Positions 1 through 64,000 of a DNA stretch of 64,000 nucleotides are shown one piece after another (within the stretch, counting starts at the first letter, position 1; every line of letters starts with the position of its first letter). Made by a program: the position numbers and the translations under genes. The notes under the pieces are model-generated. The model was not told the origin of the DNA and searched no databases. It was given only the letters and a program-made list of their open reading frames with translations. The DNA comes from Pocillopora damicornis. Its lineage: Eukaryota. The stretch spans positions 434,001 through 498,000 of the forward strand of contig NW_020843367.1 in the NCBI RefSeq assembly GCF_003704095.1. Direction: 5' to 3'.

Positions 1-291
1 GTTTCCATTTTATTCCAAAGCAGTAAGAAAGCATTTCGGGTTCAGTAAGTGTAACTGCGTCAGGTTTGCAAGCGGCAAAAATACTTGGTTGGGTTATCCA
101 CATTTGTAAAGTTAGTGTTCACCTACATATCCTAAGTGATGAATATCATGAGTTGAGCGACGTAATTGATTTCCTGAAACTATGCGACTGAATAAACAAA
201 CGATCGGAAACGATGCACCACTGCTCACTTCACCACAACTACGCAGACAAGAAAAACAATCACATAATTCCGCCATGTGTTGCATCTTCAC

Positions 292-3200
292 CTTATGCAT
301 GCGATGTTTCAACTCTGACAGACTACACGCCTTCATAATCTCACTCTGACTTCGACCTCCAATCCGCACAATCCCCTCAGAATGAAACTTGTGGATCCCT
401 TCCAGAAACTGGTCCAGTGCGTGGTTTGTGTAACAGACAACAAGAAATGGGCGACGCTCCGACAGCAGAGGGGCAACGTCACGTTCGTCATCAAGAAATT
501 CAGTACCAGTGTCCCACTTCAACTTGTTGTGCAACAAAACATTAGCGATCTAAAATGAACAATTGAAAGAAAAAGATAAATGAAAATAAATTTGTAATTG
601 CTCTCTCTCTCAGGACTGACCAAACCGACACACAAACACTATTACTTGAGACAAACAATGAATGGTTCAAATGTTCTGCGGCCAAAAGGTGAGTCGACCG
701 GATCTTTATAGGGCGTGCCAGTAAGCTGTGCGACATCAGCGGCATCTCTGGCTGCTTCACTGTTCAAACCGCTAGTCATACAAGAAGGTACGCAGGCCCG
801 ACCGAAACTCAACTTTTGCATCATTTTTAGGAAGTTATAACAGTAAAACCGAAGTGTATAGTTTACTTTACACTTGATAAATATATTTATATTACTTATT
901 CAACCAAAAATAGAAAAATTGAAATTGCGACGTCTAACCCGGGCTAAGAATATTTTCGTTGAGTCTTCATTGTTTTTGGTATGGCTTGCACTTACTGTTG
1001 TTTTCTTTTAAGCAGAAATTAATTTGATTGAAGTATGACCAAATGAATTAGGTCTCTAGGGAGAGTTTTATTGTGTTCAGTTGTTGTTGTTGTTGTTATT
1101 GATTTGGTTTTGGTCATGTCTAGAGTTGCCCTTTTCATGGTTAATCACACACGGCTAAAGAACAACTTTATGACAAGAAAAAAATAAGAAATTCAGTCGT
1201 GGACTCGATAACAGTTCAAAAGGGTTACTCTACCTTCAGACCGATATACGTCTTTCCAGTGCCCGGTGGTCCTTGAATAACCGCGAATTCTTTGGTCAGC
1301 GCCATCTGCAAAGCCCTGTACTGAGAGTCATCTAGTTCCAGATCATCGGCTGATGGCCAGTGAGCAAGGTGCAGAAGTGGCACATCAGTTCCTACGATTC
1401 AAAATAAAGGAATTCATGGTAAATTGTGTTTGTATACCAATGTTAGAAAATACAAAGGACAGCATGCACCTGATAACGCCTTATTTTTGTACATCAGTAT
1501 GAAACAGCAGACTAACCTCTACGCACTTCATCCCTCACACTCAACCGCGTTAGTCGTGCCCTCATTTCACTTAGTGAATTCTTGCTGTAAAAAACAGTAA
1601 TCGGTATAGTTTACTTTTCAAATAGAGGGGCATGTATTAATTTTACCAGCTACTTTCTTATATATCAAAGAATCTCGATTGGTCATCAAAACTAGCAATG
1701 TCCGCAGTGTTCCCTCACTTTGCATCAATGTCACATAGCAGATCTTTTAGCATCCAGGTTTTGCCATCAAGAATCGATCAAGATAACTGTAGAAAAAAAG
1801 CTCTAAAAGCTCTTATTCTTAATGGTCGTCAATGTGGTCTTTAGAACTTAGCCAATTAGTGACAAGATCCACAATGCACTTCTCTCCTGAGACTCGTCAT
1901 CTCCCCTTCACAAGCACCACCAGTCTCAATTCAGTCCATTTGTTGGCCCTCCTCATCAATGTACTTTAATAAACACTAACTTGTTTCTCAGTCTAACATA
2001 ATACCTTCCAGTGCTGCCACTGTTGCTTCCTTTCTTCATAATCGGCGTCAGATCAAATGTCACTCGTCCTCTTAACCTGTTTCTCAGGTAAGCCGGTGCC
2101 TCAACATGTTTTTGACAATTAACGATGTATCTCTGCGTTGAAGCAAAGGAAAAAGAAACAGTTTTGTTGACGCTATTATGAAAACTACAACGAAGTATCG
2201 AGATCGTGAAGGACTATGTTTATACTAATTTCTCTAGAAGTATTTTTCACCATGATGCTGTTTTGACGTAGCTTAAGCACGAGAGGGACAGTCAGTGAAG
2301 GCAGTAACATCACAGGATTTTAGAACACTTTCTTGTAGCGTAATTGATGAACGACAGATGACAAGAATTCCCAGAGTATGGGGAAAAATGCTTGAAAAAT
2401 AGACTGATTTATGAAAAGGATTGCAACAGGTAACTGACAGTGCTTCTTATCATCAATTCATTTTCTTTCCTCTGATCTTCGTGTTTGACATACAAATCCT
2501 GAACTACAGCGTAAGAAACCATAATGATAATAAGATATTTTATCATGTGATCATACGTTACCTGTAAGGGCAGCTGATGTGGCTGAACTTCTTTTAACCC
2601 CTCAAGGATATGACGATATGCTTCAAAGTACACAGTACTCTCTACCATCTGATACACTTCACCCTCTTCAAGTCTCACATTATCAGATAGTTTGATGAAT
2701 TGAATATCTACTATACCCTACAGAAAAACAAGCAGTTACTACTGGATAAAAGATTAACAGAATTTTGATAGACTTCGATGAGAGAACCAATCAGATTTGA
2801 TATACTATGATAGACGATGATGATGATGAGGGCGCCATTCTGATTGGCTGAGTTACATGATATATGATGTCTTCCAAACATGAGATACTAAATTCAGTCA
2901 CCTGTTTTAAATCTTTGAGATCTCGATTGGCCACGGTTGCAAACACAAAACTGCCAAACTTGTCCTTAGATAGACACATCAGTGAGCCAAAGATAAGCCG
3001 CTTGCTGTTTTCCCAACGTACTTTCCTTAGATTTGTGTTGTCAAACTTTACTTTGTACTGGAGTCCGTTCGAGGTACATACGGGGTACAGCAACTGGACG
3101 TCTTTATACACCCGTATGTCCTGTAGAGCACCAATCTTAGCGGAGCCAATACGTTCTAATAACTTGGCAATCCCTTCACGAAGGGGTCTCACGAAGTCTT

Positions 3201-4151
3201 CACGAAGGAGCCGAAATTGCACATCCAAATAATGTTCCGCATCGTGATAGCTCCCGTCGACTTTGTTCCTTCTGAGGAAGGGTCTCTCTCCAGTCAAAAT
3301 GTCTTCTTGAGTCGGAATAACACTGAGATGTCGGAAATCATCGGGCGGGTTTAAGTCATCGTTCTCACCGGCTAGAAATTAAAAAAAATGACAATCAGCA
3401 TAAAGAATATTTTACTCTTTTGCGATTAAACTACGCATCTCTCACCATTTCTCCGTACTCTTCCTCTGCCTTGTCGCCTCTCTTCATCCTTTCTTTTCAG
3501 TTCGGAAGCCTTCTCTGTTTTCAATTTCATCAGTTCACCTACTTCATTCATCAGGTTTGCGTCTTCCAAATTTCCTTTTTCGGACAATACCATAGCTCCA
3601 CAGTACAGATCGGGTATTGGTAAATCGGCGTATGCATTTGGGAATCTTCGTAACAGTTCATTCATTACTTTTATCACATTTTTTAAGAACTCTGCTAAGT
3701 CAGAAGGTGACCTTCTGCTTGCGGACAAGCTGTTGAGATGTTGTCTTAAATTTAAGTTGAGAAATAAAGACCCTGGCAGTAGGTTAAGCAGCTTAATAAG
3801 GTACTCCTTCGAGCTGCAATCGCATGCTTTGCTAAGAATGCTCACAATCAAGACAATAACGTCATCTGTCATTGGAGACTGCTCTTTCAATAAAAATTCA
3901 GAGGCCGGGAAGCATCGACTTGATGTCAAATCGAGGACAATTTCATCTGGAGTCTTGCTCTGTAAGTCTTTTAGTGCTTTGAATCCAAGCCTTATCGGAC
4001 GGCGTGTTTCCGTATCACCATAAGCACCACGCCCTCCTCTGCCCCCTCCCCTTGCACCCCCTCTACCGCCTCTCCAAGGACGTCCTCTTCCACCTCTAGC
4101 TCCCCTGCCACCACCACTTCTATAACTCCGGTTCCCCACAAAGTCTTCCAT
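292..4151 (-). CDS. ZNFX1: NFX1-type zinc finger protein 1 (UPF1-like SF1 RNA helicase), 5' part; gene presumably continues beyond the left edge
   Basis: Phase-consistent GT-AG exons 4151-3446, 3371-2902, 2717-2562, 2132-2005, 1584-1517, 1391-1233, 549-292. N-terminal RGG box and ZNFX1-type motifs PPDDFRHLSVIPT, HYLDVQFRLLREDFVRPLREGI, WENSKRLIFGSL, MVESTVYFEAYRHIL, Walker A IQGPPGTGKT, VVCYTNHALDQFLE, IVRIGGRS. Confidence 0.93.
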
Positions 4152-4949
4152 GGAGTGTCTCGATTTCCTCAGTCAGTTAAGGATATTTCAGAAGCTTTTG
4201 AAGCCAGCACTTTTTTTACTTGACCATGTTTAGCTGAAAATGAGTAGAGCAGATAAGTATCTTGAACATTATTATGCTTCATGAATTACTTTGACCATGT
4301 GATTTAACATTAGTAAAAGAAAAGGTTAATGTAAAACTCTTGGAACAAATGATTCAGATTTTAAATGTGAATTTAAAACATTAACCTTTAAGATTAAATT
4401 AAATCGCCTTCACTTCAGTTCATGAAATTTCACTGACCAGCTGTACATGAAGTCAGTGGATAACTTCATCACATCCTTATCAGCAGTATGTATTGGTAAA
4501 CAAGAAAACAAGAGGCATCACCTAGCGACATGGTTTCACTTGTCTTTTAAAATAATTTCAGTTGATCCCATCTCCATGCGTTATACCAGTTGCCTGAAGT
4601 AATTTTAGGCTGTGTAATAAAACTGAGAGGTGTAAAGGCAATTGTGACTGATCCAGAGCAGAATGACATATGCGATATGAAGTGGGGCAATGTGCGATAA
4701 ATTACGTAAACTATACCATATCCACAGAAAATGCTTCAGCGGGCGTTCAAAGTCTATTTTAGAGAGGTAAATTCCCTAGACTTTGTCCCGTGACAGTGAC
4801 TGACGAAAATAGAAATGTAAATAAGAACACTGAGTGATACAACGTAAAGTTGATCGCTGACTGTACAGCTTTCATGTCTCTGGAACACTCAAAATGGCTG
4901 CACAACCGCTATCAAAGCTTTCAAAGTCTTGAAATACTTTTTTTTAGGT

Positions 4950-6390
4950 TACTTACCTTAAAGTGACGTTGAATTTGTGAAATGATTAATTTAAATTAGA
5001 ATTATTGATCTTGTTTTCTTGAATTTGGCATTTTTTGACGAGTTTTGCGATTTTCCTGGAATTGCAACGTCGCGTGACATTAGACATATTAGAAACAACA
5101 TAACATTTGGTCAAGAAAGTGAAAGGTGAGAACAATCTGCGGAGTATGTAACTAGAGGTATGGAACCAGCAACTTGCAGCTACAGACCCGTCTCTGGCAT
5201 ACGCACGTTATCGTGACAACTGCCATTCTCACCCGAGAAGGAGACATTATGCAATCGAATCGTTATGAATTTCACTCGCTTGAAGTGAAGCGAACTAATG
5301 CAGTCAAGTGAAGACTCAAGCGAAACTATTTGCCTGTAGACAGACCTAACGCCAAATCTAGCATCCTTTCTTAGAGGATTTCTCTCTCTCTCCTGCTTTG
5401 CATTTCTGCAACTGAGGGGGTTTGCTCGGGAACAACGTACAGAAGCACTACCGGAGAAAATAGAAAGCAAAATATACACACAATCGCTTTCAGGTCGCTG
5501 AAGAATCATAATTCACAAAACCATCGAAAAATCTCAAACCACCGATAAATCTCGAAAATTTCAACCGCATGGTATTGAATAATGCTTCATCAGCTTTCCT
5601 TTTGACTTCCGTGTAAGCAATCGTGCTTCTAACGACCCCGTTCGTTTCTTCATAGGCGACAAATAAATTAGAATTTGCCCTTTTTTCACTGCAACGGCCC
5701 TTTCCCCGAGACATCACACGATACCTTTCTTTTTGTTTTAAGTCTCTTATGCGCGCCGAATCGAATCAAAGACAGGTAAATGTTTACAATGTGATCCGAG
5801 TCAATCGAGTTCGATAAAAATTACCTTTCGTTCCTTGATGATACCAGTTTCAAGCAAGGACTAAGAGCTCCCAGCCAGATGTAAAGACCACAGTTGTTTC
5901 AAACAGTATCAATGAGAAAACACGAACATCATAAACCTTCGAAATAAAACTGATCTAATCGAAACACACTGAGTTTTCCGAGAAAAACCAGTTTGATTGC
6001 ATTCATATATGGACCGCTATCCAATGAAATGATAGTTGGTCATTCGGGGAAACCGAATATTTGCTTCCGGGAAAAGGGTTTTTTCCCTTTTGTCTTTCAT
6101 GCATAATTAACTAAAAGCTTCCGGTTTGTCCCAAGAAAAACAAAAATATGAATGAACCTTCTGAACCTTAGGCACCCATCGTAACCAGCTTTTTGAATGC
6201 AATCGAGGTTTGTAAGAGGATAATTTGTGAGCGAGATACGGAAGAATACGGGAAAATCAAGATTTTAAAAGCATATTTCCACGTCGTGAGTAACTTCGGC
6301 GACTTTCACGACACCAAGTATTGTCTAAAAGGATATTGTAATTTACGTATTCTTAGAAAGCCTGGGTAATTTCGGGGAAATTTTTCGCAA
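4950..6390 (-). promoter_or_regulatory. Putative ZNFX1 promoter region(s) with GAS (TTCN3GAA), ISRE/IRF-E and kB-like motifs
   Basis: TTCCTGGAA 5053, GAAAGTGAAAG 5115, TTCCGAGAA 5976, TTCGGGGAA 6043, TTCCGGGAA 6065, GGGTTTTTTCCC 6076, TTCTTAGAA 6350, TTCGGGGAA 6371. Minus-strand donors near 4957 (AG|gtaagt) and 5824 (AG|gtaatt) and an acceptor at ~4234 suggest non-coding first exons. Confidence 0.55.
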
Positions 6391-7100
6391 ACCTCTGTTC
6401 ATTAAAAAACAAACGCTGTTTTTACGTAAGTAATAAATAACATGTGGGACATAGTTTTGATAGAAAACCTTTGAGGATGAATTGGTGACTCCGTAATCAT
6501 TTATTAACAAACCACTGAAAGCCGTGTATAGTTATAATTTTACTTTTCTTAGTGCTTCGGCGAAAATACGTTAATATAACGAGACAAAAACATAAAACTT
6601 CTTTCTCCCATTTTTAAACCGGCATCGAAACCATTAGTGGCAAGAAAAGGTCGGCAAGTAGTTGAAAATGAATTTCTTATAACCAGCTAAAACCCATTTC
6701 CCCATCTTTATACGTACACATAGAAGGCAAAGTAAACATAAAAGTAACTAAGTCCCTTCGACCTCCTTTTCATGGCAATTCTTAAATAAGTTATTCATGA
6801 TGATGTGTCTTCAGTATTATATAAGCTAGTATAGCTTCAAGTTTAATATAAGCAAATGTTAAGGAATCAATCTGTGCTACAAACTGAATTTGGAATTTTC
6901 TTCTCACAGCATTTCAACATCAGGATATAGCACTTGAATGTTGACACGAACACAGGAAGAATTCACCTCCAACCACTGAGTTTGCTTCCGATTCAAACAT
7001 TTTTTAAATATCTCAACAAAATATCGATCTTCCAATTGAGGGAAACTCGTCTAGTGTTCAAGGTTGAAGAAGATCAAAAAAGATGAAAACGGTGGTGTTG

Positions 7101-10100
7101 TTATGTAGTACTGTTGAGCGCAGTGTGTGAATCTCTATCAGTTGAATTGTCTGTGTTCAATGCGGCCAGGTTTGGTAAGCCATCCTTGGTAACATTCTGT
7201 TGTGATGCATCAGATAAATTTGCCTCCTGTGAGGTAAGCTGAGTGCTCCCCTGCATTGAAGAAACATTGCTTGCCTGTTTGGGTTGCCTTGCACCAAATA
7301 TGGTACTACCCACTCGAACATTTGTACTTCCCATTAAAATCTGACAAATTAAAAGAGAAAGTTTACATAAGGAAACCACTTCAATTTAACCCTTTAACCC
7401 ATAAGAGTGCCTAGCATCTAATTTCTCCTTACAGTATCACCCCTGAATCAAACAAAGATCACAAGAATAAAGGATATCATCAACAACTAAAGAAGCTCTA
7501 ATTGAATGTTAAACAAAATCCCTTGTCTGCACCATGGGAAATGTATTGAAAACAGTATGGAGAATATGCATACTGATGTTAAGGTGTTAAGCATGTTAAG
7601 GGTTAACCAATGAATCATGACACAATAATATGCCTTCACTTACAGCTTCCTCAAAATCACTTGACATTCCCATACTCAATTCAACATTCTCAAGGCTAAG
7701 ACTTAGTTTCTCACAAATATCCTTGCGACAGTCAACCAAAGTCTGAAAATAAATCAATGTACTGAAGTTAAAGAGACTTACCTTGAGCATGCAACATAAC
7801 TTTATTTGGTTATCCTAATAATTATGCATTATAACTGCATTCAGTTATCCACTGTAGTTTCAATCTACAGGACTATTTAGAACTCCACCTTAAGAGCTTG
7901 ACCAGTCATACTATTGATTTAAGAACTTGTTTAGTACAGCCAGCTTAATCATTAAACAAGGATATTGAGGCCTCATTGTGTTTAGATTGAAGGTAGGGTT
8001 ATAACCAGTTTTATTTCAACACTTCATGGACAAAAAACTGTTCACCCAATTATCTGGTGTAACTTTCCTAACAATTATGTGTTGCATGTTGTTTTACAAT
8101 GTTGTATCATTGATTAAAGTAGACTCCATTTCTACATCTCACAATAATTGCATCAACAGTGAAAAATGTGTTTATTGCATCAAACAAAATTGTTATGTAT
8201 GTTTTCATACATTTCATCGAGGAAAAAAAAATCAAACAAACAAACAAACAAAAATGCTCCATTACATTAACCAGTACATGTTTTGCACCCTTTCTCACTT
8301 ATTGATCAATAAAAATAAAAGAAAGACAGTTTCACAATCTGCTTACAGTAAAATCAGGATTGGGACCTTGACTCCAGTCATGATTCATTTCCCCAATGGT
8401 CATTAGTCCTGAAAACTTTAAATGCGCACAGTGGGTGATAATGTGTTCCACAAGTTCTGCACATTGATCACGTAGACATCCACTCTTACCTGAAGAGAAG
8501 TTACCATATTATTCAACTGTACTGCCATTTCATAACAGGGCAAATGTAAAATGCCATCCTTAAGTTTTCATTTTTTTAATTGTTGGCGTGCTTTTTTGGC
8601 CAACAAGTTTTCGTTATATACAACATCAGTGGAGATAAACATAATTATCATATCTCTCAGTAAGAATGTTCACAATGATTGGCCCATTTATTTCACTATA
8701 CCGCCTTCTAAATTCAAAAGTTTGAACATTAAATATACATTAAATATCTAACTAACTTGGCTTCTTAAAAGTGTTAGTGAGTAGTACTGAGTTTGCAAAC
8801 TTGCAAGTAGAAACACAACAATTGATCTTCATCTTAGGCTGAGAAACAGTAGCACTTACTTTCTTCTTTGCTTGTGTTAACTTGTATCATAACATTAAGA
8901 GGACTGGGTTTGTTTAGTTTTCCCCAGGAAATATTAAGAGAGTTGGCAAGCTTCACACTGTCCACAGTCTCCACCATGAAAAGGTTTGGCACTCCTATAT
9001 TAGAGAAAGCCAAAATGGTCCCAATAAACATAGTTTGAATTGACTTCATGCAAGTCTTTCAATCCCAGGATGAACAGATAAATAAAATTCTCCATACAAT
9101 ATCAATACACATCATGCTGACTGGTGATGAAAACAAGGAACACATCTCAACTAGGGGACACAAACTGATTAAATACTAAAAGTTAACAATATAGAAAATA
9201 CACATACACAATAGATAGTGAGGAGAATTACATGTTAATGAAATATTGATAACAATAATATTATGATATTCATGTTATAATGAGATTCATGTCATAATAA
9301 GATCTTGGAAGTGAAAAGGTTGATAATAATATACAGTAAATGGACAACAACTAGAGCCAATATAGATAATCATGGCAATTGTTTCCCAAAAGTGAATATT
9401 CAGAACATTAATAAACTTTAAGATATGATCATATCACTGTCACTTGTTAGTGGTGACTGATACTTTGAAAACTTGTTGTAACCATCAGCGTCAAGTGAGG
9501 AGTTGTTGTCAGTTGAGTGTTATAAATCTGGTTTGTGTAAACTGATTGGTCAGTTTAACCTTGAAGTTATTGGCTATAAGTCTCAAGCAGTACAAGTCAG
9601 CCGTGATTAGCCAGTTTCTATCCAACTACAAGATCAAATGATCCCCCAGCTTCTGACCATATTCAGTAACACTAAAATAGTTAGCAAAGTGTTTCAATCC
9701 TTACCAACAAGGTTATTGCATTTGTTACTCTGCAAATGACCAATAAAATGCCACCTTATGTCATTAAGTGGCTGAATCTGTCATACACATGAAGGGAAAA
9801 TAAGAAAGTCATTTTGTGAGATGATTTAGGAAAGGGTTTGTTCATCATTATGTAAATCATTGTAACTCTGTGTAAAATACATCAATGGTTCCAAGTCAGA
9901 CTTCACTGAAAACATTTCAGATTCCCCTTAGCACCATATGACTAAGACTAGCATAATTGTCCTATGCCTAGAAAAGAATACCAAATGTTACCAATACCAC
10001 AGCAGTGATACTACCAGAAGTATGTACCAAAGGTAAAAACAGAAGGAGATATTGGCTATAGATAGGAAAATTAACAATTTCTCCTCTTCAGGTGGTAACA

Positions 10101-11182
10101 GGTAAAATTCACTGCTTCTAATAACTCTTATTTCTGCCTTAAATTGCTTTGAACTCTTGAAAAATCACCAGGTAAAAAGATTACTTTACTAGTTTGAAAT
10201 TCTGTTGACCTGTTGTGCTTAAAATAAGGGAGTACACTAAGTAAACCATAACAAGTATAAACTTGCAGGATACCTTTACATCTTTTGACTTTTCTATCAG
10301 TTCTTTAACCTATGAAAATAACATCTTGAAAAATTAAACATTTTTGAGAAACTCATTGAGGTGCTATGTTTTGGCGTAAAAGCTTGCAGGAAGTAATAAA
10401 AGTGCAAAGAGTAGGAAGAAGCATGAAATATGGTCATGTCTCTCTTGCCATTTTCTTGGGTACTAAGGTCACTTCCTTAATAAGTTAGGTTATAAAATAA
10501 ATAAGGTAATTACCAAGCAATTCTAATTCTGAACATCCAAATATTGCAAAGGTGATGCACTTGCACAACTAATTTGAATAGCTGAGTTTCAAAAGGTATG
10601 CGAAATTTTTATACCAAATAAAATGTTGAGTAAGCCTGATCAATGTTATATATTGGTAAAATTGCTCAGCTGACTCAAGAAATGCTATTGCTTTATTGGT
10701 TGATTATGTAACATTTGTCTGAGATCACTCTGAGCAAGGTGGCTATTAATAATACTGAAGCATCAGTTTTCAATTTGGCAAACAACCATCAAGACATTAA
10801 TTCTCCCTAGGCTCAACGAAATTTGATGAGTGATTGTTATTAAATAAAACGTAACCAGGCCTAACCCACCCCCAGCCATAAATTAAACCTCCTAAATCCA
10901 CTCACGTAGTTTTCGCCGAAATGTCGTTGTCCATTGTCATAAGCTTCAATAACATAGTCTAATGACTTTAACTTGCTGACTGCAACCAGACGAGGAGCTG
11001 TTTTAGGAAGCTCCTGAGAAGAGAAAGTCATTTGAATTCAATTAAACATAAGCTTTCCCTCAAATGGCTAATTTTCTGACATTGCACTGAACACAAAAGA
11101 CGACCCTTACACTCGACCGCTTTGCTGTTGCTTCTTTTACTCGAGAAATAACACTCCGAAGAGCACTTCCAACCCCTTCCAT
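7101..11182 (-). CDS. PLPBP: Pyridoxal phosphate homeostasis protein (PROSC/YggS family)
   Basis: Exons 11182-11111, 11013-10906, 10309-10274, 9777-9705, 8994-8860, 8489-8347, 7742-7644, 7340-7101. Motifs RLVAVSKLK (PLP lysine), [69 protein letters not shown]. Confidence 0.95.
7386..7606 (+). mobile_element. ~210 bp MITE with TTAA-CCCTT...AAGGG-TTAA ends (piggyBac-like), in the last PLPBP intron
   Basis: Ends ttaaccctttaac / gttaagggttaa; body (aatttctccttacagtatcacccctgaatc...ggagaatatgcatactgatg) recurs many times in the window. Confidence 0.75.
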
Positions 11183-11429
11183 AGACAAAATTCCGAACCG
11201 CTTCATACATGCGCAGATTTTGTGATTTTGGCCGCCATTGAAGGTTAGTCAGAAGTCACGACGATCACTTGTAGTCAGCGGGCTGGTTGCTAAGGCATCG
11301 TAGCGACTTGGGAATTGATACTCACTCAAAACAATCTACTTAACAGATGCTCCATAGTCAACCTCCTAACCGCGGGAGGGATTCAGAGATGAAAAGATAG
11401 ATTGCTTTCAAATTGAATGAAAAGAGGAC
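11183..11429. promoter_or_regulatory. Bidirectional promoter PLPBP/TEX36 with RFX X-box-like motif
   Basis: Divergent start codons ~250 bp apart; GTTGCTAAGGCATC at 11286-11299 resembles the X-box GTTGCYNNGGCAAC. Confidence 0.55.
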
Positions 11430-13970
11430 ATGGCAAAAGGTCGAACATTCGCTCCATCGAAGGAGAAAGAAGGAAACTGGGTGAGTCGAGTAAAGTGAAA
11501 ATCCTTTGTTAGATCGCCGTGCAAAACTGAATTGACATAAACCGCTGGGGGAGACTCTTTTGTTACTTATTTGTTTAATACAGCCCAAGAAAAAATGATA
11601 CGAAGATCGTATAAATTATTCGAATTTACACACGTTATAACTCGAGAATATGTGTGTAAATCACAAACTACTATCTGTCGATTTGTTTTCACACGCAAGA
11701 GTCAAAGAAACATGCAAACTATGATGAAAACAAGGCCTTGTCAGGAAAGCCGCTGCTCTTTATATCTGTTATTCATAGGCTGGTTTCACCGAATGTAAAA
11801 GTTAATATTTATGCATTCGAGTCAATCAACGAAAGAAGGCTCGCTAGGTAGACACACTTCACTTAGAAGTCATCTTCTGCCAAGAAGTTGTTTTGCAATT
11901 AAATGAAGGTCATTATGTACACAAAAACTCACTTAGGCCTCAAATTATTTAAACAAACGAAAGTGACAAGGTTTTGTATTTATGGAAATTTGTGGCCTCT
12001 TCGTAGCCTCATGTTTAAAAATAAACATGATTCGTCGTCAAAATAGCAGCTGAATGAATTTGTCAATTATTGTCAAACTATGCAAAGCCATACTAGGTCT
12101 GGCTAACTAGATATTTTGCCAACCAGAGAATTGTAAAAAAGACGAAAAACTTTTCAATAGTTCTAATCATAAACTGTCGAGACCTCCGAAAGCTGGCAAC
12201 CTCGCGCCAGACAAGGATAGTGCTCACTTACAGAGACATGACGGAAAAACATTAAACTGGGAGGGTGGGATCTGGAAAGCAATCGCTAGAGAGGTAAGCA
12301 CTGTGGGGACTTTCTCCACAGAGGGAGATCGTTATTACTAATTTCAGACGAAAAGACATCTTTCTCCAATGTCCCTGGGCCTTGGGCTCAAATTTTACGA
12401 TAAAAATATCTTTATCAAGCATATGCCAGGCTTTCGGTTAGCTCAAAGGGGCAAAAAAGGACGCACTGAAAAGTGGAGGGGCAGGCGTTTCTATGACAAA
12501 TACAAACGCTTTATCAATTGCCCGCTCCTTTTCTCGCGTCTATTGACTGAGAGCGTGTTTGGGATAAAAAGCTACTATAACCCGGAGATGAAAAACGAGT
12601 GATTCATACTAAATAGATCGCGACAGAGGCGCCAAATCTCGAGGAGATGTGAATGCGACAGATGTTAGATTTCGCTAGAACATCACAATTTGACGTCTCA
12701 CCATGGACGACACAACGCAACCGACTCTTTTTTTCTCCAGTTTTCCCAATGGTGCTTTAATGTAAACTTACCTTGCACTGTTGTTTTTTTTCTAATGTTT
12801 TGTCCCAGTATTCTACGCGGGGCTGGCCTAGGACGCTCGATGTCACTAAACCACAAGAACGAAGGGTGGCATCCCCTCCCACGAGATTTAACAGCAAACA
12901 CGAGGTAATATTAAGATTAACTATTTATATCTTTAAAACTTCTTCGACCTTCAAATCAATGATTAATTGTACTATTATCAAACACTTTGTGTATGAAATC
13001 TGATGAAAGTTCAAGATGGTGTAATGGAGGAGTGAACGCTGTTTGATGATTTTGTTTTTGTTTTGGTTCCGTTTCAATAGGTCCCGTTCAGAAGATTTGC
13101 TTTTTCAACACACGATAACAGACATACATTCCAAGACCAGGGAGAGTACTTTGGAAACGTAAGGCAGTCGCGATCACTTTTCGATCATATTCCTAGGAAA
13201 GTCAGGTTTAAAAAGAGCTTTTACTTGGTAAAATCGTTCTCCATATTTATAGTACGGTATACAATAAAGGAGCAAGCAACTTCTGCGCGTGCGTAAACGC
13301 ATTTTCTCGCGCTCCCCAAATGCGCACGCATGCAACGATTCTTTCCCAGAGAGACACCGTGACTTAAGAAGGACAGATACGACACTTAAACGGCATACTT
13401 CGGTCAAACTTGGTACCCATGCGCTAAAAGATCGCTCATGAATTCAACCTGTCAAAAAGAGCGCTCTTGATTAACTTTATTAGCTCGACTCCATGATACT
13501 GTACTAAGACACCGAAACGGTTTAGTATTTTAATCGATGTGGCGCCGCCATGGAAAAAATAAATCCGTGCATTTTTTTTTTTGTTGTTGTTGTTGTTAAT
13601 CCGTTTTTTTGGTTGTTTGGTTCCTTAAACCTTCATTTTCTTTCAGGGACTTGGACGTCGAACTTTTCCCGACAGATGTCAGCACTACTCCAACAATCTG
13701 ATCACATGGGAGACAAATAATGACCCTCGCTCGTGCTATATGGCGTCTTACCAAGGTCTCCAGGGAAATGATAACAGCCGGTATAGACGGTTTCCGCGTG
13801 TTCATCTTGAAGGAAAACCTGGTTCTGCCCCATCAGAAACCACAACCACCAAGTGGTTTAAGCAACCAGACGTTCCGTACAAAACACCTCTGCACGTACT
13901 GGCGATAACTCAAGAACCGTTTCTGACCCCCAACAAATGGGTATATTCGTACAGACCGATATGGTATTAA
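11430..13970 (+). CDS. TEX36: Testis-expressed protein 36-like (HDNR-motif family)
   Basis: Phase-0 exons 11430-11480 (MAKGRTFAPSKEKEGNW), 12809-12904, 13081-13158 (FAFSTHDNRHTFQDQGEYFGN), 13647-13970 (GLGRRTFPDRCQH...YRRFPR). Order of the N-terminal, HDNR, GLGR and RRFPR blocks matches TEX36 as recalled. Confidence 0.8.
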
Positions 13971-14437
13971 CAGTAATTGATGTTGCCTTTACGTGGTTTT
14001 TATTTATTTAGATCTGCATCTGCGTGCCAGCCTACAATGCGATTTAAAAATGGACTCATCATTGTGTGATCACCAGATGCCTCATGTTTTCAAGAAGACT
14101 CCTGTTTCAAACGCAAAACAAGATTAAGTGGTGTGATTTGCTCGATTTCAAACTCAAGATGTGCTTGATATTCAAGTTTTACTTTGTAAATCTTATTTAT
14201 TTTGTGTTTAAATTTATTCAATATTATTTTTTTTTTAGAAAACTGAGAAGTTCAGTTTACCTTGTGTCCTTGAATAAATCGAAGCAACTTACAATAAAAC
14301 TGATGTCCTCTTCCAACTTCCCACACTTGGGTAAACCAAGTGCGAAAAACCTGGGCTATCGCAAACCAGATGGTTGGATTCCAAGTAATATAATAAGACA
14401 GTCCGTCGCTGGAGGTAGTCACTACGGAATGTCGATT

Positions 14438-14990
14438 TATAATGGCAATAGGAGCGAGTGGAGTCCAATTCGGTCTGTAATCGTACGAGTAATTGGCAAA
14501 ATCGGGCGGCCGCGAGGCGGGATTCCGATTTGTCAATCACGAGTATGATTACAGGCAAAATTGGAAGACACGAAGTCCTGTTATCAATTCTTCATAACCG
14601 TTACAATTTCCGAAAGAAAAAATACATTTAGGACAAACATCTCTGATAGAGACAACGTCTAAAGAAGAAAGTTCCTCCGTTTTGGAAATTCCCCAACGTT
14701 AATTTTTTCCCAGGATAAGTGGATGGTCTATGATTACCGTGATCAATTCTGTGATTGATAGATTTAGCTGAGTAGACTCAGTATGATTGGCTGCTTCTAC
14801 TGTCCGATTACAGGTGTACGATTACAACCAACTGTCCGATTACAACTGTACAGAATGCTCAGTAAAAAACATAGCGGCTAATGCACCAGTCATTCGCGTG
14901 GAAACTTTAATGGTTATGATTCAAGCCATGAGAAGCCTCCTTGTTATCAGGCCACTTACCCAAAACTGACCAATCCGATTACAAGAAACA
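14438..14990 (+). repeat. Interspersed repeat with a ~100 bp terminal hairpin downstream of TEX36
   Basis: ccaattcggtctgtaatcgtacgagt...aaatcgg / ccgatttg...acgagtatgattacag...aattgg palindrome; a related terminus occurs in reverse at ~51360-51465. Right boundary approximate. Confidence 0.55.
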
Positions 14991-15290
14991 AGCTCAACCA
15001 ATTCCATGTTGTTTTTCGTCTTTGTTTGCTTTGAACCTAAGAAGTGACTGGCAAAGATGAATAATGGAATCATTGCTTTTCGCTCGTAATGAGTACACTG
15101 TACCCCTCGATTAAAGTGAATCTTGCCTCAATTTCTTCGGCCCGGCTCACATAGGAAGCCACGGTTAGCATGTTACGATAGAGAACGATACCCTTTAACT
15201 GCAAATACTTCACAATTTACATCAAGCAAAATCCCACAAGAACACTTAAAATGGGAGCAGAAAGAAAAACAGGCCATGGAAACGTAATTT

Positions 15291-15395
15291 TCGCCCCAAC
15301 GAAGGGCTAACGTTCGAAAAGTCAGCTTTAGAAGCTATTCGCGGTGAACAATTCACATTATCAACTTGGCTGATAAACCGAATTATCTATGTAAC
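15291..15395 (+). repeat. Penelope-like-element-derived repeat with a degenerate minimal hammerhead motif
   Basis: ccaacgaagggctaacgttcgaaaagtcagc; homologous copies at 22935-23090 (+) and 22305-22452 (-). Confidence 0.5.
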
Positions 15396-16796
15396 ATTAA
15401 AGCAGTAATAGAAATCATTCTGACGAAGATTTGACGACAAGAACACGCCTGAACACAATAACTCGATGATTTGACGAGAACGCCATCAGAGGTTTACTTA
15501 AAAAAAAGAGAGAAATAAAGATTGACAGGGCATAATGGAGTCAGGAATTATGTGGGTGATGGTAGAAGTCTGAGAATTTCTAGAGGAAAGTTTAAAATAA
15601 ATAGAGAAATGAGTAATTAAATTCAGAGTGATTTAAGGCACAAACGACTTCTGAAGCTTCGGCTGAATAAAAATATTATCTAAATCATTTGGCAGCTCGA
15701 GTGGAGTTAGCGTTTCTATCTGGCTTTGCTGTAGCGTTAAGTACAAGAAACCGCCAAAGACTAGCTAAATATTTCTGAAATGTAGATCTTGTAACTGATC
15801 GCAGTGAATTACTACTAACAGTGACACAATCAAAGGTTTTATTGCACAGGTCAGTATTTTCAAATATTTTATGGCTCAAAGCAAAGCGGCGCTATAATCT
15901 TGTTGAGACCTCTTGGAGTGAATGTGCGGACTCCCAGTAATTATCACAAAGCTTCTTATTCTATCGTTCGCGAAACCTCAGCTCTAACTTTCAAACAATA
16001 CTGACATTTCTTTTGCGCTTTTCTCATCCTTTCTGCGCTATAGTTTCTCGTTTTTGCTTCATCTTGCTTCTGCTGTCGGATCAATGTCAAATGTTCTTGA
16101 TGCAAGAACATTCACTAAAAAAGAATTGTCCACACAGTTCATTTCTTTAACATTGCATGTACGAAAAGTTCTTATCTCCTTTTTATGTCTAGTGGGATAA
16201 AAAGCGTGCGAAGACGAAATACTCAGTGCCGCGTGATTGCACGACACCTTTACTCGGTCGCTCGACGTGAAATCCTGACAAAGAAAACCGTTGGTAATGA
16301 TCTACATTTCCTTCGCCGAAAAATCTGGATCAGTGGCACTGTCATTTCGAATGACAACACAAAATCTGTGTTTCTACATTTCGTGGGTTCAAATATCACA
16401 GATCGTTTGATCTTAATCTCTACGACTCTTCCAAAGACGCCAAAAAACATCTATAAACAAATAACCATAAATAAACAACAATTCTACATAAATAAATCAA
16501 TAAATATAAAATCAAAGTAACAAAGGTTGCAAGATGTGTAAGGGTGTTGCAAAAGCTATGAAAGGCTTTAGAAAACAAAAATACTTCTGGGTCTTCTCAA
16601 ATCTTCTCTGGAAGTTTCCTTTCGACTTATCACTTTCCCGCAACAGTTTCATTCCATTTTCAAAATACTTTAAAACACATTTCTCTGAAACACACTGTTC
16701 GACTCAGAGAGAATAGTTGCCTCACTATATGAAGATTGGAAAAAGCGAACAAGGTGAAACAACATCGAAATAAATTGGACTGGATCAAATTCTACG

Positions 16797-19700
16797 CTAT
16801 TCCAGAAGACTGACTTGAGATGTTATTATAAGAGGAGTTCTTTTCAACTGATCTTTGAATTCAGTCCAGCTTAAAGGAAAGAATTCTTCGTATCCCCAGC
16901 CGGATCCTTCTCTATCAAACACGTCCGCTTCGTTGATTACTCGTGTAGCCTTAGGAAAGTTGGATGTCAGAGAATAAGCAAGTTTGACGAATCCTTTGCT
17001 ACTATGGCGGAAGTCACGTGTGCTTATTGTCAGATATAGGCCTTGACACCCGGAAGTCCTCAGCTTCAGCTCAAGGAACCTGAAAAGGCAATTACATCTC
17101 AGCAAAGCTACAATAGAAACAAATTTAAATGTTATTTAGAGATAACTGAAAAAGCTCTCAAAACCGTTCTTTCCAGACTATTTCCATTCTCCTAACACTT
17201 TCTTTGTCTCCCGCTCTAGAACATCTACCGCCCACTTGTTGGTACTGTACTACCAATCAAAGCATCATTTTCCCCAAAAGCCGGTAGACAGCTTACATTT
17301 CGTATCCGCTGACCCAGAAATGCGGTGATTTGATGATCTTCTTTTTCTTCTCTACTTCAATATCTTCTCCAATGTCCACTGTCCAGTTAAACACCACTGG
17401 ATCATCATGAGCTTTCCTGCCAACAGGCTCTCCCTCCTCACACTGTCTCTCCTGACAAAATATATTGGCAAAACATTTATGTTTTCAAGTCTGAACGCAT
17501 TGCAGCCGCGTTCAGTAACATACAATGGGAGATTAATTGAACAGGTTAACCTAACGATTAAAATATTGGCATCTGAAGCAAGCGGTGTGGACAAATACCG
17601 TACTGACTAACAGTGACTAGCATCTAATTTCTTCTTACTATATCACCCCTGAATTACACCATAACAATCACCAAATTAAGAAGCTCTTGATTGTTAAACA
17701 AATTCTCCTTATAAGCACCTTAGGAAATTTATGGAGAACAGAATGGAGAATATGCATACTGATTTCAGGGTGTAAAGGGTTAAAGAAAGCTTTCCAAATG
17801 TTGGCTGATAAGTAGTAGTGAGTCACCTTGTCAAGATAACTGATGGTATAATAACAGCAGTACATTCATGAGTTTTCACTATGAATAGTATAGTTAACAA
17901 ATAGATTGCATCAAGTGAAGCTGAGTGTATCAATAATGTTCTTTCAACAATTTGATGTCTTCTGTGAGCTATTGTTGTACAGACCCACCACAACATGGAA
18001 TCTTTTTGTTTTGCATGATAAAGAAAGCAACATTTGTTAATGGTGATGTCCTCTATGCATCTGTACCCAAAAGATCAAAAGTAATTCATTATTTATAGGT
18101 AATAAATAATTCAGCTTATCATATCACATACCTTAGAGAATGCATGGTAAAAAACAGCCTCTTCAAACATCAGTTGAAACTTAGCAACTGTAGAAGCAAT
18201 TGGGTGATCACTGGTAACAACATCATGTAGGTAATTAATGGTCATGGCTTTGAAGCGAACCAATTCCAACAGGGGCTCAAGCTGATCATCAAACACTTCA
18301 TTCACCTCTGCCCATTTCATCAGTGCAAGGAACACAGTATTTTCTGAGGATACACACAACTCATGGCTGGAAAGAACTAAAGAATTCAATGAAAATTAGA
18401 CATAACTAGTCTCACAGCAATCAGTTGATAAACTATGCTTCAGACAACGATGAAACATATCAGAAAACTCAGATGATCTATTCTGTCTGAAATCCATCTA
18501 TATTTGTCATTCTCTTTTCTTCCGCTAACAATGAAAAAACAGATGTTATCATTTCCCATTCTAACCATTCTTTCAAGATGTTTTTATTCCCACCAAAATC
18601 CTACCCTCAATCATTCCAAAATTTCAAAAACTTTTTGGTGATCCTCTGTATTAGACACTGTTATACATTTTTAGCATAGCCAGAGAGCAGTCCCTCATTG
18701 TTAGCCCTGAGAGACACACCTTTTTCCACCCCTTCCCCCCCATAGATGTAAAACAAGTCAGGGAGAGGTTGGCTGGGGGTCTCCCCAGCTTGGGTTGCTT
18801 AAGGCCTCATGCTTTCCTGTGGGCAAAGAATAAATGCTTGTGCCAAAGAGCTAATAATGAAAGCCTGCTCACAGGCTACTTTTGGCAATGCATTTAATCA
18901 CTAACTACATTGCTAACAATTGTTTTTTCTCTATCTTGTGTTATGTTTGCCTTTGAAAAATTGTTGCTTTCTTTGGTATTCTTTCTGGCACTCTTGCAAC
19001 TCATTAGTGACAGAGTTGTCATGAATAAACCCCTGTACAAACAGCAAACATGCTATTGACATACCTTTCTGTAGACCATTGGAACTCAGAGACAGAAAGT
19101 GTTCATTCGACCATTGAGAGTCTAATGGACTGAATTCCTCAACCAGGAATTCTTCACATCGCCTGATAAATTCTGCCATCTCAGGGAGTCTGAAAGTAAC
19201 AATTGAGAAGTTGTGTTGAATTTAACCCTTTACACCCTAACATCAGTAAGCATATTCTCCATACTTTCCTTTATACATTTTCTAAGGTATTGACAAGAAG
19301 AATTTGTTTAACAATCACCATTTCCTTCAGTTGGTGATTATTTCTTTTATTCTTTTGAAATTAATACTTGATTCAGGAGTGATAGGGCAAGGAGAAATTA
19401 GACGCTGGTCACTCTCAGGGGCCAAAAGGTTACTAAGTGTTTACGTCACTAATTTGGATCATAGAGTCATTAACATGTGCTTTGTTTAAAAAGATAGAGT
19501 ACAAATCAAATAATTCTGATGAAGGGTCGGGAAAAGGAATTGGGCTACTTATTTTTCACCCTAAAACTAAAACTTTCATCCCACCCAGATTTCTCTCCTA
19601 AATCAATTTATCACATCCAATTTGCAATTGCTGGTAATCCTTATAACCTGATTGGCTCTCAGCAGAGCATTTAAATGCCCAATTACACTAGTTTTTCACT

Positions 19701-21700
19701 ATAATCACATCTTTTTTCCCAGCCAATAATAAGCCAATGCTAAAACTAAAGAAGAACCATTCAATTTTCAAAGCTTGTTTGAAGTAACTAACTAAATTGC
19801 TACAAAATGAAAGACAAAGAAGCCATTGTAAAGCTAATTGTGCAACTGTTGTTCCTAAAATTTTCTTTTTCTTTAGCTTTGAATTACCTTTCATGCTCTT
19901 GCATATTCAAGGATTTGTCACAGATCTCAACTGTCAATTCCGCTGAACCAAGAAGTCTAAAGAATAAGGACACAATAAAGAATTCTATAAAATGTTTCAA
20001 GTAATTACTCTTTCATGGTATCAAAGAGAAGACTTACACTTGGAAGAAAAACCATACCAAACTATACAACTTTACTTGGAAGAAAAACCATACTAATCAC
20101 AACCCCCTTTTGAAACTAAGGAAATTAAGAAGTTGCTATGAACTAAAATTACAAACAAGTAAAACAGCCTGAAGCTCATCTGTTTTGTCTCAATAGTTAC
20201 AACATGAACTTCATTGATGTGAAGATATTACACATTCTCATCAGCGGTTTGCTTGGTCAACCCTTTACACCCTAACAACAGTGTGTATATTCTCCATACT
20301 GTTCTCTATACAATTCCTGAGGTATTGATTGTTGACCATTTTCTTTATTCTTGGACCTTTATGGTTAATTCAGGGGTGATATTATGAGGAGAAATTAGAA
20401 GCTAGTCAATGTTGGATGTCAAAGGAATAAATAAAGAGTTTCTTTTTTAAGGAGAAATTGGCTGTCAATCAACAACAGAGAAATTGAAATCTTACTTCTG
20501 GCAAGCCTTGAGTGTGCTCTCTGCATCATAAACATGAGCAAGTCTCATAAGAACAAGAAGATTTTCCACACTTTCTGGCATCACAACTTCAGGCTTATAC
20601 AGTGATTCTATCAACAGAAGGAACATCGATGACAAGGATTCGCTGATGTTCATCTCAACCTGTTTAGAAGAAAGTTTAAAATTAATTCAACCCATGCAAA
20701 TATTTTCTAAATTGAAAATTAATTAAATTACTTGTTTTCGATGAATTCAATTCAGGTTTCTTAAAAACGTACATACGAAAAAACGTATGTTCAAATTTTA
20801 CTAAGTATACAAAAAATGTCAAGCCATTGGGCACTCTTGAGGCCAGTTGAAATAACAGGAAATTAGCCAATAAATGTATATGTCAGGTCAGAGGAATCAT
20901 ACCTTTTTCACTTTTGTCTCCTTCATCCCTGAGCTAAAAAATAGGCTTCTAAAGTAAGAACTATTCAAAGCCAGCCAGAAGCTGTGAACATACAGCTGCT
21001 GTTCCCGGATGACAGTGTCAGTAAATGTCAAATATTCTACGCTGGCCTCTGCAGTTCCGGTTTTGGACGATTGTAAAGGGGCAGATGCTGAAGGGCTTTC
21101 GTCGCCAGTATTTAAAGCGGTTAAACCTATGGCACCGGCTTTGTGAGTATAGCTAATGTCTGCTATGAGCAACTTGCTAATGGTGACATCTACATCTGAT
21201 GATGTCGGAGAGACGACGGCGTCTCCATTCGAATTTGCAGCATTTTGCCAATTTCCAGAATCTTGATTCACTGGGTTATGTCCTTTCTCGCCCCTGATTG
21301 AGGATTCTTCTATTTTCTTACTCTTAACCGTTTTTTTGGTCTCAGAAAATGTAACGTCGCTTATTCCGGAATCACAGCTTAAGCTGCTAACAGTTCTTAA
21401 TTCTGAAGCGGAGTTTACAGAGTCGTCACCACGACCTGCAGATTCGGTGTCACATTTTGGCTCAGACGTGCTAACAATCGATTCTTTGTCTGTAGATACA
21501 TGCAGCCTTTCTTTTTGATTAAAATTTGTCCCTGAAATCGCATCGTTTCCCTCTTGAGAATTCGTTTTCGTGATACTTCGAACCCGGCGTGCTGCTTCGA
21601 GCTTTTCCCAACCATCTTTTCGAATCTTCACGACTAAAATGCGATCAGACATTTCTGGATTGTTGAAATGATCTCCAATTTTTTCGAAGAGCTTTTCCAT
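16797..21700 (-). CDS. BTB/POZ-BACK protein with C-terminal MATH-like domain (POB1/LRB-like Cullin3 adaptor)
   Basis: Exons 21700-20903, 20659-20496, 19956-19888, 19189-19065, 18376-18132, 17451-17297, 17079-16797. BTB pieces FNNPEMSDRILVV ... LYVHSFWLALNSSYFRSLFFSSGMKET; BACK VLSSHELCVSSENTVFLALMKW/LLELVRF; MATH-like VFNWTV..SPHFWVSGYEMFLEL..GLYL..GWGYEEFF. Start codon uncertain (acceptor-like site at ~21726). Confidence 0.85.
17612..17783 (+). mobile_element. Same MITE family, 5'-truncated, in a BTB gene intron
   Basis: ctagcatctaatttc...ggagaatatgcatactgatttcagggtgtaaagggttaa. Confidence 0.75.
19222..19432 (-). mobile_element. Same MITE family, reverse orientation, in a BTB gene intron
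   Basis: ttaaccctttacaccctaacatcagtaagcatattctccatac...ggagaaattagacgctggtcactc. Confidence 0.75.
20257..20430 (-). mobile_element. Same MITE family, internally deleted, in a BTB gene intron
   Basis: caaccctttacaccctaac...atattctccatactgttctcta...ggagaaattagaagctagtca. Confidence 0.7.
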
Positions 21701-21938
21701 GACTGAAACGTTTGCTTCGTCTGCCTTGAAAGAGAGAATAAACAATTCCTTAGACGCAAAAGCTCCATAGACGCTTTGAAAACTTGTGTTAGTAAACAAA
21801 GTAAATGAAAAGCCGCTGACCAACCAATCTTGTTGGCAAACGGCCAGCAGCATCTCACTGAGAGCATGAGCTGAAAATCTAGCAGAAAATTGTCGAGTCA
21901 AGTCAGAGAAAAAGTGATACAGAGTTTGATAAATCAAG

Positions 21939-26543
<4,605 letters not shown>

Positions 26544-28304
26544 CGAAATCTTATTTGTAAATACTTCAATATCCAAAGCAAAGATTTCACAAGTGATAAA
26601 TCAATTGACATTTTGTCGCTAGGCAAACTAAGGGTTTATACCTTTCGCAGTAAATAAAAAAATTGAAACGATTTTCTTTGCAATGTACTCTTGAGATTTC
26701 CCAACCAAAGCTCTCTATAACTGACTCCACATTAACTTAGGTAAAGGAGAAAAAAAGGTAAATTTATTAAGGGGGCCTTTAGCTCTCTCCCTTTCTCCCC
26801 CCCCCCCTCCCCCCTCCATCTCTCTCACGATTTTTGTTGTTTTTTCATGCTCATGAAATTCGCTCCTATCCGGTCACGTTGGCTCAATACCAAGCAGCCG
26901 TGTGGGGAACGATTTTACACTTAGGAATACGAGTTTACACTTAGGAATAGGAGTGAGGGTCGGGGGGCCGGCTTGACTCCTCCCTCCCTTCCCCCTCCTC
27001 CCTCCTTAAACAGAACATGAGACAAAATAAGAACGAGATCAAATTTTAGAAAAATGACTTTTTAATTCGCCACAAATATGGAGAACCATGGGAAGCTTAT
27101 CCCTGATGCTCGATGTAATTAATCAACGATGAGACGTAATTCGCCAAAATTTTTTCCTCGTCATACTGTGTAATTATCTTGAGATTCATTTGTTGCTGGA
27201 CTCCAGGATCAGTTGCAGAGCGAACGATTCATGATCTCGGAATGATACTGACATTCGGACCCAGAATTTGCAGGTGGGTCCGCACGACGTGAGCGGCTAA
27301 CCGGCGCCTTTGAAATAATCTTGGACAAAAATGACATAAACAAATGGTCAATACAGGCCAGGTGGTATGGTAAAATAGAAAACTGGAGTGAAAATTTATG
27401 GACTAGAGCCAACAACTTGTACATTGTAGAGGAACGCTACAAAATGGTAGCTTGAAGATGAGTTATCGCTTATTGTGCACATTAAACAGACCGAAGTTTC
27501 TGAATTTTTATTTTTATTTTTATAAGGTGGCCAGGTTTTGACGGGCAAAGGCAATCAATACTAAGTTTAGAATTTTAATTAAAACAAAAAAATATTTCTT
27601 TCCAAGGCAATTAAAACATATTTCCCACCCACACAACTGACACTGATCACCAAAGTTCCAGCCAAGCCAGTTTTATTCCAACTTTTTAGAATTGTTGATC
27701 TGCAAAGTAAGTTCCGAGAAAGAGATCGATAAAAGCCAGCTACCTTCAAACTGTGTTTCGCCTGTTTCGTGTCTTCTGCTGGCATCACTAGAACCGGATT
27801 GTCGAATTTTAATATGAAATTTCTCCGTCTGCCAGCAAGTTAATCCACGGCACTATTGTTTCCACAGACTTTTTTCGAAGTTATGACACTAAGGGTGCGA
27901 AATGTTTCAAGATCCACTCATTTGGCCCTTTTTCGAAACGGCTGACGAAACGATTCCAATTTTTCGGTGCGTCTGCTTCACCATTCTGGCGCCAAATGGA
28001 CCGAGGATCAAGGAGAAATTCGATTTGAGCAGATCTGGATTCATGTGAGAGGATTATTTCTTGAGTCTCCCTTGCAATGACCGCAAACATATTATCATTC
28101 TTATGCCTTAAGTTTTACCTAATCTCTACGGGCGGCATCGAAATCACAGAGGAAAAAAAAAGAGTCGGGATTCTAGAAGAGTCGCGCGCTTTTCGTGATC
28201 GTCACGCGAGTAAAGAGAGGTCTTTCAGTTGCGAGCGTGGGTTCTCGTGTGTTGCTCCTTCAATTCTCAAACTTTCGACCTTTTTTCGGAAAATACCACT
28301 CAAC

Positions 28305-28488
28305 GTAAGTATTAAAACATGGAACGACCTGAAAACACCTACAACCACCTACNNNNNNNNNNNNNNNNNNNNNNNNNNNNNNNNNNNNNNNNNNNNNNNN
28401 NNNNNNNNNNNNNNNNNNNNNNNNNNNNNNNNNNNNNNNNNNNNNNNNNNNNAGGTGGTTTTAGGTCGTTCCATGTTTTAGTACTTAC
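28305..28488. mobile_element. TIR element spanning a 100-N assembly gap
   Basis: gtaagtattaaaacatggaacgacct left of the gap and aggtcgttccatgttttagtacttac right of it are inverted copies; short a(a)ccacct repeat units run into the gap. Confidence 0.65.
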
Positions 28489-29622
28489 AAAAAACTCAAT
28501 CTGTGTAGATTTATCTGGTGTTATAATGGGCTGGAGTAAATGTAAAGTTTGGTCTTTCCTCCTAATCGTCTTTGAATGTTTAACGCAAAGGACCTTGTTT
28601 CCCCGATTATGTCTGTAATGATATGGACAATGATCAAACTGTTCAAGCATCTGTGTGCTTGTGGTTGAGATAGAAAAGTCTCAAAGTTAACAATGATAAA
28701 ACCACGTTGCTTGCCTGTTGAGAAGCACGATAAAGATAAAGCCGGATTAAATCAAGATGGGAGAAGTAAGATCGTAACAATCTAATCTTGTGTAAAGATG
28801 CCGGCCCATATTAATTTGTGTACGCGGTGAACAAAATTCAGGCTGTAGTATAATAAGCATTCACATTACTTAAATTGAGTTAAATGTGGACGGGAAAGTC
28901 GAAGCGCCAGTCAAACCAACTGAAGAGATGAAAGTACGAGTCGCGTTAGTCGCTGCACATAACAATCATGTTTCGCAATTCTCCAAGTCTCCGGCGGATG
29001 TTCAGAGTTAAAAAATCTGGCGAGTGCTTCCAAAGTAGCGGAGTAGGCATCATACTACTATGTTACTCCCACGGGATCAGAATCCCTTAGAATTACTTCA
29101 ATGTTTGTCTATGTTTAGTATTGTTCGTGCACGTGCTGACCAAGAGCACGGTTAGCCGGTGGCTCTCAGGGTAAAAACTGTTGGAAGCTGTTTGAGGATA
29201 GATGGTGCATGTGGGTTCATGACAGTCTTATGTGTATCAGGCTCTAGGAACCACCTGAAGGAATGGGTGCGGCCAAGGATCAGAAAAGTCCTGGGGCCAA
29301 TCACAAATAATAATTATGCATCCGGCCAACATCATTGTAAAAACTTTAAATAAATCACCAGCCAGGAAAAAGAGGACTTTCGTCTTTGCTTTCGAAAGAT
29401 AGCATTGGTAAAGGGTGACACAGAGTTGAAAAGGGTACGGAAGGAAAGAAGCTGGAACTCATAGGAGAGAAAAACGAAATATGACAAACATTCTTTAATC
29501 ATCAATCTGTGGTGTTTTGCAAAAAGGTCAGCAGCAAGAGACGAGATTCAAAGGTTCGGATTAGATGCGATAAGCCGAAGAGCAGAGTACGGAAAGCAGG
29601 ACATCCTCGCTACACTCCCTTC

Positions 29623-29623
<1 letters not shown>

Positions 29624-29664
<41 letters not shown>

Positions 29665-29668
29665 CCCC
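29624..29668. repeat. Poly-C tract (~45 nt)
   Basis: Read directly; length may be unreliable. Confidence 0.85.
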
Positions 29669-32060
29669 AAACCTACTCTCTGATTTTATATTGTACACTC
29701 TATTCAGATAGTCTCTAGGCCTGGATAATCTCCCACAGTAGGCCACCATGAGAATGTCTATTTTCCGCGCTGACGACATTTTTTGCATGATGAAGTTCTT
29801 TCTGTTTGCTGGCAAAGAGACATATCGTCGGCGTCATGCTGTGAGCTGAACTAGCAACTATGCCAACAACAGTAAACGATGAAGCGATTATCAGCGGTTC
29901 TGGTAAATAGCGGTTTACTTCGAGGATTTCAGCGTTAAAGTAAGGTCAAACAAAGGGATGATTGGGAAGCAATTAGCTCTCAATTAGTTTCTTTTGGAGA
30001 CCGGCTAAGGGGGTCAAAGGGATAGAATAGCTTAACTTTCTTATAAGACTAAATTGATACTTAAACTAAATTGACACTCTCAACCTCTTTTCTATTTCAA
30101 TCCAACAATCGTGAAATAATTCTAAAGAAGATAATTATCGCGAGATAACTCGACTGTAACTTCTTGACTGCAACTTCTAGATGGTTCAACCTCAGCTTAT
30201 ACTTACGGAAAACTGTAAATACTTCTAATCGTCCCTTCCTTTCTCTCGTGCAATGTTGAATACTCATGTAAAACCGCCTTCCTTATTGTTAGCTTCTGTA
30301 TATTTTTAAATCGGCCCAAGGGACTCGTCCCTTGATGAAAAAAATCTTGCGAGCGACATTGGATTACCCACAGTCACGGAATATTTATCTCTGCTTGATC
30401 GCCCTCTTTGTCTAGATTTTTTTCTTTTAACTTCCTTCAATTACAGACGATTCTGTAAGAGCTTCAATTAAAGGAGACAATGACTTTAAAAGAAATTTTT
30501 ACTCAGAGTAAAAGAACGCTCTGTTTTCCTAGCTTTTCATTTACATCTTGTCGCTGACTCTAAAAACATTTTGGATCCATCTGTTATCAGCGTCTCAAGG
30601 ATGATGACCGCATGTTTAGAAGATTGTTTGAAAAATGCTAGGAAAATGGCAAACAAGCATTTCTTTATTTCTTTAAGGGCTGCCTTTAAATACCTCTATA
30701 CTGTCACAGAAAATACCGAAAGAAGCCTCATAAACAACCATTTCTGTTGATAACCAAGTGATTTCACACTGAATATCCTGTTCCCTAAACGTGACGGACG
30801 CGCTTCGCGCACATGGTAAAAGGTCATCAACTGCCTCTTGACCCATTTATTGTTCGCGATCTTTCGCGAAACTATAACGAATATTCCAGTTTCTTGAGGC
30901 GTATAATTCTGTAGCAATAGGTAGCAAGCCTCCTTTCTATGCTGATAAATTCGAAAGTATTTCAGTTAATAAATAAACATTGACCGCAAATGGCAGTGTT
31001 TCGAGAAAAAATTGTTATTATGCTTTGTTTACTCTAAACGACAGGGGCCTAAGGCATCTGTTTTGTTCCGTAGCACTGGTATACGATCATGTTCCCCGAT
31101 GAAAATTTAAACTCGGACTTTTTGAAAGGGTTGACATGAAAATCAAATTAGGGTGTGGAATTTGACAAACTATTAACTAACTATTAGGCAACGTAAGAGC
31201 ATATTGATTGCCACCCGATTTCAAAGTAGAAGGCGTGTCTGATAAGGTGACAGGTATCGCTTACCTTGATATTCTCAATCGCCGCACCACAACGCATTGT
31301 CAACGAAAAATTTCCTGGCTACTTAACTTCAATTGTGGTAAATAATGCATGCGCGCTAAAAAAAGAACAAGTGTCCAATCAGATCGATATCTACTGTGCT
31401 ACCTTCTAAAAATGTACGATCAAAAAACATCCGACACGAAGGCCAAATTGCCTAAGACCACATTATTACTTCACTTTTTTTCGCGTGTGAAAAGGACTTA
31501 CACATTGAACGACGGCCGTGACATTGATGACTGAAAAAAAAGAAAAGCGGAAAGGATACTTAGGAACGATGTCATGAAATGGTGAAAAAAAATAAAAATA
31601 TCAAATCTGTCACAGGATCGATTTTCAAACATTTGAACCTTGCTAGCAACGCATCTGGTTGCAATTCCACAGATACAGAGCAAGGCCATGTTCCAAAATA
31701 AAATGATTCTCTTCCGTCGAGTTCTTTTTTAATCTTCTTCAGATCGGTCCTTAGAAACTGCGAGGGTAATCTCGTTATGCTCTTAAAGCGCGATTTCTTC
31801 AGCAAACATCACCTGAATGAAAATTTTTTACAAGTCTTCGTGCGTGTTTTCCTTACGCGCGATCAATAATCACTACCACGTGATCTCCTCCTAACCAATG
31901 AGATAAAAGTTTACATTACATTTTTTCGAGCGTAACGCATGAGCATTGTCTATTCCTGAGTTTTCTGCGCGTGGTTTGGGCGTTTCACGAAGGTGTGATC
32001 GCCATTTAGAAAACATTTCTTTCTCGGTTTGGCCTCACAACCTAAGCCGAAGTGGCCAAC

Positions 32061-35000
32061 ATGTCGACAGGGAAGGCTAACAAACCGCTAATGGATGGTA
32101 AAGCGAGGAGATTTAGCGCCCCTTCGAGAGGGAGAGCAGTGCGAAGGCCTGAAGATGTCGTTCGCGACGTTCGTGGTCTCAAGCTTCGACAGCGTGTTTC
32201 TCTTGTTCTGAATGACAAGGTTCTTCGCGATGAACTGGAAGATCTTGTTCAAAACTACGTTCAGAATGGTCCCAAAAGTGGCGGAGAAGGCGTCCGCACC
32301 TATCAAGATTTTTTGATTCCCTCCAGCACGTACTATGGAGGAGGCATGTCTGCTGTAGTCACTCCAATAGCAGACATAAGAGGTTCCGATACTTTGAATT
32401 ATTCCAAACAGGAGAGGTTATTACGTTGCAAACTGGCCGCTACATACCGCTTAGTCGATCTTTTTGGATGGAACAGTGGTTTGTATAGCTTCATAACGGT
32501 GAGTACTCGTAAAATTCATGTCTTCTAGTGAACTGTACGGCAGTATTTGTTTTGTGTTAGTTGACTCGCGCGCGAGTTTGTTTTCAATGGCCTTCATGGC
32601 CACGGACGCATACGTGACTACCTTGGTTTAAGTTGTTACTCCATATTCTTAGGCCCCCAGAATTTTAGAGCGGGGTACGAATTCGAAAACTCATTTGTTC
32701 TGGTGGTTGTATTGGCTGGTGAATGCAGTGGCGCACTTCTGGTAGATAGTTTGGCTGTATGGAGTAGTGAATCACTGATACAAATACTTGTTTGTTACAA
32801 TTGTTGATGTGGATTTCTATTTTGACAGATTCGCCCCTCGGCGGACCAAGAGAGTTTCCTGATCCATCCATTTGGACTCATGTACAGTGAAGTGACTGCG
32901 TCCAGTCTGGTTAAAGTCAATCCGGATGGAAGTGTGGTTGATCAAGGCAGCACCAATCTCGGTGTGAATAAAGCTGGTATGTTGTTGCATTCTGCCCTCC
33001 ATGGTGCCAGAAAAGATGCCAGGGCGATTATACATCTTCACCAAGCGGACGTTGTAGCCGTAAGTGTTCTTGCTTATACAGGAATAAAAACTAGTTTTAT
33101 TTCCTGTAACTACTGTACATTTGGGTAAATTTGCACTGCTAGGTTCTGACGAACTGGCCTCAATTTTGATACGTCATTTCGGTATGCGCTGCATATTTTC
33201 TCCGTCGATACTGCACTTGGTCGTGAAATTAGTGTTGTCCATTTTGTCAGTTTACATTGCTGATAGATTTACTTAACCGTAATGAAGCAAAAACGGTTGA
33301 ACTGTCTTTTTCGCGTGACTTTTGTCATTTCAACTGCAGGGGTCTACCATTTCTGCAGGTTTGAGACAGTTGACAACCGTTCGAGGTTTCGAATCCTGCG
33401 CGCTCGTCGCCAAATGTCAAATTTTACCATTACTGTACTCCCGTGCCAAAAAAATAAAATATAGTAATCGCTCACTGGAGTTTTCCCTTGCCCAGAAGAT
33501 TAAAAATCTGTATTTAACTTTTTGATGAAGCCGACGTTGGGGAAAAAAATTAAAGATATTGGAAGCTAGTTGGGCGGAAGACTCCGTTGAGAAAATAGTA
33601 CATTTTCCTGTCATCAGATTACTATCGAATTTTGGGTTGAATTTCGTCTAGTCGATATTGAAGCGAGAATTATTTTTCCCTGAAACAGTGATATCTATGT
33701 TCGGTGACACGAAAAAGGTGGAATCAAATGTAAAGTTAAGCTTACTAAAAATGAAATTTTAATGATAACAGAATGCAGTTGAATCGAGGCTTTGTTGAAG
33801 ACTTACTGCGGTTGGATTATATTGATAAGGAAATGTAACACTGGCGTAGCTCGTCATCATTCCAGATTCTTTAAAACATATATTTAACGACAGTTGTAGT
33901 ATTGACTAGAGCACAAGTGCCCGTTTAAAACTGAGTCGTTGGGTCAAGTTTCTCTGGTTCCAGCCTAGTTCCTCGTGTTTGCCGTTTAGCACCTGCTCGA
34001 GCCAGACCGGGGTTGTTCGATTTGAATAAATCTTCTATTCATGTTTTGGAAAAGACTATAAATTAAACATCTTCGTTGATCGTGCCGAGAGTAATTTTCG
34101 GATATCCAAGTTCTATTAGGTTTTCTTAACTCGATTGCCTCTAGAAATCTCCTTTCATAATTTGTGTTAAATTGTTGTTGTGAAATACATTTGGCTTTAC
34201 GTTGATAATCGTGACTTTCCCACTTGACGGTCAGATCATGAATTTTCTAGAACTTTCTCAACACGTTCTATCCTTCTTTAATTTGACACTTGTCTTTGAG
34301 CATTTGTTCATATATATAAATGAGTCGAGAGCAATATTTTGCTGGACTGTTTTGCCTGATTTATTTGGTGTACATTGGATGCATTCCTCATAAACTATTA
34401 AGAAAATATTGAAATCCCTATTTGATGGTTTTTCTAATGCACATCTACTTTGTTTTCTTGGTTTTGGGTGTATTCTTGACTTATTAAAACCAGCTCTGGC
34501 ATTAACTTTGGAGAAGTTAACCAAAATGTAATCAGAAATTGCTTCACCCTGTTTATCCTATAATAATGAGTATTGTGCCATTATTTAAGCACAACCAGTA
34601 GATGTTCTCCTCTTGTTCAAAAAATTTACTCTTGGAGATTTTATGATCCTGTTTTATTCTTTCCGAAAAAAAAAACTGTTGCTCCACTTTGTCATGCATG
34701 ATAAGATGCTTTTCTCTTGTAATGCTGTGTTTTGATCCATTCTACTGTATTTGCTATATTTTCCAAGCCACTAGAGACTGAATATTTTGTTATTTCAATG
34801 AACTGTTCCAACCTTCATGTGATAGTAATCCATTGAGACTAGTGTAATATTTGTCAATTTTTAATCTGAGCATTGCTTCATAAGAGTGATGTAGACACTG
34901 TTTATCATAAGAGATATCAAAAGTACAGCTTCACTTATAATGTAGCTAGGAGAGGAATACATGTGCATTTCAGGGTGTTGCATATAATGCACTTTAAATA

Positions 35001-38000
35001 AAGATGTGTTAATGGTTGCATGTCGATGAGTGGCTGTTGTTTTACATAAGCCCACAAATATGTCTATCCAACTTGCTTCTTGGTGGACATAAATCAATGA
35101 AAAAGATCATTTTTTGATGCAGAAACTTTTAAGTGTTCATTTGACATACTCTCTTCTTTCCAGGTATCAGCAATGAAGTGTGGACTTCTGCCCATTTCCA
35201 TAGAAGCTCTAGTAGTGAGTCCTTGCTTTTATTTTGCATTCCATTCTAGTTTCAGCTTTGCATCTTTGTATGTTGATAAGTATTTTAGAATATGCTGAGG
35301 GAACAGGTTGAGACTGAATCAAAGTGATGTGGGTTTCACACAATTCTGCTCTGAAGGGGAGGTGCTACTGTTTCTTGAATTTTGACAAAAAAGTGTCACA
35401 TGTCTGGTGTTGTGGGGTATTATTCACCCAGACTAAGTTTTAGACCCCTCCCATGTAAATTGGTGATTGAATGGAGAATATGTCTGAAGGAAAACATTCT
35501 CTTTGGCAAAATTTGTAAGGTCCAAGTAGTATGTGCTATGAAAATTGACGCTAGTTCTTCACATTATTGCAGCAAAAACACTGTCTGAATCTATCATCAT
35601 TTTCAGATAACTGTATGAATTAGGATACAATGTATATGCTACACTAACCATACCAATTCCCTTTCATCATGGAAAGTTAGAACAATTGATTACATTTTCT
35701 TGTCTGAATCAACACCTGGCTTAATGACACTTGTTAATACAGGGTTTGTTTTCTTAACTCTTCAACTCCCAAGATCTCGTTAGTGACTCTCCTTACAGTC
35801 TGCCATACTGTTCTTGTGATGTTAGTTTGGAGAATTTGGTATCGGATCAACTTATGATACCCTAATTGATATTTCTTTATTCTCATCACTCATCTGCTTG
35901 ATATTGTATTTTTACTGTAAGGAGAAATTCTGTCTTGGTCACTCATTGGTCACTCATGGGAGTTAAAGGGTGAATACCATTTAACTTGCCCTGCATTTGG
36001 ATTAATTTCATATCACATATTGATGCTTATAAAATACAAAGTGTCATTGGCAATTTTCATGCACATAGCTTGTTTTTAAAAGATAGCTACTTTGAATTCA
36101 TGTAGGGGGGAAAAAACTAAACAACTCCTTACACTTTTTTAATTGTTTTGTTTACAGTTGGGTGAATTAGCTTACCATGATTTTAGAGGGATTTTTTCAA
36201 ATGAAGAAGAAAAGGAGTCAATAGTAAAGGACATTGGTGAAGAAAGCAAGGTATACTACCACAGAATTTAATGGCATGTGCTTGCAATCTACTAAAAGTG
36301 ACATCAAATTCAAGCAAAAAGGAATGTCACCATCTTTCATTATGAAAGGGGTCACAACAAGATGAGTGACCCCCTATTAACTCAAAATTTCACTTTTTCT
36401 CTGACTCCAGGTAAATTCCCTGACTTGTCCCTGACATTTAAGAAATTTATTTCTCCCTGACTTTTTCCTGACCTGTGGCAACAGTGATTTAGTTTGTAAC
36501 TCTTGTTGGCAGTTTAACAACCACAATTTTCAAAGGAAGGATTCAGGATTCAGATGTTTTTTTTGTCTTACTCACAAACACGCTACGGTGAAAACCACTA
36601 AAACTGACATAAATACAACCTGCTTTCTCTTGTAAGGTAATGGTACTCAGAAACCATGGTATTGTCATTTGTGGAGAGACCATTGAAGAAGCATTTTACC
36701 TGGCACATAATGCTGTGAAGGCTTGCATCAACCAGGTGAAATATTCCTTTTGACTCCTGTTTATTAAAGTGATTTACAATGTGAACAGCAGTCTTAAATT
36801 TACTTTGGTAATGGCTTATGGAGGTCTAGTTCAAATGAAATCTTGACTGACATGAAGTATTGGAATGTGGTCATTACATCCATTGTGCATTATCATTTAC
36901 CTGTGCTAGTTCCAGGCTGCCTATGAAACAGAACATGTACATATTCCAGGAATACACAAACACTTATTGTCATTCACACAGTATGAATACAAGCATAATA
37001 CATCAGTAGCTCTACCAGTCATAATTTATATTATTGACTATTTATTTACAATCATTATGACATTTTTATATTTGTAGATAAAAGCTGTTGGTGTTGGAAT
37101 TGATAACCTCATCAAGTGTGAAGATTTTGCCCAAGAGCAAGTGGTTGAGACAGCCCAAGAAGGAGGAGGTGGTGTTAACTCTGGTGACATAAAGTGGAAG
37201 CGAGGAGAAATGGAGTTTGAAGCAATGATGCGTTTACTGGACTCAATGGTAATGTGGCAATTCATAGGATATATATCTCTTTGTAGTGTCAGGGAGTATT
37301 TTTACAAGTTGTGCCATATTCTGACAAGGCTGCAGGTCATGTCAAAATTAAAACCAAAAGTAAGAATTATACAAAACAAAATGTCTAACAAGTAATTTAT
37401 CATCCAGCTGCTCTATTTCATGTACATTTGGTATAAGTAAAGAAGCTGTTTGTGATAGGTCTTGCATAAAAATTGCTGTGGATAGGTTTTATAGAGTTCT
37501 TAAAATAACCAGCTGTTGTCCAAAAATCCATACAATATTACAAGATATTTATACTTGATTCATGCATTTTCAGACTCTACTTAGTGCTATAACTGTTGAG
37601 TAATAAAGCTGTTTAATGCAATCAATGCTTGGGATGGGGCAGTGTACCTCATATGAAATATGTTAAAAACAGCATACCCTTCAAGTAGTATATTGTACAA
37701 AGGATTGCAAAATTAATTACCAGAAAATTTGGATGAAAATTTGTCCAAATATTTCCCAGAAAATCGTGTTCTCGAATAGAACATTCTAAAAAATTCCCAG
37801 AGCAGTTAAGGTTCGAGTTTGACAAGTGAGTGATGAAAATCAGGATTGAATGAAAGAATAGCAGTAAAATTCAAAGCATTAATCAAGTTGCCAAGATACT
37901 AAGATAACAGTTTCCTGAAGTTCTACAAAATTCAATTGATTGACTGTAGTATTGGTGCTGTAGTGCTAGGAAAAATCACATTTTTTTATCCAATCCATAT

Positions 38001-39304
38001 TGTGGTTTAGCTCAACAAATTTTGCAATTTAGCATCAAGAAATGTTTTGAAAAGATTTAATATTCATCCAATACCAACAAACAGATTGATTGTGTAAGGG
38101 GTGGTTTGTTTTTTCATCCATAGGGTTACAAGACAGGCTATGTGTATAGAAATCCTGAAGTGTTCCATGGTGAGAAACCTGCAGAAAGAGAGGTGACCAC
38201 CCCATCTACTGTGTCATCCACACGAGCAAAGATGTACTATACACCCGAGATTGAACGAGGACAAATTAAAAGATCCCATTCTACAGGGCGTGCAAACACT
38301 TACAGAAACCGTGTCAAATGGCTGAACACCCCAGTGAAGTCTACAGAGTACAAGAAGGACAAGGAGAAAGTTGAGTTGGAGAGTGATGAGCCCGTGACAA
38401 TTAAGGATCTTTTACCAGAAAGAGTTGACAAGGACTTGGAGCAGGTAGAGAAATAAGTGTTCCTGTAGCATTTCAAGTTGTCTAGTGAAAGCCTAACAGT
38501 ATGTATTTGAAATACTTCAAACTTTGATTGAACACTAAGATTGTCTGACATGCAAAAACTTTGAGAAATTTGTTGCATTTGATATTCCTGTCAATAACAG
38601 TTAAGAAACAAAAATCTTTAATGTTATTCTGTGATGGTTAGAAGTTAGTTAAATCTTTTTGCAACATCATTTGGTTATAAATTAAGTTAAACCCTTACAC
38701 TCCCAGAGTGATTAACATGCTAGTTCTCCTTCATAGCATCCATATATTTATCCAGCAAACAGGTTATGAGAATACCCAAACTCATCAGCTAGGAGTTGTT
38801 TTCCAAATTCTTGTACCTAATTTACAAATAAATATGTAGCTTCTAGAGGGGAGTATAAATCATTTTATCTTGGGAGTTGAAGGGCTGTATGTTGTGCCAT
38901 CATTTGAGTTCTCTCTCTTGCAACAGGCCCCTGAGAACAATGAAGTGACAGTAAAAACATCAAAAGTTGTGATCACAGAGTCAGTGCCTCATGAGAAGGG
39001 AATCAACGGTGATGAGACAAAGGAAATCAGACAAGAGTACACACACAAGACAGTCGTAATCACAACAGAAGTGAATGGTGAAGCAGGTGATGAAAAGAGT
39101 TCTGAGGTTGGAGATGAGGATGGTCCAGATGGTGACATGTTGGTTCCAGGTGCTGATTCACCAGAGCCTGAGAGCCCAGCAAAAAAGAAGGGAACAAAGG
39201 TGAAGAAGAAGAAGAGCTTTAAAGATGCTTTGGTGAAAAAGTTCAGCAAGAAGGGTGAACGGCCAGCAAAGTATGAAAAGAGTGATGCAGAGAAAGTGGA
39301 ATAG
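32061..39304 (+). CDS. ADD1: Adducin (hu-li tai shao / alpha-adducin-like)
   Basis: Phase-0 exons 32061-32498, 32829-33059, 35164-35214, 36158-36250, 36637-36735, 37078-37248, 38124-38444, 38927-39304. [71 protein letters not shown], and a basic MARCKS-like tail KKKKSFK. Likely pre-dates the vertebrate ADD1/2/3 split. Confidence 0.93.
35754..35974 (-). mobile_element. Related MITE subfamily in an adducin intron
   Basis: ttaactcttcaactcccaag...ggagaaattctgtcttggtcactc...gggagttaaaggg. Confidence 0.6.
38687..38886 (+). mobile_element. Related MITE subfamily just upstream of the last adducin exon
   Basis: ttaaacccttacactcccagagtga ... tgggagttgaaggg inverted ends. Confidence 0.55.
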
Positions 39305-41611
39305 TGTGCAGTGATTCAAGCTTTACAACAGGCCAAGTTTTATTTGCAATTGACGTAATGTTGGAATTCCTTTAAAATAGGAAATTTCAAGAACAAATAA
39401 ATCAGTTTGTTGTCAAATGTATAAAGTTAAACAAAATCTTCGAGTGGGGATTGTAACCCCTGAAGTGAGATCAGAAATTAAGAAGCCCAGCTTTATTGTT
39501 GTGATATAGGCCTACAAAGAGAGTAAGTCTAAATATCTTATGTGGAATGCAGGATGATGAAGAAATTAGTTTTATTTTCTTTTTAAGACAGTGATAAACA
39601 TTTTTGAACATACAAACCATGGTATCCAATAGTTATAATAATTTTTACATTTAAACTGTGTGAACAAAGCTTCCCCTCAAATGTGTTTGGTCAGCTCAAA
39701 TGAATTTTTTCTTTGTCCAATATTTTATTTGTGGGCATAGAATATTACCTTAGAGTTTTTGACATTGTTTAACTCAATTTTTTTTTTAGACATAGGTTTA
39801 TTTTATTCATGTATGGTTTTACTTATTTGATTTTACATTAGTAGACCAAACTTTGGTTCCTTTTTCTCAAGAATTCATATCAAAATGTTCATGTTTGTCT
39901 TCATCAGATTGAATGTTAAAATGAAGTGATGTTTATAAAGGGAAGTCACAGTGTTATGCTAAGTTTTCTAACCTAGTACTGTTAGAGATGTGGAAAAATT
40001 ACTCTTTGCAAGATTAACTAAAACTGACATAATTTCATTATGGAACTAAAGGGGATCCCTGCATACAACATACAAGGTTGCAGAATTTTTGACTTTTTTG
40101 TTTTCTTAAGGATGAAACAGTCTGTTACTGACATGGATTTTAGGATTTTGGTGTGCTTAGCAAAACTTCCAGTTGCAAAATGTACATGTGATTTGTGACC
40201 ATCAAATGTCACAGGAAAATAGATTGGAAATTAAGAAAAATTGTTTAGTGATCCTAGGCTTACCACTCAGGTTCTTGTAAATTACTTTTTGATCAGCCTT
40301 ATCTTTGGTTCATTTTTATAGTTTGATTTTGTTTGTTTTGTTTTGTTGGTAAGTGACCCAACAGTATTGATATGCTATTTAGGCTAGACATTTTTTTCCA
40401 AGAAACACTTTTCAGCGGTTCTCTTTTGTGAAATAATGATCATTGTGAACTTGCACCTTTCACCTTGAGTCTGGGTGAGACTATTTCTGACATTTTTTGA
40501 TTGTGATAAACTCTGGAGCCATATGGTACTCCAGAAGGATTATGCTTTGGTGGACCACTGTTGTCCACTACATAGAGTAGAAAATGGCATATTTTCAACC
40601 TCGAGTGGTAACTGAATTCTGATAGCTTAGCTTTGTTTCCCCCATCTCTCTCTCTTTGTAGTATTCAATACCATTACATCATAGGCTCTCTTTAGACACC
40701 AAAGTCTGCATTCTGTCTCCAGGTTTGGTTCCATCAAAAGCATTTGGGAGGCTGAGGCAATGTTGCTTCTTTTAGTGGTAAATATTTAGTCAACAGAATT
40801 ATCAAATGCATTGTGTGTTCCGATGGCAAATCAGTCCTGGGTTAAAGTAAGAGACTTTATCTTCAATTTTTAAATTTAATGTTAAGTCACCCAATGTTGG
40901 TTCAGTAGCTACTCCTTAAGGAGTAATTTGTCTAATGAAATCTTGCATCAGGGAAGTAGTACAAGGGTCGTCTTACTTCATAGTTCTATTTACTAATTTA
41001 TCATTTGCCCAAAGTCAGCACACTAGCTCTTAACTGCAAGTTTTAGGGTAGGATTTATCTTTAATGTTGTTATGGAGACTAGAAAAAAAGAATTTAAATG
41101 ATGTAATGGTTTTACGTGATGAATAAAGAGCATTATAAAGGCCAAGTGGTGAAGTTGTAATTAATTTCAACTAAGACACCCTCAAGGTGATGAGGTTAAG
41201 TTTAAAGAGAACTTTACTTCTGAAACAAGATAGTTGTTATTTACACAATCACAAGAAATTGTGTCAATCATTGCCTTTTGAGATTCCAAAGTATCTAACC
41301 TTTCCCAAATTATCTTTAAATCCGGTTGAAAATTGATCCCTGAAAGTACCATTTTCACTCTTGCTTAGCAACCTGGCTGTGAATCTGATTAATTTTTTGT
41401 GATGAGTACAGCTGCAACAGTTTGATCTCTTCACTGTTGAGATGCTTTAGGTGCTGACTGTTGTCTTAAACTGTTAGCACACTTGAAGACTTTCTAACAA
41501 GTTGATACTCTCAGCAATCCTCAAACTTTGCCAAAAGGGATTTGTGAAAGATAAACCCTGACATGACATTGAAGGAAAGATATTGGTTTCTAGGGTATAC
41601 TTCTCTTTTAA

Positions 41612-41815
41612 GTCTTTGCACTCTAACATGAATATTGATATTCTCCATTCTGTTGCCAAAACATTTCCTATGGTACTGACTAGGAGAATTTGTTTGACAA
41701 TCAGGAGCTTCTTAAATTGGTGATCATTCTCTTTATTCTCATGCTCTTTATATTTGATTCTATAGTGATACTGCAAGGAGAAATTAGAAGCCAGTCACTC
41801 TTGGGGGACAAAGGA
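41612..41815 (-). mobile_element. Same MITE family between the adducin and TTC33 3' ends
   Basis: tttgcactctaacat...atattctccattctg...ggagaaattagaagccagtcactc. Confidence 0.7.
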
Positions 41816-42651
41816 CTGAGCAAGTTCAGTCTTGGTTTAGTTTGGATTTTTCTGTAAGCTGTAATAGATAGCATGTTAAGGAAAATACTAATTTGTGTTT
41901 ACTTTTGACACTAATATTGCCTATGCCGTTTATAAATTAAACTAGTTATTCCAAGACCTAGTCAGCTGACTGCCATAAACTATTTTTGTAAATCACTTAA
42001 GGGTTACCTTACCTTACCTAGTGAAGAAAATGCTACCTAGGATTTTTCTGAAAAGGAAATGTTCAGTAATGCTATCCTGGCTTAGACAAACAAAATATCC
42101 AAAAAGTGTTACAGATTGGAAATCTCTCTAAGAATGAACAAGTTCAATTTCACTGATTTGAAGCAGAAAAATATGTGGGAGGAATATTTAAAGTGGAATC
42201 TTATCATTGTGAAGAACAAAGAGTTAACCAAGGCTTTCTTATGTTTTGGTACTCACACTGTGACTGCATAAATGAATAGGAATTTTACACTGTTCTTTCA
42301 GTTAAAAATTATTTAAGTGCTTTCAAAAGTTATCCACTTTCAGGTCCTAAATGCTGAAGAAATATAGCAAGTAAACCTGATGTTTCTTATAACCATTTAG
42401 CTCCATGGCCTCAAACTATCACTGTACATTCCTTATCACAACTGATGACTATAAGTAACTTGACTCCCAAAGGTGATGTGCATTACATCCAAACAAGTTT
42501 TGAGTGACACTGACAAGGCTACTGATCAGTTACAGGAACGACCATCCAGGACATTTTGCATTCTATGAGCTACTGATTGGCAGGTCAATAGATATTCACT
42601 GCCTGACCACAAATATTTTTTCTCCACATACATTCTTTCTATATTAATATT

Positions 42652-45419
42652 TCACTTTTCCTTGGTTATTAAATTCAGTGGTGTCTGTTCCATCTCTATT
42701 TCCTGTCCCAAGTCTGTGGCATATAGCTCGAAGAGTTCTTTGCTTTCTAGGACAGAAGGATTTGTACTATTCTTGATCTCATCTTGTTTCCTTTTCTGTT
42801 CTCTCAGTTTCCAGGCCCAGTGCAAATCCTCTGACCACATCTCCAAAAGAATTTATAATTGAGCAGGGTAACAAAATGCATTGATGCAAATAAGGAAATG
42901 TTATTCTATTGTGCATCTATCTAATATTGTGAAAAATGCCCCATCAAACACTTTATACCTCTTACTAACCAAGTTTGAGGTGCATACTTTAAGTTATTGT
43001 CCAAGTTTATTCCTCTCAGATCTATGGCCCAAGCAAAAAGAATGTTGGCCATAAAACGGAGCAGAAAAAGCAAGCTGAGAAACGAGGTTAGTAAAATAGT
43101 CATTGCATCTCTTGGTTCAAGCAGAGGGGGAGGATTTCAATTGCTCAAAATAAATTTTTGAATTTAGTTTGCTGTACAGTGAAATGCTTCCCATTAAATT
43201 GACCAATGATCATGCACATAATAACTGTGAGAGAAAATAAGATCAATTATTTCCTTACCTCTGATTCATCAGGTTGTAACAGAATAGCTTTTGAGAAGCT
43301 TTTCACCCCCTATGGAACAAAGCATTTCAAATATTTTGTTTTACTCACAAGAAATATTGTCAGTTATAAATTTGTTTATAGCATTGTTTTGAGCCAAAAC
43401 ATTTAGAAATGTTGAGCTTTCTATACAAATCTGGTCTTAAAAGTAAGAAAATTGAGATACATTGCTAAACTGCTTAATTTACCTAGCAGTTTTACTGAAA
43501 GTATAAGAAACTTCCTCTGAATACCATTGCAGACATTACATGTCAAAAGACATAGTGATTTAGATGTCATGTTGATAATGTTCTGGAAAATTAAAAGCTA
43601 GGAACATCTACCAGAATTTCCTCAAACAAGATTTCTCAACAACCACGTCAAAATTCTTGTATGCAATAACATTTCATAAAAAAATTGGTAAAGAGTTTTC
43701 TTAAGAATTTGTGGTCAAGTGTCTAGGGATCTGTCTTCAAACATGTAGGGTCAGAGTAGCGTGATTATTGCTCTATGTTCTAATAAAAAAAAAGCTTAGG
43801 CAGAGTTGATTCAGGATCACCAGAATAAATTCCCAGCATTCCAAATACCTAGCTTTGTCCCGTAGAGACACTCCTCCCAGATTTTCTGTGATAAATTATG
43901 GAGAGCTTTGAATTGAGACACTGGCTACCACTTTACAAGCTATCTAAATGGTTTACTATTAATTTATTTATCAATTTCTTGATGATGTTTAATATATACA
44001 ACAATCAATTGACATATTTAGCAGATTTAGCAAAAAGTAGAGGATATTACATGGCTGCACAGAGGTACAAATTTTATCTTTGAATGCTGAAAGTATCTCT
44101 CACAGCACAAGAAGATAAAATCCATATTCCCAAGCGGCCATGTAATGTTCTGTTTATTTTATTAACACTGATGAAATGTTTAAAGAACTGGCTGCACGCC
44201 TGAGCAGGAAGCTCTCTTGTAATTGACTTATCATGTTAGTAACCATGGCAACACCAATATCCTCACACATGAAAGATAAAATAGTATCTTCACTGCGTGC
44301 GATGAAGATATGATTCTTCAGTAAAAGGAAAAATCCTGGTTTTTCATCAGTATCTATATAATAAAATGGGATACCCTTGGTACCTACCATCTCAACATCA
44401 CCATACCCCATCTGCGCACGACCAAGAGTTTGATAGGCTACATACCAACAAGGGTTCAAAGAAACTGCTTTTTCTGCTGCTTGTATAGCAGGAAATAACT
44501 CATGTAGTTCTAGTAATACCTATATTACACATGAAAAAAAAAGCTAATATGAATAACAACTCATATGACAGATAAGCCAAGGCTTAAAATCCTAGCCTAA
44601 GCCCTGGAATTTTTAAATTCTAGGGTGAGAGGAGAAAAGTACCATTACCTGTGATTTCATTTCATAAAGCTTTGCATTGTTTGGAGTCAACAATACCGCT
44701 TCGTTCCATTTTCCAAGTGCTTCCCAGTACCTGTCACAGCATCAATTGAAAATAAAGATGCATAAATATCAAAGTTAAGGACAAATAAGATTAAGTAAGA
44801 ACCTTTGAACCCGTCATAGCCTAATATCAGTATCCATATTCTCTGTATTCATCTCTATACACGTCTTTCGGCACTGACTACGAGAATTCATTCAACAATC
44901 AAAGCTTCTTTGGTTGGCAATCATCGCCTTTATCCTCATGATCTGAATGAATAATTCAGTAGTATTACTATAGGACAAATTGGATAATGGTCACTCTTTG
45001 GATTTAAAGGGTTAGGAAGAAGCAAGCAAAAGCTTCAAGGCAATAAAACATTTACAGCAATTTAGAGGAGGCCCAAGTACGCAAAGAGGTGCTGAGCCTA
45101 TGAAGTGATAAACACGCTACTCCACGGGAAGAAACTATTCTATTTTAGATATAACTAATCAAAGTAACATCAATTTCTAAAAGTACCACCTCTGTTGCTC
45201 TGCGAGAGAAACTCCTTCTTCTTCGAGCCGCTTGCTTTTGGTGACGCTATCTTCAATGCTTTTCACACCTTTTTTCACTAAAAGGACTCGCCAGTCCAAT
45301 TCAAATGGTTCCTCTACGCCATCAGCTGAATTTTCGTTGGTTTCATCGAATACAGCAGCCCTTTTCTCAACTAAATTTTGAGGCAATTTTCTCTTCCAGC
45401 CAAATTTCGTCGCCATCAT
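42652..45419 (-). CDS. TTC33: Tetratricopeptide repeat protein 33
   Basis: Exons 45419-45190, 44730-44649, 44519-44388, 43309-43259, 42840-42652. FGWKRK, SKRLEEEGVSLAE, LYEMKSQVLLELHELFPA, QTLGRAQMGYG, WSEDLHWA. Confidence 0.92.
44035..44365. repeat. Adjacent hairpin/TIR repeats in TTC33 intron 3
   Basis: atattacatggctgc...gcggccatgtaatgt, and ttattttattaacactgatgaaa...tttcatcagtatctatataataa inverted pairs. Confidence 0.55.
44806..45015 (-). mobile_element. Diverged copy of the MITE family in TTC33 intron 1
   Basis: cctaatatcagtatccatattctc...ggtcactctttggatttaaagggttag. Confidence 0.6.
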
Positions 45420-46306
45420 TATTTATGAGAAATCGGTATAACTGGTCAGCTGAGTCATCTTAGTATGTTTTCCACTTTTCCACATACTTTTCCACACAGG
45501 TATGTCTTCTACCCAGATCTCCCACGGTAAAGCAGGCAACTCTTGCCAAATGCGTCTTCCTTTCAGAGGGGTCTCTGATACCTGTGTCTCAGCGGATTTA
45601 GATCCCCCGCGCATTTAGAACTCCGTTCCATATCCGCTAGCGGATGTGGACCACCTCTCGCAGATTTGGACCCCCTTCAAAATTTTTGTTTTTAGTTTTC
45701 TCTCCGTCATGAATTTATCTTGCAAAGAAATGCAAACTCTCTGTCAACGTTCCTTTGATTCTAAGCACATTATTTCCAAATGATTCCATAAGTGGTCGAA
45801 ATGAATGGATTTGTGACATTTATTATCTGCCTAAATCGAACGATGTTTCATTCTCGCTTTTCATTGGTTTATTTCATCGGGCTCTAATATCGCAAAATGC
45901 ACCACAAATGTCCAAAAAAGTGATAACAATTTACCTTTTATCACATCTGGTTCACTTTTCATCCACATCAAATATGCTTCTGTGGTAGTTTACAATACAA
46001 GGAAATTTTACCTGGAAAAAAGGAGCATTTTCCGATTTCTAATCCCTTGGAAGATCTTAAATTGGAACACAATGAGATGATGCGAAAGGAACCACAAGTG
46101 TTGTCATTGACGTCACCGATTTTAAGTGTTTTTAATTTTGATGCTGTAAATGTTCCTGACGGCGGATACTTCGGAATCTCCTTGGACATTTCATCGAACA
46201 TGAGCGGCGCCTTTGTGAATAAATTTCAAAGTCAAATCATAGGAGAGGTAATATTTTTTAACTTGAAATAGGGTAGTAAGTTTTTAACTGTCATTCCCAA
46301 AGAAGC

Positions 46307-49300
46307 ATGAACCGACAAAGATGGATTGCAGCAGTTGGTGTTGCGTTTACAAGTAAGGCTCTTTTCTATGGCATTTTGAATTTTATTCCACTTTTAAACA
46401 TTCTCCACTTGCTATCCAATCTCGAACGTTGCGAGTTAAGAAATGCTTTTAAGTGAATCGGGTCATGCGAAAAAATTAATCTTAGAGAAAAACAATTACA
46501 CGGCTATGAAAAGCTGCAAAAATCCTTAAGGGAAGGGCAATGCTTTCATTTCACTGTTTTCACGGAAGCTGTACACATTGCAACAAGCAAAGTCGATTTC
46601 AGGTTCACGGGGGACAAGTAGGGCGTATCAAAACATCGAACATGTAATGGTGGGTTTTTTGATGAAAAAGATTAAATGATGGCGGCAAACGCAGAGGAAA
46701 TTCAAGAAAAGCACACTTAATGACAGATGCTACAAATTTACAGATGTCAAGTTTTCTTAGCTAAACATTTGCCGAAAACGCCCAAACGAAGCTATGAGAG
46801 ACTGAAAATGTTTTTCTAACAACCGAACGATGTATATGTGAAACTTTGAAATAATTTTTTTTTTATCAAGAACCGATGAGTTACCGCTGGCTTTGAAGCT
46901 GAAGTGAGATAGCATTAGTTGACTCGCCTTCGTAAGGCGAAATATGTTACTGTCTTTTTCCTTTGGTAATGTCTACCTGCAATCGCCCGAATGCAGATCT
47001 TAATCAGGAAATAGTTATACCGGACTTCTTAATGAAATTTAGCTTTCAAACGAGGATGTTAAACCTGAGTTAAAGAATTGAAAATTGATTCCGAGATCGT
47101 TTGTTTTCTTCTGATCCGTTTGTTGTTGATGTTGTTTATTTTTTGCTATGTTTTGTTGTGGCAGGCATAAAAACTTAAGTTTCGCAAACTTAGAGCACTT
47201 ATATAAAAACAAGACCTTTTTACTCGATGTCGGTGCCTCCTTTTCTGCCAGGGTATATTCCTGTTTCATACGGCTCTTAATTACTCTACAGGCCTTGATG
47301 GTTTTTCAAAGGTTTTGATTTTAAAAATGTAATGAACATAAAAGTAAATGAGTTACAGATTTAGTGTTATGGATCCATTCAGTGTAATTACACAGCCGGC
47401 AATGACACATTTGGATCGTTCTTAGGTTTTAAAGATCCCGAAAGGTGACGATTGTTACCTTCAAATGGTTTTTTTCTCTTTTATTTGACCGGACATATTA
47501 AATTGTTTCTATAAAAAGCTTTCACCTGTTACAGAAAATGGAAATTCTGATTTTTATTTAACAAATACGCATTGGAAATTTAGCTATATTTTGAAATAAT
47601 TCAGTGATGCAGAATTCCAACCTGAAAGTGTACCTTGATCAGAACCACGACATTACTGATTTTTTCAGTGTTGGCGTAAATGAGTTAGATCCAAAAACAG
47701 TTAAAACAGTTCGACCCTATAAAACACGACGGTGAAAAGAGCGGAAAATGTCTTTGAATGCAAATTTCTCATTTAGTTTAAGTTGCCTTAGCCATTTTTA
47801 ATGATTTCATTACACACCATAAATATTTCAGGAAATTAGATAAAATCGTGTCGTCGGAAGGGTAACCTTGATAATTTAAAATGATTTTTAGATTACAGAA
47901 AATATTTTACGGTTCGTTTTCCTCAAAATGACCGGCACTGCCGTTGAAGTGTTCTAAAAATATATATTTCCCATATTGTTCAAAATGACTAAAATGAAAC
48001 ACGCATGATTCCCTGTAACTTTGAGTTTCGTGCTTACGCACTCTTCAAACAGATTTAATGAAAAACATTCTCGTAGGTTAATTTATATCTATATATAAAA
48101 GGTAGCTGCTGATTACAATAGGTTGTTGTTATATAGTAGGTGAGAAAAAGCGAAAATTACAATGGGTGTGGATGTATCAATGAAGGACAATGAGGCAGTA
48201 GGTGTAAATATATTGACAAAAGTCTATTGTAGCGGGAAAGCGTCAGATGTTCTTTAGATAAAACTTGTTTTCGTGACGGTATTCGGATATAAGTTCAGAT
48301 CTTTTATTCAGTAAGTTTTTCTCACCTATTATATAACAACAACCTATTGTAATCAGCAGCTACCTTTCTTTATTTATATAAATTAGCCTACAAGAATGTT
48401 TTTCATTAAATCTGTCGGACGAGTGTGTAAGCACAAAACTCAGAGTTACAGGGAATCATGCCTGTTTCATTTTAGTCATTTTGAACTGTATTTCGCTCTA
48501 CACTCATGTGTATTGAGCACTTTCCAACATCATTTGCTACAATTTCTCACAATTATTTCCCATATTGTAGACCTTGCCTCTATTTTCGCACCATTTCAGA
48601 ACAAGGTCATGAGTATTAAACTTTCGCATAACGGACGTCGACTACCAGCAACCTCTTTTTCTGTGAAGTCTGTCGTACAAGTGAAAACAAATCAGTGAAA
48701 AATACAAACAAACAAACAAGTGATGTTAGTGCCTTGTGCCTCACTCCCAGAGTTCTGCACTGCGCACTAACATTTTTTTTTTGACTGATTTCTTTTGTGA
48801 CCCGCGCGACGGATTTCACTAAAAAGCAAGGACTTATTGTAGTCTATAGCCGACGACACATGGAGTCATAATACCTTTTTTTGCCGTTATTTTTCTTTTT
48901 CTTCTTTTTTAGTTTGTGGATTCTTTTGGTGTTCTAAGGCAGCTCAGTGTCACTCGGGATGGAAAGAATGGAATAAAGCTTGCTTTAAGTTTGTTCCTTC
49001 CCAAGCCTCTTTCTCAGACGCTTCTGCTGCTTGTAAAAAGGACCAAGCAAATCTGGTGTCAATTCATAGCCCAGAAGAAAACGAAGTTGTGCGAACTTTG
49101 GCCGGAGGCAAAAACGTTTTCATTGGTCTTAACGACAACAAAACTGAAGGAGTGTTCGTTTGGAGCGATGGCAGCACTGTTACATATGAGAACTGGGAAG
49201 ATAATGAACCGAATGATGGCTTTAACATGAGCGATTGTGTAATTCTGGATGGGTCGTCGTCCCGTGGAAAATGGAATGACACACCGTGTATTATGTGGTA

Positions 49301-50511
49301 TAAATATGTGTGTAAACTTACACACGCCCAGCCCTTCGATGGGAAAGGTGAGCTGATTTGTGACTTGCAGAGAGTAGTTGAATTGACAAAATTGCTCTAC
49401 ATCCGTTGCGAATTATGCTATCGCTGAAACAGAATAGGTGCAGTTATAAGAAAAAGAGTGGTTACTCAATGGAGCGCCTAGAAAATAGGGGCAGTTTTTA
49501 ACAAACAACATCAAATTTTAGGGGGGGAGGGGGTAAATTGAATCATTGCGGTAAACCCCTGGTTTAATGACTTAGTTTTCACTACCTTAAACTTAAACAT
49601 CAATCACCCTCTTATTGCGTCAGTTATTTCATGTTGGTCACAAAATGAAAAGGATTCAAGCCAATGAACAAACAAACAAACAAAAATTTAACAGGTGTTC
49701 AAAGTTTGAGACAATTTATTATAGTTTGCAAATTACATTAATTTTATTCCTATATTTAATTACCATGCTGTCAGTCACAAGCGCCATCCAAATTCGGAAG
49801 GTTGTATATTACTGACTTTCAGTAAGGGCTGTGTCAAATTTAGTAGTTATTTTTAGTTGCATGCACACTTGAAGTTGCTAATTAACGGCTGGCGCGAACC
49901 CTAATAATCAATTTAACAGAAACGATGGCTGCCTAAGTTTCAACTTAATGTAGTATGGAGCAATTGGCTGATGGGAGGAATAGAAAAAAATGCAGTGATT
50001 TACTAGTTATTCCGGTTAAAACTCGAGGAGAGGAATACTTCTTAATTTATACCTTCCTCTTGTGGAAAAGACCTTTTCCTCTTTTTTCTTACAAGATATG
50101 GTTTTTCCATAGAAATGAAAAGGACCCTCATGGCCTCAGTCCAAAGAGTATGCATATCTTATTAAGCGATGTCACACCCCTAAACGACATCACACAACGT
50201 CTTATAAACACCTGAAACAACACACTTTTTTTCATTTCACCACAGACAAGAGCGCAATAAAGAAGGAACAATCCTTCATCAGCTACGAGTGGAATGCTCT
50301 CATTAATCATGTGATTTACGAAGAATTAACGTCATCCGCCATTCATTGTGCTTTTCTTTGCATGAATAATCCAACATGCAAATCAATCAATTATAAATCA
50401 CAGCACGCGGATGGCGAGGGAGAATGCCAACTAAATGATGCTACGGCAGAGGAATTTCCGCTGGATATCATCCATTCGTCTCATTCTACTTACACTGTCC
50501 CTATTGTTTGA
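46307..50511 (+). CDS. Secreted C-type lectin (EPN/WND) with C-terminal PAN/apple domain
   Basis: Exons 46307-46352 (signal MNRQRWIAAVGVAFT), 48913-49347 (long-form CTLD: CHSGW..C, LVSIHSPEEN, FIGLND, FVWSDG, WEDNEPND, DCV, KWNDTPC, YVC), 50246-50511 (ALINHV..CAFLC..PTCKSINY..CQLND). Junctions are phase 1 throughout. First exon is inferred. Confidence 0.85.
47978..48488. mobile_element. Foldback/MITE with ~170 bp inverted arms in lectin intron 1
   Basis: 47978-48150 is the near-reverse complement of 48317-48486 (gttcaaaatgactaaaatgaaac...ggtagctgctgattacaataggttgttgttatat); right end reads ...gaactg|TA. Confidence 0.8.
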
Positions 50512-52485
50512 CCACAAAACCAACGAGGACCATGTGACAGACAGACTATTATGGGCTGCTTAAACGATCCTACACTGATTAAACTCACAACTACCAGCTA
50601 CTCTTATCGTCATATCATATGTAATTTAAAGGGGCTCTGAATGGTTTCGACCACTCAGCGTTTGGCATTTTGACACTAGTTTGCTGGACGATGTAAAAAT
50701 GCCATTGCAGTGCAACTGACAGGCATTTCTGTGTAAACAGATTCAAATAAGAAAAATCCCAACCTTTCGTTGCCCTGAAACATCAACAAAAACGATAGTC
50801 AACATTGGCATTTTAGTTCTTGATGAATAGCAATGAAATTGGGATTAACAGTATTTGCGCTTTGGGACCTCCAACATAAAGTGGCTCTGAAACAAGTCAT
50901 AATAAAGATATCTTGATAGGGAGCCAACGTCACTGATGTGTTATTCAACGAGGCCCTCATAAAGTAAATGGCAGAAGTAATAGAAGTGCCTGAATAGTGA
51001 AAACTGTAAAACGTAACGGACTGGTCATAGTTTATCACCGAAGGGGGGAAGGGCTCGAAGATTTTGGTTATGTCACAATAAAGTTTACCTGATTTATACA
51101 CGCGATTCATACACGATTCGCACCTTTTTTTTCTTAATCGCATCTTTTTCCCAGCTAATGAGAAAGCTTCGCTAAAACACAAAACTAATCAGATTTAAGA
51201 GCTTGCTTCACCAATCAAATTGCAGAAAAATGAAAGACAGCTTTTGCAACTTTTTAAAAACCAGCTGAGTACTGGATCAGTAAAATATTTGTAGACTAAA
51301 AACTCCTGCATTTGAGCGACTGAATTTTGTACTATCAAAATGGATGTAATACAGTGGTATTTGAACTAGTTGAAATCCGAAATCATACCTGTGGTTTCAA
51401 ATCAAACTCGCCCTCGAGTATACTTTCTGACCAAACTGCACTCCACCGAGTTCAATTTTCATTATTTATTCTTGTGGCGTTAATGTTTGATTCAGGGGTG
51501 ATATTATGAGAAGTTTGATAATATTCACTCCGAGGGGCTAACGAAACGGAACCTTAAGGAAATATACATAGCAGGGGTCGAGTTTCACGAAAACGGAACA
51601 ACTTTTTCTGAAAGACATATTTATTTCCAGTTTCTAAACAGCAACAAAATTATCTTGATCACTCTCATCACGAGCTAAGCTTGAGACGAGCTCAAGATGA
51701 TTTGAAATGAAGTGCACTATATCACACATGTCATGGGGAAATGTGCTCGTCATTTGATATGTACACTAACATACCTGAGTTGATGAAACAGTCCTTATAA
51801 TCATTGACACATATCAGGGCTTTTCCGTACGTTCTTGAAAATGCCCATCGTCATTTAAAAAAATTCTTACGCAAGATCGGCGTTCGTCGGGTATTTTGAC
51901 AATGTAGTTTTTGCCAAGTAGGGTCGATTCCTTAGCGAGGTGTTCTGTTTTTTGAAATATTAGCCTCTTGTCGTTAAACTGACTGTCGTAAGTGTCTCTA
52001 TGTTTCTTGCAGCGTATTAGAAAACGCTTGTTAGAAACAGCGTCGATGCGCAACGATATTGTTGCGTCGTCACAATATTATATATCACTTGAAATTAAGA
52101 GAAGTCTAAACAACCAAAACGACCATTTCGTTGGGATAAGGTCGAGGGAAATTAGAATTATGTTTAAATTAAAACTTTAATGATCATAAATCTTTGCTAG
52201 AGTTACCAGTTTTGAATTGCCTATGAAACCTTTTTCTCAACCATGATATTCGTATCCACTACTGCCGTTGCGGTTGTTTCGACTCCTTTAACACAGACTA
52301 TGGACATTTTAAATTTGTAACAACTTTCAGTACCAAAGCAATGCATACTAAACTCAATATTTAGCTGCTTATTGTCAAACGCTTGAAAGGTAATCTACAA
52401 CTATACACAGGGATTAGGGACTCTTTAACATCTTTTGCCATGAGAAAATTAATTGCTAGCCCTGAGGAACAGGGTTAAACTATAT

Positions 52486-55400
52486 CTATATATCGCATAT
52501 TTCAAAAAATTTAGTATGACCGATTAGGCCCCCTGGGTTTGTGCTTTGTGTGGTTGTGTTCCACGCGTAATAGTAATCTTGATGAAAAAAGTAGATCGTA
52601 TTCGTTTTCCTATCGACGAAAGCACTATCTAGATCGTTAGGAACACCGTACCATTCTTCTGAAGTAAGTTTCGGGTACCCTGTACTTGTAGTATCTAATC
52701 CTTGATTAAATTTATAAACTTCGTTACCTTTAAAAAAGTAGGTATAATGATTAAGAGTAGAAAAGGCAGCATCGATATTGTCTGGTATCCCTGGCCAATA
52801 ACCGGCTATACTTAGGGGATAGCCTCTGTACATCACGTCTCTATAATTGTCGTATTTCCAATACTTTGAACCTTTGAAAATGTACGTGACGTCCCCAGTG
52901 CTATAATCAAAAACTTCATCGGGGTCCTTTGGGAAAGAAACCCATCCATTGACTATACCCAGCGGATAGGTTGGCATAGAAACGGTAGTTTCTGCGTCAA
53001 GTTTCCAGTAATTTGTTCCTTTCATGACGTAAGTCGCCCAAACACCATTCTGATGTTTACGCCAGCTAAAAATACTTTTCACTCTGGGGACACATTTACC
53101 TTAGAGAGAGAATGTAACGCCTAACTTAGACCAATTATGACATGACAGAACAGAATTAAAGACATTGGTATTCATACTTCCTGCACTGTAATTTTCGACA
53201 TCATTATCATTTTTATAGTTGCCGCCATTTTTATCATCATCATCATTTCTTTAACTACTGTCATATATACGCGCTATGTACATTGTATGCTCGAAACACA
53301 GTTGTAGAACATGGCATGCGTGACCCGTTTGCTACAATCAATTCGCACCATAAAGCAGCAAACGAAAATAGATATGTTGTATACGTAAAGATGATATCAC
53401 AACCTGTGTAGCCTTGATTCGTGGTTAAAATGGTGTGTTAATCTCACACCTAGATCCTACTGCGTAACTAAAATGTACTTTCTACCGTTTGACCGTGGAA
53501 GGACTGAGTACGAGACTAATAGTAGATTAAACGTATTCTATCTCATGACTCTATTCTTCGCATAATAATGCCTCTCGTACATGACGAAGATAATGGCTGC
53601 CAATCTCAAAAATGCATAGAAAAATAAAATTGACCTAAGTTTCAAAACAATCTATTCTGGGCGTTGTTTGGCGACGTGTAAGAAACCGATAGCAGTTTAA
53701 AACCCATAAAACCGATGAAATAGCACACATTGTATTTTATATTAGGGAAGACAAATAGAGTACAGAGTTTAACAAATTAGACCAACAAGGTGCAACAAAA
53801 GAATAACATTCCACCGATGTATTTTATGGTAAGTAATGGACGTATAAAGTAATACCTGCAAGATGCTGAATACCCGCGATATCGTCATCATCGAGACACA
53901 CGTCTGTTGTGTCCAGGCTTATGGTTGGATACATAATGGAAGTCGAAACAGAAGAATGCTTCAAACCCAGACTATGTCCTATCTCATGAACTGCGGCACG
54001 AAATAAACTTTTACAGCCAGGTTGGACGGGTGAGATGGTTTTGTTAAAGAATGCTGCGCAGTGGGTATAAGGGATATCCCATTTCTCGTCAGCGTCAAAG
54101 TGGACCTCACCATGAGGAGGATAGAAAGCATGCGCATAACTGTTGCCAGGACCGTCGAATGGATACGGATCATTGTGACCATCTAAGACCAGATTTTTAA
54201 AAGAAATTTGGTTAACAAATGATACAAGGCATTAGCGGAACACCATTCTCTACGGAATATAGCTCTTATTCGAAATTCCAACATCTCCCCCTCAGAAATT
54301 GTGTCAAATGCCTTAAACAATTTTTTTTGTGAATGGCAAAATCAACGACCGCGACTTTCTACACATTGTGCAAGCCTTAAGACTTGGGTCTTGCAGACCT
54401 TTTCTTCTGAGCCACTCGCTCGCGAAAGTGAACTTTTAACCTTACGCACCTTCTTATTCTTATTTCGCTGAGATTGAACACCTCTTGTCTAAATTCCCCA
54501 CCCCAGCCAGGCAAGGTTCAAATTCCCTACCCCCACGGATGACGGCCATATGCCCGTGGGTGGCGCGGGGGAATGTTAAAACTTCGCATTGATCGGCATA
54601 TTACGTGACTTCCATGATTGACCACAGCTACAGTTCCCAGAGGAAAGGATGCTGTGCAAAGGAAGACAAGCGAGGGAATCCGTAACATAGGCCAAAATGC
54701 TTGCTTTATGCGCAGTAAAAAATAACTCAGACGAAATAACGACAAATAAGTGAATGATCTATCGAGTACGTTAAGCAAAGCGTGCAAAGAGTAACATGTC
54801 TCGTAGACTGTATGCTTACAGCTGTTTCGAGAAAGTTTGTTGGAAAAAAGGACATAATTGCACGCGACAGTTTCGAAAAGTAATCTAGGTATCCAGTAAT
54901 CAATGTTTTAATAAGTCAAATGAAAAAATAAATTCCTCCAACCCGCAATGCCTCGTCCTTACAGTAACGTTTTTCTCAGATTTCATTAGATCCTGAGGTC
55001 AACGTGACCTGAAAACTACCCACAATACCTTTCGAGGTTGAAGCGTGAATTTTAATGCTTTTATTCCGGTACCCTTTTTCGAAACAGCCGTATTCAAAAC
55101 AACGACTGCTGTTATTCTAACTCCGTTCAGTTTATACTTGGGCAGTCAGCATACGGTGCGAGTCTGGCAAAACCGTGTCTGGTTATACATAGTTTATAGT
55201 GAAAGTAAAAGTATGCACAAGGAACACTCTTCCTTTTTCACCACCAGAAGAAAAAGCCGCCATTTTGTATATTCTATCAACTACCGACACCCAACGGGAA
55301 GTCAGGGTTTTAATAGAGTACTTCAATTTAAAATTGTGATCACATAATGACATTCCTAGCATTCTAGAGTAGCTCTGTCTCTCCGTCAAAGCCGGCGACA

Positions 55401-56723
55401 GCGGAAATTCAGGCGGAAATTGTAACACGATAAGTTGCGAAAAATAACCCAAAGAAGATAAAAGGCGGAGAGGACTTTTCCAAGACAAGAATTGATAAAA
55501 CATCCCTAAAAATTCAGCGCAAATGACGTTTTTCGATCAATTCTCTTTCTCTGTTGCTTAACTGGAGTTGAAAAGAAAACAGATTTTTGAAGCTCTCTTG
55601 TTTTCCTTAAAAAACCCTAGCCAACATCCATAAAGCATCTTCCACCCCCCTCAGTTTTTCTCCATGTTTTCTCCAGTCTTGTTTGCACGCAAAGATTTCC
55701 TTAAAAAAGTCACAGTCAGTTTTTAATATATTGTGAAATGGCGGAATAATTAACTCTTGGTGTTGATATTCATTCGCTAGGAATGTAAAAGATGATAAAA
55801 GGGTACAAGACATATACAAAGTGGTACGGACGAAAAAAATTTACTCTTCTGTCTTTCATCAGATAAACTACGCACGCAAAACAAGCAAATAATAATAATA
55901 ATAATAAAATATATATATATGTAAATAAATGAATACACATCACTGAGACGCTACTAATTGCTGTTTCTAAATTAGTGTCATTGAAAAATGCCAGCAGCGG
56001 TAGGTAGGTGGCACAATTCAGCTTGCATCTAATCATGCTATTGAGGTAGATTTCAAAGTCACTTACTTTTGAGAAACTTGAGTTGTATGTCTACGTTACT
56101 GTCCAAGTGAGACTGCCGCTGGAACGTGAATCTACTTACTTCTGCCCAAACCCTAAATGCCGCCGTAAAAACCGCTGCAGCCATGGGTTGTACGTTGGCA
56201 TACCAGATAAGATTTCTGTGACCCCACGAGGAACTTGATAGCGCATAGCGACGATTTCGAACCTGCAAACTGTTGATCTGTGCCAAGTAGGCGGTGCGAT
56301 TAGCCAGATGTGCATCTTTTGCTGCCGTCTTAGGCTGCCGTGGAACCGGTTTTCTTCTGATCCACGATCTTAAAATTCTCTTCACTGTCTGCGGGCGTTT
56401 TTTTAACGTACGTTCGGCCATTTGTCGAATTTGTGAACTGCTGTCAAAGTCCTACGATCGGTTCAGTAAAATAAGAGAATGATGATACGGCGAGTGTCAA
56501 GGGCGCATGACCCATTGCCATCTAACTTACGCTCAATAAGTACCAGATTACTGACCCCTTTCAATATTCATTGTTTAAGACTAGTAAACATCATGATACT
56601 TGCCTCAAATGAAGGAGGTTGTCCATTAGATAACAATTTTCTTGAGGTGTGTGGCCTTGTGTCGCATTCGCTTAGGAGCGTCGTCAATAAAATTAATGCC
56701 ACTTGATAAAATATACACTCCAT
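52486..56723 (-). CDS. Secreted matrix metalloproteinase (M10A) with hemopexin domain
   Basis: Exons 56723-56604 (signal peptide, GC donor), 56451-56067 (propeptide, furin site RNRR|YAL, AFRVW, DIQLKF), 54182-53856 (GHNDPYPFDGPG, AHAFYP, VHFDADEKW, HEIGHSLGLKH, SIMYP, DDIAGIQ), 53099-52486 (hemopexin YIFKGSKYWKY, GYPLSI..WPGIP, IDAA). Confidence 0.9.
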
Positions 56724-57044
56724 CTTTCAGTGTTGTCAGTCGGTTCTATTTTCCTCGTGTGATCGGCACGGTTGTCTCTGCAAGTTTGACGAATCAGTTA
56801 TTATCGTAAGTATAAGTATGCTTGTGTTGTGAAGTATAAAATTACATACCACTCAAATTACACCGGAAATCTCTGCTGGCGGGAAACTCTCCCATTGATG
56901 ATGGATTAATTATCTTTGTTTGCTTGTGTGTGGCGTCAAACGAAAAAGAAATTTTGCCAAATAGGAAAACCAAAAAACCGAGAAAAAAAAAAAAAACGTA
57001 AAAGAATATCAATGCTTTAGATTTCCAGTCTTTGCCTCGTATCG

Positions 57045-57215
57045 CTTTCTTTCACTTTCCTATCGCAAATTTTTTTATACTATCTTGAGCTTTGCCGCAT
57101 TTTGAAACAATCTTTGTACCGCTACACGACGTCACCGTCCCGAGCCAATTGTGTGTGTGAGTGTGTGTGTGAGTCATTCAGATTTGATTTGAAAAGGAAC
57201 TTCCTTCCTTGCCGG
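57045..57215 (-). promoter_or_regulatory. Putative MMP promoter: TATA, CRE-like, (CA)n, AP-1, ETS
   Basis: Minus strand TATAAAA 57079-57073, GTGACGTCG ~57127-57135, (CA)n 57151-57170, TGAGTCA 57170-57176, AGGAAGGAAGT ~57199-57209, GGAAAGTGAAAG 57049-57060. Confidence 0.5.
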
Positions 57216-60200
57216 AACTTTTTATCATACGTGGTATGTACATAAGAGAGTTATTGGAAATAGTTGAAATCCGATCAAACCATCAGTTTCATCTTGGGAC
57301 TTCGAAATTTGAAAAGAAAAAGATCTTTGTTCGTTGACACTGTTCCAGCACTGCATAGCTTGAAATTATCGTAAAACGTATTAAAGGAAAATCTTTCACT
57401 GTGTGTGATTCATTTACGTATGGGGTATACAGGATATGCGTCTAAAAGAAACATGAGGAAAAAAGAAAGCGAGGGAAAGAAAACAGTGAACCAAAAGTCG
57501 AGAGACGAAATGATAAAAAGGAAAATAAGAATTAAGATTGTTACTATTGTCGGCTATAACTTCGTTATATCATCGTGTAATCAAACACAACGACGGACTT
57601 ACATTTACGAATAAAATATCTCGTTTAAAAATATGGGTCTTTGCTTATTCACAGGATTTCATGAAGCGTGTTGGTCTCCATCGGAACCTTTTCATGAACG
57701 TGCTGAGACCCAAATATTTACATTCTGCCATGTTCTGGGGCCTGACAGTCAAAGGTTGAGAGAGTGAATGATTAAATGGTATGTTGGAGGATGTCCCATC
57801 AATCAGGAAACCTTTTTAAAGCAAATTTACTGTGTTTTATACTGGCCGAACAGCTTTCGACTTAAGTGAAGAGGTACTACCACAAAAGTGTACGGAAAAT
57901 AAAATCATTAATTACAAGGTTGTTACCACATTTCGTTCGGCGGGAATAAAAAAAAAAGTTTGGAACTCTTTAACTCTACATGATATCTGTCTCATATAGA
58001 CTTAAAATTCTTTGTCTTAAATTTCTTTTCCTCTCCATAAACAATACAGTACTCTGTCGTTATTATCGTTTCGGATGTAGATCTTCTGTCATAATCCGCA
58101 ATTTTTTACGTTACACAATCAAAGAACAAAAGTGCCAAGGTATCCAAAAATTCCTTTCTTAAGTCCTTTTGTTTGAAAATTTAATTAAACAGTATTTCCT
58201 ATCCAAATCTCTCTTCATTCACCGAAAAAAAAAAAAATAAAAAAAAAAATAACCCGATCACTTAACCCACAGGCCCCTCTTAAAAAGGATACTAACAAAT
58301 ATTGGCAACATTCGTGGTTTTGAGCCAATACCTTCTCGGAAGAAAAAATCAGTTTACTAAATATTTTTCCACTAAATGTTAAAACAATCTAATCCCCTTG
58401 GATTATTAGCCTTTGCCTTATTTGCTGAATACACCGGCCGGCATGCTCATTAATTTGCTGAAGCTTATTCTTCTGGGGGAAATTAAATGAATTAGCATTT
58501 GAAGGTCTCCGAAAGCGTTAATGAATGCAATGACGTAGGCAATGCAAAGGCAGGTAGGCAGGCAGGCAACTCTTTTTTAACTTGCTATGTTGTGGTATAA
58601 CATTCCTATGACTTTTAACACGTTCATAAATTCCCCTCACGCATCGTTTCCTGAAAAGGTCCAACCACATGTAAACAAACTGGGCATAGTCGAAGTGGTT
58701 GCGTCAAAAAACGTTGCGACTATTTCTTCAGTACTGTACATACATCTTTAAGCATGAGTTGTTCGCCCATGATTAGGAATGCATCGTGAAACAAGGAGAG
58801 GGAACCTAGTTTTTCTTAAGAAGGACGCTTCAGAAAGTAATTCGCAGCGATTGAATTTTTTCGGCGTAAAAAGAAACTCTAGCAACTTGAACTGCCAAAG
58901 GAGACAAAGTTCAGGTCGAGAAAGCGGGGAGCTCGAGTAAATTGAGAGAAAAGGCTAAAAAAATGTTAATGAGTGTAAACCTAGAGTAAATTTAGGCGAT
59001 CAGCATCTGAATTTTCCTGGCCTTAAATAAGCTTAAAGTGATGTAGACAAAAAATCTCGATATCCCATGTATATAGACGGCTATTGCTACTTAAATCTCG
59101 TTTTTTAAAAGAAATTTCACAGTTTCCAGCAGTGGAAAATTTGTGCTTAAAGGAGTTCGTGAAGTCAAATTAAGAAATGATCGCGTATAAGTTTAAGTCC
59201 AAGCCTATTGACAACGTCCCGATACACTTCAAAGGGTGTCGCGCCACTGTTAACTTTGGCGGGAATATAAAGAAGTAAACGCTAAGATGCCCTGATACTT
59301 TCCGGTCCCAAATACCGAATTTATTGATTAAAAGATAACCTCTTGTTGATTCCGACAGGTACGAGAGCTATTTCCTTTATAACTGTACACCATCAAAACA
59401 ACCACACGCGGTTTTTTGGTACGTAACACTTCGGCGGATCGTACCACGCGACAATTTGCTATTTTTAACACAAATTTTAAGATATGTTTACAAACAAAAG
59501 GTTGTGCATGCACTTAGGACACGTGATGCGAGTTCAGATCTCCATGGCTCCGTTCGTCTTTTACGTGGAGTAAAGTACATTTACCGAGAGCCAATTTTAG
59601 ACCATGGACAATCAAAAAGACCTGAATTAGATGCAAAGTACGTTTGGGGCACTAAATCAGCAGAGTTTTAACAAAAGTAAGGAAATCGACTAAGGTGGCC
59701 ATTCAGCGGGAATTTGTGAGTATGGGCCATCGCGTGAGAAGCAAATTGACTCCATTGGTGATCCTTGAGACACAACACGCCATAACTCGCGCGTTAATTG
59801 GCACCGAGGCCGATAGGTTCTTAGGCACTAAGTTGCTCAGCTGAGGTTTGCAGCTATAAGAGTAATATATAGTGCAACAAATACGTAGCAACATGGGGTG
59901 ACTCTTCTATTTGGTCCTATTTTGGCTCAGAATTCTTTTTGGACGCACAGGTGGTTTTTGATAATAAAATGCTTTTAAACAATTCATGTGGCTAACGCGT
60001 TAAATGGAACCTGACCGCCTTGAACTACTTCTCTTCTTACGAAGAGGTATTCATGTAAGATGAAATATTAGTCATCTAATCCACTAACTTAAGTCGTAAA
60101 TCGTACAGTCCTGAATTGCCCTCAAATTTTATCATGACGAAACTATAGAATCAATCAAGTTTCCAGCACAAACTACCTCAAGCCGATCAGAATGTTTCTT

Positions 60201-63200
60201 CAAGGTTATCGCTTCCCATACTCCGAGACAGATAGTGTATATTTTCATATAAAAGGGATTTAACCTCTGGGAATTCAGAGAGGTTTATCAGGCTCTCCAA
60301 GAACCGGTAAATTCATTGATCGAGCTGAAGGGAACCCAGCAAGTTATGTTGTCACTAACCGCAAGCATGTTACGAGAGCTGTCGCACATGATGAGTTCCG
60401 TCGCATGAGAACAAGGACATTTTGTTTATTTTCAGTCCGTTTTCAGTTTGCTTACCAATTACACGTAGACTCACTGACCTAAAAGTATCATTTCAAGGGA
60501 CATGATGAAGCATTATTTGAGGAAGTTCAAGTTCACGTCTAGTTACTGCGGGTCTACACAGATAACAATCTGGTTAACGCAACTTTGATAAATTAGATAA
60601 GTGTTAATCTTAAGTTTGGCCAAATTTGAATTTTAACAGGGTTGTTGTCTAGAGTTCATAAACGTTAGTGTCAATCTTAAAATTTCCTCGTCTGCATCGA
60701 AGGTGATTAAATGTTTCACAATCAAAACCTCTCATTAGCATCGAAGGTAAATTTCAGAAAACACAAGCCTGTTTATTAGAATAATTACATGATGATATTC
60801 ATAAAATTCAAGTTGTCGCATTTTCAGCAGAAGAGTTTCGAAAATAAGACAAAGTAGTTGCTATTATGAACTCTTCATTACGCAATTAATTAGAAATCAC
60901 CCTCGCCAACTGTTGACATATTTTGTTAAAAGTTTTAAATCATTTGGGTTGACGCTGTACTTTAATAAGGTTACGGTTGGGTTAAGGTTAACAGTTATTT
61001 TTTATTTTATTAATTTGCCGAAATTACTATGCATGAACAATTGCCTTTCCTAACTTCATCTGGTGATATATAACGTGGTGTCCGTGACCATTACAAGCAT
61101 AATTGAACGTCCTGTCAGCAAGTCATGAAAAGGAAGTTGTATCGAAATGGATCCTATCAAAATAAATCCAGTCTTTCCCTTCCCGAAGAAACTTAAGCTT
61201 ACGTTGTAGTGATTCACTTGGAGATCACAAGCATTTGGCTTCATTCTAAGGATTCTTGTATTTTATCTATGCTTACTGGCTATACGAGGGGCGATATCGT
61301 GGAAAAAAAAATTGAAAAAAAAGAGCCCTGCTCAAGCGCTCAGGATCAGAAGGGCAGCATTAAACCTCAGAAGTTAACGGAGCAGCACTTTTCTCAACTC
61401 GCTTATATTTTTAGCTTCGTCAGGTTTGAACTTTGCACATCTTGTTCCCACACACATAGTCATATTTAGACTACCGTGAAATCAGTATATAATTCGAAAA
61501 ACACTAACCGGGGAGGTTGAAAACAAGTGTCTCACTGAGATCAATGAGAATTTAAGTATCAGGTAGTATTACTGTTTAGGTTGATGGTAAAACAATCTTT
61601 AACAAAATTCGCCCACATCCATGACGCAAATTACTGAGCTTCTTCATGGGTGTTCATTTTTATAATTGATGATGGTGGTGAAAAGAGGTAAAAAACTTCA
61701 AAACAGAAGAATAGGAGAAAAACAAAATGAAGTTGTATAAATATAGGTCTCCCTTACCTGGAGATAGTGGTTTTCACCAAATTCTAACTCTGCTCTCGCT
61801 TAGTTTTTCGTCTTTTGATAATGTGTAATTTACCTGGATTGAACTGCCATTTATGCATTTATTGGTGCGCGCAAGCTGGTCACATGTCAAGTTGCGCTAA
61901 ACGAATAGAAAAGCATATTCAAATTTAAGCGATCAATTATCGACCGCATAGATATTGGATTATAGACACTTTATTTATGTAATTAAGAAGGGTAAATTCT
62001 CGTACGTTAATATGAACAAGTGCTTCCTTCCTGCCCGGAAATGTTTATCATATTCAATAGATATCGTACGTAAAATCCCATCAATCCGTCAGTTTAATTA
62101 AAGAAATTTCAATAGCAAAAAACATATGTTCATTTAAATCGCTAAAACATTGCGCAAGTTTAGCTACGTGTTTAACTGTTTAGCGAGGTCAAAACAATCT
62201 ATGTTGAAGGTTAAGTAAAGAAAAATTTTTTAAGATTGTTCATGAAAATTTTTTGGCCCCTAAATTAGTTTCCACGTTTATGGAGTTGAAGCCTTCAAGG
62301 CCCTGACTAAATTGCCCAGAGTTAGAGATTGAAAGCGCGACAGGCAAACTGCTCTGAATCATGTAGTCAGGCAAATGCAAAAGGGTCATATTTTTATGAC
62401 CGAAAAAAAAACGTTAATGCGTTGGTAACATGTAACAAGAATGAGTATCCAAACAATTATAACAGTACATTTAAGGTTAAATAGTTGGTTTACTCCTAAC
62501 AATTTTCAACAGAACAATGAATTAAAAATGCAAGTAGAGCTAAGAAACGAGTGCAATTCTTAAAGTAACAATAAAAAAGAACAGTTCTTGGCAAATAACC
62601 TACATTCTCATTAAAGACTTTAAAAATGTTACCATCGAAGGAAAATAGAAATTGATATTTTTTACACCAGAGCCTATTACATTAAATCAAATCTAAAGTC
62701 TTCATAGAAGAAGGTTGCGCTTTTGCAAGCTGAGAATTGCAACTGTTCTACAAAGCACTTTTAACTTTTCCTTAAAGCCAACGTTATTCATGTAATAGCT
62801 CTAGATCTCAAACGATCTTGTTGTTTCAGCAGCTATCTATTAAATCATACATAAAATTGTGGAGTTGCTTTCCTTTTCTAAGAAAGATCCGTTCAGTTTA
62901 GATCTATAATTATTCCGGATGAAGAGAAATGCATTGGATCGTTTTCTAGGGTTAATAAGGCACATCTATTTTAAAGGACGTGGGAAGACTCCTTCGAAAA
63001 ATTTCTATTCCTATCGTCCAAAATAATATTATAGTGAAAAGATGAACACCGAGTCATCTGATATTTTGTTCCTGTTATAATCAAAGAACAAGTGTGTAAC
63101 ACCTTTTGGATTCCTATACTTGCCCAACTTTATTTTATAAGTAGGGTATCATCAATAAACGGATGCTAACAGGGATTCAAAAGGTCGAAAAAGTGTATTT

Positions 63201-64000
63201 TACTGAAACTTCTACATGTATATTCTAAGTTGTAGAGCGTAACATGCGGTTAATGTGTGGGTTAAATGGAACCTCAACTATTTCGCGCATTTAGAAGAAA
63301 TCCTCTTTTTACGGAAAGGTAAAATAAATCACAAGATTGTAAGCAAAACGTAAATTTTTGTGTTTAAATTGCCTCTCTCAAGGGTTCTAATCCAGATAAT
63401 TTGAAACGAAAAATCGCTTGAGGCGAGATCTAACACTTCGTACTGAAAATCTTTTAAAGAAAATCAACAAAACCTTTTGCCTGATAATAAACATTCCTGA
63501 GAAACGGAAATGTAAATGGCAAGTATATATTGAGTTCAATCAAGACTCATCGAGATTACATTCATTACTTGGCTACAATCTTTCTTTTATGAACGTCATG
63601 CCACCGCTGTTCACAAATTCGTTCTCTTGTAATAGATGTTACATGAACTCTACACAAAGCATCGATGTCGTTTCGAAGAACACTGTCAAGGACTAAGAAT
63701 TCATTTGAGGGCATGCGAAACCAATTGTACCCATGTACTGAGAATGACTATTCTACTACGTATGATCATGCCATGATATGGTTGAGGCGGTCGTGTTTTG
63801 TAAATCTCCCAGACGGTCACTAATTGCTACAATATCTTACCTTTGAACTTACTCTGTTTAATAACAAGATGAAAGATAGTTTACCTTTGAAAATGTATTC
63901 ACATTATTCGTTGGGTACTCACTTTCTCGTGTGAGAACTCCTGCTCCGAGCTACTCCTGTGTGATATCTATTCCTCACACATCAACGGCTCGCAGTAAAT

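Follow-up and report, generated by a model that had tools for sequence, protein, structure and literature searches.

Does the interferon-stimulated gene (ISG) program predate interferon? This open question in the evolution of immunity is raised by a cluster of STAT-type GAS palindromes (TTCN3GAA) next to a ZNFX1 homolog of the stony coral Pocillopora damicornis. To our knowledge, neither an interferon receptor nor a demonstrated JAK is known in cnidarians. These animals are also stated to lack interferon (PMC8713801). STAT/IRF motif enrichment and ZNFX1 induction have already been published for Nematostella, and the published cnidarian work reports which genes are induced and that STAT/IRF/ETS motifs are statistically over-represented, with no element defined and negative knock-downs. 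The ZNFX1 locus gives a concrete, mapped, and conserved module of 75 bp, together with a short list of promoters with similar pairs of sites. All coordinates below refer to the window, i.e., the whole 64-kb stretch of P. damicornis DNA analyzed.

The cluster lies on the ZNFX1 promoter

The minus-strand gene was identified as a ZNFX1 homolog (PF25396, E value of 1e-30) by protein searches run exon by exon. Its AAA_11/AAA_12 helicase exons are found in L012, a Pocillopora-type contig from Tara Pacific that is 98% identical, carries the same gene, and ends inside intron 1, and visual inspection showed Cys-rich NFX1-type repeats in the last exon of the paralog. With a ZNFX1 domain, an SF1 helicase, and NFX1-type zinc fingers, the regulated gene is, judging from these sequence features, a member of the ZNFX1 family. 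The gene models around the cluster are as follows.

2791 to 3297, minus strand: exon after exon 2, holding the ZNFX1 domain
3446 to 4233, minus strand: exon 2, containing the start codon (4151)
4234 to 5824, minus strand: intron 1 (1,591 nt)
5825 to 6046, minus strand: non-coding exon 1 of ZNFX1, its 3' end (5825) fixed by a splice joint
6489 to 7340, minus strand: upstream YggS/PLPBP-like gene, last exon with stop codon (7101) and 3' UTR

All four RNA runs, which come from four studies, contain the splice joint 4233|5825, with GT..AG on the minus strand. This joint defines a non-coding first exon and thereby places the GAS cluster on the ZNFX1 promoter, so that the location upstream of ZNFX1 proposed by the first-pass annotation proved to be promoter and first exon, not a position 1.8 kb off the transcript. 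RNA contig ends give lower bounds for the transcription start site (TSS), reaching at least 5959, 5965, or 6046 depending on the run, and one contig runs through the CCAAT box to 6046. The 6043/6065 pair of sites is within about 110 bp of the transcript 5' end (contig ends 5959 to 6046), and a distal pair (6350/6371) is located about 300 to 400 bp upstream of it. On the other side, the intergenic promoter region is bounded by the variable 3' ends (6489 to 6810) of the YggS/PLPBP-like gene, named here from conserved motifs read by eye rather than from a family match. Intron 1 holds one further GAS (5053) and one TTTCACTTTC (5115 to 5124), neither of which was found in the related coral loci compared.

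Number and spacing of the GAS sites

A motif scan of the window recovered the five TTCN3GAA palindromes that had been listed before, at 5976, 6043, 6065, 6350, and 6371, plus a sixth at 6556.

6065 to 6073, minus strand: GAS1, gene-sense TTCCCGGAA, a perfect TTCC-N-GGAA palindrome overlapping the ETS core CCGGAAG (6064 to 6070)
6043 to 6051, minus strand: GAS2, gene-sense TTCCCCGAA, exactly 22 bp centre-to-centre from GAS1
5976 to 5984, minus strand: GAS3, TTCCGAGAA, located at the 5' end of exon 1 or just within it
6350 to 6379, minus strand: distal pair of GAS, 6350 and 6371, with centres 21 bp apart
6556 to 6564, no strand assigned: sixth TTCN3GAA, in two RNA runs part of the YggS/PLPBP-like 3' UTR, with contig ends at 6489 and 6556

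Over the whole 64-kb window there was no enrichment (31 TTCN3GAA versus 32 expected from shuffles), and the expected rate of one GAS per 3 kb assumed earlier was too low, with roughly one per 2.06 kb in the window. A group of five in 400 bp appeared in 5 of 1,500 first-order Markov simulations of the window and six sites in 600 bp in none of 1,500. This amounts to roughly a dozen chance clusters of five in 400 bp per 234-Mb genome, so density by itself is not decisive. The spacer control of 5825 to 6600 gave six sites for the 3-base spacer (0.38 expected) and none for spacers of 2 or 4 bases; in this control, the enrichment concerns the 3-base spacer only. In its own genome the stretch occurs once, and it contains no internal repeats; this rules out a transposon as well as the multicopy repeat that the first-pass annotation had considered. 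In one RNA-run contig, a 2-bp insertion after 6353 would break the 6350 GAS.

A composite module conserved in stony corals

Four other elements were located around the proximal pair.

6076 to 6087, minus strand: kB-like 12-mer, gene-sense GGGAAAAAACCC; other corals align GGGAAAATTCCC, GGGACAATTCCC, or GGGATAATTCCC
6049 to 6058, plus strand: IRF/ISRE-like core GAAACCGAAT, one base off GAAANNGAAA, overlapping GAS2
6021 to 6025, plus strand: CCAAT box, reading ATTGG on the gene strand and located some 20 bp downstream of GAS2
6118 to 6124, minus strand: second ETS-type CCGGAAG, upstream of the module and not aligned as conserved

The strings first described as "kB/IRF-like" are present as written, but none of them matches GGGRNWYYCC, GGRRNNYYCC, or GAAANNGAAA. 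Neither the consensus nor the relaxed NF-kB pattern has a match in 5825 to 6600, and the ISRE consensus GAAANNGAAA does not occur in this P. damicornis promoter interval either; among the aligned 12-mers, the relaxed NF-kB pattern is matched only in L015 and L018. The IRF/ISRE core is perfect (GAAACCGAAA or GAAAGCGAAA) in all five related loci and in the paralog ZNFX1-B, so the element is conserved and degenerate by one base here. A heat-shock element was discarded, as the promoter has no TTCNNGAA and just one GAANNTTC.

Conservation was assessed with five related loci found in four other coral assemblies; four of these loci are syntenic and share the same upstream YggS/PLPBP-like gene. Together with the P. 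damicornis promoter and the tandem paralog, the five loci made an alignment of seven sequences. The paralog and each of the five loci keep the two GAS at a distance of exactly 22 bp. Their TTC and GAA half-sites are invariant at GAS1 and GAS2 in 7/7 sequences, while the GAS2 spacer reads CCC, TAA, TAC, or TGA; at GAS1, eight of nine positions do not vary. The TTCGNTTTC core and the CCAAT box (ATTGG) are also invariant throughout (7/7), and the flanks of the module in the related loci are otherwise unalignable to P. damicornis. This pattern suggests that the half-sites but not the spacer are under purifying selection. The conservation expected by the first-pass annotation thus holds for the 6065/6043 pair and the overlapping IRF-type core, found in stony corals and in the paralog, but not for 5976, 6350, and 6371, which, like 6556, were not found in the other coral loci compared. 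In the five related loci, no GAS or ISRE lies between module and ATG except for one site in L017, and the 700 bp upstream of the module contain GAS in L016 only. The non-syntenic paralog locus L011 is devoid of the GAS module.

Similar pairs upstream of antiviral-type genes

Two patterns derived from the ZNFX1 promoter were scanned over the 234-Mb genome. They matched at eight places, seven of which are upstream of nucleic-acid antiviral-type genes (two ZNFX1, two RIG-I-like receptors [RLRs], Dicer, an APOBEC-like deaminase, and a helicase), a small sample, obtained with patterns taken from the ZNFX1 promoter itself and including two pairs of tandem duplicates. Of the four matches of TTCSGRGAAA-N5-40-TTCSGRGAAA, one precedes ZNFX1, one lies 330 nt from the ATG of Dicer, and the others are upstream of an APOBEC4-like deaminase and a DEAD/Helicase_C helicase. 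The second pattern, TTCCCRGAA-N13-TTCNNNGAA, had five matches versus none for the control: upstream of ZNFX1-A, of its tandem paralog ZNFX1-B, of two tandem CARD_2 plus RIG-I_C-RD receptor genes, and of one unknown gene. The RLR promoter copies carry a consensus NF-kB site, GGGAATTTCC, overlapping the GAS, as does the RLR promoter of another coral; one RLR locus in another species (L025/L026) had no GAS sites.

A genome-wide preference for 22 bp is not supported. Pairs anchored on TTCCCRGAA were similarly frequent at other spacings (47 for N3-12 and 50 for N14-23, with 13 and 15 in the controls), and the other coral GAS pairs are 24 to 31 bp apart. The bare ISRE/GAS fusion is modestly enriched in the genome (1,090 versus 696); its stricter form gave 27 versus 14, and the GAS/kB fusion gave 11 versus 5. 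Further ISRE/GAS (25) and GAS/kB (9) fusion matches include four within 17 kb on contig C1417.

STAT, IRF, NF-kB, and SOCS genes

As had been proposed, the genome encodes STAT, IRF, and NF-kB. A STAT gene is present on contig C1014 as colinear small exons, seen only at a relaxed threshold, with matches to STAT_bind (E values of 0.03 and 0.08), STAT_alpha (4e-4), STAT_linker (1.2e-9), and SH2 (2e-7). Searches of the six-frame genome with whole STAT domains from Pfam had no matches, and the N-terminal domain (STAT_int) was not detected in the genome searches. Four IRF DNA-binding domains (E values from 1e-35 to 9e-32) and one RHD gene complete the set.

SOCS genes are canonical STAT feedback targets in flies and mammals. 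A short gene with SH2 and SOCS box (ORF L041:8446-9021) has 20 GAS in 10 kb, where 4.8 are expected, and the spacer control over the same 10 kb gave three sites for N2 and four for N4. Five of the GAS fall within 280 bp upstream of the ORF, three of them being TTCCGAGAA, the variant that recurs in the antiviral promoters. Two other SOCS-like genes have no GAS cluster. The cluster at the short gene hints at a STAT-SOCS feedback loop.

A probable STAT/IRF-type switch at ZNFX1

The cluster is probably the proximal ZNFX1 promoter, with a STAT/IRF-type module that raises transcription after nucleic-acid sensing. The sites, their promoter position and conservation, the similar pairs at antiviral-type genes and SOCS, and the transcription factor genes were observed directly; we infer from the sequence which proteins bind and that ZNFX1 is inducible in P. 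damicornis. The core would be a composite cis-regulatory module of roughly 75 bp at 6021 to 6087, just upstream of, or at, the transcript 5' end, to be read along the gene strand as the kB-like 12-mer, GAS1/ETS, 22 bp further on GAS2 over the TTTCNNTTTC core, and the CCAAT box. STAT dimers on the two GAS and IRF on the overlapping core would increase ZNFX1 transcription once nucleic acids are sensed, acting on a CCAAT-type core promoter as in vertebrate GAS/ISRE ISG promoters, and the extra GAS (5976, 6350, 6371, and 6556) may raise occupancy.

Given the promoter cluster, the conserved core, and the pairs at other antiviral genes, an interferon-style switch seems to exist without known interferon. 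The broader claim of the first-pass annotation, an ancestral interferon-independent STAT/IRF/NF-kB regulon, fares well in part: the promoter position, the conserved GAS pair with its IRF-type core, the pairs at RLR, Dicer, APOBEC-like, and helicase genes, and the dense GAS at SOCS speak for it, but the NF-kB part fails the consensus in the ZNFX1 promoter and "ancestral" was seen only within Scleractinia. More tentatively, stony corals might possibly share a cis-code for ZNFX1, RLRs, Dicer, the APOBEC-like deaminase, and SOCS, consisting of tandem TTCN3GAA often fused to an IRF core (TTTCNNTTTCNNNGAA) or a kB site. If so, there would be a STAT-dependent, cytokine-like second antiviral wave with SOCS feedback, a functional equivalent of the interferon/JAK-STAT loop in animals not known to have the cytokine or the STAT-activating kinase. 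The module could also serve as a read-out of coral antiviral activation in heat stress and disease.

Alternative readings of the module

A conserved antiviral module might instead be read by factors other than STAT, either IRF alone on TTTCNNTTTC, with GAS2 as a by-product, or an unknown cnidarian TTCN3GAA binder. The invariant TTCGNTTTC core and the four IRF genes fit this explanation, as do the IRF2/IRF8 homologs that mark activated Nematostella immune cells, and cGAMP-induced expression in Nematostella did not fall when its single STAT or individual IRFs were knocked down (PMC8713801). Yet the GAA closing GAS2 is invariant and not part of the IRF core, no such core exists at GAS1, and the RLR and Dicer pairs have no overlapping TTTCNNTTTC. 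The clustering of the TTCCGAGAA variant at the SOCS gene also points to STAT, and we consider the explanation unlikely.

Quite unlikely, too, is an ordinary constitutive ETS plus NF-Y promoter, in which TTCCCGGAAG would be an ETS site, ATTGG the NF-Y box, and TTCN3GAA incidental, a product of GGAA/TTCC-rich ETS promoters. There are indeed two CCGGAAR sites, both CCGGAAG, versus 0.08 expected, CCGGAAG recurs in the ZNFX1-B and C3056 helicase promoters and CCGGAAA in that of Dicer, and the CCAAT box is invariant. ETS factors also feature in Nematostella, where ELF5 and ELK3 are, with Stat5a::Stat5b, STAT1, and Stat4, in the top enrichment list of induced promoters (PMC8476169) and ELF1/ELK1 are up-regulated in activated immune cells. 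However, a G>A change in GAS1 of L016 and L018, which read TTCCCAGAAG, removes the GGAA core and keeps TTCN3GAA. No sequence has an ETS core at GAS2, where both half-sites are nonetheless kept over four different spacers. The N2 and N4 spacers are absent, and the pattern matches and the cluster are found at antiviral-type genes and SOCS, not at housekeeping genes.

That a short palindrome happened to cluster in AT-rich intergenic DNA, a reading for which the unenriched window, the dozen or so clusters allowed by simulation, and the three or four sites not found in related loci could be cited, is very improbable and already contradicted for the 6043/6065 pair. This pair sits on the mapped promoter and is repeated at the same distance in the paralog and the five related loci; a pair at fixed spacing is expected by chance about 0.002 times per 10 kb.

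Comparison with known systems

Mammalian ZNFX1 is an interferon-stimulated dsRNA sensor, and C. elegans ZNFX-1 is a germ-granule small-RNA factor. The coral gene resembles both in its ZNFX1 domain (PF25396) and the AAA_11/AAA_12 exons seen in L012, and differs by its tandem paralogs and a Laminin_G_3-like exon.

As in the tandem GAS bound by STAT5 at CISH/SOCS-type genes, the two coral GAS are about two helical turns apart, and the coral SOCS gene has clustered sites. STAT5 tetramers have their optimum at a gap of 11 to 12 bp, with 13 bp among the low-frequency spacings (PMC4990345). The conserved coral pair has a 13-bp gap (22 bp centre-to-centre), unlike that optimum, while the gap of the unconserved distal pair is 12 bp. 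We keep a STAT-tetramer geometry as speculation because the conserved gap is 13 bp and not 11 to 12.

Vertebrate ISG promoters carry GAS/ISRE elements, including composite GAS/kB elements as described for IRF1. The module under a STAT/IRF-type reading is similar in having TTCN3GAA beside or overlapping a GAAANNGAAA-type core, to which the coral RLR promoters add GGGAATTTCC, in the position of the sites, no more than about 150 bp from the transcript start or TATA box, and in the targets, since ZNFX1, RLRs, and an APOBEC-type deaminase are ISG orthologs or analogs. In contrast, the coral GAS and ISRE core share four bases (TTTCNNTTTCNNNGAA), and a pair is also found at Dicer.

The closest parallel is Nematostella, where STAT, ETS, IRF, and NF-kB motifs are enriched in poly(I:C)-induced promoters (Lewandowska et al. 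2021, PMC8476169) and the ZNFX1 homologs are strongly induced after poly(I:C), with log2FC of 5.3 and 3.7 (PMC8476169). While motif enrichment was obtained there with vertebrate matrices and without a defined element (PMC8476169), the present analysis places a 75-bp module on a promoter, shows it conserved between assemblies of stony corals, and locates similar pairs upstream of named genes.

Position of the cluster in the ZNFX1 promoter

The ZNFX1 homolog lies on the minus strand, with the following landmarks.

4151, minus strand: ATG of the ZNFX1 homolog
2791-3297, minus strand: exon with the ZNFX1 domain (PF25396, E 1e-30)

RNA evidence came from four poly(A) runs of four studies, labelled as coral or marine metagenome. 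The contigs of all four show a splice joint between 4233 and 5825 (GT..AG, minus strand), and therefore a non-coding first exon ends at 5825, followed by an intron of 1591 nt. Depending on the run, exon 1 reaches at least to 5959, 5965 or 6046; the contigs only bound the 5' end, the exact start being beyond their resolution. The upstream minus-strand neighbour looks like a YggS/PLPBP-type gene, with transcripts that end between 6489 and 6810, so the intergenic space is only ~450 bp. It is occupied by the GAS (TTCN3GAA) cluster, which is thus not far from the transcription start.

The 3' ends of the upstream gene vary by up to 320 nt across runs (6489, 6556, 6698 and 6810), which could reflect alternative polyadenylation or mere contig truncation. 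The region 7341-7643, in an intron of this gene, looks like a short dispersed repeat with high transcription: RNA contig word depth was 4,000 to 31,000 in bins over 7284-7665, and many contigs break off at 7454, 7539 and 7581-7591.

Density and specificity of the GAS sites

All five TTCN3GAA sites listed in the first-pass annotation (5976, 6043, 6065, 6350 and 6371) were confirmed, with a sixth at 6556. The whole window is not enriched in this motif (31 sites versus 32.3 expected from shuffles, ~1 per 2 kb). Among 1,500 Markov simulations of a window, 5 reached five sites in 400 bp and none reached six in 600 bp. This density is uncommon but by itself not decisive, since the simulation rate scaled to the genome permits ~12 chance clusters. 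Two other observations speak for specificity: within 5825-6600 the N3 spacer gave six sites versus 0.38 expected, with none for N2 or N4, and the stretch occurs once in the 234-Mb genome and is free of repeat structure. The kB- and IRF-like strings reported with the sites are also present, but none of them fits GGGRNWYYCC, GGRRNNYYCC or GAAANNGAAA in the ZNFX1 promoter.

Conservation of the module in other corals

Related loci were retrieved through exon-level ORF proteins resembling the N-terminal coding exon and located on genomic contigs of other coral assemblies. Four (L014, L015, L016 and L018) are syntenic, as the YggS/PLPBP-like gene is kept upstream; in L017 the spacer is longer, and a sixth locus, L011, is a paralog without this synteny. 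All five related loci, but not L011, have a TTCN3GAA pair at a spacing of exactly 22 bp, which corresponds to 6065/6043 (GAS1 and GAS2); ~0.002 such fixed-spacing pairs per 10 kb are expected by chance. L014, L015, L016 and L018 are mutually close, with the P. damicornis genome and L017 more distant, so the sample amounts to roughly three independent lineages.

In the alignments, the module is an island of identity surrounded by DNA that does not otherwise align. Read along the gene strand, it comprises a kB-like 12-mer, TTCCC[G/A]GAA[G/A]C, TTCGNTTTC running into TTC-NNN-GAA, and ATTGG 20-odd bases on. Three features suggest that constraint acts on a GAS site: in GAS2 the spacer varies (CCC, TAA, TAC or TGA) but neither half-site does; GAS1 in L016 and L018 is TTCCCAGAA, with the GAS retained and the ETS GGAA core lost; and all related loci have a perfect TTTCNNTTTC core (one base off in P. 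damicornis ZNFX1). From the module to the ATG, the related loci have no GAS or ISRE outside the module except one site in L017, and in the 700 bp upstream of the module GAS occurs in L016 only. Conservation therefore covers the 6065/6043 pair but not the remainder: 5976, 6350, 6371, 6556 and the intron sites 5053 and 5115 were not found in the related loci compared, and are thus additions seen only in the P. damicornis genome. The GAS at 6350 would be disrupted by a 2-bp insertion seen in one RNA contig.

Within intron 1, the stretch 5053-5124 holds a plus-strand GAS, TTCCTGGAA, and, 60 bp from it, a gene-strand match to TTTCACTTTC without mismatch; RNA contigs there have intron-level depth only. 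Several coral assemblies have two or three ZNFX1 paralogs per contig, and a Laminin_G_3-like exon lies between the ZNFX1 domain and the helicase in L012, L014, L015 and L016.

Similar elements elsewhere in the genome

Two genome scans gave five matches versus none for the reversed control, and four versus two for the control, respectively.

Matches of the two patterns in the P. damicornis genome
TTCCCRGAA-N13-TTCNNNGAA, 1: ZNFX1 promoter of the window
TTCCCRGAA-N13-TTCNNNGAA, 2: 17 kb off, upstream of the tandem ZNFX1 paralog
TTCCCRGAA-N13-TTCNNNGAA, 3 and 4: upstream of two tandem RIG-I-like receptor (RLR) genes, 130-160 bp from their start codons
TTCCCRGAA-N13-TTCNNNGAA, 5: near ORFs without family assignment
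TTCSGRGAAA-N5-40-TTCSGRGAAA, 1: ZNFX1 promoter of the window
TTCSGRGAAA-N5-40-TTCSGRGAAA, 2: 330 nt upstream of a Dicer gene (Dicer_PBD, 1.5e-20)
TTCSGRGAAA-N5-40-TTCSGRGAAA, 3: ~2.4 kb upstream of an APOBEC4-like deaminase ORF (2.2e-17)
TTCSGRGAAA-N5-40-TTCSGRGAAA, 4: ~2.4 kb upstream of a DEAD/Helicase_C helicase ORF (sub-threshold RIG-I_C-RD match)

Seven of the eight distinct places are upstream of nucleic-acid antiviral-type genes, a class that we take to be perhaps 0.5% of genes, both patterns being derived from the window's ZNFX1 promoter and two of the resulting pairs being tandem duplicates. GAS pair counts at other spacings were similar to those at 22 bp, and looser fusion patterns were only 1.5- to 2-fold above control.

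The tandem paralog has exons 51-75% identical and shares the module, in which TTTCGCTTTC is perfect and ATTGG is present. It is directly downstream of the window's gene (L002:658-6977; G000:C2:416658-422977), ~11-17 kb to the left of where the window begins; its module copy is ~2.2 kb upstream of its ATG and its middle exons are missing in an assembly gap (run of N). The RLR genes encode CARD_2, DECH-helicase and RIG-I C-terminal domains, and in their promoters the GAS overlaps the consensus GGGAATTTCC, followed by a TATA box. The RLR promoter of another coral has the same TTCCGGGAATTTCCC and three GAS sites; the RLR locus of a third species has no GAS sites. The APOBEC-like and helicase sites also have the TTTCNNTTTCNNNGAA fusion. 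Elsewhere (G000:C1417:296424-313350), TTTCGATTTCT[C/T]AGAA occurs four times within 17 kb, possibly marking the promoters of a tandem gene family with the ISRE/GAS fusion. About 4 kb upstream of the first RLR gene, a CARD_2-only ORF (L019:4733-5092, plus strand; G000:C1291:50733-51092; E 7e-22) may be the CARD gene beside RLRb; a CARD gene adjoining RLRb is described as conserved across Anthozoa (preprint 10.1101/2025.11.22.689925).

Candidate factors and the SOCS gene

The genome encodes four IRF domains, one Rel-homology gene and, on contig C1014, a STAT gene with colinear exons matching STAT_bind, STAT_alpha, STAT_linker (1.2e-9) and SH2; the STAT N-terminal domain was not confirmed there in exon-level domain matching. 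Because this gene (L029/L030; minus strand of G000:C1014, about 60800-72000) consists of many small exons, whole-domain six-frame searches miss it. One exon is a possible N-terminal-domain candidate by eye only.

In flies and mammals, SOCS genes are the textbook example of direct STAT targets. A short SH2 plus SOCS-box ORF (L041; G000:C4385:106001-116000) lies among 20 TTCN3GAA in 10 kb, versus 4.8 expected and 3 and 4 for control spacers. Five are within 280 bp of the ORF, and others include sites downstream of its start. Three of the five are TTCCGAGAA, a variant that recurs at 5976 and in the RLR and APOBEC-like promoters; the Dicer and helicase promoters have it in reverse complement, TTCTCGGAA. 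Clustering at such a target supports TTCN3GAA as a probable STAT element in P. damicornis and suggests that STAT and SOCS form a feedback loop in this coral.

Comparison with published cnidarian responses

The first-pass annotation had proposed an ancestral, interferon-independent STAT/IRF/NF-kB regulon. Its STAT/IRF part has strong comparative support, while the NF-kB part fails in the ZNFX1 promoter, so that the proposal as a whole is partly supported; "ancestral" is shown only within stony corals, and a wider regulon across antiviral genes is a plausible rather than an established reading.

ZNFX1 homologs show some of the strongest induction by poly(I:C) in Nematostella (log2FC 5.3 and 3.7). 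Motif enrichment in the top induced promoters is highest for ELF5, Stat5a::Stat5b, Stat5a, STAT1, ELK3 and Stat4, with IRF and NF-kB motifs likewise reported (PMC8476169). Homologs of IRF2, FOS, ELF1, STAT5A and ELK1 are up in activated immune cells (PMC13319465). Knock-down of the only STAT, or of individual IRFs, in Nematostella did not reduce cGAMP-induced expression, for which the authors name incomplete knock-down and redundancy as possible reasons, and NF-kB was required for a subset of cGAMP-induced genes (PMC8713801). The motif and induction results in Nematostella mean that the general idea is already published; the cnidarian papers cited describe no defined, conserved element, and we file the ZNFX1 module, whose function we infer, as a putative but well-defined GAS/ISRE-type promoter element.

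Follow-up and report, generated by a model that had tools for sequence, protein, structure and literature searches.

Astacins are metzincins with an aspartate switch, as is karilysin. For the matrix metalloproteinases (MMPs), the initial annotation of the locus described here stated that almost all members are kept latent by the cysteine of a PRCGxPD motif; this is right as a generalization, although MMP-23 and karilysin are known MMPs without such a cysteine switch. According to PMC2989691, 23 of 24 human MMPs retain the cysteine switch, and the propeptides of MT1-MMP and MMP-28 aid trafficking by way of a YGYL motif. Karilysin is a bacterial MMP that has an aspartate switch and no cysteine switch (PMC9629494).

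Below, we describe an MMP gene of the coral Pocillopora damicornis, found in a window of 64,000 nucleotides (the whole stretch of DNA that was analysed). Its product is an M10A matrixin but is not a canonical cysteine-switch pro-MMP. No prior description of a coral switchless MMP group was found in the literature searched, which takes in a minority of subscription journals; a look-up by five accessions gave no paper, and the passages of PMC3566077, PMC7853314 and PMC12549020 that were consulted do not treat such a group. Expression data for the anemone relative discussed below may be contained in the Nematostella matrisome tables of PMC12549020.

Gene structure and transcript evidence

The MMP gene lies on the minus strand (56723-52486), as do the features given below unless stated otherwise, and has four coding exons for a product of 481 residues. 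The coding part of exon 1 (56723-56604) is followed by exon 2 (56451-56067), which encodes residues 41-168, by exon 3 (54182-53856), which carries the presumed structural-zinc ligand positions, the zinc motif, the Met-turn M252 and the last helix of the catalytic domain, and by exon 4 (53099-52486), which encodes the hemopexin domain from C280 to C479 and then the stop codon. Intron 1 (56603-56452; 152 nt, phase 0) is of the GC-AG type and the other two are GT-AG; the intron phases are 0/1/1. The spliced product, as reconstructed, agrees letter for letter with P0033, the P. damicornis protein XP_027040849, which bears the database label 'MMP-16-like'.

The joint between exons 1 and 2 (56450->56603) is present in contigs of all five RNA or presumed-RNA runs (X11, X14, X1, X5 and X17); amongst the first four, which represent four studies, two are only presumed to be RNA, and a sixth run, X19, the kind of which is not on record, has no cover at this joint. 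The joints between exons 2 and 3 and between exons 3 and 4 are found in four of four runs, so that all three occur in four runs. In X17, the exon 1-2 joint lies inside a contig of 2352 nt that starts upstream of the ATG and continues into the letters of exon 3. Because exon 1 is joined directly to exon 2 in these contigs, no PRCG exon has been missed, and because residues 41-168 (from 41 through RNRR into the catalytic domain) are encoded by a single exon, there is no room for one before RNRR. The motifs PRC and RCG are absent in every frame from 52300 to 59800. Thus, the cDNA check for a missed exon that the initial annotation had suggested brought no PRCG exon to light in the contigs of any of the five runs.

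The N-terminal DNA of the gene is single-copy in the genome. An alternative start is provided by an upstream 5' exon (61758-61816, minus strand), seen in one contig of one run (X14) and spliced, with GT-AG ends, over 4980 nt to 56777; since an in-frame TGA stands two codons before the ATG, this exon (61816-61758) is non-coding for the present protein. A different loose end, at 56779 in X5, hints at a second 5' exon; a search of the window and of 122 loci, the next 40 kb among them, did not locate it. Two plus-strand joints just upstream of the ATG (57232->57432 and 57232->57654; GT-AG, runs X1 and X5) probably derive from a head-to-head transcript that runs antisense inside the 4980-nt intron next to the alternative 5' exon. 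Two database gene models, P0031 and P0032, differ at the exon 1-2 junction, where the unusual GC donor misled them; the counterpart of intron 1 in a related locus, L066 (see below), is GT-AG. Elsewhere in the window, other open reading frames look like those of an NFX1-type helicase (112-4172, minus strand), a BTB protein (20897-22144, minus), proteasome Rpn10 (25403-25771, plus), adducin (32046-39304, plus) and a TPR protein (44154-44519, minus).

Signal peptide and prosegment

The protein begins with a hydrophobic stretch, residues 1-22 (56658..56723), which is helical from 3 to 18 in the structural model and is assigned as the signal peptide. Read by eye, a hydrophobic core of ~10-13 residues, with no basic n-region, is followed by a small-X-small pattern, and by the -3/-1 positions of the sequence cleavage probably occurs after T22; C3 and C20 would then be lost with the signal peptide and fall outside the prosegment. 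The signal peptide is 100% identical in Stylophora and 57-71% identical in other stony-coral orthologs. In a comparison of one pair, window 56634-56723 (minus strand) with L066:1867-1956, the same synonymous codon is used for 15 of 18 shared residues, compared with 78 of 164 in the rest of the gene (p 0.005 by Fisher's test). Conservation at synonymous sites also indicates a constraint on DNA or RNA, and the signal-peptide exon may overlap a regulatory element of either kind.

The prosegment runs from residue 23 to residue 108, with its first part (23-40) at the end of exon 1 (56604..56657) and its second (41-108) in exon 2 (56248..56451), and it closes with a furin-type site, RNRR (105-108; 56248..56259), followed by Y109. 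It has 86 residues, no cysteine and a net charge of +16; counted from residue 22, its pI is 12.0. The median net charge of canonical prosegments (n=123) is +1, and just one of the 123 is at +16 or more. Scored with a profile built from 157 canonical pro-domains, the window prosegment reaches 1.1 bits, a value that 12 of 200 shuffles also attain, and the jellyfish relatives 62-67 bits; PG_binding_1 (PF01471) has no Pfam match at E<=1 in the window protein, and the YGYL motif (YLxxYGYL) is absent from the prosegment. The initial annotation had described a cysteine-free, highly basic propeptide of ~87 residues lacking both PRCGxPD and a YLxxYGY helix, a description that stands but for the length, which is 86 if the signal ends after T22. 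Whether residues 47-57 resemble the first pro-helix was considered too; the pro-domain profile gives this no support.

A model of the zymogen, also proposed at the outset as a check, was built from a deep alignment (mean pLDDT 82.6). Both domains are folded confidently, whereas most of residues 21-89 lie under pLDDT 50 and the exon 2 part of the prosegment is mostly of low confidence, with weak helices at 47-57 and 87-102. A second fold, from 11 Cys-free rows, is poor (mean pLDDT 51.6), and the prosegment is of low confidence there too. The models predict that the basic prosegment is largely unstructured, although low pLDDT can also reflect few homologous rows rather than disorder.

The prosegment is nevertheless conserved over short distances. 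Identities for the pro, catalytic and hemopexin parts, respectively, are 0.67, 0.73 and 0.70 between the window protein and Stylophora, 0.82, 0.81 and 0.74 between Orbicella and P0046, and 0.56, 0.74 and 0.69 between Oculina and Orbicella; within sub-lineages, the prosegment is thus near the folded domains in identity, which exceeds what a free spacer would keep. Between sub-lineages, prosegments are barely alignable (0.21-0.37) and positive charge alone persists, the seven Cys-free rows ranging from +16 to +27 with a pI of 11.5-12. The predicted cleavage site, RR followed by Y or F, is present in 13 of 13 aligned relatives.

Catalytic and hemopexin domains

The catalytic domain starts at Y109, its first part occupying the rest of exon 2 (56067..56247), and matches PF00413 with 138.3 bits against a curated cut-off of 24. 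The zinc motif HEIGHSLGLKH (residues 234-244; 53956..53988) has H234, E235, H238 and H244 invariant in 124 aligned rows, as is M252 of the Met-turn. H171, D173, H186 and H196, which we take to be the structural-zinc ligand positions, align with those of relatives. All 13 aligned rows retain the three histidine ligands, the catalytic glutamate, the Met-turn, the structural-zinc ligands and the furin site. The catalytic part superposes on solved MMP domains (MMP-12, MMP-13 and karilysin) with Z ~23 and an rmsd of 1.1-1.5 A over ~150 residues. By catalytic-domain criteria, the window protein is a matrixin of peptidase family M10A. It had been noted from the start that the furin site, HEIGHSLGLKH and the Met-turn are intact, which is correct; HEIGHSLGLKH, the Met-turn and an LDDDD sequence, however, sit in exon 3, outside the interval 56067..56723 to which the feature had been assigned.

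An insert of ~20 residues (206-225; 54013..54072) precedes the active-site helix in the alignment and contains C210 and C225. Pocillopora and Stylophora have it in full, Montipora, Nematostella and jellyfish have about half of its length, and the Orbicella group lacks it; its position is that of the fibronectin repeats of gelatinases. C210 and C264 (exon 3, after the Met-turn) are common to Pocillopora and Stylophora, and C225 is found in Pocillopora only; a C210-C264 disulfide is possible, and C225 may be unpaired. The arginine four residues before the first histidine is presumably as in MMP-1. The residue four after the Met-turn methionine is an aromatic one that lines the S1' pocket in established MMP structures. 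It is kept in 186 of 194 canonical sequences and lost in all full-length Cys-free rows, and so specificity may have narrowed.

The hemopexin domain matches PF00045 (100.8 bits, four repeats) and the structure 3c7x (Z 25.2, rmsd 1.7). There is no hinge: between the last helix of the catalytic domain and the first cysteine of the hemopexin domain stands a single residue, the canonical median being 32 (155 rows). The whole clade, jellyfish as well as corals, shows this join (residues 277-280; junction region 53853-53099, minus strand). Two residues follow the last hemopexin cysteine before the protein ends, and there is neither a C-terminal transmembrane segment nor a GPI signal; as there is no membrane anchor, the label 'MMP-16-like' is wrong in that respect.

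The ortholog group and the order of loss

Stylophora pistillata, Orbicella faveolata, Oculina patagonica and three further clusters also have Cys-free prosegments, charged +17 to +27. The Cys-free state is thus found in orthologs from three named coral families, with open frames in Stylophora, Orbicella and Oculina, and all the Cys-free orthologs share the signal peptide pattern and the hinge-less join. The suggestion of the initial annotation that the gene represents an MMP subfamily without the cysteine switch is borne out by this group and, as its orthologs also lack the switch, the window gene is no lone degenerate copy. The locus L066, which encodes P0046 (504 of 504 residues), agrees with the window gene in its intron phases and is followed by the same convergent downstream gene (56% identity, E 8e-32); the equal phases and the same neighbour back orthology with the Orbicella type. 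The convergent neighbour or neighbours of the window gene lie at 48843-50511 on the plus strand, where the open reading frames look, in our judgement, C-type-lectin-like and PAN/apple-like; the PAN-like frame is syntenic in L066.

Other members of the clade retain more of the canonical arrangement. In Montipora and L039 a lone cysteine is present without PRCG (exon 1 of L039 is outside its contig). Nematostella has kept PRCG and lost the helical part (profile 9.7 bits; -1.4 without the PRCG columns), and Rhopilema, Sanderia and one further protein have kept both PRCG and the helical pro-domain (Sanderia by motif only). Clade support is 99 SH-aLRT with P0018 in a large quick tree and 93/90 without P0018. 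Amongst the best 150 rows of a search of 50% representatives, the clade members are the Stylophora protein, a partial Nematostella protein and a 101-residue fragment; a metagenome scan gave three clade loci (L039, L045 and L066) among 79.

These states suggest a stepwise loss, from the full pro-domain of jellyfish to PRCG only in Nematostella, a lone cysteine in Montipora and none in Pocillopora, Stylophora, Orbicella and Oculina. In the free tree, the seven stony-coral rows do not form one clade, which implies two changes (one change in 8% of bootstrap trees); an AU test does not reject a single stony-coral clade (p 0.223). The pocilloporid (1.3) and Montipora branches are long. Since the free tree splits the stony-coral rows and has such long branches, stepwise loss is the simplest reading of few taxa, and its order is unproven. 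The group nonetheless forms a natural series, from full pro-domain through PRCG only and lone cysteine to no cysteine. With it, one can ask if an MMP activated by furin requires latency through zinc ligation in the first place, and for what other purposes its propeptide is selected.

Other MMPs, in the genome and beyond

A search of the genome with the Pfam matrixin model gave 46 exon matches, which group as the window gene and 25 other loci. In 24 of these 25, xRC[G/A] stands before the catalytic domain. The exception (L023/L027/L034; G000:C3262, ~163700-164900) has stops within its Pfam matches and no switch exon was found for it; it is probably a pseudogene. A further locus, L036 (G000:C3101, ~289300), reads HEFSHTLGLGH, has a truncated-looking end and adjoins a close paralog, and the paralogs L029, L033 and L035 keep PRCG with an atypical first pro-helix (WMKKY or WIKKY), two of the three being without the usual residues after the basic site.

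Outside the clade, 273 proteins with the zinc motif were fetched, and 127 passed filters for a complete N-terminus. A cysteine lies within 50 residues of the furin site in 122 of them and PRCG further up in two, leaving three with short Cys-free prosegments. These three (P0010, P0071 and P0230) are unrelated MMPs, one of them from the nematode Mesorhabditis, and their very short prosegments are possible further losses of the switch or errors of gene models.

How might the enzyme be controlled?

The initial annotation proposed that the basic propeptide acts against an acidic catalytic surface such as LDDDD. LDDDD was rejected as a special partner, as 141 of 142 canonical MMPs have DD where the last helix begins and the net charge of the catalytic domain, -6, equals the canonical median. 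The hemopexin domain is more unusual. Its net charge is -2 in the window protein, -6 to -11 in the other six Cys-free rows and +1 to +5 in jellyfish and Montipora; the canonical median (n=123) is +4, with three of 123 at -6 or lower and ten as low as -2. Hemopexin and prosegment charge are inversely related amongst 11 relatives (rho -0.91; these represent about five related lineages and are not phylogenetically independent), and the same holds for the charge of the whole mature part (rho -0.90, p 0.037, five lineage means). A charge partner would more plausibly be the hemopexin domain than LDDDD, although, with a hemopexin charge of just -2, the match is weakest in the window protein itself. 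In addition, Nematostella has a +14 prosegment alongside PRCG, so that basicity is not simply a replacement for the switch. A prediction of how prosegment 23-108 pairs with the mature protein and zinc (score 0.00, with no alignments used and with disordered partners outside the calibration) speaks neither for nor against such a contact. An aspartate switch was considered as a shared mechanism and rejected, since P0325, P0046 and P0008 have no prosegment aspartate; a glutamate ligand is conceivable.

The reading that we favour, tentatively, is that the enzyme is shielded by charge, without zinc ligation, until furin releases it. The protein would enter the secretory pathway and lose its signal after T22; before cleavage, the basic prosegment would lie on an acidic surface, probably that of the hemopexin and catalytic domains, restraining the enzyme by charge and serving as a salt-sensitive shield or a folding aid. 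A furin-type convertase would then cut RNRR in the Golgi, such that latency would be needed only briefly and zinc ligation might become dispensable; the helical bundle could have been lost first (the Nematostella state), followed by PRCG (the lone cysteine of Montipora) and finally by the cysteine. If charge alone keeps the enzyme latent, this would be a new mode of zymogen control in the MMP family. In a stronger version, which we regard as doubtful, stony corals would have built latency anew once the helical pro-domain and the cysteine switch had been lost step by step: a disordered polycationic prosegment would clamp a hemopexin domain that has no hinge and has newly become acidic, closing the cleft without any zinc ligand. 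Were this true, MMPs would have a third kind of latency in addition to the cysteine and aspartate switches, one that furin or polyanions could open; the freed polycation might act separately.

It is unlikely, but deserves serious weight, that there is no latency at all: the prosegment would be an element for trafficking, sorting or tethering that binds polyanions or the convertase, and an enzyme competent once folded would be controlled by location and TIMPs. The prosegments share no conserved zinc ligand (P0325, P0046 and P0008 have neither cysteine nor aspartate) and are of low confidence in both models, and three of 127 complete unrelated MMPs also have short Cys-free prosegments. MMP propeptides are also described as trafficking chaperones in PMC2989691; the carrier of that role, YGYL, is however absent here. 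Heparin-type consensus motifs are not kept, with none in the window protein or P0046, and the acidity of the hemopexin domain, which tracks prosegment charge, is left unexplained.

That the freed cationic prosegment has a job of its own, a bioactivity that the initial annotation had suggested, whether antimicrobial or on polyanions of mucus, matrix or skeleton, is improbable, although compatible with the other readings. The charge (+16 to +27) and pI given above, together with conservation near that of the folded domains, would suit such a role, as would the strongly amphipathic and basic residues 54-71, with a hydrophobic moment of 0.70 (background mean 0.45, 95th percentile 0.61); there is also the precedent of the MMP-23 pro-domain, which has its own function on Kv1.3 (PMC4272770). 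The amphipathicity is, however, not conserved (Orbicella 0.41, Oculina 0.47, Stylophora 0.51), each prosegment has 7-10 dibasic sites, which predicts fragmentation, and atlas searches with two prosegments yielded no feature scoring at least 0.9, nor any family above the threshold.

Alternatively, the protein might work mainly by binding, as an MMP of little or no proteolytic activity whose S1' site has been remodelled; a switch no longer needed would then have decayed. In all full-length Cys-free rows the Met+4 aromatic is missing together with every prosegment cysteine, so that narrow or weak activity is possible, with no restraint required, and the pocilloporids combine their long branch with a shortened first loop and the 20-residue insert. 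We consider this decidedly improbable, in view of the active-site, Met-turn and structural-zinc residues and the furin site being kept in every one of the 13 rows, and of Sanderia, which lacks the Met+4 aromatic yet has kept PRCG.

It is very improbable that, in the manner of MMP-23, the hydrophobic N-terminal segment stays uncleaved and anchors the protein in the membrane until the furin cut frees the enzyme: the segment is, it is true, fully identical to that of Stylophora (catalytic domain 73%) and has no basic n-region, but its core is short and followed by a typical small-X-small pattern, and the conservation reaches synonymous sites, which points to the DNA or RNA instead. Finally, an artefact, be it a missed PRCG exon or one decaying copy, has a negligible chance of being right, for although the GC donor misled two gene models, exons 1 and 2 are joined directly in every RNA-type run, the frames are open, the Stylophora, Orbicella and Oculina orthologs are in the same state and the gene is single-copy.

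Comparison with known systems

In overall architecture, the window protein resembles MMP-11 and MMP-28, with a signal peptide, a basic convertase site, an M10A domain, a four-blade hemopexin domain and no anchor. These two keep PRCGxPD, and MMP-28 also YGYL (PMC2989691), whereas the window protein has no switch, no helical pro-domain and no hinge. MMP-26 has an altered switch motif (PMC7290392), which is comparable to the lone cysteine of Montipora and L039; it keeps the cysteine and has no hemopexin domain, unlike the window protein, which has no prosegment cysteine.

MMP-23 (CA-MMP) is like the coral group in having no cysteine switch, in its activation by a single cleavage, which is predicted for the corals, and in possessing a pro-domain with a possible second function (PMC7290392 and PMC4272770). 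It is, however, membrane-anchored, has no signal sequence and carries toxin-like and Ig-like domains where the window protein has hemopexin. As the coral gene descends from a PRCG-bearing cnidarian gene, we infer from trees that do not include MMP-23 that its loss of the switch was separate. Karilysin has the same catalytic fold as the window protein (2xs3: Z 23.3, rmsd 1.1, 154 aligned residues) but differs in its prosegment, since those of the corals have no conserved aspartate, are 84-119 residues long, are strongly basic and end in a furin site.

The nearest relatives are the hinge-less MMPs of other cnidarians: Nematostella XP_032234028, Rhopilema XP_065071686 and the Sanderia protein belong to the same clade and have the same furin site as the window protein. 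They differ from it in what precedes that site, the jellyfish keeping a full pro-domain and Nematostella PRCG only, whereas the window protein has neither.
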